Source of the DNA: Massalongia carnosa
Lineage: Eukaryota
DNA length: 64,000 nt
Direction of reading: 5' to 3'
Assembly (NCBI GenBank): GCA_965645245.1
Contig: OZ287082.1
Location: forward strand, 620,001-684,000
The notes under the pieces were generated by a model, which did not search any database, was not told the DNA's origin, and saw nothing but the letters and a program-made list of their open reading frames with translations. Positions 1-64,000 of the stretch are shown here, piece by piece (position 1 is the stretch's first letter; each line of letters starts with the position of its first letter). The position numbers and the translations under genes were made by a program.

Positions 1-912
1 TTGACAAATTATATTTTCGCAAAACATATTCGAAATCTCGCAAAATGTTTATTTGAAATCAATTATCACATTATTTTGCAATGGGTTCCGAATCATTCAA
101 AAATTACCGGAAACGAAATTGCGGACAAAACAGCAAAGACGGGCCATAATCGAATCCCAGTCGAGTCCTTGGCGATAACATTTAATTATGTAAAAGAACA
201 ACTAAATCAAAATATGCAAACCGCATGGACTAATCAATGGCAATAATGCAAATCGAAAGGCAAATACGAGAAATTCGAAATGAAGCCTGGCATATCGAGA
301 TTCTATTATTTATCAAACAACTGTTCCACATTGATATTTACTACTATTATAAAAATTTAAAATTCTGACACGGCTATTTTCGATCATATTAACATCTATT
401 GAAAGATTATAACTCGTCAAAATGCTCAAATCGATGAAATCAACGACAAACGCCAGAACACTTGTTATTGAATTGCAGTCACTATTTTGATGAAATTCAA
501 CACATGAAACAAACTGTCGATACTATGATCAATTTGAATATGTTGTTTAATACAAAAATCGGAAATGATATTTTGATTAAATTCATTGTCAATTACAAAA
601 TCGCGACTAGAAAATGGATACTAGGACAGCTTGATGACGAAATTGTCGAAACTGGAGGTTGGGGAGAGATCGAACAGTAAAATCGGAAATGATTCGTGCT
701 GAAATATTTACGAACTTACAAAGATAAATTTTAAAATCGATTATTATTCTATTACTATAGGTTGTTACTAAAACGGAGTAAAAACGGGAAAAAATTGACG
801 ATACATAGATGGGTTATAAAGGGTTGATTTAATTGTATTATAGAAACATATCCTAAAATAGTTTAGTGTCATAACCTTAGGTTGAATACACTCAATGAAT
901 AAATAAAAAAAA
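1..912 (+). mobile_element. 3' end of a decayed Tad1-like LINE (RNase H and C-terminal region, 3' UTR, A-rich tail)
   Basis: ORF 1..246 has the LINE RNase H motif LQWVPNHSKITGNEIADKTAK; the downstream region has QTPEHLLLNC; it ends in aataaataaaaaaaaa at ~900-912; a homologous inverted copy lies at 1899-2828. Confidence 0.8.
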
Positions 913-929
913 ATAACAATAACAAGTTT

Positions 930-1897
930 TCTGTCCTCTATCTACTATACTACCATTTGATAGTTGCAATATATGTCGAAAACAAAACTGCAAAACAGAA
1001 TTGTAAAGAAATTGAAATCATAGTTAAAACAGAATTTGATTGGGCCGCATCGAATACAATCAAATTTGTTGACGATAAATCCGAACTAATTCACTTCGAA
1101 AAGACAAGAAACGCATCGAAAGACAAACTGCAATTACCAAACGGAATCATACTAGAACCGCAAAATGTAGTCAAATGGTTGGGAATCTGGCTAGATCGAA
1201 AACTGAATTACAAAAAACATGTCGAAACTCGAACTTCATCTGCAAATCGGTCGTTCTTTGCGATTCATAATTTGATGAACTCAGAATGGGATCTAAAACA
1301 GATTGCATGCAGACAGCTTTATTTGTCATGCATCGTTCCTATTTCAGATTATAGTTCAGAAATTTGGTACAGTGGTCAAAAGAATAGGAAAAACTATTTC
1401 AGAATTTGAAAAATAGGATGAGACGAAAGATTTTAGGAACATTCAAAACTACACCTGTTCAGGTGATAGAACTTGAATCACATTTTTTACCAGTCAGACT
1501 ACAATTATTGATAAAAAATAAAAAGTATGCTATTCGATTATTTAAGATTGCCGAAAATAATCCCATTTGTCAAAGAATTCCAAATACATATTCATTGAAA
1601 TTCCAAAACATCTGTTTTAATACTAGCTTAGGGAACAACAAATATGCCGAATGGAACGAAGACGAAAAACAAACAAATAAACGATATCCTTGTCAGCTTA
1701 TTTGCGTTCTGCACTCCGTTTCGGACATAGTTCACAAAACAAATGAATTAGAACAATCAAATAACTTTATAAAAGCATTGAAATCGTCGTGTAAAATCGA
1801 ATTTCAAAATGAAAAGTCAAAAGAAACAGCAAAATCGACTTATTATTCGACTTGGTCAAAAATTCAATCTATGTATTCCGATATATCACGAATATAA
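930..1897 (+). mobile_element. Internal fragment of a LINE ORF2 (C-terminal RT region), frameshifted
   Basis: VKWLGIWLDRKLNYKKHV, RQLYLSCIVPISDY and RKILGTFKTTP motifs typical of Tad1-clade ORF2; split across ORFs 957..1409 and 1406..1897. Confidence 0.8.
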
Positions 1898-1898
1898 C

Positions 1899-2828
1899 TT
1901 TTTTTTTAATTTATTCATTAAGTGTATTCAACCTAAGGTTATGACACTAAACTATTTTAGGATATGTTTCTATATTACAAATAAATCTACCCTTTATAAC
2001 CCATCTATGTATCGTCAATTTTTACCCATTTTTAATCCGTGTTAGTAACAAACTATAGTAATCGAAAAATATCGATTTTACAATTTGTCTTCGTAAGTTC
2101 GTAAATGTTTCAGCATAAATCGTTTCTGATTTTACTGTTCGATCTCTCCCCAACCTCCAGTTTCGAAAGTATCATCATCAAGCTGACCTAGTATCCATTT
2201 TCTAGTCGCGATTTTGTTATTGACAATGAATTTAATCAAAATGTCATTTCCAATTTTTGTATTAAACAACATATTTAAGTTGATCGTAATATCGATACTA
2301 TGTTTCATGTTTAGAATTTCATCGAAATAGTAAATGCAATTCAATAACAAATGTTCTGGCGTTTGTCGTTGATTGCATCGATTTGTGCATTTTGACGAAT
2401 TATAATAATTCAATCGATGTAAATATGATCTAAAATAGCCGTGTCCGAATTTTAATTGCATAATAGTAGCAAATATCAATTTGGAACAGTTGTTTGATAA
2501 ATAATATAATCTCGATATACTAGGTTTCATTTCGAATTTCTCGTAGTATTTGCCTTTTGATTTGCATTGTTGCCATTGATTCGTCCATGTGGTTAGCATA
2601 TTTTGATTTATTTGATCTTTACATAATCAAATGTTATCGCCGAGGACTCGACTAGCATTTGATTATGGCCCGTCTTTGCTATTTTGTCTGCAATTTCGTT
2701 TTCGTTAATATTTGAATGACTCGGAATCCATTGCAAAATCACCTGATAATTGCTTTCAAATAAGCGTTTTGCGAGCTTTCGAATTTGTCTTGCGAAAATA
2801 TGATTTGTCAAGTTATAAATTTCGTTTA
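1899..2828 (-). mobile_element. Second, inverted 3' copy of the same LINE family, cut by the Gypsy LTR
   Basis: poly-T at 1899-1907, then the reverse complement of the 3' UTR at ~680-905; ORFs 2132..2599 and 2608..2811 are homologous to 1..680 (both end ETGGWGEIEQ). Confidence 0.85.
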
Positions 2829-3268
2829 TGTCAGGGGAGGGCTGGAGAGATACAAGACTCTATCTTGCAGAACGGATATCTAGATATGCTAAAACTAGAA
2901 GTAGAGAATAATACACAAGACGTCCGATGAAGAGCTCTAAACACCTGGGAAACCACACAGACTTTATAGTCATGGCTTTCAACTCTCCTATTCTCGACTT
3001 GCCCCATCTCTGTTCCTGTACTAATTTCCTTAACATGATTGCTTTGACCTATCCCCGCTTTATCTGTGCTGAAGCACTCTCAGTCATAAGCCTTCTCAGT
3101 CATAAGCCTGGATAGTGGAGACGTTGAGATTGGATACGGATTGTAGGAGATTGAAAGTGCGCTGAGGGCGGCAGAAGAACGCCTGAGCACGATGGATGAC
3201 AGCAATGGGCCCTGTTAAATACTAACCCGATCAGGACAAGCGGGAGGGTGCGAAGCGATTCCGTGACA
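2829..3268 (-). repeat. 3' LTR of the Gypsy element
   Basis: tgtcagggg...ccgtgaca, near-identical to 9062-9501 (about 5 differences seen); PPT GAAGAGGGGAG on the minus strand at 3273-3283. Confidence 0.95.
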
Positions 3269-3306
3269 GTAGCTCCCCTCTTCAAGAACGAGCTCCTGCG
3301 AGTTGA

Positions 3307-6300
3307 CTAAATTTCTTGGCAACGACAGCGGGGAGTTGTACATGGGGTGATGTGTGGTCCGGCGGCGGCAGGGTAAGCAGAATGAAAGTCGTCTAAGGCT
3401 TGCTGACAATTAGTTAGGAAGTTGAATGGTTCCCAAGTAGGGGTATGTCCTTCCCAAGTGACGAAATACTGCAACAGAGGCGGCTGATAACGGCGATCGT
3501 ATTTTGAGTTCAGAATGCTGTTTACATACCATTCCCGTTGCCCGTCTTCTGCGATAACAGGATCACGCGGTGCTGGGTGTTGACCAGGCAAAGGGTCGGC
3601 AGGGTCGTGTTGCAAGAGATTGACATGGAAAACAGGATGAATCTTGACAGTCTCTGGGAGTTCCAACTGTACGATTAAAGGATTGTTTGTGAAGACACGA
3701 TTCACCCGATATGGTCCTATATTTCTGTCGTCCAATTTCACCGAAGGTCTGGCAGTCTGGATATTCTTTGTGTTTAACCAGACCATATCTCCGACAGAAT
3801 AACGAGGGCAGGGACGACGATTTGCGTTGGCGTTGGATTCATATATGGCTTGGGCAATTAGCATTTCGTCATGCAGGTGAGAATCTAATTTCTGCATCCT
3901 GTCAGCGAATTTATTAGCAGCAATCAGATTTGCCCGGGCCTGGGTCGATATATTTTCCGGTAGAGGTTCTGCAGGTTCAAAGCCCATGCGGGGGTGTTGC
4001 CCTGAATTTGCTAAAAATGGCGATGCCAGAGTGCTAGATGAATCAGTGTTATTGGCAGCGAATTCAGCGCCAGGAAGAAACTCGACCCAATCATCCTGCA
4101 TATAATTCACATAAGCCCTAAGGTAATGCTCCATTGACGCATTTGCTCTTTCCGTTTGACCATCTGTTTCAGGATGATAACTGGTTGATAAACGAGCATC
4201 AATCTTTAGTCGTTTGCACAATGTTTGCCAGAAGTCCGATACGAATTGGGATCCACGATCAGAAACTAGAACATCTGGCAGGCCATGGTGTTTCCATACA
4301 TACCAATAGAAAGCTGTTGCGGCTTCTTCGACTTCCATCGTTATGGTAGGTGCGTAATGCTTTTGTTTGGATAATCGATCAACGAATACAAGAATGTAGC
4401 GATAGGTGACTCCCATAAAGGTACTTACGGGGAGAGGACCGACATAATCCATGTATACGTCGCGCCAGCGGCGTTCTGGCGGAGGCAACGGTCGCAACCA
4501 TCCTTGATATCTTTCCCGCGATGGTTTAGACCGTTTACACACATGGCAGTTTCGCACGAATTGCTGAATGGTCTTATGCATACTGGGCCACCAATAGGAG
4601 CGGCCGATAATCTCGAAGCATTTCGCACGTCCTGGATGGCCACCTACCACACTATCGTGGGCTAATTGCAGAATCCTGAGTCTCAATCTGTCTGATTTTG
4701 GTACATATCGTCGATTTCGGAAGTAAAGAGCACCATCCCTGTCTTCGCATTCAGCCAACTGAATTCCGCTGTGATATCTGGTTCCGTTTTGCAGCATTAC
4801 TAGAATTTTCGGGGCAAAGCGGTCTCTTTGAATGGCTTGATTCCAAAGCTCGTCGGTAGGGATATCCATCGGGTCATTGTCAGAGGCGATCTGATCTGAA
4901 TCTGGATCGAGTTGAGGTTCGTCGTTATGATTATCATCTTCGTTGCCTAGATTTTCGGATTCATCGAGTTCGTGTTCCTGTTCTAAAAACGCAGGTGCTA
5001 GCCTTATGACTTCTTGTTCTAGGAAAGCGGGTGCTAATCTTATAGCAGGGCATAAATTCAGGTCTCGGGCAACTCCTTCATCTATATTATGCGATTTGAT
5101 GACAGTTTGATGTTGAAATTGTCGGCGTTCGTCTGTTTCATCCCCTTCTTTAGGGAGATCTCCTGATCTCCTTGTTAGGGCGTCTGGTTTCCCACCTGCT
5201 TTTCCAGGGCGATAGATTATTTTATAATCAAATCGGGATAAGAACTCGCTCCAGCGGGCTTGACGGCGGCTCAATTGCTTGGAAGACGTGAAATATTCTA
5301 GATTTTTGTGATCCGTGATTACATTGATTGGGTGAGCGGAACCCTCCAATTCGGGTCTCCATTCTTCGAAAGCCCGAACGATTGCCATTAACTCCTTATC
5401 ATAGATTTCATAATTACATTCCGCCGGATTGTGTTTCTTGGAAAAGTAAGCAATAGGTCTTAGAACACTGTTCTTGTCATATTGCGAAAGAATTCCTGCG
5501 GATATATAATCAGAGGCGTCTGTCTCCACGATAATTGGCTTGTCTGGATCGAAGTGCAATAAGACTACGTCTGAGGTGAAGGTTCTCTTCATAGTGTCGA
5601 AAGCTTGCTGACATTTATCAGTCCATAAAAATTTCACGTCTTTTCGTGTTAGGTTGGTTAATGGGCCAGCAATCATGCTAAACCTCAGAATGAATCGTCT
5701 GTAAAAGTTCGCAAACCCTAAGAAGCTCTGTACGTCTTTCACGTTTTGGGGAGTGGGCCAATTAATAACAGTTTCGACTTTGGCAGGGTCCATTTTTATC
5801 CCCTCTGTGGTCACGATTAGACCTAGATATGAAACTTCTTTCACATGAAATGCGCATTTAGTGATGTCTGCTTGAAGGCCTGCCTCACGCAGTTTGATCA
5901 GAATTCTTTTAACGTGAATCTCGTGCTCTGATTCAACGTCACTGTATATCAGAATGTCATCCAAATATGCGGTGCAAAAGTCGTCCAGATACTCTCGCAG
6001 AGTATCGTTGATAAAGTGCTGAAAAGAGGCGGGTCCATTACACAACCCGAAAGGCATTACCAGGTACTCAAATAGACCAAATCTTGTGCGGAATGCGGTG
6101 AGTTCTTCGTCGCCTTCCTTTATGCGTAGGCGATTAAAGGCTGCTATTATATCTAATTTAGTAAATATTTTAGCTCTGGACAAGCGATTCAAGGTCTCGG
6201 CTATCAATGGCAACGGATATCTATTCTTGATAGTGACGGCATTCAGGCCTCTGTAATCAACACAGAAGGGAAGGCCCCCTCCGGGCTTTTTCACGAACAT

Positions 6301-7752
6301 GACAGGAGACGCCGCATGCGAACGGCTGGCACGAATGAACCCCTTGGCCAAATTAGCGTCTAAATACCGACGGAGTTCTTCTATTTCGTCGCGGCTCATG
6401 CCGTATAACGCTTGATTTGGAGGTTGGAAGCCATCTTTCAAATTGATGGCATGGTCGTAGGGCCGGCGCTCTGGAAGCACTTCAGATTCTTTTCTAGAAA
6501 AAACGTCTAGGAATTCGTGATATTGTTTCGGTAAGATGGTGCTCGGGTCAACGTTCTTTCGTTCCCGAATGGCTTCAAGCTCTTCTTGAGTTACGGATGT
6601 TTCTAAGGTTAGCTCCTTATTCATTTTGCAGATGGTCATATGCATATCCTTATCGCTAGGGCAGGCCTTCGGATTCAATGGTGGAAAGGCCTGCATCGCT
6701 ATTAGGCTAATGGATGAGCTAGGGTCGGAATGAATGGGACTGGGACTGGGAGGTGCTTTTATTCCTAAAAAGCGATCGATTTCATGAAGTGAGATACTAA
6801 ATATCTCGTGATTTTTCTTTCTAGCAAGGCGATCGAAAGTTACTGCGCTGACTTCGCAAATTTGTGACGAATTGCTGCAGGATGTCTGAGTTGAGTTGAT
6901 TGTCTGAACTGAGCTGGATATCTGAGTATGATTGGGTTTCTGGATTGGACTGAGTGTCCGAACTGATTGGGGTCTGACACGTACATAGCTTTGTGATCGT
7001 GGTCTGATTTTCGGAGTTTTGCCTCTCTGAATGGCGGTGAGTATTCGGCTTGGGCCATCTTCTTTTTGATATTCAAAGATGGAGAGCTCGGGTTGAGTGG
7101 TCTGCAGAGCTGTTTCTTCTGATTGCCATACCTTCTGACTTTCGGCAGGCATAAGGAATTCTTCTTCTTTCGTGGTGGCTGATTGCACCATTACAGGTGA
7201 AGGACAGCAGTGTGCAAGGCAAAAGGGGGACGATAGGGACAAGGTGTTGTTGGAAAAGTTTGTAATGACTCCGTGTCTGCGAAGCCATGGGTGGCCCAAA
7301 ACAATGGGGTAATGTCTTAATCCTGTTACATAAAGAAAGAGCTTTTCTACATGCCCATTTAGGTCCATGGTAACTTCGGCGATGTGAGTTATGTTGCCAG
7401 TCAATGCTGGCTGACCATCGAAGCCGGAAAGTCGTCTAGGATATTTCAATTGGTGTAAGGGGAAGTTATGAAAACGCGCGAAATCTTGATCAATAAAGGA
7501 ATATCCAGATGCACCACTGTCCACAAGAATCAAAGCTTTTATTCTGTTTTGAAAACGACGTAATATACAAGAGATAACCATATGACTATCTCTAAATGTC
7601 TCATCAGTTTCAAAAAGAGTAAGAGCAGACGCCGCCGAAAAACGATTGCTAGACATGAGCGGCGGTGTAAACGATGTGGACAGCAGGCAAGAAGAAATCA
7701 AGAAATCTGGTTGTCTCTGCGCGCGACTATGCGCAGAGACTAAGCTTTTTCC
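3307..7752 (-). CDS. pol: Gypsy Pol polyprotein (protease, RT, RNase H, integrase, chromodomain), probably made by -1 frameshift from gag
   Basis: LVDSGA (PR), YLDDILIYS (RT), ETDASD and TDHKNL (RH), HHCC zinc finger and SDRGSQF (IN), C-terminal chromodomain WYVNSIL...YFVTWEGH..TWEP; the frame stays open back to the gag end. Confidence 0.95.
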   Translation of the reverse strand, partial: GKSLVSAHSRAQRQPDFLISSCLLSTSFTPPLMSSNRFSAASALTLFETDETFRDSHMVISCILRRFQNRIKALILVDSGASGYSFIDQDFARFHNFPLHQLKYPRRLSGFDGQPALTGNITHIAEVTMDLNGHVEKLFLYVTGLRHYPIVLGHPWLRRHGVITNFSNNTLSLSSPFCLAHCCPSPVMVQSATTKEEEFLMPAESQKVWQSEETALQTTQPELSIFEYQKEDGPSRILTAIQRGKTPKIRPRSQSYVRVRPQSVRTLSPIQKPNHTQISSSVQTINSTQTSCSNSSQICEVSAVTFDRLARKKNHEIFSISLHEIDRFLGIKAPPSPSPIHSDPSSSISLIAMQAFPPLNPKACPSDKDMHMTICKMNKELTLETSVTQEELEAIRERKNVDPSTILPKQYHEFLDVFSRKESEVLPERRPYDHAINLKDGFQPPNQALYGMSRDEIEELRRYLDANLAKGFIRASRSHAASPVMFVKKPGGGLPFCVDYRGLNAVTIKNRYPLPLIAETLNRLSRAKIFTKLDIIAAFNRLRIKEGDEELTAFRTRFGLFEYLVMPFGLCNGPASFQHFINDTLREYLDDFCTAYLDDILIYSDVESEHEIHVKRILIKLREAGLQADITKCAFHVKEVSYLGLIVTTEGIKMDPAKVETVINWPTPQNVKDVQSFLGFANFYRRFILRFSMIAGPLTNLTRKDVKFLWTDKCQQAFDTMKRTFTSDVVLLHFDPDKPIIVETDASDYISAGILSQYDKNSVLRPIAYFSKKHNPAECNYEIYDKELMAIVRAFEEWRPELEGSAHPINVITDHKNLEYFTSSKQLSRRQARWSEFLSRFDYKIIYRPGKAGGKPDALTRRSGDLPKEGDETDERRQFQHQTVIKSHNIDEGVARDLNLCPAIRLAPAFLEQEVIRLAPAFLEQEHELDESENLGNEDDNHNDEPQLDPDSDQIASDNDPMDIPTDELWNQAIQRDRFAPKILVMLQNGTRYHSGIQLAECEDRDGALYFRNRRYVPKSDRLRLRILQLAHDSVVGGHPGRAKCFEIIGRSYWWPSMHKTIQQFVRNCHVCKRSKPSRERYQGWLRPLPPPERRWRDVYMDYVGPLPVSTFMGVTYRYILVFVDRLSKQKHYAPTITMEVEEAATAFYWYVWKHHGLPDVLVSDRGSQFVSDFWQTLCKRLKIDARLSTSYHPETDGQTERANASMEHYLRAYVNYMQDDWVEFLPGAEFAANNTDSSSTLASPFLANSGQHPRMGFEPAEPLPENISTQARANLIAANKFADRMQKLDSHLHDEMLIAQAIYESNANANRRPCPRYSVGDMVWLNTKNIQTARPSVKLDDRNIGPYRVNRVFTNNPLIVQLELPETVKIHPVFHVNLLQHDPADPLPGQHPAPRDPVIAEDGQREWYVNSILNSKYDRRYQPPLLQYFVTWEGHTPTWEPFNFLTNCQQALDDFHSAYPAAAGPHITPCTTPRCRCQEI

Positions 7753-8978
7753 ACCTCCTGGACCTTCGATATCTGTGACGTTGATATCGGCGTTGATTGT
7801 GCATTTGATGATCCCTCATATAGGACAAGGGAGCGAACCGCGGTTGTCTTTCGATTCGGGCAGTCACCAATGGTACCCGGATGTTGACGTCGACAATAGA
7901 AGCATAGCTTCCAGTCATCACAGATCTTACGGACTCCTGGATCCGTCAACTTATGGCCTCGAACGGCGGCCATTGCTGAACTCAGATCCATGGGATCGCC
8001 GCCGGCAGCGGCGACAGGGGCAGCAGGTGTGGTGACGGCCGGGGTGATGCGTGTGGTCGTGTTGGAGGTGCTGGTCGTGGCAGGTGCGTTTCCTCGTCTA
8101 GTGGTCGGAGGATTGCTGGCATTGGCAGCAGGGGTGGTGCGAGAATGGCGATGTTTTAACTGCCTCAGGTCCCAGTCGGTGTCGGACCACATCTGCACAT
8201 GATCGTCAAACGTAACGGGCCTGGACCCATCGGTTTTTCGCCACGAGATTGCGGCTGCCTGTGTGGCGTAGTTGACATTTGATCGCATGGCGTCGATTAG
8301 AGAGGCATCTTCCATTCCCGATCGTTCTTTCTTCTGTGTGAAGAGGTTATAGTATTCTTCGAAACTTAGCGTACCCTGTTTGAGGGTGTCACGAAGATAG
8401 GTGCGTGCGTCTTCTTCTTCAAAGCGATTGCTACATGCCTGGCGCAATTTCATTCGCCAATCTTTCAGACTTGTCAGCGCGCACAAGCCATCCTTTCTAT
8501 ACCTGTTCATCAAGTTGTGTGCTTTTTTTCCGATGGTAAGTCGGGATTCGGCATAAGTTATCTTTTCGTTCTCTGTAGGATAGCGGTCATGGTTCACATG
8601 CATCCTCTGTATCAGACTCTGTTCCCATGAATCGAGATTGTCCATGTTGCCGTCGTATTCGGCAATGTCCGGCAGCTTTTCTGACTTGGCCGGTTTGTCT
8701 GTGGGGAGGTTCTTGGACATAGCAGCTGTTACGGCGGCCACGATCGAAGTAAGGAACTCGGGACTGAGAGAGGAAGAAGGGGAAGACGTGGAAGGTGGTG
8801 TAACAATGGTGGAGGCTTGTCGTGCTTGGGCTTCCTGTTCCAATTTTGCTATTTGGTTTTGCAATCTCTCCATTTCTTGAAGGAATGGAAGGGGGTTGGC
8901 CTGCACGTAGGCAAGCTGTGCATCTGTGCTTTCAATGGGCTGCTCGGGCATAGGTTGTCCTTGATCTTGGTTTGACAT
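7740..8978 (-). CDS. gag: Gypsy Gag (412 aa)
   Basis: KSEKLPD, LKQG, GDPMDLS and CFYC..QH....DC knuckle typical of fungal chromovirus Gag; lies between the 5' LTR and pol. Confidence 0.93.
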   Translation of the reverse strand: MSNQDQGQPMPEQPIESTDAQLAYVQANPLPFLQEMERLQNQIAKLEQEAQARQASTIVTPPSTSSPSSSLSPEFLTSIVAAVTAAMSKNLPTDKPAKSEKLPDIAEYDGNMDNLDSWEQSLIQRMHVNHDRYPTENEKITYAESRLTIGKKAHNLMNRYRKDGLCALTSLKDWRMKLRQACSNRFEEEDARTYLRDTLKQGTLSFEEYYNLFTQKKERSGMEDASLIDAMRSNVNYATQAAAISWRKTDGSRPVTFDDHVQMWSDTDWDLRQLKHRHSRTTPAANASNPPTTRRGNAPATTSTSNTTTRITPAVTTPAAPVAAAGGDPMDLSSAMAAVRGHKLTDPGVRKICDDWKLCFYCRRQHPGTIGDCPNRKTTAVRSLVLYEGSSNAQSTPISTSQISKVQEVEKA

Positions 8979-9050
8979 GACTGATTATCTATAGGCAAAA
9001 AACGAAAAGAGAAAGGAAGAATAGTGCTTTGAAAAACACAAAAAATATAG

Positions 9051-9059
9051 ATCGGACGT
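9051..9059 (-). promoter_or_regulatory. Putative self-priming PBS
   Basis: ACGTCCGAT lies 2 nt inside the 5' LTR on the minus strand and is complementary to 9153-9161 within the LTR. Confidence 0.65.
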
Positions 9060-9061
9060 AA

Positions 9062-9501
9062 TGTCAGGGGAGGGCTGGAGAGATACAAGACTCTATCTTG
9101 CAGAACGGATATCTAGATATGCTAAAACTAGAAGTTGAGAATAATACACAAGACGTCCGATGAAGAGCTCTAAACACCTGGGAAACCACACAGACTTTAT
9201 AGCCATGGCTTTCAACTCTCCTATTCTCGACTTGCCCCATCTCTGTTCCTGTACTAATTTCCTTAACATGATTGCTTTGACCTATCCCGCCTTTATCTGT
9301 GCTGAAGCACTCTCAGCCATAAGCCTTCTCAGTCATAAGCCTGGATAGTGGAGACGTTGAGATTGGATACGGATTGTAGGAGATTGAAAGTGCGCTGAGG
9401 GCGGCAGAAGAACGCCTGAGCACGATGGATGACAGCAATGGGCCCTGTTAAATACTAACCCGATCAGGACAAGCGGGAGGGTGCGAAGCGATTCCGTGAC
9501 A
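9062..9501 (-). repeat. 5' LTR of the Gypsy element
   Basis: Direct repeat of 2829-3268, TG...CA; TATAAA on the minus strand at ~9196-9201. Confidence 0.95.
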
Positions 9502-9960
9502 ACATCCTAGTCCTTAAAATAGTGAGCTCTTAAAATAATTTACTACAGGTTTGACATATTTCACTTACCTCATCCACGATTCTGGGTCTTAAATATTTCA
9601 AGTGACATATTTCTTTCATGTTCAACGATCTTGTTCTTACGATTATTCTTGCTGTTGCATTCCTTATTGCATTCGTAGATGTGATGACGGGTGTTGAGAT
9701 AAAACGGACGAAGAAAACCTCGTCAGCGTTTGACAGAATATGAAAATGAACATCTTGATTCTGATCTCAAGCGAATTGCTGTAGGCACGCGCAATGTCGG
9801 TGTTCACAGCCGCAGTTGCAACTATTGTCCTCCTGGCAGCTTCATCCGCTCATAAATCTTCGTCGGGAACCTGAACGCCTTCATCGATGATATTGCTGTT
9901 AATAAAGTTGACGGAAACTGATGAAAACATTTCGTCCATATTATTAAATAGCTTGAGGAG
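9502..9960 (-). pseudogene. Decayed DIM-5/Clr4-like H3K9 methyltransferase fragment (pre-SET and start of SET)
   Basis: Hand translation gives ...FINSNIIDEGVQVPDED...CEHRHCACL...HIYECNKECN...NKIVEHERNMSLEIFKTQNRG*G, then a GTAAGT intron (~9513-9568). This resembles the Suv39/DIM-5 IYEC...NRVV..G....LEIF.T..RGWG block. Confidence 0.7.
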
Positions 9961-10936
9961 ATAATCTTTTAGTCGCTCAGTGATGACCCGCACCTAGCCA
10001 GGCGAAAAAGAGTTGACACAGGATTACTTTTTCTGTGCAATCTTCGATGATGATGATTCTTATCCCGATATGGTGCTGGCCGAAGGCCGGCCCATGCGGG
10101 CGAGTCTATCTAGTTGTATAATACATGGTATCCCTTTTGAGGAAGAAAAAACCATGAAATCCGCCGGAGACCCTCTGGGTCCCGGCCGTGTGCTCTGTGT
10201 AAAAACAATTGACCCAAGACAAAGTATCGAAAACAGAACATGATTACTATCAGCAGTATAAATGTTGTGCTGCCAGCGAAAATTGTGACAACAAACCAGT
10301 CTTCATTGGCCACGTGGTGACTAGTTTCATCGCCCTAGGTGATTCAGTGATTAATCGATAGTTGTTTGATTGTATCACATTTAACAGAGATTGTCCGTTG
10401 TCGTTGAGTCTGCAAAATATGATCACATGCTTTGCAGTCTGTTTGTGCCAGCCGCATGGGAAGTTCGGGGACGAGACGTCGTCTGAGACTCGGCATCTAT
10501 GTAGAAAGGCGGCTAGGCCTATCTTTTCTGAGCGTATTTGAATGATTAATGCGCTTTCTGCTTGCGTTTGTATGTCGTTTTTTTATTTTGGCGGTTATTT
10601 TATTATGAATGACGCGTGCCTCCTCTATTTCTCGGGCGGGGTTCGGGGGGGTATCGGACTATGGAGGGTTTGATGTCGGTGCTGGAGTGTTTTGCGTCTC
10701 CGAAGTGATTTCCTTGGCCCAGGCGTGTTTCAACGTTCCTGGGTAATGACCGGGGCTCGCTTACGTCCTGCCCGACCTCGCATTTTATTGACTATTGTGT
10801 TGCATGCATTTGAGATGAATTTCTTTTGCCATCTCGACACAGTCGATGTCTGGCCTGGGCCTGAAGTTAATCTAAATGTGTGTCGATAGGGGCTATAAAT
10901 GTTTCTGCTTCTATAATCGCTATGAGGGTTGCTTTG

Positions 10937-11347
10937 TAATAACTGGTAAATTCACGTGTAGATGTTATAGCATGATTGTCATTGAAGGTGATTATCTACT
11001 TATATAGCAGTCACAGAACAGTTACACCTAGGAGCCTAAATAGTCATACTGTAGGCCTCCCATATCTGCCTATTAGGCCCCCTATAGGTGCCTACCAGGC
11101 ACCTCCCGGAACTCATGATGGATGCCTTATCATCTAACAACCCAAGCGTCCTCTTCTTGCCTGAACTGGAACAGCACTTGCTCGAAGGATCCCAAGCGCC
11201 CCCTTCATGCCTGAACTGGAACAGCACTTGCCATAGGACATGACGGTCAGACCTAGGCTCCCATATCTGCTTGTTCTGGTACTCTGCCAGGCACCTCCCG
11301 GAGCTCACGATGGATGCCTATATTGATGGTGGCCTCATCATCTGACA
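10937..11347 (-). mobile_element. 411-bp solo-LTR-like insertion with TG...TA ends, inserted in the LINE
   Basis: Flanked by a CTTTG TSD (10932-10936 / 11348-11352); removing it restores LINE FK-ATLIAIIEAE; second copy at 58677-59108. Confidence 0.85.
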
Positions 11348-11832
11348 CTTTGAAGACTCCAGCTATGGCTCTCAGGCATTTATTTTGTATGATGACTAAT
11401 TTGGTTGTGATGACGTTCGATTTTTGGACCTCTTTTGACATGTGTCATATGATGAATCCGTATGTCATGACCGGTCGAACTACAGCAGTGTATATCTGAC
11501 GGGCTTTGGGAAAGGTGGCGCCCCATGTGGAGGTGGGTATTTATCATTTTTTCCTGTATTTTTCTTTGTGTGTGGTTCCCATTTCAGTTTCGAGCCAATT
11601 TGGATTCCCAGGATTCTGATGTCCGCTTTTGGTTTTATGACGTTGTTTTCTATGTGGATAACCGCGGACATGTTGAATGTCTTTCGCATATGTCTAGTAG
11701 GTCTGCATTGTAGAAGAGATATAAAATAGGAGAAATGAAAGGTCCTTGTGGGATTCCCGTTCTTACTTCGAATGTGCCTATGACTCGGCCGAGAATCGCC
11801 AGGGTAGTGCTTCGTTCGTTCAGGAAGCTATC

Positions 11833-12265
11833 TGTCACGGTTCGACCACCGGCTGGTTCATTGAACTGACGAGAGTACGGCTTCTGCCGGCAAGCTAACC
11901 ACTTTCGTCACTTAATCGAAGATTAAGCGGTCATAGGGGCCGAAAGCTCTGCGGCACTAAAACTTATTCCCGATCACCATCACAAAGCGAGGCAAGAGGA
12001 GGCAAGAAAGGGCAATAAGAGGCAACAAAGGGAAATTTCGGAAGAACACTTCCGAAGCAAACGGATGTTCAAAGCTAGAAGACACTGTTTGATCAAACTG
12101 AACACTTCCGAAGGAAGTAGACAAACAGCTGTGTTGAAGCAAGCAATTATCTATATAGACTTCTAGAGAGGGCTTCCTTTGCTTGTTTCTTTTCTGTATC
12201 TTTGATATTATCAGTTTCATAGCTTCCTAGTCGATAGCCAATCACATCCTAGTTGAACCGTAACA
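11833..12265. mobile_element. Solo LTR (433 bp) inserted in the LINE RT
   Basis: tgtcacggttc...gaaccgtaaca inverted ends; 5-bp TSD CTATC (11828-11832 / 12266-12270). Confidence 0.9.
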
Positions 12266-14480
12266 CTATCTACCCAGTCAGTTATTTATTTTGGAATTTT
12301 CCTTATTTAGAAGATTGTGTATTAATCGTTGACGCGTAACTGTGTCATATGCGCCTGCTACGTCCATGCTTAATATTGTGGCTACTTTGTCGTTGTCTTG
12401 ACCCCGCACTGTGTGAATTTGTTCAGTCAACAATTCCAGAGCAGTTTCGGTTGATCTTCCTCGTCTGGCGCCCATCTGGGTGCCGGGTAGGAGTCGGTGG
12501 GTTTCCGCTACAGTACTCCGCACCTCATCAACTTTTCAATCATTCTATTCAATCAACAATCAACCACGTCATGATGACTGGAATGTCTTGAAATTTTGTA
12601 TAATGATTACATACTTAGTGTGGTAGCAATAGAGGGATTGCGTTAGGGTTTCTGAATGACGAAAATGTCATAGTCCTGAGTGTTTGGGTCGGCTAAGAGG
12701 GGTAACATTGTACTCACTCTGTTATTTCTGAGGTTGTACTGCAATATAGAGAGAGATTTTGTGTCCCTCAAAGGACGTCCATTGAGTCGGCCTGAGAGGT
12801 CGAGGAGGTGTTGATTGGGGTGTTTACACTGGACATCACCGGGGCTGTGGATTCAGCACGGGATCTGAGTAGGGGTTACCTACAATTGATTTTGCAAGGG
12901 CCTTTGTCATGTTTTCTGGGTTCATGATGCCCGTGCCTGCCCAGGTTGATCGTGTTCTTAAGGGAACCGGGGAGGTATCGGAGAGGGGTGCGGTCTTCCT
13001 CTTTTTGCTGTTTGAATTGCTTGGGGTCGGGTTGGTGTTTCACCCTGGAACTGGTAGAATGGAACCCGTTTTTGCATGGCCCTCTCTGCTTTGCGTCTTT
13101 CGACTTTTCTGGTTTCGCAGAATGTGGACCAGGCTTCGTGCCCCTTTTCACTGCATGCAGCACAATTTCGATATCTACCAGTTGTTTCCATGTTGTATTC
13201 GGTGCTAGGATGGGCCCGGCACAGTGACCACAGGCGGCGGGGTTAAGACATAAACGATCTATGTGGCCGTATTTGTGACAATTGAAACACTGCGTCATGG
13301 TACATCCCTTCGTGAATCTTTCACAGTCTTTGATTTCGTAGTCGACCAAGAGGCCCTCGGTTGCGACTTTCATATGTAGGGTGGAGAACGCCTTTTTTTC
13401 CATTATGGCCCTGGTGGACCAGGCTATTTTCTTTATCTGTAGGTCCGGATGCAGGCGTGCGTTAGCAGCCTGCAGGTATTCTATGACCTGCGATTGGTTG
13501 GCGGTTTTGATGTGTTCCACCTTGACCCCCATTTACTCTGACCGAGTACGTTCGGGTCCTAATCGCCGCTGAGTTGGCTATCTTTCGGGTCCATTCCGGC
13601 TTTTCTTGAAGGGCTTTTTTGGCTTCTAAGGATTCGATTGAATTTTGAGGTCACAGCTGATGAGGCGCGACACCCCCGAATTCCCTCCGTCTCTGCTTGT
13701 AGTGCCTCCACGAAGTCTTTCGTGGCGATGCTTTTCAGTTTTTCTCTGTTCATTGGTTTGGACACGATGATGTTGATGTCTCTAACCTTTCGCACTTCTT
13801 GAGGCGAGGGCTCGGAGTGTTTAAGCGGTGTGGATGGCTTGGTGTGGCGAGGGATCGGGGGGGCCCGGCGGCCTGGCCTGGCAGCAGCGGCATAGTTGTT
13901 TGTTCTTTTGGGGACTGCATTCATGCTCTCGATACGCACTAGGCTTTTCTGAATTTCTATGGTGGTGTCATTCAGTGTTGATGTCGTGTTGATGTTGATG
14001 CTAGTGTCTTTGAAATATTCGAGGAACCCATGCACCTCCTTCAGGATCGCAGTCCCTTCCGCCTCCTACATCTATAAGGTAGTAGCTTACCTTTGCTAGC
14101 ACATACTCCCTCTGCTGAGTTGCGTGCTTGCGAACGAGTTTCAGTTTGGTCGTTCGTTTTGTAAATCCCGCTGTGCGATCTTTAAAGTCAACCCATTAAT
14201 TTTAAATCGTAAATCTAAGCAGTAGTAACTGTTTGTTTTGTACTTTTCAAAATTTAAAGAAGTCATGCAGTAAAAGATTTGCGTTTTTTCGCATCGCGTG
14301 CCTGGACAGTTGAATGAAATCAGTAAGGAAGGCAACTCCTCTTCTTAATAAATGAAATATGATTCATCAACAAGGATATTACCGGACTCTAAATCTCTTT
14401 TATCGTTTTATCTTACTCTCATCCTCGTTTTCATCTTGTCACGGTGGTGGCTAGGAAGACCTATCCAGATTAATGACTAT

Positions 14481-14628
14481 CTAGTTCGTGTCAATCTCGT
14501 TATATTGCTACTAAGTATGTTTGGGCTATTGCTCACAGCCCCCGGCCTCGAGAGGGGGACTCGATAAGGGCCTTGCTGTCTACTAATGTAAGACCCTCTC
14601 GCAGGCCTTGGGCTGTGAACAGACTCCC
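14481..14628 (-). repeat. Ngaro repeat B2 (148 bp)
   Basis: Direct repeat of 15024-15171. Confidence 0.95.
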
Positions 14629-14667
14629 TCTATCTAAGCGACAGAAGAACTGGAGTGGGTGGGTGGG

Positions 14668-15023
14668 AAAGAAAACGTTGCAAACAGTGCTATCAAAATG
14701 CTATGCTTTTTGATTGTCTTGAGATGTGAGATGATGAGGGATACCGTCTGGGACCTCCTCTTTATATATCTTCTTCCTATTCTCCTTGTCCTACTCTACC
14801 ATCCCAGTATGCCCCATCAACGCGGCCCATAGCAAGGCATACACAAATCCGAAACCTAACTGTCGTCCGAAGGATCGATGCGGTGCTAAGATCTCTATGC
14901 CGTGCTGAGACATCCTTATGGTGCTGAGACATCTATGCCGTCCGAGAGATCCATGCGGTGCCGAAATCAAAGCGGGAGCTGTCTCGATTAACGACGCACT
15001 AGCTCTCAGCATAGCCGAACTAG
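14668..15023 (-). repeat. Ngaro repeat A2 (356 bp)
   Basis: Direct repeat of 19064-19419; the same 73-aa ORF appears in both copies. Confidence 0.95.
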
Positions 15024-15171
15024 CTAGTTCGTGTCAATCTCGTTATATTGCTACTAAGTATGTTTGGGCTATTGCTCACAGCCCCCGGCCTCGAGAGGGG
15101 GACTCGATAAGGGCCTTGCTGTCTACTAATGTAAGACCCTCTCGCAGGCCTTGGGCTGTGAACAGACTCCC
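15024..15171 (-). repeat. Ngaro repeat B1 (148 bp)
   Basis: Direct repeat of 14481-14628. Confidence 0.95.
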
Positions 15172-15207
15172 AATCCCCAACATGGAACGACCCGCTTGCG
15201 GTGTTGT

Positions 15208-16263
15208 TCAGGACCTAGTGACTGGATTGTGAGGTTCCGTGGGTAATGTTTGAAGGCGTTTTGAGGCGTTAAGAAGGTAAGTGGGGTGGGTTTGTATGTA
15301 AAGCTTGTATGCGTCTGACTTCCATCTTCCTAGCATCTGAATCTCGTCTTCGGTGAGTCCTGCCCGTCGCGCTGTTGTTGCCGCACCTCTTCTGAACGAG
15401 TGGCCAGAGAAATTTCCTATATAGCCCAAGTTCCTTAAGGTGGATTTCATCGCTGTTGTAATGTAGTCTCGAGTGAAGGACTGACCGTTTTTAAAGAGTG
15501 GTGCGGCCGGAGAACTTGGGAATCGCCTATATAAATTTGTAAGAGAAGCTAGTGCACAAGCAACATCGTTGGTAGCCGCAATTGTCAGTGTTATGCCTCG
15601 GCGAAAGGGATCGGTTTTGGAGACTGGTAGAGAGAGCTGTAGGTGATCTGCTTCGAACCTAATAGATTTTCTGGTGAGGTGCCATTGATCAAAGCTTGGG
15701 TCTAGTACATCTTGCGTTGTGTAAGTAAATTCTCCGGCTCGTAAGAAGCCTGCAAACGCTAAGCAGTACGCCGCATGTAAATTTGCGCCTTTCTCTTTCG
15801 TTTGATCAAGACGACTTAGCAATTTGATTAAGATCTCTCTAGTAATTGGTAACCTTTCACGTTTCTCGGCTTCACCGTTCTTTCGCTTTATGCCAGTAAG
15901 GATGCGATCTAACACCGGGTGATGAAATACGTCGAGATTACCGAGGCCCATATCTATCTGGCATGATCTTATGCCCGTCAAGTAGCTCTTAATAGTTTTT
16001 GGTTGCAGGCGTCGTTCACCCAACGCTGCGATCCACGAAGACAGCGTCCGGATGTTGGCTGGAAATGGTGGCGCGTTGAGGTTTACCCTACAGTAAAGAA
16101 CGTATCCCTTTCTTGCCGTTGTGTATAAAGATCTTGTCTTAGTGGCCAGGCCCCACCAGAGGTATCGTGCTGCGATTTCGTCTAGAGGTACCTCACTGTA
16201 CCAAGATGGGGGTGGATCGCGTCCTATATTGCTGAGGGTAGAGCCTGAAACTGAGGGATTTTG
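15208..16263 (-). CDS. Tyrosine recombinase of the Ngaro element (open frame, no ATG near its start)
   Basis: AFAGFLRAGEF (R), SKTDPF (K), SGHSFRRG (HxxR), GRWKSDAYKLYI (W, Y); the frame is open upstream to 16263 (WGLATKTRSLY). Confidence 0.93.
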   Translation of the reverse strand, partial: QNPSVSGSTLSNIGRDPPPSWYSEVPLDEIAARYLWWGLATKTRSLYTTARKGYVLYCRVNLNAPPFPANIRTLSSWIAALGERRLQPKTIKSYLTGIRSCQIDMGLGNLDVFHHPVLDRILTGIKRKNGEAEKRERLPITREILIKLLSRLDQTKEKGANLHAAYCLAFAGFLRAGEFTYTTQDVLDPSFDQWHLTRKSIRFEADHLQLSLPVSKTDPFRRGITLTIAATNDVACALASLTNLYRRFPSSPAAPLFKNGQSFTRDYITTAMKSTLRNLGYIGNFSGHSFRRGAATTARRAGLTEDEIQMLGRWKSDAYKLYIQTHPTYLLNASKRLQTLPTEPHNPVTRS

Positions 16264-17840
16264 TCAGCCAGTTTCTTCAAAAGTCCTCTAGACAAGAGAT
16301 CAGCAATATAATTTTCTTTGGATGATATCCATCGCGCTTCTATCTGGATATCATGTAATGCAGCTAGCATTGTAATTGCCCGCAGGGCATGCATTGCTTG
16401 GCCTCGTATAGAGGTTTTATTCACTCCTTTCGTGACAGCGTAGCTATCACAATAGAGGATTAAATGACTACCCTTGCATATAGGTAGCCACTTTTTCATA
16501 GCTTGAAGAATTGCTGTCATTTCTTTGACGTTGATATGCTTTGCCTTAAGGCGCGTAGTAAAGCGTGTGCTAAAAGCCTGCCGGGCTGCTTGTATATTAT
16601 GCAAATTTTGATCCTCGCTGAGGATAAAGCCGCCCATACCATATGAGCCGGACGCATCTGTCCATATTCTCATAGTATGTCTAGTACGGTTGAGCAGATG
16701 TATGCCATTCCATTTAGGTAGGAAATGATGCCACCATAGAAGATCAGCCCTCATGTCCTTGTTAAGATGGATTAGTTTAGAGGTTACGCTTGCCGTAGCA
16801 TTGAAAAGACGGCGTAGAAAGGCTCTTCCTGGTTTTACCACTCTGGCTGCAAAGCATAAGAATCCTAGAAGAGAGTCGAGTTCCTTCCTGGGTATGGCTT
16901 TTTTATTCAAAGCTGCCGATACTAGGGTCTTTGCTTTTAGTAACTTTTCGGAAGGCAAGCGTGCTTCCATGAGCGCGGTATCGATTTCAATGCCGAGGAA
17001 ATCGCAAGTCGTTCCAGTTCTGTTCTTTTCGAGCTTGATTTTCATGCCAAGATCTTTACAAATGTTGTGGAAAACTTGATCAAACTTTTCAGCATCTGGT
17101 CCGGTGCTGACTATTATTAAAAAATCATCCAAGTAATGAATAGCGTCTTTCCAACCACAGTTGTACAATATCCAGTTGATACCCTTCGCGAACAGATCAA
17201 AAAGGAACGGCGACGTTCTCAGCCCAAAGGGTAAGTATTTATCCATCCAAAAGGAATCCTGCCACTTGAAACCTAGTAACCACCAATCGCTTTTTGCTAC
17301 TGGTATGTGGCGAAAAGCGTCCGCAAAGTCTCTTTTAATAAGAATACACCCTGGCCCGCGTTGCTCAATCAACCTAATGGCTTCGTCGAAGCTGGTATAT
17401 TCCAGGGAGCCCCAGTCTTCCGGTATGTGGTCGTTGACTGAGCTACTCTCCGGATACGATAGATGATGGATTCGCCGCCAACCACCGTTAGCCTTTGGTA
17501 CAAGGCCTAATGGGGAACATATAAAGCAAGAAGGAATGTTGTTGACTTTCTCCAACCGATTACTAGCTATTTGTTCTTCGAGGTCATTGGTAAGAACTTC
17601 CCGTGCCTCATTTGCAGAGGCAAGATTATCGCTAATAATGAGTTGATGTGGTCCTGTATAACCAACTTTGGCACCGTAGGTGATGATATCGATAATTGTT
17701 TGTGTGTAAGTGCGATCCGGGTGATTGGCCAAATGTTTCTCCCAGCCTTCTTTCTTCAATGGGCCCGGTGGGATCTTTGTTAGATTGTCCGTCAAGGTGT
17801 ATGGAAAGGACTCCGCGATGGATAAGAATGGGGCGGTTAG
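16224..17840 (-). CDS. Reverse transcriptase / RNase H of the Ngaro element
   Basis: SPLGLVPK, WRRIHHLS, DFADAFRH, LPFGLRTSP, HYLDDF, WTDASG, HINVKE, NYIADLLSR; in frame with gag across one TGA. Confidence 0.95.
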   Translation of the reverse strand, partial: LTAPFLSIAESFPYTLTDNLTKIPPGPLKKEGWEKHLANHPDRTYTQTIIDIITYGAKVGYTGPHQLIISDNLASANEAREVLTNDLEEQIASNRLEKVNNIPSCFICSPLGLVPKANGGWRRIHHLSYPESSSVNDHIPEDWGSLEYTSFDEAIRLIEQRGPGCILIKRDFADAFRHIPVAKSDWWLLGFKWQDSFWMDKYLPFGLRTSPFLFDLFAKGINWILYNCGWKDAIHYLDDFLIIVSTGPDAEKFDQVFHNICKDLGMKIKLEKNRTGTTCDFLGIEIDTALMEARLPSEKLLKAKTLVSAALNKKAIPRKELDSLLGFLCFAARVVKPGRAFLRRLFNATASVTSKLIHLNKDMRADLLWWHHFLPKWNGIHLLNRTRHTMRIWTDASGSYGMGGFILSEDQNLHNIQAARQAFSTRFTTRLKAKHINVKEMTAILQAMKKWLPICKGSHLILYCDSYAVTKGVNKTSIRGQAMHALRAITMLAALHDIQIEARWISSKENYIADLLSRGLLKKLADKIPQFQALPSAI

Positions 17841-19079
17841 TCATTGCCTTGATGGGAGAGGCATCGAATTTGGGTTAGAGGGTTGATTTTTTCCATTTGT
17901 ACAGTCCATCGCCCGATGTTGCTTTCCACATTTCTCACACACATGTTGGAATCTACAATATACGGGACAGTCTTTGCCATAGTTGTATTTCTTACAGATA
18001 ATCTTTTCGCCTGAGGTTTTGAAAGCCGTAGAATTATCGTCCGGTTTTGCAAAGTAAGCGGACGGTTTCCGCACAAGATGCCTTTCCAAGGAATGGTCCA
18101 TTTCTTTCCATCCATCCGGGTTGTCAATCCCGCGAAAGGCTCGAGATTTGTGGAAATTCAAATGAAAGATGCGAACCGAGTCCCAGGTGTAGAAGGCGTA
18201 TAATGATAGAAGATGGTCCTGATAAGCCATGAAGGCTCTCATCAGGTTTATCTGGAGACCGGGGTGTGCAAAGTGTAGTAGTATCATCCAATATACCCCG
18301 AGACATCGTATCAAATGAACTATCCCTTTGATATCTTTTAAGGAGCCATCTTCTTCTCTCGTGGCGATTTCCAGACCTTCTCCGAGTTTGACGTATCTAG
18401 AGTTGGTTTGAACTCCGTCGATGTCGGTACATAGCTTGGTAATGTTGATTGGGTCAAACGTATTCTCGGAGATTTGCTTTATCCATATGGGCTTGATAGT
18501 GGGATATTCGTTCATAAGAGAAACAAAACGAGGATCCATACCTTCTGTATACAATGAGTTTGGTCGATGCGGTGGAAATGATGTCGGAAATAATAGGGAA
18601 GGCTGTTGAGCTGAGGCTACTGGCCCAGGGACCACGTCTCGGGCACGTGCTTGTTGGGTTTCGATATCCCGCCTAAGACTTACTCTTTCTCTTTCCTCGG
18701 CTTCCCTGCGGGACATTTCGCGTTGTGCTCTAAGTTCAATAATGTCATCAGGGGTGCGAGAACGGGTTTCCGGTATAACAGGCCCTTGTGAGGAGGAATT
18801 AAACGCTGAAGATGGAAGAGGAGAAGGTTGAGGATGGCTTTGAAGGGTTGCCGTGCTGTCTTGTGAGTCGGGTACTTCGACGTCTGGGTTGGAGTTGGCT
18901 AGATTTGCCCTAGCTCTAGTTCTAGTACGGGCTAGAGTGCTGCCTTGTGTGCGGGAGGTAGGCTTGGTGATTCTGTTGGAGATGCGGGTGGCCATTTTTG
19001 GAGGAGAGGGATTTGAATAGAGTAAATTTAAGTGTAGTGGTTGTATAAATTTGAATTGGGTGAAAAGAAAACGTTGCAA
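17841..19079 (-). CDS. gag: Gag-like ORF1 of the Ngaro element (true start possibly the ATG at ~18995)
   Basis: 412-aa ORF with C-terminal CKKYNYGKDC...CRFQHVCEKCGKQHRAMDC zinc finger typical of DIRS/Ngaro ORF1. Confidence 0.85.
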   Translation of the reverse strand: MQRFLFTQFKFIQPLHLNLLYSNPSPPKMATRISNRITKPTSRTQGSTLARTRTRARANLANSNPDVEVPDSQDSTATLQSHPQPSPLPSSAFNSSSQGPVIPETRSRTPDDIIELRAQREMSRREAEERERVSLRRDIETQQARARDVVPGPVASAQQPSLLFPTSFPPHRPNSLYTEGMDPRFVSLMNEYPTIKPIWIKQISENTFDPINITKLCTDIDGVQTNSRYVKLGEGLEIATREEDGSLKDIKGIVHLIRCLGVYWMILLHFAHPGLQINLMRAFMAYQDHLLSLYAFYTWDSVRIFHLNFHKSRAFRGIDNPDGWKEMDHSLERHLVRKPSAYFAKPDDNSTAFKTSGEKIICKKYNYGKDCPVYCRFQHVCEKCGKQHRAMDCTNGKNQPSNPNSMPLPSRQ

Positions 19080-19419
19080 ACAGTGCTATCAAAATGCTAT
19101 GCTTTTTGATTGTCTTGAGATGTGAGATGATGAGGGATACCGTCTGGGACCTCCTCTTTATATATCTTCTTCCTATTCTCCTTGTCCTACTCTACCATCC
19201 CAGTATGCCCCATCAACGCGGCCCATAGCAAGGCATACACAAATCCGAAACCTAACTGTCGTCCGAAGGATCGATGCGGTGCTAAGATCTCTATGCCGTG
19301 CTGAGACATCCTTATGGTGCTGAGACATCTATGCCGTCCGAGAGATCCATGCGGTGCCGAAATCAAAGCGGGAGCTGTCTCGATTAACGACGCACTAGCT
19401 CTCAGCATAGCCGAACTAG
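19064..19419 (-). repeat. Ngaro repeat A1 (356 bp), with a TATA-like TATATAAA
   Basis: Direct repeat of 14668-15023; tttatata at ~19157-19164. Confidence 0.95.
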
Positions 19420-20843
19420 ATAATCACACATGGGCAAAATTAATGAAAAAGCAGCATCGCTCCATAATTCAAGCAGGTACAGATCATAGTGTTTTGACAA
19501 CATGGATGTTATCTTTCAATCATCTTCAGGTGCAAAGTAAGGACGCAGCGAACATTTTAATGCTGTGGGCGTTTCTCGACAATCAAGATCTCTGGTATGA
19601 GCTCTTTGCGTCTGCGCTAGATCATGATATTGTCGGCATGATGCCTGATTGGTATATCAGATGTGCAGGTGATGAACTTGAATTCAAAGACTGCATAGGA
19701 CTACTTTTGGAATATTCCTTCATCGATGCAAAAATTGAATCATCTTCCTTCGTTATGCATCCTGTGCTTCATCAGTGGTCATTTCACGTATTTGAGAAAG
19801 AGAAGACTAATATGAGCTGGCTTGCCATGATTATTGTTGCATCCGCTGTGCCTTTAGAGACTGTGACTAATTATTCTTTCATATCAATACGTCTTCTGCC
19901 ACACTGCGATCGTGTTTTCCCATTACTGAAGCATCGCATACAAGAAAGCTTTGACAACAAGACAGAATCTTTATCTCTTTGCTACGTATGTCATGAATTA
20001 GGTCGTCTGTATGCAGATCAAGGCAAGATGAACAAGACCGAAGAGATGTATCTGCGAGCATTGACAGGATACGAAAAGGCCTGGGGTCCTGAGCACACAT
20101 CAACGCTCGACACAGTCAACAATCTAGGAATTCTGTATGCAGATCAAGGCAAGATGAACGATGCCGAAGAGATGTATCTGCGAGCATTGACAGGATACGA
20201 AAAGGCCTGGGGTCCTGAGCACACATCAACGCTCGACACAGTCAAAAATCTAGGAATTCTGTATAAAAATCAAGGCAAGATGAGCAAGGCCGAAGAGATG
20301 TATCTGCGAGCATTGACAGGAAAGGAAAAGGCCTGGGGTCCTGAGCACACATCAACGCTCAACACAGTCAACAATCTAGGAAGTCTGTATGCATATCAAG
20401 GCAAGATGAACGATGCCGAAGAGATGTATCTGCGAGCATTGACAGGAAAGGAAAAGGCCTGGGGTCCTGAGCACACATCAACGCTCAACACAGTCAAAAA
20501 TCTAGGAATTCTGTATGCAGATCAAGGCAAGATGAACGATGCCGAAGAGATGTATCTGCGGGCACTGACAGGCTACGAAAAGGCCTGGGGTTCTGAGCAT
20601 AAACGATCCTTAGATACAAGATATAATTTAGGAATTTTGTACAAGAAAAAATCTATGTTTGAGGATGCGACACATCACTTCAAGCTTGTTGTACAAGGCT
20701 ATACAAGTACACTAGGATCCGAACACTGGGAGACAATTGATGCCCTGGATCAACTGAAGAGCTACGACTCTGAACAGTTAAACAGATTAACTGATGCATC
20801 TGACACGGATCATGCCTCAAATTATACCACAGAAAACGATTGA
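19420..20843 (+). pseudogene. 5'-truncated NB-ARC/TPR-type fungal NLR (winged-helix linker plus TPR repeats)
   Basis: SVLTTWMLSF, LWAFLDNQD, MHPVLHQW, RLLPHC and 42-aa TPRs (AEEMYLRALTG.EKAWGPEHTSTL.TVNNLG); no P-loop found upstream of the Ngaro element. Confidence 0.82.
20007..20600 (+). repeat. Tandem 126-bp TPR-coding repeats (~4.7 units)
   Basis: ctgtat...caaggcaagatg recurs at 20007, 20133, 20259, 20385 and 20511. Confidence 0.92.
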
Positions 20844-22722
20844 CTAACTGAAACTGTGAGACGGAAATCATACTGACGATACAGAGAAGTTGATCGAGAC
20901 GACTGCGGTGTTTGGACGTTTCATTTATGCTAATATCTTGTCATGAGTATGCATTCACTAAAGTAACTCAGCCAGGGTGGAAGTTATTATCGGGACATGA
21001 GAAGAGGGGTGTACATATGAGGAGGTGTTTTGGTATTATTTCCCCTATCGTCTACATTGACTCAGGTTTCAGCCTCAAAAAATCTTTTATCTATCTACCA
21101 CTACTGTGGTACGACATTTTTATCCAAATATCATCTCGTTATCATTATCTATAGTTTGCGAGGGGCCGGCGCCGGTGCCTGCCTGATCTCCTTACTCAAG
21201 ACCTGATGACGCAACATGCCTCTCGCCCTAGGCCTTCACGCCTCGCCCTATCTATATCTGTGACTGAGATGTGTAGGGAACCACCCCAGCGATAAGCAAT
21301 TTCCCCTATCTAAACGACAAAGTCTCGAAACGAGTGAGTGACAATCACGATCTTGCTAATGCCCCGAAGAATCGACAATCAACGAGATGAGAAGCAAAAA
21401 GCAAGTGAGAATATCATCTGTACGTGTTCTGACTCTCTACCACACTCCCCCGCCTAGTTGCTATCCCGCTTTGCCCCTCGTGTCGGTCACACACAAGCCC
21501 TCCCTCCCTCCACCATCCTGAGATATTTGACGTCATTCTGTCCCCGTCAGGCGCCATACATATATATAGCAGCCCCTCCCGATCTCCCTCAAACTCAAAC
21601 TCCCCAACTCTTTCCCAACCAAACTGTCACGATAGGCGAGAGCTCGGAGCTCAAAATTTAGCCACGATGGCGGGTTTTCTAGAGGGGGGGGGGGGAAAGA
21701 GGCCTGGTGACGTGATTGTAGTGACAACAAGTTAGTAATAGTATGACGGTTATGCAATGTAGGTAAAGATATATGAGTGTCGAGAAGGGTTGTCGGAAGG
21801 GGAGGAAGGTTCTTCTCTATTTACATCAGTTAGTTACTACTTCGTATAAGAAGAGAATATTGTCTATAACTGAAAGTCTGTACGAATGTTTCACATAATG
21901 TTTCACCGAATCAGCATATTAATCAGAGAGTGATTAATGATCCCGCGGGATGAAGAAAGATTGACATCATCGAAATCACGCATCTAGTGAGACGCGGTTA
22001 TCTTGTAAGAGTATTGTTAAAGCTTGGTGCCTATCTACGTTGCTACACTCCCTGAAAGATCCTCCGAGATTATGAATTGGGTGACATGAACCGCGAAAGT
22101 CCACGAAACTACGACCCTGAGACTCACTCAATTGCCATAACTGAGTTCCTCGAGAATGATTCCGCTACGGGCAACACAAGGGCGCCCGAGAGGGCGACAT
22201 CCGGCCTGCAAATACAGCTCTCAAGAGGAGAGTGCTAGTGACCCGTTACACCCCACCACGGTAATAGACTTCGGTTGATCCCTAAATGTCTTTTTGATAG
22301 TTATAGCTTTCAGTCAATCATCTACACTCACTTTGAACCTATGGGCCTATGAGTAACGCTCATGGGCTTCGGGCGCCAAGGACCTCCGAAGTCGACAAGC
22401 TTTTCAGGTCTGGGTCAACTAGTCATCAGGTATCCACTGTCTTGGGCACTCGATCAAAAGAAAGCAGTCATAACTTTGATCACGATCACTCATTGCCGTC
22501 GTGAAATTCGTAAAGATTTGGGTTAAAGGGAGAAAGTTGAGCTTGATAGAAAAATCCCAAATGCAGCTCTTAGACGTTACATAGGAAATAAATATCTGAA
22601 GGAGCGAAGTACAATCCAATAGACCTGACCTAGTCAATGAATCCTTGCGCCAATGGAATCGGTAACTTCGAGGATCTGTCATTAAATTGACGCCAACTTG
22701 ATGCACGAAAGTCCCTGACCAA

Positions 22723-23827
22723 GTGGCTGTCTCAGACGTGCGGTTACAAACCTCTCTGATAGGCCATAGGCCTAACAGTGGCGATCGGGCGCAGCAACAC
22801 AGCACGATATTGGTGTCTGGCGAGAATGATAGACTGATTTTTTGGTGGTGTTCCCATGCTGGAAAGACAAACAACTACAAGATAAGCAGCACCCCGAACA
22901 TTATTGGCCTCTTACCTAGCCTGTCCATCATGACGGATAGCCACCTGTCTCTAGAATACGTCCTTGAACCCAGAGCCAAGGAGAAACCAGGTCACGAATG
23001 GGTGACATGGGCTTTTCAGCAGGGCGTCAGGTTCCCCTTTGAGGATGCAAAGATTTTCTCAGACATGATAGCTGGGAATAATATCCAAACATCGTTTGAA
23101 TGTGGATTTGCTCCATTCAGTGATGCAAAACTGTGCCAGTATTCAACACCTTTGATGGCTCGGGAGAAGCGCATGATCATCAATTCGATGCTCATTCTCT
23201 ATCACAACAACAACGTTCAGGATCATAAATATGAGGCCAAATCCTATATGAGGCCTGGGAATATCAGCATCAACGCTATGATTCAAGCATAAGGTGGCAG
23301 TAAAGCGGGCCGTCATACGCTTCTACTGTCGGCTGCTTGCCGCGACACAGGGAATCAGCCTTTCCTTGGAATTCCCATCCCTTTCTTTTGCGGAGTTCAT
23401 GGACATCTTGAACATCGTCAGCGTCACAAGTGAAGGAGTGAACGACGTTTGTGATCTCCATGATTATTCCGAGTGGCAGTCAACGAATGGATTTTTCGAC
23501 TCTCGACAATTTCCAGATTCCATACCGTCTGGACCATCTGTCGGCGACCTCGAACGGCGACCCTTGAGAACTGGTCATCGTTACTTTCACGAATGGGCGT
23601 CTTTCCAAAACATCGTCCATTCATCAAGCGATCGGACAGCGCGCTTCACAAGGACAACTATCATGAAGAGCAAGGTTGAGTGCCCTCAACTCGTCAAGGG
23701 TTCCCTCTGCTGCGGAGGACCCGCTTTCCTCTCTCGTGGAATATCATTCACATTGAGCGAGGCGAGTAACGTGAGCATCAGATATGTGGATGACTTCCAC
23801 ATGCGTTTTCTCAAGCTCGCTTACTAA
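22723..23827 (+). other. Possible disrupted coding sequence, unassigned
   Basis: Two adjacent ORFs of 189 and 177 aa in different frames; no motif recognised. Confidence 0.25.
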
Positions 23828-24134
23828 CTGCACTTTGACACATCCCTTTGAGCGAAGACACTGGCCATCGCTTCAAAATTGAGGTGAGTTGGTCAAGGCA
23901 CCTCTGTAGTCGTAGCACCTCTTAAATGTGTATGTAGTTTCTTTCTTGATGATGATGTCCTGCTTCGTAGTCTCACTAAACTCACAATCACCTCTTCAGC
24001 TCGTATGCCTCGTATAGGTGAATGAGAAGAATACTATAGACGCGTACCTACAGTATATAGAGCTTTTTTCTATTAGCCTATATGGGGTCAAAGGTGTAGC
24101 TGCTTTGTATGGATGCTAAGTCAAAGAAGTAACC

Positions 24135-24450
24135 CTAAGATTTGGGGACAACGAATCGAACGCCTTCAATTTTTTTTTGGCAGTTCAAAGTGAAGGTTGA
24201 CGTGGCTATCTTGTCACTTGCAGTCATACCGTTGTCAAATTTCGAGTAAAAAGTCGTCGATGGGCTCAGATTCCTCAACTTGTGAATAGCGTCATAGTCG
24301 GAACAGTGATTCGCATCCTGCTGACAGAAACTATCTTGAGTTGTTTGGATAATAGTATCGCTACTCCCAGTGTCTATCACAAATCGGAGTGTTATATCGC
24401 TCACATTTATCTGCATGATATATACACTGTTCTGCATCACGCGAATTAGC
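24135..24450 (-). pseudogene. Aspartic protease (pepsin/yapsin-like) N-lobe fragment
   Basis: VYIMQINV...LRFVIDTGSSDT catalytic motif; a downstream stop removes the second lobe. Confidence 0.6.
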
Positions 24451-25769
24451 GACCATTTACAGTATTCGGAAATAAAAGTCGTACAGCATTTTGTAGGACT
24501 TGACCCAGTAGTCTTGTATTCGTTTTTGCAGGGATATGAATCGAGGTAACGCTCTAGTGTCCGCTGGGGATGCTTTTGGAACATTTTTAGAGATAAAGAT
24601 ATAGAATGCATCTTCGTAGCCTGCGACAAGGGCGATTGCACAAGCAATACAAAGGACGAACTTCATAACAAAAGTAACAGAGAGCCGAACGAGAACGTGG
24701 CTCTGTCCGAACGAGAATCCAAACATACATCTCTTAAGTCTATCCATGAACCCATAGCCCTGCACCTCAAAGATCCCGTTCAGCACAGTCGATACTAAGT
24801 CAATAAACAGAGAAGCCAAATCTGCCTTTGAACAATGACAGGCCCGTCTAGATGAACGGAATTTAGAGAAGGAAACATTCGGAGTTGCGGGATCTCGTTA
24901 TACTTCGCACATATTTTGAAACATTTTATGTGTTCTGCAAGTCAAGCAGAATGGGTTTCCTATCCGCAGAACATGAGATCAAAGCGTTTTGTAATAATTA
25001 CAATTTTTTTGAACGACAGGTTGCTCGTGAAACATGGCCTGCCGCACCTTTTTCTTTCTATGAAGTCTTTCTGTGCACTCGCACTATCTTCCTATTATCA
25101 AGTAGAAGATTGAGAAATGAAGGAAAAATCTCCGTCAGCTCGATGGGTCAGTATAAATATTATTCTCTAGACTTATGTAGATGTTATTTTCCGCACAAAT
25201 CACGTCTAGCTTATCCTTCAAGCCTCATGCTCACTAATTGCAATGTTTAACATCATGAATTCGAATGTTTTTATCACTTCTTTTCAGCTTACTATGAGTC
25301 TGCGATGAGAAATATACTCGACAATTAACTCAAAGAATCCGACATTGAAGATGATTCTTATCCTGAATGCAGTAGATGATCTTGAAGAAGTAAGCTTTTC
25401 AACATGCTCTAGACAGCTTCTAATGAGTCATTAAGAAGATCGTCAGAGCCTGAGCCTAAGTCGGCGCAACGAGAATTGTCTTTTTCGATCGTCATGATTC
25501 TCTGCTCGAAGAACCTGCTTTTGCAATTAAATTCATTAGTAACAGCATCAGTAATCTCGTCATCGTCGAAAATATCACTTTCGAGTCAGACGTAAAGACG
25601 CTGTTCGACAATGAAGAGCAAAGTTTGACAAAGTTGATGTCGTTGCTCATGCTGTCGCGATGATGACGAGCGAACTGATTGAAAACCTGAAGCCGAAAGC
25701 GTGATTAAGTGACTACGAAGTTAATTTCAAAGACACATACAATTTTACACACTACTTTCTCCGGGCGGA

Positions 25770-26163
25770 ACATGACGAGGGAACCTTCATTAACCTCGTC
25801 AGCTTGAACGCAGCTTTCACTAATCCGGGCAGCAAGCTAGCTTCGAATAAGCTTGATGAGTACCTCGTCGCTAGTAAGTCGTGATCTCTTGGCCTAGCTA
25901 ATCCTAGTAAAGAAAAGCCAAACTTCCGTGTGTTCAACGTTCATCCCAGTATCGTCGGTGCTTTGCTATTGGCAGTATTCGAATCGCTGGTGTCACGCTC
26001 TACCTTGTGACTCCCAAAGCCGACCATAAAGAGTGGTAGCTTTGTCAGTGTGAACTGGGATCTCGACGGGCTGGAGGCCGACAAGCAGGAGGAGATTGTC
26101 GACAACAACCTTCTGAAGCTTGAATCCCTTGGCGCAAAGTTAGGACCAGAGGGACACCTTTGA
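25770..26163 (+). pseudogene. C-terminal fragment of a short-chain dehydrogenase/reductase
   Basis: Hand translation gives GTFINLVS...SKLASNKLDEYL|intron|EKPNFRVFNVHPSIV...FVSVNWDLDGLEA...GAKLGPEGH. Confidence 0.6.
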
Positions 26164-26892
26164 TTATGATCAACTGATGAAAGAGAAGCTCAAGAGGCAG
26201 TACAGAGCACGAGCGGTTGTGATAAAAAGTACAATGTCAAAAGAAGAGGCAGTACTCTGCTGTCACGATTCGAACCTCTCGGAAAAGCACGCTGCGCTTC
26301 AGAGATTGTGGAGAGTGCTATGTATGTCATCATAGGAATCAGTTAATTTCAAAAGCTGAATTCATTCTTTGATGTCGCGCTATCGCGCACAGAACGTAAA
26401 AGTTGTGATACAGAGTTGGGCGAATGCTTAAGTTAGTGCTCATAGAAGAATGGATCTATGAGCATCGTATTCGACAAAGTCGGCTCTTCAGACGAGCAGC
26501 GTTAGAACCTCGCTATATTTACCCGGAGAGATTGAATAATTAGTAGGTTGTTATGAACTTGATGGATCGCTTGAGGCGTAAGTGTCTTATTACTTGTAAG
26601 ACGGTCTCTTACGCGCCACAACATATAGCCTTATCTGATTGACCAACGATGACGGGCATGCCTCGGATTTCATTGGCGATGATGTGTCTTGACTCCGCCG
26701 CCCAGATACGCTCCAATGCATGATGTGCCGAACCAATCATTGCTAAGCAAGAAGCAGGCTGCGCCCATCTTTCTCAACACTCTCTTGATCATCGTTACAG
26801 CTCAGCATCCATTTCTTGACTCCACCGTCGCCAGGCCAAAGCCCTGTGTTATATTGTTCAATCTACTGTTATAATTACTAGAGCAGGATCCG

Positions 26893-29800
26893 ATGGCAAG
26901 CCCGGCGCGTGAAGGAAAACGGGAGCGATTGAAAGAAAATGTTAGGTCCTTGTTTAGTCACAAGGCTGATAAGGCAAAACAGGACTCTACTGGAACTCCT
27001 CCGAAAGAATCTTCCACATCAAAAACAATGAAACCTGATTCTGCCTCTATTCCAACGTCAACTGCCAAGATGAATCCGAAATCTGGATCTGCTCCGAATT
27101 CAACTGAAGAGGCGAAACCGATCAAAGCATCTTCCTCAGCGGGTGCGCAAGATAAGGATGTTAGGAGTAATCTGTGGGACGTTGCGCTGCAGAAACTGTC
27201 GTCGAAGGAGAAAGAGGCAATTCAACAGATCAACCTGGATCCAAAACTAGAGATGGTGGAACAGTTACGCGATGTCATTCAGCAGAAGCGAGATGAATGC
27301 CTCAAGAAACGATGGAAATTCAAATTTCAAGATCAAGAGATAATCCTTCGCGATTTAGCAGAGAAAATCATCGTTGGACTCAACAAATTCAAGGAAATTG
27401 GAGACGTCGCAGTAAATTTTGATCCTGTTCATGCTGCGTTGCCATGGGCGGGAGTCAGGTTTTTGCTGCAGGTAAGATTCGATTTTTCTTTGACGTGAAT
27501 TGAAAAGTCCTAACTCTGGAGAAGTTGGCGGTAGGAGAAAGCGAGTTGATGGCAGCTTTACTTATGGGCGGAGAGAAGGTGACGCAACTCATCAATCGGT
27601 GCGGAATATACGAGCTCCTTTACCTTCGCCCTAAGCCATTCGAACCGTCCACACCGGCTACGGCGAATCTAATAACGGCATTGATAGCCTTGTATAGCGC
27701 TGTGTTAAGATTCAGCGCCCATGCAAAGCAGTCATACAATCGAAGCTTTGTTTCTCGAACTCTGGGAAGTTGGTTGAGCCCGGAAGTTCTTGGGTTTGTC
27801 GAGACTTGTAAAGACTTAGAAGCGCAGGTAGAGACGGAGACAATAAATTTAGATCGCATACAAGATCGGGAAACAAACACGAAGCTTGAGAGCTTGTTAG
27901 AAGATTTGAAAAGTCCAATCTTGCGTGTCGATGCCCGAGTGGGTACTTTGAGCGATGGGTATGAAGTGGACAAGCGAAATAAAATACTTTCTTGGGTATC
28001 CGACATTCCATACGAGGATATCCACTATGTTGCTCGCAAAGGATGGACAAACGGAACAGGAAAGTGGTTGCTGGATCATGAACGATATGTAGAATGGCGT
28101 GCGTCTAGCGCATCGACAATATTATGGCTGCACGGAATGCGTAAGTCTATATGCCATATCTAGCATCCTTACTGACTATATCCGTTAGCTGGCGCTGGCA
28201 AAACTAAACTTGTGTCGACAGTCGTCGATGACTTGATTACTACTTTTACTCAGCAATCGAATGACGAGGCGCTGGCCTACTTTTATTGCGATCGCAATCA
28301 GCCTAACCGTCAAGACCCAGCCCTAATAATGAGCAGCTTTGTCCGACAACTGTCAGGGGTCGAAAGAATTAACACGATTCAGCGTCCAATCGTTCAAAAG
28401 TATGAAATAGCACAAAGAAATGGCTTTGCCTCAGGAGGGCTCAAGATTGAGGAAAGTTTCGATCTTCTTCTTCAGCTGACGGAGATTTATCCACAAATCA
28501 CGTTAGTTTTGGACGCTTTGGATGAGTGCAACAAGGAAACGAGAGCCTCTTTCATGAAAATGTTAGACACCTTGGTCAGCGGCAAGTCTTCTAACTTGGT
28601 AAAGGTTTTCATCTCGAGCCGGCCAGATCTAGATATCAAACACCGATTTAATGATGGACCAAACATGGGGATAAAGGCAACGGATAATGAGAAAGACATA
28701 GCAAAGTTTATCGACGATAAGATCACCGATAAATCAGAGTGGTACTGCAAGATAAGTTCCGAACTTAGAGAGCTCATCTCCGAGACGTTGGTGAGCAAAA
28801 GTGACGGAATGTAAGTTATTATAACTGTTAGCCACTAGTATGATTTTCTAAGATTAGAATAGGTTTCAGTGGGCATCTCTGCAGATTATTCAACTACATA
28901 AACTCCCGCCCCGTAAACGCGATATTGAAGAGCGACTAGGCAAACTTCCTAACGACCTTGATGCGGCATATGACGAAATATATCGAAGAATTCAGACCCA
29001 AGGTGGAAGCGCGCCCGATATTGCCAACCGTGCATTTCAATGGATCATGTGTTCCGGGAAACCCTTATCGCCAGCAGCACTAGTCGCTGGGGTTTGCCAA
29101 GATCCCAACACGGACGTCGTTGACGCTGTGGATATCGATATCGATTTCGTTCTCGACGCTTGTCAGAACTTAATTGTTGTGGATTCCCAGCTAAATATCT
29201 GTCGATTTTCCCACTTATCCGTTCAGGAGTATTTGGAAAAACACTGGAGTTCTCATGATGCGAATGCTCTCATAGCGAAAGTATGTCTGTCTTTATTGAA
29301 TGACCCGATTCAACAAAAACGGGATACAGAGTCGCAAGACGGAAACAAAGAATTCAACGACATTGTACGATATGCAAGATTTTTTTGGGCAAACCACGTA
29401 CAAGACCACGGGGAAGAAAGTATTGATTCTTGTTTATCGACAATTTTAAAGCAATTCCTTGGATCCCTTAACGAAAGCGGCCCTGCATATAAGAGTTGGC
29501 ATGAAACGATAGGTAGAAAATACAATTTATATGATCTGCTCAGTCCATCTTCATCGACTTTGCTGGCAGCATCGGCGTTTGGGTTCAATAAAATCTTATC
29601 CGATTGGTGGGAAACGGCGGTTTTCGATGTAGAGACACGTAATAAAGAAAATATATCATTGCTACAGATTGCAGCTGATAATGGTCATCTTTCTATTATC
29701 ATGATTCTGTTGAACAAAGGAGCGGACGTTAACGCGCAAGGCGGAGGGTATGGCAATGCGCTGCAGGCGGCATCATTTAATGGTCATGAAAAGATAGTGC

Positions 29801-32205
29801 AATTTTTGTTGAACAAGGGGGCGGACGTTAACGCGCAAGGCGGAGAATTTGGCAATGCGCTGCAGGCGGCATCATGGAATGATCACGAGGAGGTGGTGCA
29901 ATTATTGTTGAATAAGGGGGCGGACGTTAACGCGCAAGGCGGAGAATTTGGCAATGCGCTGCAGGCGGCATCATGGAATGATCACGAGAAGGTGGTGCAA
30001 TTATTGTTGAATAAGAGGGCGGACGTTAACGCGCAAGGCGGAGAATATGGCAATGCGCTGCAGGCGGCATCATGGAATGGTAACGAGGAGGTGATGCAAT
30101 TGTTGTTGAATAAGGGGGCGGACGTTAACGCGCAAGGCGGAGAATTTGGCAATGCGCTGCAGGCGGCATCATGGAATGATCACGAGGAGGTGGTGCAATT
30201 ATTGTTGAATAAGGGGGCGAACGTTAACGCGCAAGGCGAGGTATGACAATGCGCTGCAGGCGGCATCATTGAAAGGTCACGAGGAGGTGATGCAATTGTT
30301 GTTGAATAACGAAGCGGACATTCACACGCAAGGCGGAAAGTATGGCAATGCGCTGCAGGCGGCATCATTCGGAGGTCACGAGAAGGTGATACAATTGTTG
30401 TTGAATAAGGGAGTCGACGTTAACGCGCAAGGCGGAAAGTATGACAATGCGCTGCAGGCGGCATCATTGAAAGGTCACGAGGAGATGGTGCAATTGTTGT
30501 TGAATAACGATGCGGACGTTCACACGCAAGGCGGAAAGTATGGCAATGCGCTGCAGGCGGCATCATTCGGAGGTCACGAGAAGGTGGTGCAATTGTTGTT
30601 GAATAAGGGGGCGGACGTTAACGCGCAAGGCGGAGAGTATGACAATGCGCTGCAGGCGGCATCATTGAAAGGTCACGAGGAGATGGTGCAATTGTTGTTG
30701 AATAACGATGCGGACGTTCACACGCAAGGCGGAAAGTATGGCAATGCGCTGCAGGCGGCATCATTGAAAGGTCACAAGAAAGTGATGCAATTGTTGTTGA
30801 ATAAGGGGCCGGACGTTAACGCGCAAGGCGGAGAATATGGCAATACGCTGCAGGCGGCATCATCGAATGGTCGCGAGAAAGTGGTGCAATTGTTGATAAA
30901 TAACGGGGCGAAAGTTAACGACAGCGCGCTGCAGGAAGCATCATCGAGTGGTCACGAGGGGGTGGTGCAGCTGTTGATAAATAACGGGCGAAAGTTAACG
31001 ACAGCGCGCTGCAGGTAGCATCATCGGAAGGTCACGAGAAGGTGGTGCAGCTGTTGATAAACAACGGGGCGGAAGTTAACGACAGCGCGCTGCAGAAGGC
31101 ATGCATAAGTGGTCACAAGAAAGTGGTGCAGCTGTTGATAAATAACGGGGCGGAAGTTAACGACAGCGCGCTGCAGAAGGCATGCATAAGTGGTCACAAG
31201 AAGATGGTGCAGCTGTTGATAAATAACGGGGCGGAAGTTAACGACAGCGCGCTGCAAGCAGCATCATCGGAGGGTCACGAGAAGGTGGTGCAGCTGTTGA
31301 TAAATAACGGGACGAAAGTTAACGACAGCGCGCTGCAAGCAGCATCATCGGAGGGTCACGAGAAGGTGGTGCAGCTGTTGATAAATAACGGGACGAAAGT
31401 TAACGACAGCGCGCTGCAAGCAGCATCATCGGAGGGTCACGAGAAGGTGGTGCAGCTGTTGATAAATAACGGGACGAAAGTTAACGACAGCGCGCTGCAA
31501 GCAGCATCATCGGAGGGTCACGAGAAGGTGGTGCAGCTGTTGATAAATAACGGGGCGGAAGTTAACGACAGCGCGCTGCAGGTAGCATCATCGGAAGGTC
31601 ACGAGAAGGTGGTGCAGCTGTTGATAAATAACGGGGCGGAAGTTAACGACAGCGCGCTGCAGAAGGCATGCATAAGTGGTCACAAGAAAGTGGTGCAGCT
31701 GTTGATAAATAACGGGGCGGAAGTTAACGACAGCGCGCTGCAGAAGGCATGCATAAGTGGTCACAAGAAGATGGTGCAGCTGTTGATAAATAACGGGGCG
31801 GAAGTTAACGACAGCGCGCTGCAAGCGGCATCATCGGAGGGTCACGAGAAGGTGGTGCAGCTGTTGATAAATAACGGGGCGGAAGTTAACGACAGCGCGC
31901 TGCAAGCGGCATCATCGGAGGGTCACGAGAAGGTGGTGCAGCTGTTGATAAATAACGGGGCGGAAGTTAACGACAGCGCGCTGCAAGCAGCATCATCGGA
32001 AGGTCACGAGAAGGTGGTGCAGCTGTTATTGGATAACGGGGCGGAAGTTAACGACAACGTGCTGCAGAAAGCAAGGAAAGGCCAGGAGAAGGTGATGCTG
32101 CAGTGGTTGGATAGGAAAGGCATTAGCGACGAGTTGCTGCAGGAATATAGGGAAGATCAGGGGAATGTCATACGACTGCTGGAGGCAGCCATGAAACCTT
32201 CCTGA
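26893..32205 (+). CDS. NACHT-ankyrin fungal NLR (N-terminal helical domain, NACHT, long ankyrin array); two frameshifts in the repeats
   Basis: [21 protein letters not shown]-loop WLHGM|PGAGKTKL across intron 28141-28188; Walker [15 protein letters not shown]. Introns 27472-27524, 28141-28188 and 28811-28862 join the exons in frame; indels at ~30238 and ~30987. Confidence 0.92.
29705..30890 (+). repeat. Tandem 99-bp (33-aa) ankyrin repeats, ~12 units
   Basis: [29 protein letters not shown] recurrences. Confidence 0.92.
30890..32070 (+). repeat. Tandem 81-bp (27-aa) shortened ankyrin repeats, ~14 units
   Basis: [27 protein letters not shown] recurrences; higher-order 567-bp duplication. Confidence 0.92.
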
Positions 32206-34117
32206 TATCAAGTCCTCCCTCAGCCCTGATTTCTTTTGGCGTTAATTCATATGAAGCTGCTTGTTAGACGAGTCTTCTATTTTCTTCTTGAGAGAAGAAT
32301 GCGCGAAGCGAGATACTATCTGAAGAAAGAGAGGAGCTTGTGATTGAGAGATATCAATGTAGCAAGCTAGCACTGCTTTTTTATCATGCTGTCTGCTTAT
32401 TGAAGATTGTTAGCTTTTTCGTATTGAAATATTCGAAAGACCTTTGAGTAAAAGTAAAATACTAGTTTTGATGACTTTCTATAATCTAGTTCAAGAGATC
32501 AATAAGCTCGTCGTTGCGGGATATAAGATATTTCATCAAGAATAGTGAGTTCAAGGAATTGACATTAAAGCTGTAAGTACTGAGATTAATATAAGCGGAG
32601 AGATGAATCGGAAAGTCAGTTACAAGAAAAATCCTGAAGTAGCGGATAGTTATCGAGAACTTCAGTTATCAATACGAGTTCTTCAGTACTAGGAAGATAT
32701 TGACACATATATCTCAGATAGTTAATGATCTTAGAAGGAAAGAGGAAAAGAAAGCAGATTAGTAAAAGCACAGAAAACATATGAATCAAGCGGAGAAAAG
32801 AGCTTTGCGATAAAGGGTCTTTTCCATTAAAGAAGTAAATGTGCATTCATTGAACAAACAACTAGTTAGTTAGGCAAAGAACGATATTAACCTCGTTTAA
32901 CAAAAGCCGTGTCCAATCGCGACAAGACTGATATGCGAAATCAGGGACATTTATACATATCTATCGCCCATTGACCTTCTTTCCGATCACCTTCCGGACT
33001 CTGTTAACAAAACCCTTTTGCTGACAAGTAATTAAACCGAACCATGCGCTCATCTCCCGCTGTCAACGCGGACTTGACATTTTGCGAGTTTTTCGGAGCA
33101 ACGTGCGTTGATCATCGCTCGTTGCGAGTTCGGGAATGAAAGTGAGAAAACTCCTTTTTTCGAGTAAAATTACCACTAGCAAAACATCACCACTTTTTTG
33201 TATGTGGTGGTTAGAAAATTACACGATTAGTCCCGGGCGATATGAACTCCGATGCGTATTTTATCTATTGAGCTCGAGTCTCGGGCGCAATAACTTCACT
33301 GCTCGTTTATATAGAAAACATCGTCTTTGATCCTTTAACAAAAATGAATCCGTCATAGTCTTTGGTTTTTATCTTATCGCTGCGGTCCTGTGTCTTCCTT
33401 AACTTCAATAGCTGGTTTGCAAATATTTAACACAAACCAGCATTTGACTCATAATTGCAGAACAGCGACGACAGAGACCTGCGCAACGGGATGAGCGCAT
33501 TCGTTATGATATGATTCATTGAATGGGTCACTGAACTAATACAAAATAATCATCGTTTTTGACAGTCGCTGCACCATCACACTTATCAACAACAGCTCGG
33601 GGTTGATGAAAGAGCGAGTTCTGAATTCTCATGGGCCCATGCCTGTGCCTCGGATGAGAGTTGCGAAAATCTCAAATGAGCGATCGAGGATGCATTCGAG
33701 TCATCGGAATGTGTATCAATCGTCCATCAGTTCATACGCTCGGTGTTGCTGGCAGATCTATTTCCTCGCCACTATGTACAAAAGATACTTGTTCAGAAGA
33801 AACGAATGGAGGCAGAGCGATTTTACAACGAGGTTTCTTTGATATAAGAGTGGCTCGGGCTTGAGGGACGGGGGTCAAATACCATAACCTGCTTGTTTTA
33901 AGAGATGGGTGCGGACTAGGTCATGACTGTTTGAAAAGTCACGGAGGGGCGGAGGACTGATATGATAAATACATCCGGATGGGATAGATACACAATAACA
34001 TGAAAGCCCGTTTGTAACGATGTGTCTGAATAGCGGACGTCAAAGGTATGACGTAAGAAGTCTTCGCCTCAATGTTTACGCTCTAGTTACTGTGTACGGA
34101 GTAACTTACCAAGGAAA

Positions 34118-34212
34118 TTGCCTCAGTACCTCAGACGTGCGTGGCTCAATGAGCCGGCTAAGCCCCTCCGGGTTAGCCTATTTTCGCTAAGCCCCTTCGG
34201 GTTAGCGTCGCT
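34118..34212 (+). repeat. Left terminal inverted repeat
   Basis: ttgcctcagtacctcagacgtgc...gggttagcgtcgct is the reverse complement of 40050-40144. Confidence 0.95.
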
Positions 34213-34616
34213 GCTGACTCACATCAGTGCGATAGCACGTCTGAGCGCAAAACTCAAAATTACGGCCAGATCCGCGTAATAAAAATTTTAGCAGTGCAAC
34301 CATTCCTTTTATGGATTTAATACAATGATTAGGGTCGTATTAGTTTACCAGAGACTGTATTTTATACCAAAAACGCACCTCTCAAGATGGATGACTCGAT
34401 AATCATGTGTTATAACTACTGTCAGGCTAAGAAAAGCGATGTGAAAGTCGATTAAGTGATAAATTGTTCGCTTTCGCTCAATTTTGAGGTTGATGAACTG
34501 ATTATTTTCATGTGGCGCGATTACATTGAGTTACAAAGATCATGATGATATGAATAACGACGGCCAATCAATGGTATTGTATGATTTATCTAGATTGAAG
34601 CTATCTGACGAAAGCC

Positions 34617-37295
34617 ATGGCTCTTGTCGGGGGCCCCTCCTCGCCACTTACCGACCTACGGACAAGTCCCTTGACTCCCGCCGGTGCGCTCAAGCGGCCC
34701 CACCCATCGCCGTCAGGCAGTAATGATAGCTCACCCTCTTCCTCCTCCCCTCCTGCCTTACCTGAAAAAAATGGAGGCGCGAAACGCCACCGCCGGCGCA
34801 TATCAGATTACGACAAGCTGGTTGAGGTGCTTAAATTTCTGAGCTCTCTAAATTGGTCGGTAAAAGATTTTTTATCAACACTTTGTAAGAATCGAGCCCG
34901 TCATAGTATGCGAAAGGCGCAAGGCCAGCTCTTCGATTTTGTCTATGTCGATATTGTGCGGCAAGAAGACTTTTCAAGCCTCATTGGGCCTGGTAGAATA
35001 TCCACTATCCTTCGCGAGAGAGGATGGGTTTGGGCCGCGGATGTGCTTCGTGAAGAAATCAAAGCTTTGGCAGATCACGCAGCCTTTGGCCCTTTCCAGC
35101 CGCCCTCTGCGACAGTCGAGTTTGGGACCTTGGAGGCTATTAAACTTGCTGCATCTGCCGCCAAGCAGTTGGCGCCACGATGGCTTGAGCTAATTGATAG
35201 TGTTTGTCGCGAGGCTCGCCCGCAGGAACCTCTCGATGTGACGTTGGATTCTCCCAGCGGCCGGCACACCGTTATATTGGCAATGCTTTGTCACAAATTG
35301 CGACCAAATAAGGCGACCAATATTCAGTCCGTCTTAGGCCTTTATATTTATCAAGGTGGTGCGAGGCGGCGAGTTCTAGATACACTCTGTCATTTTGACC
35401 TGACGATGTCATATACTACCCTGCAGCGGCGCATGTTGTCCTTGATTAAGGAGGCCGAACGAAAGGTTCAGATGCTAGGACAAGGCTCAAACATGATCTT
35501 GACATACGATAACTTTGACTTCGCAGAAGGTAAACGAGGAGAGCGCACGGGGGATAATAGAGACGTCAGATCAATCACTACCGCTCTAATTTTCCAGGGG
35601 CAAGGATTCGATGCCGGCGCTTTGAGGCAGGATATGTGGCGCCCCGCCACGCATCTTTTATCAGCTGAAAGAATTGCGCGAAAGCTGGAGACTGGTGATC
35701 TCGAGATGCAGGTGAGTTCAATACAGGACGAGGTGTATATACCGCGCTCAATCGCTAATGCACCGCGTACCTAGATTCGTCTTCATCATCTAGAGTCAGC
35801 GATTCGAGCGCTTTATGGCCCAGAGATCGGCGACGTTCAACTTCCTTGGTCGACTGCAATGCCCGTGCTGAATAAGATGAAAAAATACAAGACCAATTAC
35901 ATTCCTATCAAACCAGTCATGAAGGATGAGAGCACAACATCTAATAATATTCAAATATTGGAGGATATATTTGTGCGACAGTTCAAGTTCAAGGAGGATG
36001 ACTCGACGTTTGCGAGCGTCATTCGGCTTATCTATGGTGACCTCAAGACATGGTCGAGAATGCAATCTGTCAAGGAATTACGTCGTGGGATATCGGAGCA
36101 ATCTTTCGATCGGTTCGACTGGATTTTACCGGGATTAGGGTTATGGCATCTTCGCTTTAACATGCTGCAGCTTATTCATAAAATACATTGGGGAGAGGCC
36201 CAGCCGGTTGATCCTTCGACTCTTCAATATGCCGCCGATCGGTGGGGCCGCGCTCGTGTCGTGCAGCCGAACGATTTCCAGGCCTTAGAGGATCTGATCA
36301 TTCAGAGCTATCAAGCTAGAATCGTTGGGACGTGGATTAGGTTTTTACGAAAGGATGGATATGCTCCGCAGCGAATCGAAGCAACTATTTCGTGGCTCAC
36401 AGCGCAGACTTGCGGGCAGGATGGCACCTGGATGAATATGTTGGGCAGGATATCTCGCAAACTTCACGCGGAATTACCCTCAACGTCAATAGATATGCTT
36501 CCTCCAACGCTTGATCAACAATTTCAGAATCATCAGAACTTCTGTGATCACGTTGAATCGTATCTAACACTTCGATACGCAATCAAATATGCGGATATTG
36601 GACTACTTCGTCACGCATTGCGCCACGCAACGGTGATCTTTCAGGCAAGCGTAGCTGGCACCCCGAAATATGCGCAAGCTCTTCTATACACCCTTCATGC
36701 GATTGATTCTTCCGCAGCGACGATAAGGCTACAGGAAAGTATTTTAATGAATAGTCTTGTCAATTTACGCGGTGACGAAGAGTCGAGTTTTGAGACTGAT
36801 CGGCTTTTAGAGATACTAAACAATAACCTCAAGACGTTCCAGCACGAGCGATCTTATTTTTCAAAGTATAGTGACACCTTGCTCGAGAACTGGGCACTCA
36901 ACGGTCCATATCTTATGAAGCTCAAAGAAATCGTTGAGTTTTACTTTGGAAGAGTCAACTCTTCAAGGCATCCAGCAAAATCGGCCGCAGAGGATGTGTG
37001 GGGCATGGCTACGGCACTAGCGCATAAATCACTCTGTAAAAGAAGCTATGATCGATTTTCAACTAATCCAACAGCTAATCTTTATGTTGAGGGATTGAAG
37101 AAACTTGGAGAAAATGTATTAAAATACAATCAGCAGTATCTTTCCGAAGAAATTTCAAAAGAAATTTCAACAGACGACCTTGAGGGTAAGTATGAAGCCG
37201 AGCCCGATTTTGTCAATGAAACAAAGCAGGTCCCCGACAGCCCTGTCATTTCAATGGCCCGTCTCGAGATATCCGGCGGTATGTTTTTTGATTAA
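34617..37295 (+). CDS. Putative transposase, DUF6589/Academ-like (~871 aa, one intron at 35712-35774)
   Basis: A GTGAGT...CTAAT...TAG intron joins ORFs 34617.. and 35859.. in frame; acidic motifs YDNFDF, IYGDLKT, PGLGLWHLRFN and ETDRLLEILNN; lies inside the TIRs. Confidence 0.8.
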
Positions 37296-37354
37296 ATCAT
37301 CGATACCACGAGATAGCCTAGTCATGTAAATCCGCGCCGCGCGGCTTTACAGAG

Positions 37355-39530
37355 TCAGAGGTAGCGGACGGGGCACTTTCTTTCTTGTCTAGATCGTGTC
37401 GGAGGAAGGGCCATGGGTACATTCAGCGACAACGCTTCCATAGGATCTCGAGGCGCTTTTTTGGTCTTTGATGCCTTCATCGATGATTTAAGAGCATCAA
37501 CATTGTCAACAACGAGCGCCGCATCGGAGATATTGTGATTAGGCGCAGGATTCTCGCCCGATGGCTCCGTGCTCTCGCTTTCCTTCGAGACTTTCTTCTT
37601 GACCGCATTTCGCTTTTTAAAAACCTTTCTCGACATATATCCTTGTTTGATCATCCAGTTTTTCCTCCGTTCCTCAAATTCAATACTGGCGGAGTTGCAT
37701 GTTAGGCTGGGTAATCGTTTTCTCTTTATGTCGTTGTGTCGTTTCCATTCCTCGAACATGTCTCCCTCGTCTAATCTCATTGCTTGACCCCGCTTTAAAA
37801 TTTCTAAAAGCTCGGCGCCGTAGGGCCTAATACCAGTCCATGTGTTACCAATCCATCGCCGCATGGTGGGCTCGTCCACAATCTGATCCGCCCAAGTGGT
37901 CAAAGAATTCAGTACCTCATCGGGCATTATCAATGATGGGAAGTATCGCATATGTGAATTTGGGAACTTTTCCTGCGCCTTGGCCTCCCTCCATTCTCGA
38001 AGTTTAAGGGTGAACCAAGGCCGCCTAGACGAGTCACGCTCGGCCGTTCTATTTAACATCTCATTGGCGGCTGTTGATGTCTGAAAACTTGGATCGCAAA
38101 TTGAACAGCAAGGTTGCGGCTTAACATAGGCCGACGTTGGATACACTTTATCATTGAAGAAATTCAAGCCAATACCTCGAACGCAACCATCTGAAGGCAC
38201 ATTGATTATCTCCCAAAGACCCGGTGGCATATCTCGTCGCCGATCAGCATCCTTTTGATTGATGCGGCGTTTACTGGCCTTGGATTCAATCTCGATTCCC
38301 GCGTCATATCCGTCCTGTTCGTCCATTTTTGATCCGCTTCTTGGACCCATGCACCAAGAAGGATGCAAAAGAGTAAAATGCGCCTGTCCTCGACCGCAAC
38401 GCAAAGCACGACCTAAACGTTGGTATAGCTTCGCCATTGACGAGGGTAGCAGCCATTGCGTAACTCTCATAACGTCTGGATTATCAATACCAAGCCCGTA
38501 TGCATCCGTTGCGATCAGGATTCGAGGAAATTTACATTGATTCGAGGGCATTTCGAAGCGAGCCGCAATCCTTTCTTTGTCTTGGGTGGCCATGTCGGAA
38601 AAGAAAGGCGCGACCCAACTAGCAGCCTCAATTGGATAGGACAATTGATTCATCCATACTTTCATTAGCGCACACGCCTTTTTGATAGATGAAATTGAAT
38701 CCATGAAGATAATCGTTTTCGGAATATCAAAAGGACTCTCAGCCCGTGTTGGTAAAAGATGTTGAAGATCGATCATGCTGTTCATAGGCCGCTGTAGACT
38801 GCTTGTCTGTATGTATATCTCTGGACGATCAAGCGCTGTTTGAATAACAGTACTTTCGTTATCAAAGCCACAGCGATCTTTAACGCTCTCTAGGGTTCTT
38901 GGATCCAGCGTTGCAGACGCACCCAGAAAAGGAATACCATCTGGTAATCGTGTACGAAGCACACCGAGATTGAAGTATTCGGGCCGGAAATCTCGCCATT
39001 CGGATACAAGATGCATCTCATCAAGAGCTAAAAGACATAAATTCAAGAAGAAACTTGGATGCCTCAGAACCTCCTGATTAAACAGCTTTGACGTCGCTAT
39101 CTCTGGGCTAGTAAAAACTATTCATATTAACGAGTAAGTTTTTATATTTATCTCAATCATAATTTGAATACACACCATGCGTATAATTGTTTTCACGAAT
39201 TAACTTTAAATTAGAAGAATTATTACTATCACCGTCCAACACGAAAGGCTTGCATCCCTCGATAACGCTCAATTTCTTGCACTGTTGAGCTTCTAAGGTC
39301 TTGAGAGGCATGATAATTAAAGCGATCTTAAGACAAGAGAACATTAATGGCATAGCTTGAAAGATAATACTCTTTCCAAATCCAGTCTTGGCGATAAATA
39401 TCAGATCCTTTTGATCTTGTGCTAAAGTCATGATAGCGTCAACTTGCTCATTCTTTGGATAAAAGCCGAATTTACTTAAAATCACGGTCGTCACCTGCTC
39501 GCGAGTTATCGACGCTATAGGATCGTCCAT
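37355..39530 (-). CDS. RecQ-like superfamily 2 helicase (~705 aa, one intron at 39118-39175)
   Basis: AKTGFGKS (I), IIMPLK, H|VFTSPE across the intron, LDEMH (II), ASATL (III), ATDAYGLGID (V), QRLGRA (VI), CVR...CCSIC zinc site, HRDC-like LREWRE. Confidence 0.9.
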
Positions 39531-40049
39531 TTCGATGTGTTCGCGAGCGATATTCGACGATTCGCGAGTTGGATTCTTAGCCCGCAAAACGCACATCAAG
39601 CAAGTTCATCACATTCAACGATTTTAGGCTTTCGAAAACAACGCTCGGAGGATCAGATTAATGATCAGAAGCGCCGACAATGAAAAACTGGAGCTAGTGA
39701 CCCGTTGAGTCTGCTGTGGTGGTGTCGAAATTTCGAGTCAAAGTCGAGTTCTCGTCGCGAGATCGATATTGCGACTCAATTTTGCATCGATATGTAATTA
39801 AAATATTGATTAATCGATAGAATGTATATCAAAGCATCATTTCTATTATTACATAATTTATGAAATGTCGTTGCGCGTTGTTGATTCCGCCGTCAACTTG
39901 ATTCTTGATGATTTTTGAGGTTAAGCCAAAAATTTGTATGAGCGCGCACCAAAATAAGCCGGATCTGACAAAAATACAGAGTTTTGCGCTCAGACGTGCC
40001 GCCCGTAGCATGCGTAGTCAGCTAAAGGGCCGCTAACCCGAAGGGAATT

Positions 40050-40144
40050 AGCGACGCTAACCCGAAGGGGCTTAGCGAAAATAGGCTAACCCGGAGGGGC
40101 TTAGCCGGCTCATAGAGCCACGCACGTCTGAGGTACTGAGGCAA
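40050..40144 (-). repeat. Right terminal inverted repeat
   Basis: agcgacgctaaccc...gaggtactgaggcaa followed by the TSD caaggaaa. Confidence 0.95.
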
Positions 40145-40412
40145 CAAGGAAATCCCACCCCCGATGTGATGAGTCAGCGAAATTGCCCTTATTGCAGGCA
40201 TGATCCCTTCAGATTCTCTTCATCTCTCTGGAAAGGCGGTTTCGCTCTTTCGACCCACATGTATTTGTCCACTTCTTTGCGGTCGGTTACGAAGGATTAC
40301 GGAGTACAAGAGCTCATGGACACAATTGACCCAATCGTTGCAGAATAGGTCGAGAATGAACTTGCGCATTTCTCATTCGTCCTTCGCGACTCTTGGCTCT
40401 TGACTTCTGGCA

Positions 40413-41712
40413 ATGTCACTGCCATCAGCGACGGAGTCCCGCATGCTACCTCCGTCAGATTTCGACAGGCAAGGGCGCTCGGATTCATCACGACCTTCCA
40501 ATACCAATAGGAAAAGAAAGCATGCTCCGTCCGATGCTCAAAGTATCGCCGGAAGTACTATCACCACATCGTCTGTTCATCAACTCTCGGCTGCCAGCGG
40601 GTTCTCGGCAGCAACAAAGGAGAAGGTGGTGAAGCTCAACAATGGGGTCATCTGTTGGCACTGTGGGGCCTCTCCGACGGTGGTATGTCACGTCATTGCC
40701 AGAAAGGATTCCAAGGTAACGTATATGATATGGATTCTCACAAACGACCTTGCTGACATATGCGACACTCAGTTCCCTTGGCTTCGGCAACACAACGTAT
40801 ATGATATGGATTCTCACAAACGACCTTGCTGACATATGCGACACTCAGTTCCCTTGGCTTCGGCAACACAACCTCATTCCTTTTGATAGCCTGGGGCATA
40901 TGGACAACGCCATTCCCTTGTGTCATGGTTGCCATGCAAACTTCGACGACTATATTAATCCCGGCTTCGTCTTCGCGCCGACAGATCTTCAGTACTTTAT
41001 TCGATTTGAACGCAAAGATAGGGTGCGCAGGGAGAAGATTGCGCAAGACACAGGCACTATGCCGGGCCGCTCGGTTCCCACCGCCATCATGTATTACAAT
41101 CGTCAAGTCAAAAAGGGTTTGATACAGCCAGAGGATGGTGGCGGCCTTTACCATCGCTATGTATTACGGAATTATTTTCATAGCTTCGGGCCTCCCATCA
41201 ATGTAGGACTGAGCCCTTTCTCAGAAAGCGCCACCTGGCACGGAGCCTCAACTGCCGCCCTGCGTCGCGCGTTTTTGGCGCTCGGCTCCCTATCACAAGG
41301 CATCCCGCACGCCGTTCGAGACAAGCTTCTAAAACTTCACGACTTGTACGCCGACGAGAGCGCGAACCCTGCACCTGCGATGCTCAACCGGACTGCCCTC
41401 GTTCATCACAATGATGCTTCCAGCGATTCATCCTCGGATTCATTAGATGGTACACGGGAAAACCCACACAGCGGTGACGCTGGGAATGTATCCGTTGAGC
41501 CCACGCGAGACACTACCACCAGGGACCTGAACGCTTCAACGGAACGCAACAACGAAGCGGGACAGACGACTACACATCGACAACGATCGCATCCCGCGGG
41601 CGCAGAAACCAAGCGAAGGTGCTTCGGCTCTGACGCAATGGTGGAGAAACCTTCGCATCGCCCACATCGTTCCACCCGCCACATCATCAAGGGGCGCCGT
41701 CCTATGGTCTGA
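40413..41712 (+). CDS. Fungal HNH-type endonuclease domain protein (spliced; the stop at 41710 may be a mutated TGG)
   Basis: CWHCG...VCHVI, NAIPLCHGCHANFD, PTDLQYFI; intron donor at 40716, acceptors at 40772 or 40848; the frame continues V*GPESTS past the TGA. Confidence 0.7.
40718..40872 (+). repeat. Exact 76-bp tandem duplication spanning an intron-exon boundary
   Basis: 40718-40793 repeats at 40794-40869, with AAC microhomology at the joins. Confidence 0.95.
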
Positions 41713-43876
41713 GGTCCTGAATCCACGAGCATGAAAGTCATGGAGTTTTTCCAGGAAGTTGAAGAGCTGAATGATTGATCCTATGGAAAGTGGAAAGGGG
41801 GTTCGATTGCGACTTTGGTAGTGTTCATTTTTACTAAACAGGAGGGGATGCAGGATTAGACTAGATTAGGATTTTACAATATCATTTATCTTGATATTTT
41901 GTACTCTATGCAATATATGACTGATTGACTGTCGAAAATCATTTTCTGTTTTTTACTGTACTGTATTGTAGGCTGACCGACGGGTCCGGGCTAGAACCCG
42001 ACTCGGGAGTCCAACCCGATCACATCGGACATTTTCGGACTAGCTCATTATGACCCGATCGACACAACCCGACACTAAAAGATAAGATAAGAATTATCTT
42101 CGAAAATCATCATTTGCATCTGCATCTGCAGCATCACACTAACTACACTGTATAGATAACTCATCAAATTATAGAATTCATCAGGTGCATTCAAATGATG
42201 CAAAACTCCTTCAAAATAAGTCGCTTTGGCAGAAGATGTAATGATTGAAAGATGGAAGATCAGTCAAATTGCGCCCGCTAGTTAGATTCTGAACACATCA
42301 GAACTTCTGCACCACTTTTCAGTTTTTGCTCCAGTTTTACGCCATTCGAGTCCGCTAAGTGACCTCCATTGTGAGCAAACGATAGTCACCTCATGATGAC
42401 TGTGGGGCTGATGAACGATGGAGCAGAACTGTCTGATTTTCGGTCAGCTTTATTTGCCACCGTGCGCAATATTTCTGACCTTTTTTCGCCTTTTATCCAT
42501 TATAACTTCTGTCAAAGCGGCTCGTTTTGAAAGATTTTTGTATTATTTGAACGCGCCTGATAAAGTCTATAATTCAATGAATTAGTGATAGAGAATCGCG
42601 TTATGATTTCTTGTTAATTACAGACATATTCTGCAGTTTTTTTTTCGATTGCATTGATAGAATCGTTATGTATAATAACAAGATTTTACTGATCACTCGA
42701 CTTTTTTCAACTCCTTCTCGATCGTTAATAACATCGCAATTCTACAGTCAGCAAAGCAATATGGTTATTGTTCTCGAGAAGAAAGATTACATAATTATTC
42801 AATAATAACGCGAGACTTTCAGTTGAGATGAAGTCTTATCAATCAACATACGATAAATTCAATTCTTCAATATCTGACTTTAGACTTTTATGTTTATCCT
42901 CAAATCCTCGAATAGTTTCACCGCTCTTTCCTTCACTTGGTCTTCTTCGACAGAACCTTTAGGCGTCACAGGTACGGCCTGTGTTGTCAATCCTTGACTC
43001 AAAGGTTCTCTCGTTATAGTCTTCTCTTTGCCTGAAGAATCATCCATAGTAACTGTCATCGCGCATGTCTGTTCACTCTCGATAAGAATGTCCGCGTAAG
43101 AAAACACCTCGTGCGAGTTTTTATTCGCGAGGGCTTTTGAGTGTTGGGTTGTCGGCACCTTTATCGACCGGCAGATTACCCGCCTATACGCCTATACGCC
43201 TTTCCATCCCTGTTGGAACTTTCGCCATAGTCCAAGCGAAGCCCACTATTGACATCATTATTCCCCGCTTGTAGTTATTGATGCAGTCCTGATGCCGAAT
43301 GTTCCCGCGCCTCGAATGTCATAACCTGACGAAATTCTCAAGTATTAGAAGATCATCTTACTTCGAATACAACAGACACATCGAAAGGGACAAGGCTTTG
43401 TCTCTGACCTTCCTGAACAAAAGTTCGTAAAGGTATAAACCTTAATATAATACGATTAAAACTTTTGTCATGTCTTTATTTCATTAGACATCGAAGCCGG
43501 ATCTTGAAGTCAAGAAGTCTTATTGGGTCGGGACGTCGGTTTAAGATAGGAGAGCAGTGAGATGTTATTGGCTGTGCGTTGAGTATTACTGTGAGGCTAG
43601 GAAGACTCTAGATTTGTGATGTATCTTGACTGATCTAGATGAGTGACAATTACAACTTCTGCGACGTCGTTACTCAACATGTAGAACACTAGACATTCTT
43701 TATTGGCATTCTTCGTCACACATATTCTTACAGACATGCAAAATCCATGAACTAGTCATATCTCCGTCCCTCGAGACAGCAATAACTTGATGAATCTAAT
43801 CCTGCGTACTCCGACGCCGGATAAATATTATTTACTTGATGAAACCTAAATTACAAGATAATGGCTATTTATCGGC

Positions 43877-44881
43877 ATGCCTCTTTTCAGTCATGCTTAC
43901 TACACGCTATTCGGCACATATGCAAAGAGCCCTCTGTCACTGTCTTCCATGCATAGAAGTGTCTCTATATACTCTAATATCGCAAAGTCGATGTGGAGGT
44001 GGACACAGAGAGCATCTCATCAGTCGGGATTTGATGAGACTCGTAGTGAGAATCTTGGCGTCTCACCTCCCTTTTCCGGAAGCTCACATATTTTAGGCTG
44101 GCAAGGAAATAGTGATTTTTTTCGTTTCACGCGAGGTCGCTTTGTTAGCAATGAAGAGTTCGAGATGTCACAAAGATGCGTACATTTCAATATGGACAAG
44201 CTGGCTCAGATTGCCGCTTCGACCATTGGCTCAAGATGTTGCGTTGCCATCGGGGGGTGCCCTGACGGGCAATACGCTAAAGCTTTTCTCATGACAATGG
44301 AAGACGGCAAGCAGGTGGTTGTCAAAGTGCCCAATCCAAACGCTGGCCCAGGTCAACTTGTAACCGCAAGCGAAGTAGCAACTATGGAATTTGAGATTCT
44401 GATGACTCTATTTGGACTAAAGGTGCTGATATTCTACAGGCCCGTGACGTCCTCGAGACTCCAGTCCCCAAGGTTTACGCCTGGAGTTCGGAAGCCCAGG
44501 GCAACGCTGTGGGGGCCGAGTACATCATAATGCAAAAGGCACCCGGCGTTCAACTTGAACACGTTTGGACCGAGATGAAATTGGATGACCGCTTGGAGGT
44601 CGTCAAACTAGTTCTCCGCTTCCAAAAATGGACGTCAACTTTGTTCAAGCAATTTGGGAGTCTCTATTTTGCCCACGATGTAAGAAAGCAGGACTCGGAT
44701 GATCCACTCTACTTGGATGAAAATGGCACGGCCATATTTAACCAAAGATTTGCTGTGGGCCCCTCCACGGGACGAGAGTACTATGATGCCGGCAGAGCGT
44801 CGATTCACTTTGATAGAGGACCGTGTATGTGAACCTCAAACCAGATGTGGTTTGTTTGGCGGCTAATACTCAGCTTCTAGG
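43877..44881 (+). pseudogene. AIM9/aminoglycoside-phosphotransferase-like kinase, N-terminal half, cut at the Copia LTR
   Basis: FFRFTRGRF, VVVKVPNPNAGP..VTASEVATMEF, VGAEYIIMQKAPGVQL, FGSLYF, RFAVGPST, DRGP; the 3' half was not found in the window. Confidence 0.75.
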
Positions 44882-45072
44882 TGTTGAAACTTGAGACGGT
44901 TGATCACTATAGTGCATGTACGAATATTTGAAAGGAATAGTTTTGATTAATTCTATCGTGGGTGCTTTTTGAGCACCCACCTCGGCTAAACTACCCTAGG
45001 CCCATTCCGGCCAAGCAGTCACCAACTGCCTGACACTTGTCCGTTAGGCTAATGTTTAGCGTAACATCAACA
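44882..45072 (-). repeat. Copia 3' LTR
   Basis: tgttgaaac...catcaaca followed by ctcccactc (PPT on the minus strand). Confidence 0.93.
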
Positions 45073-45128
45073 CTCCCACTCAGGCATGGTGTCTGCCTTG
45101 GTTGATGCTATTCAGAAATCGCCCTGCC

Positions 45129-48100
45129 CTACCTCATGCCCATCATGGCCCTAAAGGCCTTGAACCTTGCTGGTGGTAGCGGCTTTGTCATCCCATCTGC
45201 TATCATTTCATTCGTTGAAATGTATGTGATGATTATCTTTCGGTCTAGTACAACTTCCCTTATCCAATGATGTCGTACGTCAATATGCTTTGTTCGTTTA
45301 TGGAACTCCGGATTGGCAGTGAGGTCAATTGCCCCTTTGTTATCTGCTCGGAGGTCGGCTGGTTGATTAGGTGATCGATGACCGAGGGCCTCGAGGAAGC
45401 GAGTGCACCACAAGGCCTCCTTACCTGCCTCGGTGATGGCCATGTATTCGGCCTCACAAGATGACAGGGCTACGGTCGGTTGTTGTTTTGATTGGTGTGA
45501 AATTGGACCGCCCGAAAGCATCCAAACGTACCCACCGGTTGATTTTCTTCCATCTACGGTCCCCGCCCAATCAGAGTCAGTATATCCGATTAGTTCATTC
45601 GGAGAGTCAGCCGAAAATGTCAGTCCTATGGTCAGTGTCCCTGCTAAATAGCGGAAGATTTGTTTGACTAGCTGTATGTGGGTGGGTCCGGGGTTGCTGC
45701 AATAGCGGCTGAGGACTCCCACAGAATAAGATATGTCGGGTCGGGTATGGACTGCTGGCCACATCAGTGATCCAATTGCTGACTGGTACCAGGAAATGGT
45801 GGCTTTGTCCGCCACCTGTTTTGAGGGGAGAAGGGAGCTCGCCACCCCCGGATCCATTGGTATGGAGGATTGCTTGCATTGAACCGATCAGATAGTTGTT
45901 TTTGTATGAACTCGAGGCGGGGTATGTCTGCCCTAAAGAGTAGTAGGTCGTCCACATATATCGCTATGTATTGCTTTTTGTCTTCGAAACAAACACTCCA
46001 TGATCTAGTTTCAATCGGTGAAATCCTAGCTTCTTTAGGAAATCGACTAAGGTCTGGTACCACACTTGTGGCGATTGTTTCAGTCCATAAAGTGCTTTGA
46101 TTAGCTTACAGACTAAATGGGGGGTGGTAATGAATAGATGAGGTTGTTCAACATAGATCAATTCGTCGAGGTAGCCATAAAGGAAGGCAGTCACCACATC
46201 CATGTGACGTACGATAAAACCTCGTTTGACCCCAACACCCATCATTGCTTTGTATGACATGGGTTTGACCACTGCAGCGAAGGTGTCGATGTAGTCTAGA
46301 CCTTCTTCCTGCTTATAGCCATGAACCACCCATCGTGCTTTGTATTTTAGGATATTTCCATGTCGATCCTTTTTCAGTTTGAACACCCACCGGCCGGTGA
46401 TTATCCGTCGGTCTTTTGGTGCTTCGGTCAACTCCCACGTGCCATTTTCGGTATGAGATTCAATTTCGGTCTTCATGGCCTCCATCCATTTGGGCCAATC
46501 AGGCCTAGCCATAGCCTCTTTGAGCGAGAGGGGTTCGTCTGGCCCTTCATTATCAATGTTGTTTGCAAGCATGGTTAGTGCCTTCATCATATGTATGTGG
46601 GATTTTGCCACGTTTGTGCTAGTGAAGTTAGTTCGTTTCGGTAGCTTACCTGGTCCATAAAAAATTTCATCAGGATATTGTGTTCGTTTGACGGGTGCCC
46701 GCTTGGACCTTCTTAATGGAACATGGTCAGAGGTGGAAGAATTGTGACCTTCCGAGGCCTCGGGGGCCTCGGGGTCGGTGGCCTCGGCCTCGGGGTCATG
46801 GGCCGGACTATCATAAAGTCTATCAGAATTTCCCCCTCCATAATTTTCTTCGACATTTCCCCCTTCTGGCCTTGTTTGTTGTGAATCTCCCACTGAATTT
46901 TGGTGTGAATGTTCCGTGTTTGGAGGAGAATCGGGGGGTGTAGGTAGGTGAGGTTTATTTGACCGAGGGGTGTAATAGTCCTCGGGTTTGTTATTTCCCT
47001 CGTCGTCAAAATCGTCTGGATTTCCGAACTGATCATCGTCTGTTTGTGCCCATTCGTCGTCAACAAGCTCGTTTGATTTGTAAGCTTTCCGGTCAAATAG
47101 GTTCTTTTCATCAATAGTTACGTCTCTAGTAACATGAACTTTGCCTGTGCAGGGGTCATATATCCGGTACTGATTGGTGCCTTCATAGCCCACATGGATG
47201 CCCTGCCAGGACCGTTCGTCTAGCTTCTTTCGCTTTTCCTTGGGAATATGAACCCAAGCACGTGCACCCAACACTCTTAGATGACCGAGGTTAGGCTTTT
47301 TGTTGTTTAGTTTCTCATATGGTGTCACCCCGTCCGTGTTAGAACTTCTGTTCTTCAGATAACACACTGTTTGATGATTTCAGGCCATAGGCCCTTCGGT
47401 AATTTCATTGCTGATAAGATGGACCGAACTGAACTCATCAGAGTATAATTCAGTCGCTCGGCCTTTCCATTTTGCTCGGGTGTGTATGGGGCACTGCATT
47501 TCCATCTGATGTGTTGTTTCTTAAGATAGTCCTGAAAGGCTTCATTGTCATATTCATCTCCCCCATCCGTATGGAGTGCTCCCATCTGCATGCCTGTTTC
47601 CTGAGACGCCCATTCGATATATTCCTTTGCCTTCTCAAAGGCCTGGCTCTTTAGCTTCATTGGATAAACATGATACGTTCCAGTAGCATCATCTTTGAAA
47701 GATATGTAGTATTGTAATCCGTTCCTGGAGGCCGGGTATGGGCCTCCCAAATCACTATGGGACCTCTTCCAGGAATTTTGAAGCTCGAGGCATGAGAGTT
47801 CGTGACGGCTTACGTTGCTGTCTACCCTTCATGCATGGCCCACAAATTTCCTCTGGGATCGGCCCTTTCACCTCAATTCCTTCAGCTATTTTCGGAAGTT
47901 TTAGGATGTTTCGATAACCAAGGTGGCCCATTCTTTGGTGCCAAATTTCAATTGTTGGTTTGATTGCATTCACTACTGGTTTAGTGTTTGCGAAGTTCGT
48001 CATGGCCTCCGAGGTTTAATTCGAAGAACATATTGTTGATTGATAATGTCAGCTAGTCCGTGGATTTTGTTCTCATGAATTAATTGGGTAGGAACATCCG

Positions 48101-49496
48101 TACGTCTCAGGAGCACCTCAACACCTTTCATTGCAAGGGGAATGGTGCTCAGTAAATTGTGGCCTAGGGCCGGTGCCCAGCTTACATCTTTTACTGTCAG
48201 AACATTTATTGATCCGTTCTCCTGGATCATGTTTAGGACTACGTCACCATACCCGAAGGCAGGAAGAACTTGCCCCGAGCCCGTTTGGAACTCATGGTAG
48301 TACTCAGTGTAGGTGGTAAAAAAGCCTCGGTTTGAGAAGAAATGGTCGATGGCCCCAGAGTCTATGATTACGTAGGTGTTTAGTTTTGGAATGACTGCGG
48401 CCACTGACTTACACGTCAAATGAATGGCCCCCATTCCTTTCTTCTCTTCGACCTCATTGGTCGGCATGATCGTCATGATCTTTCTGATAAAGCAAGATAG
48501 CCCTTTGGTGGTTGCCTCCGGGGTGGTCGCCTCACTTTCCTGGTTCGTCTTGTTCTTTTTACAGAACTTCTTGATGTGGCCACGTTTACCACACCCATTA
48601 CACTCCGCTTTGTCCATCCAGCAATCACCTTTTTCATGCGTTTTCTTGCACCTGGTGCAGACATATGTGTCCTTGCTGTCGGAAGTGTTATTGGAGTTGG
48701 AGTTCTCCCCCGGCTTTTTCTTTTTACCGGAGTCCCCACCTTTATTTCCTTTCTGCGTGTAGTTCGTGGTTGCTTTGTCCTGATTGGCTAGTCGTAACTC
48801 TTCATCCTTCAAGGCCTTTGCTAGGACCTCGAGTGTTGGAAGTTCTGCTTTCTCCCTCGACTCATGGCTGAGGATGGCCAGGTAGGACTTGAACTGAGTG
48901 TCTAATGAATTTAGGGTATGAATTATGACCGCCTCGTCCATGGTTATTTTTAGGTCATTTATTTCAGAATTAATGTCCCTAATTTTACTGATGAACTCGG
49001 CCACGTTCTTGCAGTCCCGTTGATGGATGGAGTGCAACTTTCCTAGTGTATTCCATTTTGATGCCCAATTTTGTAACGTGTATCGCGATTGTAGGTGATC
49101 CCATAGCTCTTTTGGAGTCCATCTAGCGAGTATGTTTTTGGATAGGAATTCTTTCTGGACGGTCTCGGTGCACATTCGCCCAATTTTCGCTACCGTACGG
49201 CGCGAGTCATCGTCGAAGTCTTTGATTTTTAGGGACCGCTGGTAAATTCGTTCGGCCCTATCTTCATCATCATTTGTGGTTGCTATCAATGTTGGAGGTG
49301 AAATAGCTGTTCCTAGAACGTGGTCCCATAGCTTAGCTTCCTCCAACGCAAAGGACATGTCTCGCGTCCATTGCTTGTAATTAGTTGAACCGGTCAGCTT
49401 TTTAAAGCTATAATCATACTTTGCATCAGATCCCATGGCTGCGGTACTGAAATATGATTGGTTCGGTCGGGTCTGGTCGATCTGATGCGTCTGCAC
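45129..49496 (-). pseudogene. Copia gag-pol polyprotein broken into at least 6 ORF pieces
   Basis: ORFs 48000..49496, 47755..48003, 47355..47750, 45964..47367, 45764..46063, 45129..45857; RT deletion at ~45879 relative to the copy at 58510-58604. Confidence 0.9.
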
Positions 49497-49656
49497 CGTT
49501 TGGTGGGGGGTCGAAGCAAAAGTTGACTGGTTGGTCGACTATTTGCTTGTTTGGGGTCGCAGGAATGGCTGACTGGTTGGTCAGTTATCCTGATTAGAAT
49601 GTATTCGTAATGACTATGTAATTGTAATGCAGGTACGCATCCGGGTTCTCATAACC

Positions 49657-49850
49657 TGTTGAAACTTGAGACGGTTGATCACTATAGTGCATGTACGAAT
49701 ATTTGTAAGGAATAGTTTTGATTAATTCTATCGTGGGTGCTTTTTGAGCACCCACCTCGGCTAAACTACCCTAGGCCCATTCCGGCCAAGAAGCAGTCAC
49801 CAACTGCCTGACACTTGTCCGTTAGGCTAATGTTTAGCGTAACATCAACA
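49657..49850 (-). repeat. Copia 5' LTR
   Basis: Direct repeat of 44882-45072 (one substitution plus 3 extra nt); followed on the minus strand by the PBS GGTTATGAG. Confidence 0.93.
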
Positions 49851-50211
49851 TTATGATGAGATATGATAAATGACAAATGCAATAACATAACGATTAAGAT
49901 ATATAACTAAAAGTTAAGAAAAACTTAATAAATTGACAATATGTCATTTACGGATTTGTTTTAAGAAATTTTTTAATCAAGTATGTTACAATCAAATCAT
50001 TGAAATATAAGCACTCTATTTAAGTTTCGACGTCCGATTTGATTAATAATATTCGTCAACAACTCCAGAGGATTCCTTACCCCTTACCCCCCTACTTACC
50101 CCCCTATAATTTATCCGCCCTTTCCCTACGCCTTCCCCTCTTACCCCCCACCACCCCTCACGTCTTCTTCAACAACAACAACAAGAACAACACCAACACC
50201 AGCGAAAAAAA

Positions 50212-51065
50212 ATGTCATCGCCACCCCCCTCAACTCCCCAATACGACACCATCCAAGCGCCCTACGACCTCATCCGGCAAAAAACCATCGCGCGCATCGA
50301 GCACGAAAACGTGCAAACCACGCTCGCGCCGCTCATTGCCAACGCGCGCGTGCTCGAGCTCGCCTGCGGCTCGGGCTTCTACACGCACGACCTCGCGAAA
50401 TGGGCGCCAGCGCCGTCGTCGGCGTCGATATCTCGCCCGTTATGATCGCCGAGGCGAGGCGGCCGCGGCGGGGCACTACTACCACCCACTCTCCCTCTTC
50501 CTCAAGCACGAGCACAACCATCGATTTCATCCTCGCCGACTGCAGCGCGCCAACGGCGTACGCGGGCGGACCCTTCGACATCGTGTTCGCCGCCTGGCTG
50601 CTCAATTACGCGCCCGACCGCACCGCGCTGGTGCGCATGTTTCGAAAATCGCTTTGAATCTCAAGCCGGGGGGCCATTCGTCGGGGTGACGGTCCCTACC
50701 GAGGATCCGAGGGCGTCCGTGGAGGCCGAGTTAAGCGCGCGCCCGCCGCCGGAGGGGTCGGGCGGGTTGGTTTATGAGATTGTGGACGAGGTGCAGGACG
50801 GGGTGTATTTCCGCGTGTGGGGCCGGACGGCGGTCGGGGAGGTGGATTTCTGGAATTGGCATTTGGGGAAGGGGGTGTATGAGAGTGCGGCGAGGGAGGC
50901 GGGGTTGGGGTTAGGGGAAGGGGGGTTGAGGTGGGGGGTTACGAGTGTGCCGGAGAGGTATTTTGGGGGGGTGGGGGAGGAGAGGTGCCGGGGGGTGCTA
51001 GCAGGGAGGAGCTGGAGAGTTATCGAACGGTGCCGAATTATGGGTTGTTGGTTGTGGAAAAGTAG
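50212..51065 (+). pseudogene. Class I SAM-dependent methyltransferase, about 3 frameshifts (pseudogene or sequencing errors)
   Basis: RVLELACGSG motif I, VVGVDIS, FDIVFAAWLLNYA, NLKPGG.F; pieces lie in different frames. Confidence 0.75.
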
Positions 51066-52080
51066 TTGCAAGAATAATGAATAATTGATAAATGATATAA
51101 GCGTTGATGAAATATTGAGTTCATTACTTTACTATATAAATATAATGTTTTCTCCTTAAGTAAAGTACTCTTTTATCTAATTTATAATCGTACAATTTGT
51201 GCGATCTTCTGCCGTCAGCATGGGTTGTGAGTGTGGTTTCTAAAACGAGGTGTAGTTCTAAGCCATGAGAGTAGGTATAATTGGGGGCCAATATGAACGA
51301 AGCGTTCATGGTGTTCTCTTGAATTGTTTTTAACTATCGCTGATTTCCTTAGGAGTTCATTGCGATCGTTAGTAACTTCGATACTATATTTTCAGTCAGT
51401 AATCGTGTTCTGTGTTTAATCTTGTCTTCATCTTCATCGAGCGGCAATGTTCTACTTAGTCAAATATGCCTCAATCGCGAGCAAGCAAATCTTGACCTAC
51501 GTAGCTACCGAGCTTCAAGATGCAGGTTACAGGCGCGCGATAGATGCCATTGACTAAAAAATCCTCAGTGAGACAGTGGACAAGATGTAACGGCCCTCAA
51601 GTACAACAATTTATTGTCGGCAGCTCAGGCATCCAAGACAAGCTCTGTCACGATCACGTAATAGCCATGTGATCGAAATTGAAGACACCTTACTGATGCA
51701 GGACAGTCCAATGGCCCACTAAAGTGACGAGGACCCCAACGAACACAGTTCTGTTCTCATTCAGAATTTCCAGGGAAAGGAGGTCGCGGAAGGACATGTC
51801 ACATCTGACAAAAGCAAGCAAATGGTATGCTCGTCCCCATTCGAGCTGCTGTCTGTGCAGTATGAGCTGGTTAACTGCCCACAGGTAGCGCGTTAAGGGT
51901 GGAGGCGATCATACACACCTAATGGATATTCTGGTTTGACCACGTGTTTGATTGTCTGCTTGATCTGGAAGGAGATGAATGTTGCTTTCTCCTCTTTCAG
52001 CTGGTATGCTGCTCGATATAAGTACCGCCTGATAGTAAGCTGTAGCCCCAGCATCAATGCAAATGATGCTATTAACGTCT

Positions 52081-53252
52081 TCATGGAAAAGACTGCAAGT
52101 AAGGATGTTGCAATGCCTCTGAGGCTGTCGGCCTCTTGCTGTGATCGACCACAAGCAAAGACTCGATGAAGTCCAGTATTTGCAGAGATACTGAGGGATC
52201 TGAGAGCCGCTGGAGTTCCTCCCGCAAAGTGCCTTCTTCAATGAGCTTCGTGCCAAGATGAGGGTTTTCCATGACCGCTAATTGTTCCGCAAGCTCGAAC
52301 TCCTCTTGGTAGGCCTGGCAATCAACAGGTCGACCTAGCGGGCCAAGGAGACGGATGATTTTCGCGATGCACCACGCTTCGGTAAACCCATCGATTATCT
52401 TGTCACTGGAACCAAAAATGGGTTGTGCAGATAATCGACGTGCCAGCTTCTAAATTAGCTTGCGCTGGCTGAGTGAGGGGTGGAAACCAACCGTGACACC
52501 TAGTGACCATACATCAGAGGAGTGTTGACACCCCAAGCCTTGCCAGACCTCAGGAGCTCGACATGGCAGACTTTGACCACGTTGTTTTGTAGAACCCTCC
52601 GTAATCACTATGAGCATCAGCGCTGTCAACGGTTATGGATGTAGAAAGAGCATGTACAATTCCCAAGATCTCCCAGCTTTGCAATTGGCGAAGGCCCATC
52701 GATGTCGGAACGTAAATATTGTTAATATTAATATCTAGTCATTTCAGTATTGGTAGTATGAACTAACGAAGAACTATCACCTGTATGAACAGCATTGAGG
52801 GTTTTGAAAGTTTCAAGGGCTGATAGAACCGCTATGGACACGACTTTAGGCAACCTTGAATCGCCTCGAAATCGGTGGGCCGGCACCGATCGCAAATCCA
52901 GATCCATCCACTCAAATACCAGGCATGGCGGGTCTTGTAAATCTCCATTTGATTGTACGACATCATGCAGCATCCGGATATACGGGCACAAGGCAATTTC
53001 GGAGATGCCGTAATTGCGGTATTCGCGCTTCAAGGCCATCTTTTCGTCATTGGTGGCAGCACATTTGACCATCGCCCTAGAGTGAGGGTGAGCGATTGAC
53101 CCTCCGACGTGCATGACAAGGTCATACCATTCACCTTGAATAGAAGGATTGGATAATACTCGGGCTTTGAAGACGCTGGAACCTTTTAACTGCTTGAACA
53201 GCTCATACTTCCCTTTTCCTCCTCGAAGCACTTGTCCGATGCGCAACGCCAT
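52081..53252 (-). pseudogene. Ser/Thr protein kinase (CMGC/SRPK-like), multi-exon, apparent frameshift
   Basis: CLVFEWMD, VHT|DIN.NNI, AKLGDLG, CRAPEVW, SDVWSLGV, RPTASEALQHPYL; 1-nt shift near 52712. Confidence 0.75.
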
Positions 53253-53473
53253 ATCATCTGCGAAATCAAGAAAAAACTATCGTGGTGTGGACTTGCAACC
53301 CTTCTCGGGAGCAAGAAGAGTGGAGAGACTGGCCTGCTGGGTCAGAAACCTCTACGTGGTGCAAAGATGCCAACGAAGCACAATTTTTTTTAAATCTTTT
53401 ACGTGACAAACACTCACCGGTAATGCTTTCATCATAATATCCTGACATCACTAAAGATGAACAGGAATCTCTG

Positions 53474-54352
53474 ATGATGATTCTCGATTTAGGAGGCGAG
53501 TTTATCGATATGGAGGAAAAAAACAGATATGGCGATACCTTATTAATGGATTATACAATAGATCGTGGGTCTGATACAAATCATCACTGTGTCAAAATCC
53601 TGTTAGACCGCGGAGCCAGTGTCAAGGCAACAGATACTAATGGAGGCACATGTTTACATCGAGTCTTTTGTAACCCTCCAGGGACGGGTAGCAAAAAAGA
53701 GTCATTGATGCTGTTGATACAAGCAAACGCGGATATTCATGCTACAGATAATTATGGAGTATCGGTGTCGGATGTAGCATATAATGGTGATGATATCAAG
53801 AATAAAATTTGGAATATTCCGAGTACCTACCGAAGAGATATCTGGGAAGAAGCTCTGACGGAATGTGGCAAACTGAAGGAGGCAGCATTATTTCGCAAAT
53901 ATTGTGACGAGAGAGATTTCCAGAAAGGCAAGCGACGTTTTCGGGTTGCCGAGGAATTTTCCGGCGATATAGGTGCAGGGTTTGGTGGGGGATACTCCGG
54001 AGATGAAGGTTCAAAGTTTGATAAGGAAGACTCCGAGGTTAACGAGCTAGTAATGAACTCTGACAATCAAGACCTCGATGCTGTCGAGCCAAATCTCGAC
54101 GTCGTCATGCAGAACACGAACTTCACGGTGTCGACAAGCCGCGACAACAGCTCAAACTCAACAAACGACGAAGGATTGATACTGCCGAGAATAGAAGAGC
54201 TGATGGATGCCAATATATGGGCTCAGCCAGATCAGATGTCGGAAGCGCACGTCCAGTCCCCGTCAACTACTGGTCAGCCAGCCTTACCTTGGATCGGAGA
54301 TATGTTAGACGATCATGAGATATGGAGTACGAACAATGGCCGTTGCTCATGA
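53474..54352 (+). CDS. Ankyrin-repeat protein, probably a C-terminal fragment
   Basis: ILLDRGASVKATDTNGGTCLH, LLIQANADIHATDNYGVSVSD, IWEEALTECG. Confidence 0.7.
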   Translation: MMILDLGGEFIDMEEKNRYGDTLLMDYTIDRGSDTNHHCVKILLDRGASVKATDTNGGTCLHRVFCNPPGTGSKKESLMLLIQANADIHATDNYGVSVSDVAYNGDDIKNKIWNIPSTYRRDIWEEALTECGKLKEAALFRKYCDERDFQKGKRRFRVAEEFSGDIGAGFGGGYSGDEGSKFDKEDSEVNELVMNSDNQDLDAVEPNLDVVMQNTNFTVSTSRDNSSNSTNDEGLILPRIEELMDANIWAQPDQMSEAHVQSPSTTGQPALPWIGDMLDDHEIWSTNNGRCS

Positions 54353-54731
54353 ATCAAGTTTCGGCTTCGGCTTCGACTTGAGCTGTTTAAGAATGTCAAA
54401 AGGGGAAGTCGTTATTGTTTGACGATGTAATTAGTTGATGACGAAAGGTCAAATCTTTCATTATGAAGGACTCTTTCACGGGGTACCTGAGAGAAAGGCA
54501 AAGAACATGTTTTTGTGTCAAACCAAATATTATCAGTTGTCATTCATGACGCCTTGACAACATATTTCGTTGTGCGACTGTAACTAAGGAGGCGAGATGC
54601 GGCTCTGCGGAGTAAGGCTGAGTTAAACGGTAGCGATGAGTAAATTTAGCGATTGTGGCAGGAGAGGGGAATGCGCCTTCCTAAAGTAGCTAGCTTAGTT
54701 TAGCCATCGGTAAAACCAGCCTCTTCGTCAT

Positions 54732-56441
54732 ATGTTGACATCCATGCTAAGTAAACATCACATCACATCGTTCCAGTACGGAGTACTCCACAGAGAATCG
54801 TTGTATCACTTGTTTTTTTGTTATCAACCCACTGTTACGGGTCTTTCGTTGCGTCTTCCTACGATGACTTCAACAGACCGTACTTCTCTGCGAACTGATC
54901 TTTCAGCGCGGTCGACAATATCCGTGTTACGCACTCCCATCTCAGCTCAACCTGCCACACCCACAACGTCATTTTCCACCAATAACGACCACAGCATCGA
55001 GTTTCGACATCCCGGATACCCGGATTTCGAAGATCAAAACGTCTTCTTGATTCTAAAAGCATTCGATCAACAAGATGGTGTTGCGTTGCATTACGGGACC
55101 GCTCACATCGCCTGCGCCATTGTTGCTGGCAACGCATGGGATGGTTACTTCACGTCCACACGCGATGGAGAACGGGTCAGCGTGGGACAGAATGCCTTGT
55201 TGAGAGAGTGCAGTTATTATTTCCACGTTCCGTCGTTCTCGACATCACCGTCCTTGCCTGCTCAGCAGCCCTCAGACTTTCCCCGATATCCTCTGTGCTT
55301 CTCCTTCGAGCATTGGTCCTTCCCCCACCGCAATCTTCCTCCAGCATGGTCTGAGGCTATTACTCTCGGCAGCAGTGCGGTATCCATCAACCACAACAAC
55401 GCGGCCCTTGCGCCTCCCACCGCTTCCGGTGTGACATCTGCCGTTCTCGTTCGCGACGGAGGTTGTATCATAACCGGCTCTCGAGACTGTGTGGAACGAG
55501 CACATCTTTGCCCGAGAAGTCAGCAAGGCTGGTTCGAAACCAACAGGATGGGGCGGTATAACCGGAACACCCTGCTGTCGGGGAATTCGGTTACTGACGA
55601 CGTCTCCAATGGGGTTGCGCTTCGCTCAGACATTCACACGCTGTTTGATTATTGCAAGTTTGTCATCGTGCCGAAGGAATCGCGCTGGGTGGCCCATTTC
55701 TGTGACTTGACCAACACCGCCGGCGCGCTTTATCATAACACCCCTCTCGAAGTGGCGTCTAACGTGTCCCCCGGCCTGCTCCTGGTGCGCTTTGCGTGGA
55801 CGATCTTCACCTTTGTCAAGCAGTTCATGGAATGCGGTGCCGACCGGTACGTGCGCTTGCGCGTGATGGAAAATGGGGCGTTCAAAGAGGTGTTTCAGAC
55901 TCTGAAAGGGGGGGAGCTCAAGGAGCGCGGACGGAGCGGGAGCCCTAAGAAGCGAAAGCTCGCCACCGTGGAAAATGTGCTGGAGCAAGTCTTGAGCGTG
56001 AGCAAGCGGCAGCGTCGTCACAGCCCTTCGCCACTACGGAGTCCGGATGTCTTTGCTGTTCCTTCACTTTCAGATGCCCAGCCTAGCAAGCCAGAGCTCA
56101 CCACATCCACCCAAGCACCACCCGATCTCTCGACTCCAGTCTCCATACTCCCTTCCGCCTTGGTGAACGTATGCCACCCAACCATTGACTCCGCGCCGAC
56201 CACAGACCCAAGAAGCTCTCCGCTGCCATCCGCCCCTTCACCACCAACGCCCGACCCGTCTAAAGTCATGCGGCTAGAGTACATGCGTAGCCGGCGCCCC
56301 AGCGATCCCGCGCTTTACTGCTGCGACTATCGGGCAGCGGAGGCGGCGGAGGAGGCTGGAATCGAGGGACCGAGAGAATTCGGAGGGTCGCATCTGTGCT
56401 GGAGTTGCTTGGGGGTGGAGTATCAGGACGAGATTGAGTAA
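54732..56441 (+). CDS. Fungal HNH endonuclease domain protein (true start possibly the ATG at ~54864)
   Basis: FRHPGYP, ACAIVAGNAWDGYF, RDGGCIITG..AHLCP, NGVALRSDIHTLFD, RFAW; basic SPKKRK. Confidence 0.8.
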   Translation: MLTSMLSKHHITSFQYGVLHRESLYHLFFCYQPTVTGLSLRLPTMTSTDRTSLRTDLSARSTISVLRTPISAQPATPTTSFSTNNDHSIEFRHPGYPDFEDQNVFLILKAFDQQDGVALHYGTAHIACAIVAGNAWDGYFTSTRDGERVSVGQNALLRECSYYFHVPSFSTSPSLPAQQPSDFPRYPLCFSFEHWSFPHRNLPPAWSEAITLGSSAVSINHNNAALAPPTASGVTSAVLVRDGGCIITGSRDCVERAHLCPRSQQGWFETNRMGRYNRNTLLSGNSVTDDVSNGVALRSDIHTLFDYCKFVIVPKESRWVAHFCDLTNTAGALYHNTPLEVASNVSPGLLLVRFAWTIFTFVKQFMECGADRYVRLRVMENGAFKEVFQTLKGGELKERGRSGSPKKRKLATVENVLEQVLSVSKRQRRHSPSPLRSPDVFAVPSLSDAQPSKPELTTSTQAPPDLSTPVSILPSALVNVCHPTIDSAPTTDPRSSPLPSAPSPPTPDPSKVMRLEYMRSRRPSDPALYCCDYRAAEAAEEAGIEGPREFGGSHLCWSCLGVEYQDEIE

Positions 56442-56699
56442 GGAGATGAGGAGCGGTTGTAAAATAATTTTATCTCCATTTAATTTGTATATATTTTATT
56501 ACTTTAGGAGTTGTTGCAGACTCATCCACACAATCGGATTGCCTTCAATTAAATTAATCCACATAATCCTAACCTTATTTGTGGACAACGACGCGAACGA
56601 ACGAACGATTTCCTTTCCTCTCCTTATCTCTCAAAAACTGTTTCCGAGATAAACCTTACACAACAAGCAGCATTACTACCACTCCTCGGGAGTTAACCA

Positions 56700-57517
56700 G
56701 TCTATCCATAATACGTGCCTTCGAGGAATGGAGACCAGAACTTCAAGGAGCTGCATACCCGGTTAAAGTAATCACTGACCATAAAAACCTGGAGTATTTC
56801 ACCACCACCAAGCAGCTAAGTAGGCGACAGGCCCGTTGGGCAGAATATCTCTCACGTTTCGACTTCAAAATCACGTATCGACCCGGCAAATTAGGCGGAA
56901 AACCTGACGCTTTGACTAGAAGATCAGGAGATCTTCCTAAAGAAGGGGACGTGAGACTGGAACATCAGAATCAGGTGGTATTAAAACCGCATAATTTTGA
57001 ACTTCATGCTAACAACGTGCCTCGTGTGACTGACGTGTCCGACTCTGAACCTGACATCGCACCTGACATCGCTATTGAACCATCGAACCTCGCCCCTGCC
57101 CTCGACTCGGAAGAGAAATCTATAGACGAACTCATTGATCTAGGATATGAACATGACCCCACGCCTAACAAAATCCTGACCCTTCTCCGAAACGGTGCTC
57201 GACACAGCAAGGACATCACCCTAGCCGAATGTGAAGACAGGAATGGAAGACTATACTACAAGGAAAGGCTATACGTCCCTGACTGGCATGAACTAAAAAT
57301 GAGACTATGCAAAGAATATCACGACAGTCCAGTCGCCGGTCATCCAGGCAGATCTAAAACATTTAGTCTAATGGCGCGAGACTACTACTGGCCCCGATAT
57401 CATCAGTTCATTGCTCGCTATGTCCAACACTGTCATACATGCTCTCGCAGTAAAGCTTCTCATCATGCTAAGTACGGAGTGTTGAAACCTTTGCCCGTTC
57501 CCCAACAACGATGGAAG
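56700..57517 (+). mobile_element. Gypsy pol fragment (RNase H to integrase zinc finger), related to but distinct from the 2829-9501 element
   Basis: IIRAFEEWRPEL, TDHKNLEYF, RQARWAEYLSRF, HDSPVAGHPG...CHTC; cut by the Copia LTR at 57518; an integrase piece [16 protein letters not shown] resumes at 58603-58677. Confidence 0.88.
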
Positions 57518-58604
57518 TGTTGAAGTGAATTGTTTATCACTATGGTGCATGTACGAATATTTGAAAGGAATAGTATTGATTAATTCTATCGTGGGTGCTT
57601 TTTGAGCACCCACATCGGCTAAACTACCCTAGGCCCATTCCGGCCAAGCAGTCACCAACTGCCTGACACTTGTCCGTTAGGCTAATGTTTAGCGTAACAT
57701 CAACACTCCCACTCAGGCATGGTGTCTGCCTTGGTTGATGCTATTCAGAAATCGCCCTGCCCTACCTCATGCCCATCATGGCCCTAAAGGCCTTGAACCT
57801 TGCTGGTGGTAGCGGCTTTGTCATCCCATCTGCTATCATTTCATTCGTTGAAATGCATGTGATGATTATCTTTCGGTCTAGTACAACTTCCCTTATCCAA
57901 TGATGTCGTACGTCAATATACTTTGTTCGTTTATGGAATTCCGGGTTGGCAGTGAGGTCAAATGCCCCTTTGTTATCTGCTCGGAGGTCGGCTGGTTGAT
58001 TAGGTGATCGATGACCGAGGGCCTCGAGGAAGCGAGTGCACCACAAGGCCTCCTTACCTGCCTCGGTGATGGCCATGTATTCGGCCTCACAAGATGACAG
58101 GGCTACGGTCGGTTGTTGTTTTGATTGGTGTGAAATTGGACCGCCCGGAAGCATCCAAACGTACCCACCGGTTGATTTTCTTCCATCAACGGTCCCCGCC
58201 CAATCAGAATCAGTATATCCAATTAGTTCATCCGGAGAGTCAGCCGAAAATGTCAGTCCTATGGTCAGTGTCCCGGCTAAATAGCGGAAGATTTGTTTGA
58301 CTAGCTGTATGTGGGTGGGTCCGGGGTTGCTGCAATAGCGGCTGAGGACTCCCACAGAATAAGATATGTCGGGTCGGGTATGGACTGCTGGCCACATCAG
58401 TGATCCAATTGCTGACTGGTACCAGGAAATGGTGGCTTTGTCCGCCACCTGTTTTGAGGGGAGAAGGGAGCTCGCCACCCCCGGATCCATTGGTATGAAG
58501 GATTGCTTGCAGTCGGTCATTCCGAAACGGTCCAGAACATTTTTGAGGTAGGTTGTTTGACGAAGGATTATGGTTTTTCCAACGTCAACGTCAATTTCCG
58601 TCAT
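57518..58604 (-). mobile_element. 3' part of a second Copia copy (RT end, RNase H, 3' LTR 57518-57705)
   Basis: Near-identical to 44882-45880; the LTR differs in its outer ~25 bp. Confidence 0.92.
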
Positions 58605-58676
58605 GGAACAATACCTCAGATGCTATGTGTCTTATCAACAAGATGATTGGACCGACTGGCTACCCATGGCTGAGTT

Positions 58677-59108
58677 TGTCAGATGATGAGGCCACCATCA
58701 ATATAGGCATCCATCGTGAGCCCCGGGAGGTGCCTCGCAGAGTGCCAGAACAGGCAAGAAGGGGGCGCTTTGGACCCTTCTGACCGTCATGTCCTATGGC
58801 AAGTGCTGTTCCAGTTCAGGCAAGAAGGGGGCGCTTGGGACCCTTCGAGTCTGTTCTGTTCCAGTTCAGGCAAGAAGGGGATGCTTGGGTTGTTGGATGA
58901 TAAGGTATCCATCATGAGTCCTGGGAGGTGCCTGGTAGGCACCTATGGGGGGCCTAATAGGCAGACATGAGGCCTACAGTATGACTGTTTAGGCTCCTAG
59001 GTGTAACTGTTTTGTGACTGCTATATAAGCAGACAAATAGCACACATAGATAATTACCTTCAATGACAATCATGCTATAGCACCTACACGTGAATTTACC
59101 ATTTATTA
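58677..59108 (+). mobile_element. Second copy of the TG...TA solo-LTR-like element
   Basis: Reverse-complement homologue of 10937-11347 (tgtcagatgatgagg...ttatta); no TSD here. Confidence 0.85.
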
Positions 59109-61539
59109 GCTTCATGATTACCTCCACGAATAGTCTGCTCAACTCGATCATGGGATAGTGCGACACTGAAGAGATCGGGCAATCAAAGTGAGAGGTGATA
59201 GGTTCAATAATAGTAGGACTCAAGCAAGCGTGTGTCTTTGACTTTTCCATTGAGTGGAAGCTTTGGAGGCGCGTGATGCCAATCTCAGGCTCCATGCTCG
59301 TAACCCCGGTGGAACCGTCAGTTTCGCTAGTCTTTTCTCCGTCGTCCTTCACCACGAAAGGATCATCTGAAGTATGTTAGAAGAAATCCCGATTGCAGGT
59401 TAGGAATACATTGGGGGCACACCTTGGCTGTCACCAACTTCATCGAATCGACTTGAGACTGTTGTATTCTCGCGTTGCTGAATTCTTCGCTCATAGATAT
59501 ATCTGAAAACGGGCCGAGGAGACAATTTGATCAGCAATAGAAGCCGGCATTTTCGACAGGGTTGTTTATATCATCGTCGATATCGTCTGTCTCGTCAATC
59601 GCAATCAGTCTTTCTAGAATAATCAGACGCGCTCAGAAGGACTGAGACCTGCGCACTGACCTTCACGCCTGGCCTTCTTCAACCTGTGTCCACCTTCCCC
59701 ACTCTCGTTCAAACCTGCACTGTCTGCTGTACGCTGGGAACCCGCCGCAGATCCTATGACGTCTTCTTGAAGCGGGGACCGCCACCAAACCAATGGCGGT
59801 TCAGGATTAGATGACGCAATGGGCGATCGGAGAGAGTGTGGGATGATATTGTCTGAAAGCTCGCTCCTTTGTCCCCTTTTTCTTTTTCCCCACTGAAGTG
59901 GAAAGGCTCAATATTTTCGAAGCAGACTTGTGTATCGTGTGTTGAAGAAAGAAAAGTATCAGAGAATGAAAGAGAAGAATCAAAGAAGATGGAACATCTA
60001 GGTGGGTGCTATCTGTCAGTATTAGAGTTAGCGAACGGGGTTTCGAGGATCGTATCGAGCTTCTGAGCCTGTCACCGAGGTCAATGTAGTGCTAAGGGAG
60101 CATTGCTTCCCACCTTGCTTCTTAGAAGTCGAGTCGTCGCTTCTGGGGTGGACGCTATTGCTGTCGTCATTATGCTCATCGCTGTCTCCACCTTGTCTCG
60201 ATTCAGAAATGGAAGCGTTGCCGCAGTCCTTATGTGTCGAATGTTCGAAGGCGCCGTCAGACCTCTAAATTCCGTGTTCAAAACTCGATCCAGCTCGCTG
60301 CGACTATTGTACTTCTCCAGAACCGAACTGCGATTCTCCGAGGAATAGGAGAGCATCGTCATTCTTCTGACCGTCATCAGTATCGATTCCGCTTGAGGGA
60401 CCTGGATTCGTTGGTTAGCGATCATCATACTTAAAGGCGGCGAGACGCACCTTCGGTGTGCGACTCAGCATTTTTAGAATCTAGCACTGGCGCGGGGGAT
60501 AAAAAAGAGACCTCTAGTGGCGAAGTAGTCAGGTCAAAATATTTAATCAGATCGTAGTCTTCGAGTCTACCGCTCAGACTGCTGCTCGATCTAAAGACCA
60601 CAGGATTATCGCTCTCCTTACTGAAATTGCGAGTCTCGAAGCTAGATGCTGCCAAACGCCGTTTATCAGGCCCGCGTGTCTTGTTCAAAGATTGATAAAA
60701 GTGAATGGAATCCATGTCGATCAAAGGCTATTGAAGGATGAAAGTGCAAAGTGAATCGAAGGTATCTTTGACCTAGCGCACATATTGAACCGATCACATC
60801 GATCAATATACTCGCGAATCGCCTCCTCTTGCTCCTCCGTAAGAGCTTTGTTGATGCTGGGGCGGGTGCTTTTCGAATTGAACTCATTTCATCGTCTTTG
60901 AAGTTGACGAATGGGCACGTTGTATGCACGCGCAGCCTTTGTGCAATTCTTATATCAACGATCATGAAGCGCGTCGATGGCCTCTTCAATACGATTCTCG
61001 AGTTTATAATAAGAATCAGAAGGCATGATGTGGGGTGTTTACGTGTCAAAGATGGGTGGGTAGATGGTGAAAAAAACGACATTGAGCCCAATGCGTCATT
61101 ATGCGCTTACAGGCCCTTCGGAATGGCGGGGCAGAATCAATTGTCTTGAAGGGGTAATAAACGGTTGAGGAGCTGAGGAATATCATGTGACTGGATCTAT
61201 TGGTTAGCTCAGGTGAGGACTCTGCCGTTTTCTGAATATGTGCCTTTCGGAACTCGTGGTAATCTTGCTGTTTCAGAGTTACTGGCTGTAGGTTGCTGAC
61301 CCTGTCCTACGTGGTTCCGTTCGAATTGCAGATGCAGCAAGAAGACTTCTGAAGGCCAGATCTAAGGATGCAGGGCGTAAAAGCAACTCAAGACGACCTG
61401 CAAGTCAGGATTTTCATTCTAACTCGCTCTCAAAGAATCAAGTCCGCATTCGGACGTGAGCGGGTTACGTCCTATGTCAATTGCCGTCAACTGTCGAGTT
61501 ATTCAAAAAGAAAAGATGATGAAAGAATAAAATTGAAAA

Positions 61540-61720
61540 CGTCGAAGGTCGCGGATGATGTGTCGTTCGATGACTTGGGTCGTGACATTCGCGATGAAGG
61601 TTTTTTGAGAGACCTGAACATGATAATATTTAGCTCAGAGACATCAAGAGGTGATATGATGCTGACTTACCTTATAGATGGAGAACAAGCAGTGAAAAGC
61701 CTCTTCACAGCTATGCTTCT
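61540..61720 (-). pseudogene. Dynamin-family GTPase effector domain fragment
   Basis: Hand translation gives SCEEAFHCLFSIYK|VSQKTFIANVTTQVIERHIIRDL with a GTAAGT...CAG intron at 61614-61670. Confidence 0.65.
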
Positions 61721-62099
61721 TCATGTTAGGATCAACGCGTTAGCAATAACGCTCCCACGTCACTTTTCGAACAGCACCACCATAGGTGGGCCATTCTCGG
61801 CTTGGGGTTTGGGAGTTTTTCCCCCACCGCAGCCATAATAAAGCCAATATAGGCGGGCCGTTCAGCAAATCTGAGCGCCAGCATGGCAGCAGCGAGGGGA
61901 GAGTTGCTCAAACATAGATAGTAATTATATAATGTTCTGCCGACACGATGGAGCCCGCGAATTACTGCAAGAACCAATCCTTCTGCTCGCATGCGTCCCA
62001 CTCCTGTTGCCATCTCTCCGCTCCGATTCACTTCTGCGTTTCCTCGTGCAAACGGTCAAAAAAGATGTATGGTTTCGATACACCTGTCTGAAGAAGAAA

Positions 62100-62560
62100 T
62101 CTCACAATGCATTCAGGTTTCTATCAAACGAGATCTTCAGGAAGAGCCATAAGCATAATGACAGTTCCCGCTCCTCAAGCTTGTCGAGAACCAGGCCAAA
62201 GATCATTTCCATCTTTTCGGGTCCGATAAAGGCAAAAATGACTGGTAGGAAAGGCTTCATTTCGGAAAGGGTAGTCTCGGAAATATGAACGAGTCGTTCA
62301 TCATGAAAAATCCTTGTCCCATTCAATGCTCCGTACATATGTTGCGAGCAAGTTAAAAGCTTGAGAGAGCGGGATAGATATCAGGCCCTCGATTTTTGAT
62401 TTTCTGCAATGATCACCTGCATGACCTTACAGGCCTGAACGGAATCGTCCTTGTCGAGGACAATTTCAAGGAGTGTAGTCATAGCCACGCCTGCTAAGTG
62501 TATTCCGGCTGGTGTATGTATCTGCTTCTACATCCCTGATATGAGCGGCACAAGAGCTAA
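62100..62560 (-). other. Unassigned degenerate coding remnant
   Basis: Protein-like frame pieces HLAGVAMTTLLEIV...EIKNRG and LLTCSQHMYGALNG, interrupted by stops. Confidence 0.3.
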
Positions 62561-64000
62561 CTATGCTCTGGAAGTCTTTTGCGTTGTATTTTGTCCAGAC
62601 ACTTCGACTTTCGTGATCAAAACGGCTTCGTATGATGATTCAAACTTGAAAAGATAACGACACTCTGCTCTTTTGCTCTAAGAAAAGCTGAAAGAAGGTT
62701 TCAAAGAATTTTATCCTCATCACACTTCAGTAGACTTCGAAATGATCAGGAGAAATGAGACCTAAAGCGGAGGTCGCAAAGCGCTGATTCGATTTAGAAA
62801 TGTCAACAAGCTCAACTACTCTTTCACTGAACTAATGTCAGCTGTCTAATCAACGGCCGTGATGGAAAGCGAATCATTTACCAGAGATGAGTTTAGATTT
62901 CAACAGACTTCGATTAATCGATCTAAATTGTCGTGCTATGTTTACTGCTTTCTCAGACGGATTCCATTCGAACTCGATGAACATAGGGCTCCAGATCAGT
63001 CGTAGAGAATCCTCATCGGCTTGTAGAGAAAATAGTTGTTCTAGAATTGATCGGCGAAGGGTTTATAGTCAAGGACTGCCTTAAGGATGAAGACTGCGAC
63101 GATGATGTCGAGCGTGCCGATTTAACTGATCTGCCCCTATTCATTTTTAGATGTATATCATTTTCTCAAGTGGTTTCGTTCATTGCCTTGATTCGATCAT
63201 TCCGCGGCCGGTTGCGAACAGGTGCGATTGAACTGGTCACGGGATATGGCGGAAACTCCTGGTCGGGTCGAGGAGGCAGAGGAGACGGTTCCACATCATC
63301 TCCCCGAGTTTCTGCCTGATTTGTACAGGCCGTAGAATACAAAGGTACATGGCTGGGTCAAGGGGAGAAAGAAGGTCGCTCTGGCTCATCCCATGTAACT
63401 CCTGCTGAGATGAACGCATGGTAAAAAATTGCTGATGCGACGGATTAAAACAGAGTTCTGGTGTCGGAAATGATCTCGTCCCCACGAGGCTTGCCTGATT
63501 TCTTGGAGTATCCGATGAATCTTATTCCGCCGAGCGAGAAAACTGCTGCAGACTTTGCGAAAGTGGAATGCCTTCTACCTGAGGCGAACGGGTCGGTTCA
63601 TATAAGGTCTGCGACCAGGCTTTTGTCTGATTTCTCCTTACTGGCTTCCTGACAAAATCCGGTTGTGAGGGCGGTGATGACCGGGCAGGCTCATGGTGAA
63701 TTCGCTTTTCGAACCGCTAGGATTCGGAAAACGTTGATCTGAACCGTTTTCGCTCTGAACTGGATGGGCCGTAAGATCCTGGGGATGTATTGACTGTCCC
63801 AAAGAGCGCGCTCTCAACGAAGAAGGCTTTCCTATTTCGCTAAGCCTTGCCAGTGGTTGAGAGGACTCCCTCGGTCGAAGATAGTCCTTTGTTGAAGGAG
63901 GCAATAGGGGTCGGGTTTGCACACTCCGGAGACTTCCTGTTCGGAATAAAGCTGGCTCAAGTTGAGGATCGATTCCTATGCTATTGACGCTTTAGTAACG

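Follow-up and report, generated by a model that had tools for sequence, protein, structure and literature searches.

The stretch of DNA analysed here (the window, 64,000 nucleotides) holds a 6.0-kb unit in which inverted ends enclose a gene for a putative transposase and one for a helicase; the question it raises is what kind of element this is, whether it moves, and what a helicase would do in it. The element spans 34118-40144 (6,027 bp) and has the ends TTGCC..GGCAA; its terminal inverted repeats (TIRs), target-site duplication (TSD) and subterminal repeats are placed as follows.

34118-34212, + strand: left TIR, 95 nt, tip TTGCCTCAGTACCTCAGAC
40050-40144, - strand: right TIR, 95 nt
34110-34117, no strand: left copy of the TSD, CAAGGAAA, 8 bp, 0 mismatches
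40145-40152, no strand: right copy of the TSD, CAAGGAAA, exact repeat of the left copy
34235-34274 (+ strand) with 39960-39999: second, weaker inverted pair, 40 nt, 83%
34157-34177 and 34186-34206, + strand: left subterminal repeats, two copies, 21 bp, imperfectly palindromic
40032-40052, 40056-40076 and 40085-40105, - strand: right subterminal repeats, three copies, 21 bp

The TIR arms are complementary at 94/95 positions (99%), the sole mismatch being arm position 31, which confirms the unit and the 95-bp TIRs described in an earlier note on this DNA; the 29-nt TIR tip occurs twice in the window, both times at the element ends, with 0 occurrences expected from 100 shuffles. That note had allowed TSD readings of 8, 9 or 10 bp. 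With the ends TTGCC..GGCAA an 8-bp TSD has 0 mismatches, a 7-bp TSD 3 and a 9-bp TSD 4; the 9-bp reading works only if the T that opens the left end is assigned to the target, and one mismatch remains at 10 bp. In public runs, contigs that carry other copies part from the window sequence at 34117/34118 and past 40144, which places the ends at TTGCC..GGCAA and therefore favours the 8-bp TSD here. The 21-bp repeat has 5 matches in the window as opposed to 0.02 expected, all within ~115 bp of the element ends and 4/5 inside the 95-nt TIR arms; its core GCTAAGCCCC is also present in the ends of the JAABU family, and the repeats are considered candidate transposase binding sites.

The element is mobile, multi-copy and young. 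Near-identical copies in public runs have other flanks and start exactly at both element tips. In run X4, 2,653 contig pieces were aligned, 2,084 of them at 99% identity or more; over the element the summed word depth comes to 75,000-181,000 in X4, vs 796-1,248 over the flanks, and in X3 to 39-201 vs 1-10, a measure that is distinct from copy number and to which other organisms may contribute. Runs X5 and X6 contain the element only, without the flanks, and 8/8 and 9/9 pieces respectively are at least 99% identical. Loose contig ends at 34117 and after 40144 agree poorly with one another, so the flanks differ between copies; past 40144 the sequence departs from the window in five X4 contigs and four X3 contigs. 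Internal joints (34229>40003, 34183>40056, 34206>40085 and 34238>40008) represent MITE-like deletion forms, and protein clustering at 90% identity yields 72 variants of the transposase ORF and 43 of the helicase ORF; the contigs that bear them are 1.3-3.8 Mb long. Compared with the family majority, the window copy has 4 differences, of which both coding ones are synonymous, and shows no RIP signature in that comparison. The other TIR-bounded copies and MITE derivatives anticipated in the earlier note are thereby found, and its view of a young member holds.

That two host genes merely lie between chance inverted repeats has next to no probability. Genome records do list homologues as hypothetical proteins, as host genes might be; the chance expectation of tip matches is nevertheless 0, and related families have an identical tip, gene pair and TSDs. 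This candidate was rejected on the TSDs and on the differing flanks that begin exactly at the tips. A second reading accepts a recent burst of the family and takes this copy, or the whole family, to be silent now, an intact fossil. In its favour, the window site is occupied in X4, the one other sample that covers both junctions (records 10 and 12) and that carries the same organism label; no empty site was seen. A silent fossil is still rather unlikely given that both frames are intact, neither coding difference from the majority changes an amino acid, the TIRs agree at 94/95 positions, RIP left no signature, and copies at least 99% identical with differing flanks occur in several runs together with many internal-deletion derivatives.

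The two genes within the element are convergent, and each is predicted to have one intron.

34617-35711, + strand: transposase exon 1, 365 codons; disordered basic N-terminus, helical domain, first catalytic strand Y-D298-N-F-D
35712-35774, + strand: transposase intron, 63 nt, in frame, GTGAGT..CTAAT..TAG
35775-37295, + strand: transposase exon 2, 506 codons plus stop; Pfam DUF6589, with D475, W502..H511, a helical insertion domain, D728/E732 and C-terminal helix 822-851
39176-39530, - strand: helicase exon 1, with start codon, Walker A (GFGKS) and RecA1 domain
39118-39175, - strand: helicase intron, 58 nt, phase 1, GTGTGT..AG; splicing gives a 705-codon frame
37355-39117, - strand: helicase exon 2, including stop; DExH box, RecA2 domain, four-Cys zinc subdomain, a family-specific helical C-terminal domain and a disordered tail

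Spliced, the + strand gene (34617-35711 joined to 35775-37292) encodes 871 aa and the - strand gene (39530-39176 joined to 39117-37358) 705 aa, both intact, as the earlier note had described them. The introns are predicted from sequence signals and from collinearity with one annotated homologue (P0006), which is collinear over the transposase exon junction without the intron's 21 codons. Residue numbers D298, D475, H511, D728 and E732 follow the read-through protein P0001; the catalytic candidates D298, D475 and E732 correspond to D298, D454 and E711 in the spliced protein.

By structure prediction, the 871-aa DUF6589 protein is a DDE transposase with an RNase H-like fold and a large helical insertion domain, in agreement with the earlier proposal that DUF6589 is the transposase of the element. 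The Pfam match to DUF6589 has an E-value of 2.3e-62; hAT, MULE and P-element families have no Pfam match in the window protein or in 17/17 long homologues, where DUF6589 is the only family. The motifs already recognised (D298-N299, G474-D475, H511, D728..E732) are present and conserved in a 65-sequence alignment: D298 in 50/52, N299 in 51/51, D475 in 43/44, H511 in 43/45, D728 in 40/41 and E732 in 41/42. In the AlphaFold model (pLDDT 85.8, pTM 0.81) the order of secondary structure fits an RNase H topology: strand 1 carries D298, D475 comes after strand 4, and E732 sits on helix 727-744. Foldseek ranks the P-element transposase 6p5a first (E 9.5e-4, prob 1.00), ahead of Hermes, RAG1 and Transib; in VIA-align, 6p5a scores Z 9.0 (325 aligned, rmsd 5.8) and Hermes 8edg Z 8.4 (300 aligned, rmsd 7.3), with Tn5 and retroviral integrases next at Z 7-8. 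These fold scores are middling for a long multi-domain model (Z 9.0; Foldseek TM 0.22/0.37).

The product of the second gene is an SF2 helicase of the RecQ type; its Walker A, DExH and arginine-finger motifs are intact and it has a zinc subdomain, consistent with the RecQ-like helicase with a Zn site noted before. Its best solved-sequence matches are exclusively RecQ, WRN, RECQ5 and RECQ1 (from E 9e-17), and the top 8 structural matches are all of the RecQ family (RECQ1 8yrs at Z 19.5; RecQ1 D2-Zn-WH 6jtz at Z 19.0 over model residues 98-345), the best non-RecQ match scoring 14.9. C313, C338, C339 and C342 are conserved, including in bona fide RecQs in the alignment; the RecQ zinc-binding (PF16124), RQC and HRDC families have no Pfam match in the helicase, which leaves the HRDC-like tail of the earlier note putative, and the helical C-terminal domain (~160 residues) is family-specific. 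In related loci tblastn matches start at ORF residue 24, two codons ahead of the chosen helicase ATG.

Three families, the window's and two distant ones at 40% and 25% protein identity, have the tip TT[GA]CCTCAG..CTCAGA in common. Of 17 related loci (35-43% identity), 16/17 have a convergent helicase after the transposase and 14/17 have both helicase exons; of 24 more distant loci (24-30% identity), 7/24 have a helicase on the opposite strand, 6-8 kb downstream. The linkage persists between families with transposases only 25-40% identical, so it is old and no recent capture. In the more distant family tblastn matches end at helicase residue ~260 and transposase exon-2 residue ~424, and the C-terminal domain of the helicase and the C-terminal helix of the transposase both went undetected. 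TSDs at 10 independent sites in the three families are 8 bp in 4/10 and 9 bp in 6/10; the 8 bp seen here, the 8-9 bp of the wider group and the 0/10 sites with 10 bp are a point against AcademH.

The element is very probably an autonomous, recently active, cut-and-paste Academ DNA transposon that bears a helicase (AcademH-type), in a host that is probably a lichen-forming ascomycete. In the parts compared (1, 2, 7-10, 18 and 19, or 8 of ~19 parts of the HMM file), the Academ RNase H consensus (PMC5751038, supplementary file 1) has the blocks f-D-N-w-D, y-v-p-i, g-D, w-l-v-P-f-l-G-f-f-H and D-e-a-l-E in order; the window protein has Y-D-N-F-D, Y-I-P-I, G-D, W-I-L-P-G-L-G-L-W-H and D-R-L-L-E in identical order and with identical spacing within the W..H and D..E blocks, a match of five blocks by eye to consensus letters, without score or E-value. 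Alternatively, the element could belong to another insertion-domain DDE superfamily (hAT, P, Mutator-like) with a captured RecQ paralogue, its Academ likeness being superficial. An 8-bp TSD is typical of hAT and P elements, and hAT-like enzymes, too, have a conserved W..H block; the TSD of this copy and its best folds (P element, Hermes) would also suit a hAT- or P-like element. This alternative is improbable nonetheless: Pfam finds DUF6589 only, the ordered blocks matched by eye include D-N-x-D and D-x-x-x-E, and the helicase linkage is old. The first rank of P and hAT in the fold search is also expected, because there is to our knowledge no solved Academ structure or complex to compete, and none was among the solved-structure matches in this analysis. 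An intact, recently multiplied element of a rare helicase-carrying class would be a clean system for testing the purpose of the helicase.

Complex prediction for transposase and helicase scored 0.71 (three runs 0.71, 0.71 and 0.70) vs 0.00 for the best of 3 controls; at least 53% of contacts agree between runs, and partner pLDDT is at least 63. The helicase C-terminal domain (F-P-S-L-I-M-P-D, W428, R486, W489) is predicted to dock on the conserved transposase C-terminal helix (G826, L830, V834, N838), with helix 347-358 also in contact, and the predicted interface falls on the most conserved positions of both partners, in otherwise unexplained motifs. The docking mark is passed by 51/78 solved complexes and 2/108 mismatched pairs, by 39/65 solved eukaryotic pairs without a like older complex and 2/126 unrelated ones, and by 7/44 blind neighbouring gene pairs, counts that hold only roughly here because the transposase was split into two pieces, which made three chains in the job, and alignments were left out. 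It is doubtful, if far from negligible, that an AcademH-type helicase works alone (in replication-coupled copying, hijack of host repair or counter-silencing) and that the interface is a false pass. The rate among neighbouring pairs, the departure of the job from calibration, a partner pLDDT of only 63-64 and the undetectability of both interface regions by tblastn in the more distant family speak for this; the difference from 3/3 controls, the rates for solved and mismatched pairs, and the conservation of the interface speak for docking.

In the proposed mechanism, the transposase would recognise the tip TTRCCTCAG..CTCAGA and the 21-bp subterminal repeats, excise the element and insert it at target sites cut with an 8-9 bp stagger; through the predicted docking, it would bring the helicase to the transposon ends. 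There the helicase may open or remodel the DNA of the ends so that cleavage and strand transfer can proceed, or it may act like BLM in SDSA gap repair, driving new synthesis of the element at the donor site that it has left; the two roles appear to be on equal footing in the present evidence. Drosophila BLM is required for SDSA according to the relevant part of PMC1849897. If the SDSA role is true, transposition would be effectively replicative, which would fit the high copy number and the internal-deletion derivatives.

The AcademH lineage of the Academ superfamily is reportedly set out in Kojima 2020 (Mob DNA 11:15). According to published descriptions, AcademH elements occur in fungi and animals and, like this element, have TIRs, a DDE transposase with a separate SF2 helicase and a TSD that is long compared with AcademX. 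The relevant section of PMC10045372 gives an AcademH TSD of 9-10 bp, as the earlier note had it, whereas the ten sites here have 8-9 bp and this copy 8 bp. AcademH is described as low-copy in fungi in the pertinent passage of PMC10799480, and Academ likewise in Table 1 of PMC5751038, in contrast to the high-copy, near-identical copies here. The probable lichen-forming ascomycete host is counted as a further difference; AcademH has been reported from Ascomycota in that passage (PMC10799480, citing Kojima 2020), which corrects the belief that fungal examples are mostly basidiomycetes. AcademX would belong to the same transposase superfamily, judging by the profile consensus by eye; however, its protein carries an XPG nuclease, absent by Pfam from the window protein and 17/17 long homologues, and its TSD is 3-4 bp in the section of PMC10045372 concerned, compared with 8 bp.

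The P-element (6p5a) and Hermes (8edg, 4d1q) have an RNase H-like core split by a large helical insertion, as predicted for this transposase, and a TSD of similar length; they differ in sequence (9-12% identity, no common Pfam family), in the GTP-binding or hAT dimerisation domain, neither of which was detected in this transposase, and in having no helicase gene. RecQ helicases (RECQ1, BLM, WRN, bacterial RecQ) have the core and zinc subdomain (Z 18-19.5), four cysteines and DExH box in common with this helicase, which differs from them by the missing Pfam PF16124, RQC and HRDC matches, by its own C-terminal domain and by being encoded inside a transposon. Kolobok duplications are TTAA, and Helitrons have no TIRs and carry a Rep/PIF1-type helicase fusion. 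KolobokH and Helitron, the other helicase-bearing eukaryotic DNA transposons named in the passage of PMC10799480, suit neither the ends and TSD of this element nor its RecQ-type helicase. On an Academ match made by eye, the element appears to be an unusually active member of a kind already known, AcademH.

The element is a transposon of 6,027 bp filled by two convergent genes; both are predicted to splice into open frames, as the earlier note had read them (about 871 and 705 aa), and its description of the element proved right in all details that could be checked.

Features of the element (window positions, strand, description)
34118-40144, whole element
34617-35711 and 35775-37292, + strand, transposase gene of 871 codons with a predicted in-frame intron of 63 nt
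39530-39176 and 39117-37358, - strand, helicase gene of 705 codons with a predicted 58-nt GTGTGT..AG intron

The transposase intron carries the signals GTGAGT, CTAAT and TAG, and an annotated homologue (P0006) is collinear over this junction without the intron codons. Transposase residues are numbered on the read-through frame, which includes 21 intron-coded residues, unless they are called spliced.

Each end of the element comprises 95 nt, inverted relative to the other with a single mismatch, bearing out the 95-bp TIRs called by eye; the 29-nt tip has no further occurrence in the 64-kb window (0 expected from 100 shuffles). When the ends are set at TTGCC..GGCAA the flanks hold the exact duplication CAAGGAAA, with three mismatches at a length of 7 bases and four at 9; other copies diverge from the window at those same tips, which favors the 8-bp reading of the duplication. 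A 21-bp imperfect palindrome has two copies close to the left end and three close to the right (0.02 expected). The flanks, once joined, give at most a 104-codon frame, so there is no sign of a gene interrupted by the insertion.

Exon 2 of the transposase belongs to the Pfam family DUF6589 (E 2.3e-62), while exon 1 has no Pfam match and the protein has no match among PDB sequences (best E 0.66). Among 1.84 billion cluster representatives, searched exhaustively, 1,189 are relatives at E ≤0.001, 150 of them at E ≤1e-30; a word-indexed search returned 11 proteins, and the three that carry organism names come from Teloschistes exilis, Icmadophila ericetorum and Xanthocarpia lactea, all lichen fungi. 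The ESM Atlas gives only DUF6589 clusters, from Arthropoda, Basidiomycota and Mucoromycota, which is a lead on range and not evidence.

The AlphaFold2 model of the transposase, built from a 65-sequence alignment, has a pLDDT of 85.8 and a pTM of 0.81. Foldseek against the PDB places the P-element transposase 6p5a at the top (E 9.5e-4, probability 1.00), followed by Hermes, RAG1 and Transib; an aligner independent of Foldseek gives 6p5a at Z 9.0 (325 residues, rmsd 5.8) and Hermes 8edg at Z 8.4 (300 residues), then Tn5 and many retroviral integrases, whose core of about 135 residues is spread over positions 290 to 773 of the model. This pattern of matches to integrases, the P element and Hermes points to an RNase H-like core interrupted by a large helical insertion; in the modeled transposase, an insertion domain separates the second D of the DDE core from its E. 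The D-N / G-D / H / D..E motifs recognized by eye are present at 298-299, 474-475, 511 and 728..732, and the fold that had been proposed for them is recovered in the model. The putative catalytic residues lie where the topology requires them: the first strand carries D298, D475 follows the fourth strand, and the helix 727-744 carries E732. They are conserved in 50 of 52, 43 of 44 and 41 of 42 sequences, respectively (D298, D454 and E711 in the spliced protein). Membership of the hAT superfamily was considered through Pfam domains: no hAT domain, such as the C-terminal dimerization domain, was found in the transposase (E ≤0.01) or in 17 of 17 homologues (E ≤0.001), all of which have DUF6589 as their sole Pfam family.

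The assignment to Academ comes from comparison with the Academ RNase H profile, which has 465 positions and 44 sequences (PMC5751038 supplement) and of which eight parts were compared; the profile derives from the alignment of Yuan and Wessler 2011, extended by Muszewska et al. 2017. Five blocks occur in the same order in the profile and in the transposase, and the internal spacing of the W..H and D..E blocks is identical; the profile hardly varies at either the D or the E of the final block.

Blocks matched by eye between the Academ profile and the transposase (profile positions, transposase positions)
Profile 2-6, f-D-N-w-D; transposase 297-301, Y-D-N-F-D
Profile 151-154, y-v-p-i; transposase 428-431, Y-I-P-I
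Profile 190-191, g-D, preceded by a hydrophobic strand; transposase 474-475, G-D
Profile 214-223, w-l-v-P-f-l-G-f-f-H; transposase 502-511, W-I-L-P-G-L-G-L-W-H
Profile 450-454, D-e-a-l-E; transposase 728-732, D-R-L-L-E

This is a match to the consensus made by eye and carrying no score; as evidence for DUF6589 being the transposase domain of Academ it is considered good, if not formal, and together with the DDE fold it agrees with the earlier suggestion that DUF6589-like proteins are transposases. In 2017 the Academ RNase H domain had no Pfam counterpart, as stated in part of PMC5751038. In a limited full-text literature search no publication connecting DUF6589 with Academ came to light, and PF20231, DUF6589 and Academ are absent from three supplement files of PMC10799480; the sole mention of DUF6589 found in one full-text search proposes a possible virulence factor.

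The helicase retains intact motifs, namely the Walker A sequence G-F-G-K-S, the DExH box D-E-M-H and the arginine-finger region. Among solved structures, the closest sequences are without exception those of RecQ, WRN, RECQ5 and RECQ1 (from E 9e-17). In a model of exon 2 (pLDDT 76.1) the eight best structural matches are all of the RecQ family, with RECQ1 8yrs at Z 19.5 and the RecQ1 D2-Zn-WH structure 6jtz at Z 19.0 over residues 98-345, and also including BLM, WRN, Deinococcus RecQ, RECQL5 and RECQL4; the best helicase outside the family reaches Z 14.9. Four cysteines (C313, C338, C339 and C342) are conserved, and are shared in the same alignment with bona fide RecQs that carry the Pfam zinc-binding family, which supports the zinc site. 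The protein is thus a RecQ-type SF2 helicase with a DExH box and a four-cysteine zinc subdomain, in keeping with what the sequence had first suggested. Neither an RQC nor an HRDC family was found by Pfam, and structural matches stop near residues 345-350; past residue 350 there is a helical domain (354-512) followed by a disordered tail.

Mobility of the element was assessed in four (X3, X4, X5 and X6) of 13 public sequencing runs, from 11 studies, that hold part of the stretch; X4 bears the same organism label as the run best matching the stretch and comes from a different sample, and X5 and X6 bear two further labels. In X4, 2,653 contig pieces fit, 2,084 of them at ≥99% identity, and summed word depth is 75,000-181,000 over the element versus 796-1,248 over the flanks, a sum that is not a copy number; in X3 the corresponding depths are 39-201 and 1-10. 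X5 and X6 cover the element only, with 8 of 8 and 9 of 9 pieces at ≥99%, at a depth where the missing flanks are silent on locus presence or horizontal transfer. Contigs of X5 turn unlike the window immediately ahead of 34118; past the right tip at 40144 the same is true of five contigs in X4 and four in X3, and the continuations past 40144 in X4 and X3 agree little with one another. Such differing flanks from both tips indicate other copies elsewhere and place the ends exactly at TTGCC..GGCAA; the further copies that the earlier note proposed to look for are thereby found, near-identical and in different surroundings. MITE-like derivatives are seen as joints such as 34229>40003 and 34206>40085 that retain the ends alone, along with about a dozen smaller internal deletions. 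The insertion site of the window is occupied in X4 too, and no empty site is among the 15 of 22 joints listed for the four runs.

Clusters of proteins at 90% identity hold 72 distinct members for the transposase ORF and 43 for the helicase ORF, on contigs of 1.3-3.8 Mb, and a single protein variant is present on 10 contigs. The window copy differs from the majority of copies at four positions, both coding ones being synonymous, and no RIP-type dinucleotide bias is seen in the element, which agrees with the youth ascribed to it from its sequence. The family is young, with many dispersed copies, and the window copy looks functional.

Features flanking the element (window positions, strand, description)
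27504-32205, + strand, large NLR-type gene just upstream, with a DUF7708/NPHP3_N-NACHT N-terminal part
40404-41712, + strand, open frame immediately to the right, with a Cys/His-rich stretch
45129-47379, - strand, Copia-type retrotransposon pol in several broken frames (RVT_2, E 1.5e-42; retroviral SH3-like domain)

The Copia-type pol sets the element in a transposon-rich stretch, and the open frames 40404-41712 (E ≤0.001) and 43862-44832 have no Pfam family. After its N-terminal part, the NLR-type gene continues with near-identical ankyrin repeats over some 2.5 kb (Pfam Ank, E 5.5e-41), a tract with a GC content of 0.53 and a strong G-over-C skew. Over window positions 1-2000 the GC content is down to 0.31, compared with about 0.46 elsewhere, possibly because the region is AT-rich, RIP-like or repetitive.

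A scan of metagenome contigs with a closer alignment of 14 sequences, the 65-sequence one being too diverse for this use, returned 41 related loci in two families. The first (17 loci, 35-43% identity) has a convergent helicase after the transposase in 16 loci, with both helicase exons in 14. An initial TIR search in the related loci, limited to 2.5 kb upstream, gave nothing useful; copy-to-copy alignment of the first family delimits elements of 12.5-12.9 kb at 82-96% identity (85-91% over long alignments) with inverted ends of about 80 nt. These copies are stop-ridden, with no ORF of ≥110 aa in any, and about 7.4 kb of extra 5' sequence separates their left end from the transposase gene. This extra sequence corresponds to 1531-8960 of the copy L001 and the same part of L002-L015, with a 91-bp tandem array at L001 5279-5833; transition-rich changes have left it without a readable ORF, and a consensus of copies might reveal a third gene. 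The second family (24 loci, 24-30% identity) has elements of about 11.2 kb; 7 of the 24 loci have a helicase on the opposite strand, at a distance of 6-8 kb downstream, and many loci are cut at contig ends. Two of its copies, L027 (about 8450-8492) and L032 (about 2130-2170), abut the inverted end of another copy, which suggests nested or end-to-end insertions. Three further transposase-helicase pairs, each on equal-sized contigs, are present in the protein database. The tip is common to the three families (TTGCCTCAGTACCTCAGAC in the window, TTGCCTCAGTCCCTCAGAT in the first family and TTACCTCAGCAAGCTCAGAC in the second); the same tip at 25% protein identity marks it as the probable site of recognition and cleavage.

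Complex prediction with transposase residues 60-365 and 387-860 and residues 300-515 of helicase exon 2 scored 0.71, 0.71 and 0.70, versus 0.00 in all three controls; at least 53% of contacts agree between runs, and the pLDDT of the partner is at least 63. Of solved complexes, 51 of 78 reach this docking mark, as do 2 of 108 mismatched pairs; for eukaryotes the counts are 39 of 65 for solved pairs that lack a similar older complex and 2 of 126 for unrelated pairs. The present job departs from this calibration in its three chains, cut proteins and prediction from sequences without alignments. At the predicted interface, residues 385-403, 426-430, 486 and 489 of the helicase meet residues 347-358 and 814-842 of the transposase, which are the best-conserved, otherwise unexplained parts of both proteins: the helicase side contains the motif F-P-S-L-I-M-P-D with W428 (24 of 24), R486 (21 of 27) and W489 (21 of 27), and the transposase side contains G826 (35 of 40), L830 (31 of 40) and N838 (34 of 38). 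Sequence and fold searches of the PDB found no solved transposase-helicase complex of this kind, so a docking pass drawn from a memorized structure is unlikely. It is tentatively proposed, as a possibility somewhat short of an even chance, that the helicase docks as a working part of the transposition machinery rather than being loose cargo.

In the proposed mechanism the transposase would bind the tip and the 21-bp repeats, and would cut and paste across a stagger of 8-9 bp. The helicase-specific domain, with its F-P-S-L-I-M-P-D motif, W428, R486 and W489, would clamp a conserved C-terminal helix of the transposase, and this domain would occur only in these transposon helicases. If docked, the transposase would carry a RecQ motor to the ends, and every transpososome would arrive with one. 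Two roles would fit: the helicase may open or remodel the end DNA, or may drive a refilling of the donor gap in the manner of SDSA, a process for which Drosophila needs BLM (abstract of PMC1849897). With refilling of this kind transposition would in effect be replicative, and deletion derivatives like those seen would arise.

Academ is among the least studied of the eukaryotic DNA transposon superfamilies, and no active element or biochemical system was found described in the literature that could be searched; a limited search of work on lichen TEs likewise found no mention of Academ. What is new is an intact family at high copy number in a probable lichen fungus, an assignment of function to DUF6589, a deeply conserved tip, duplications of 8-9 bp and a docking interface whose prediction can be tested. 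With its clean ends and natural deletion derivatives, the intact copy lends itself directly to assays of excision and insertion in which the helicase is present or absent, and the conserved tip and the predicted interface are concrete targets for mutation. Given this function, DUF6589 proteins count as transposases and ought to be masked in fungal gene sets.

The element is considered an unusually lively new transposon of the AcademH kind, based on the by-eye profile match and the helicase pairing. It has the TIRs and target-site duplication of the Academ superfamily, and the trait of the AcademH lineage, a helicase gene beside the transposase gene inside the element. The earlier note had described fungal AcademH as mostly from basidiomycetes, which needs qualifying: the lineage has already been reported from Ascomycota (passages of PMC10799480), and the class itself is therefore not new. 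At 10 independent insertion sites in the three families the duplication is 8 bp at four, the window included, and 9 bp at six, with none of 10 bp; this count leaves aside L027 and L032, in which one end abuts another copy, and loci missing one end, and mismatches in the duplications of old copies are transitions only. Published duplications are 9 or 10 bp for AcademH and 3 or 4 bp for AcademX (passages of PMC10045372), so the range here overlaps that of AcademH but sits one base lower. All four 8-bp duplications extend to 9 bp if the terminal T or A of an end is counted as target (window 34110-34118 and 40144-40153, and the ends of L001, L009 and L011), which is estimated to arise by chance in about 4% of such sets. 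Were the helicase docked as predicted, the coupling would explain both the long duplications of the helicase lineage (8-10 bp) versus those of the nuclease lineage (3-4 bp) and amplification of the lineage, with the helicase driving re-synthesis of the donor copy; no eukaryotic cut-and-paste element before it would have had a transposase-helicase holoenzyme.
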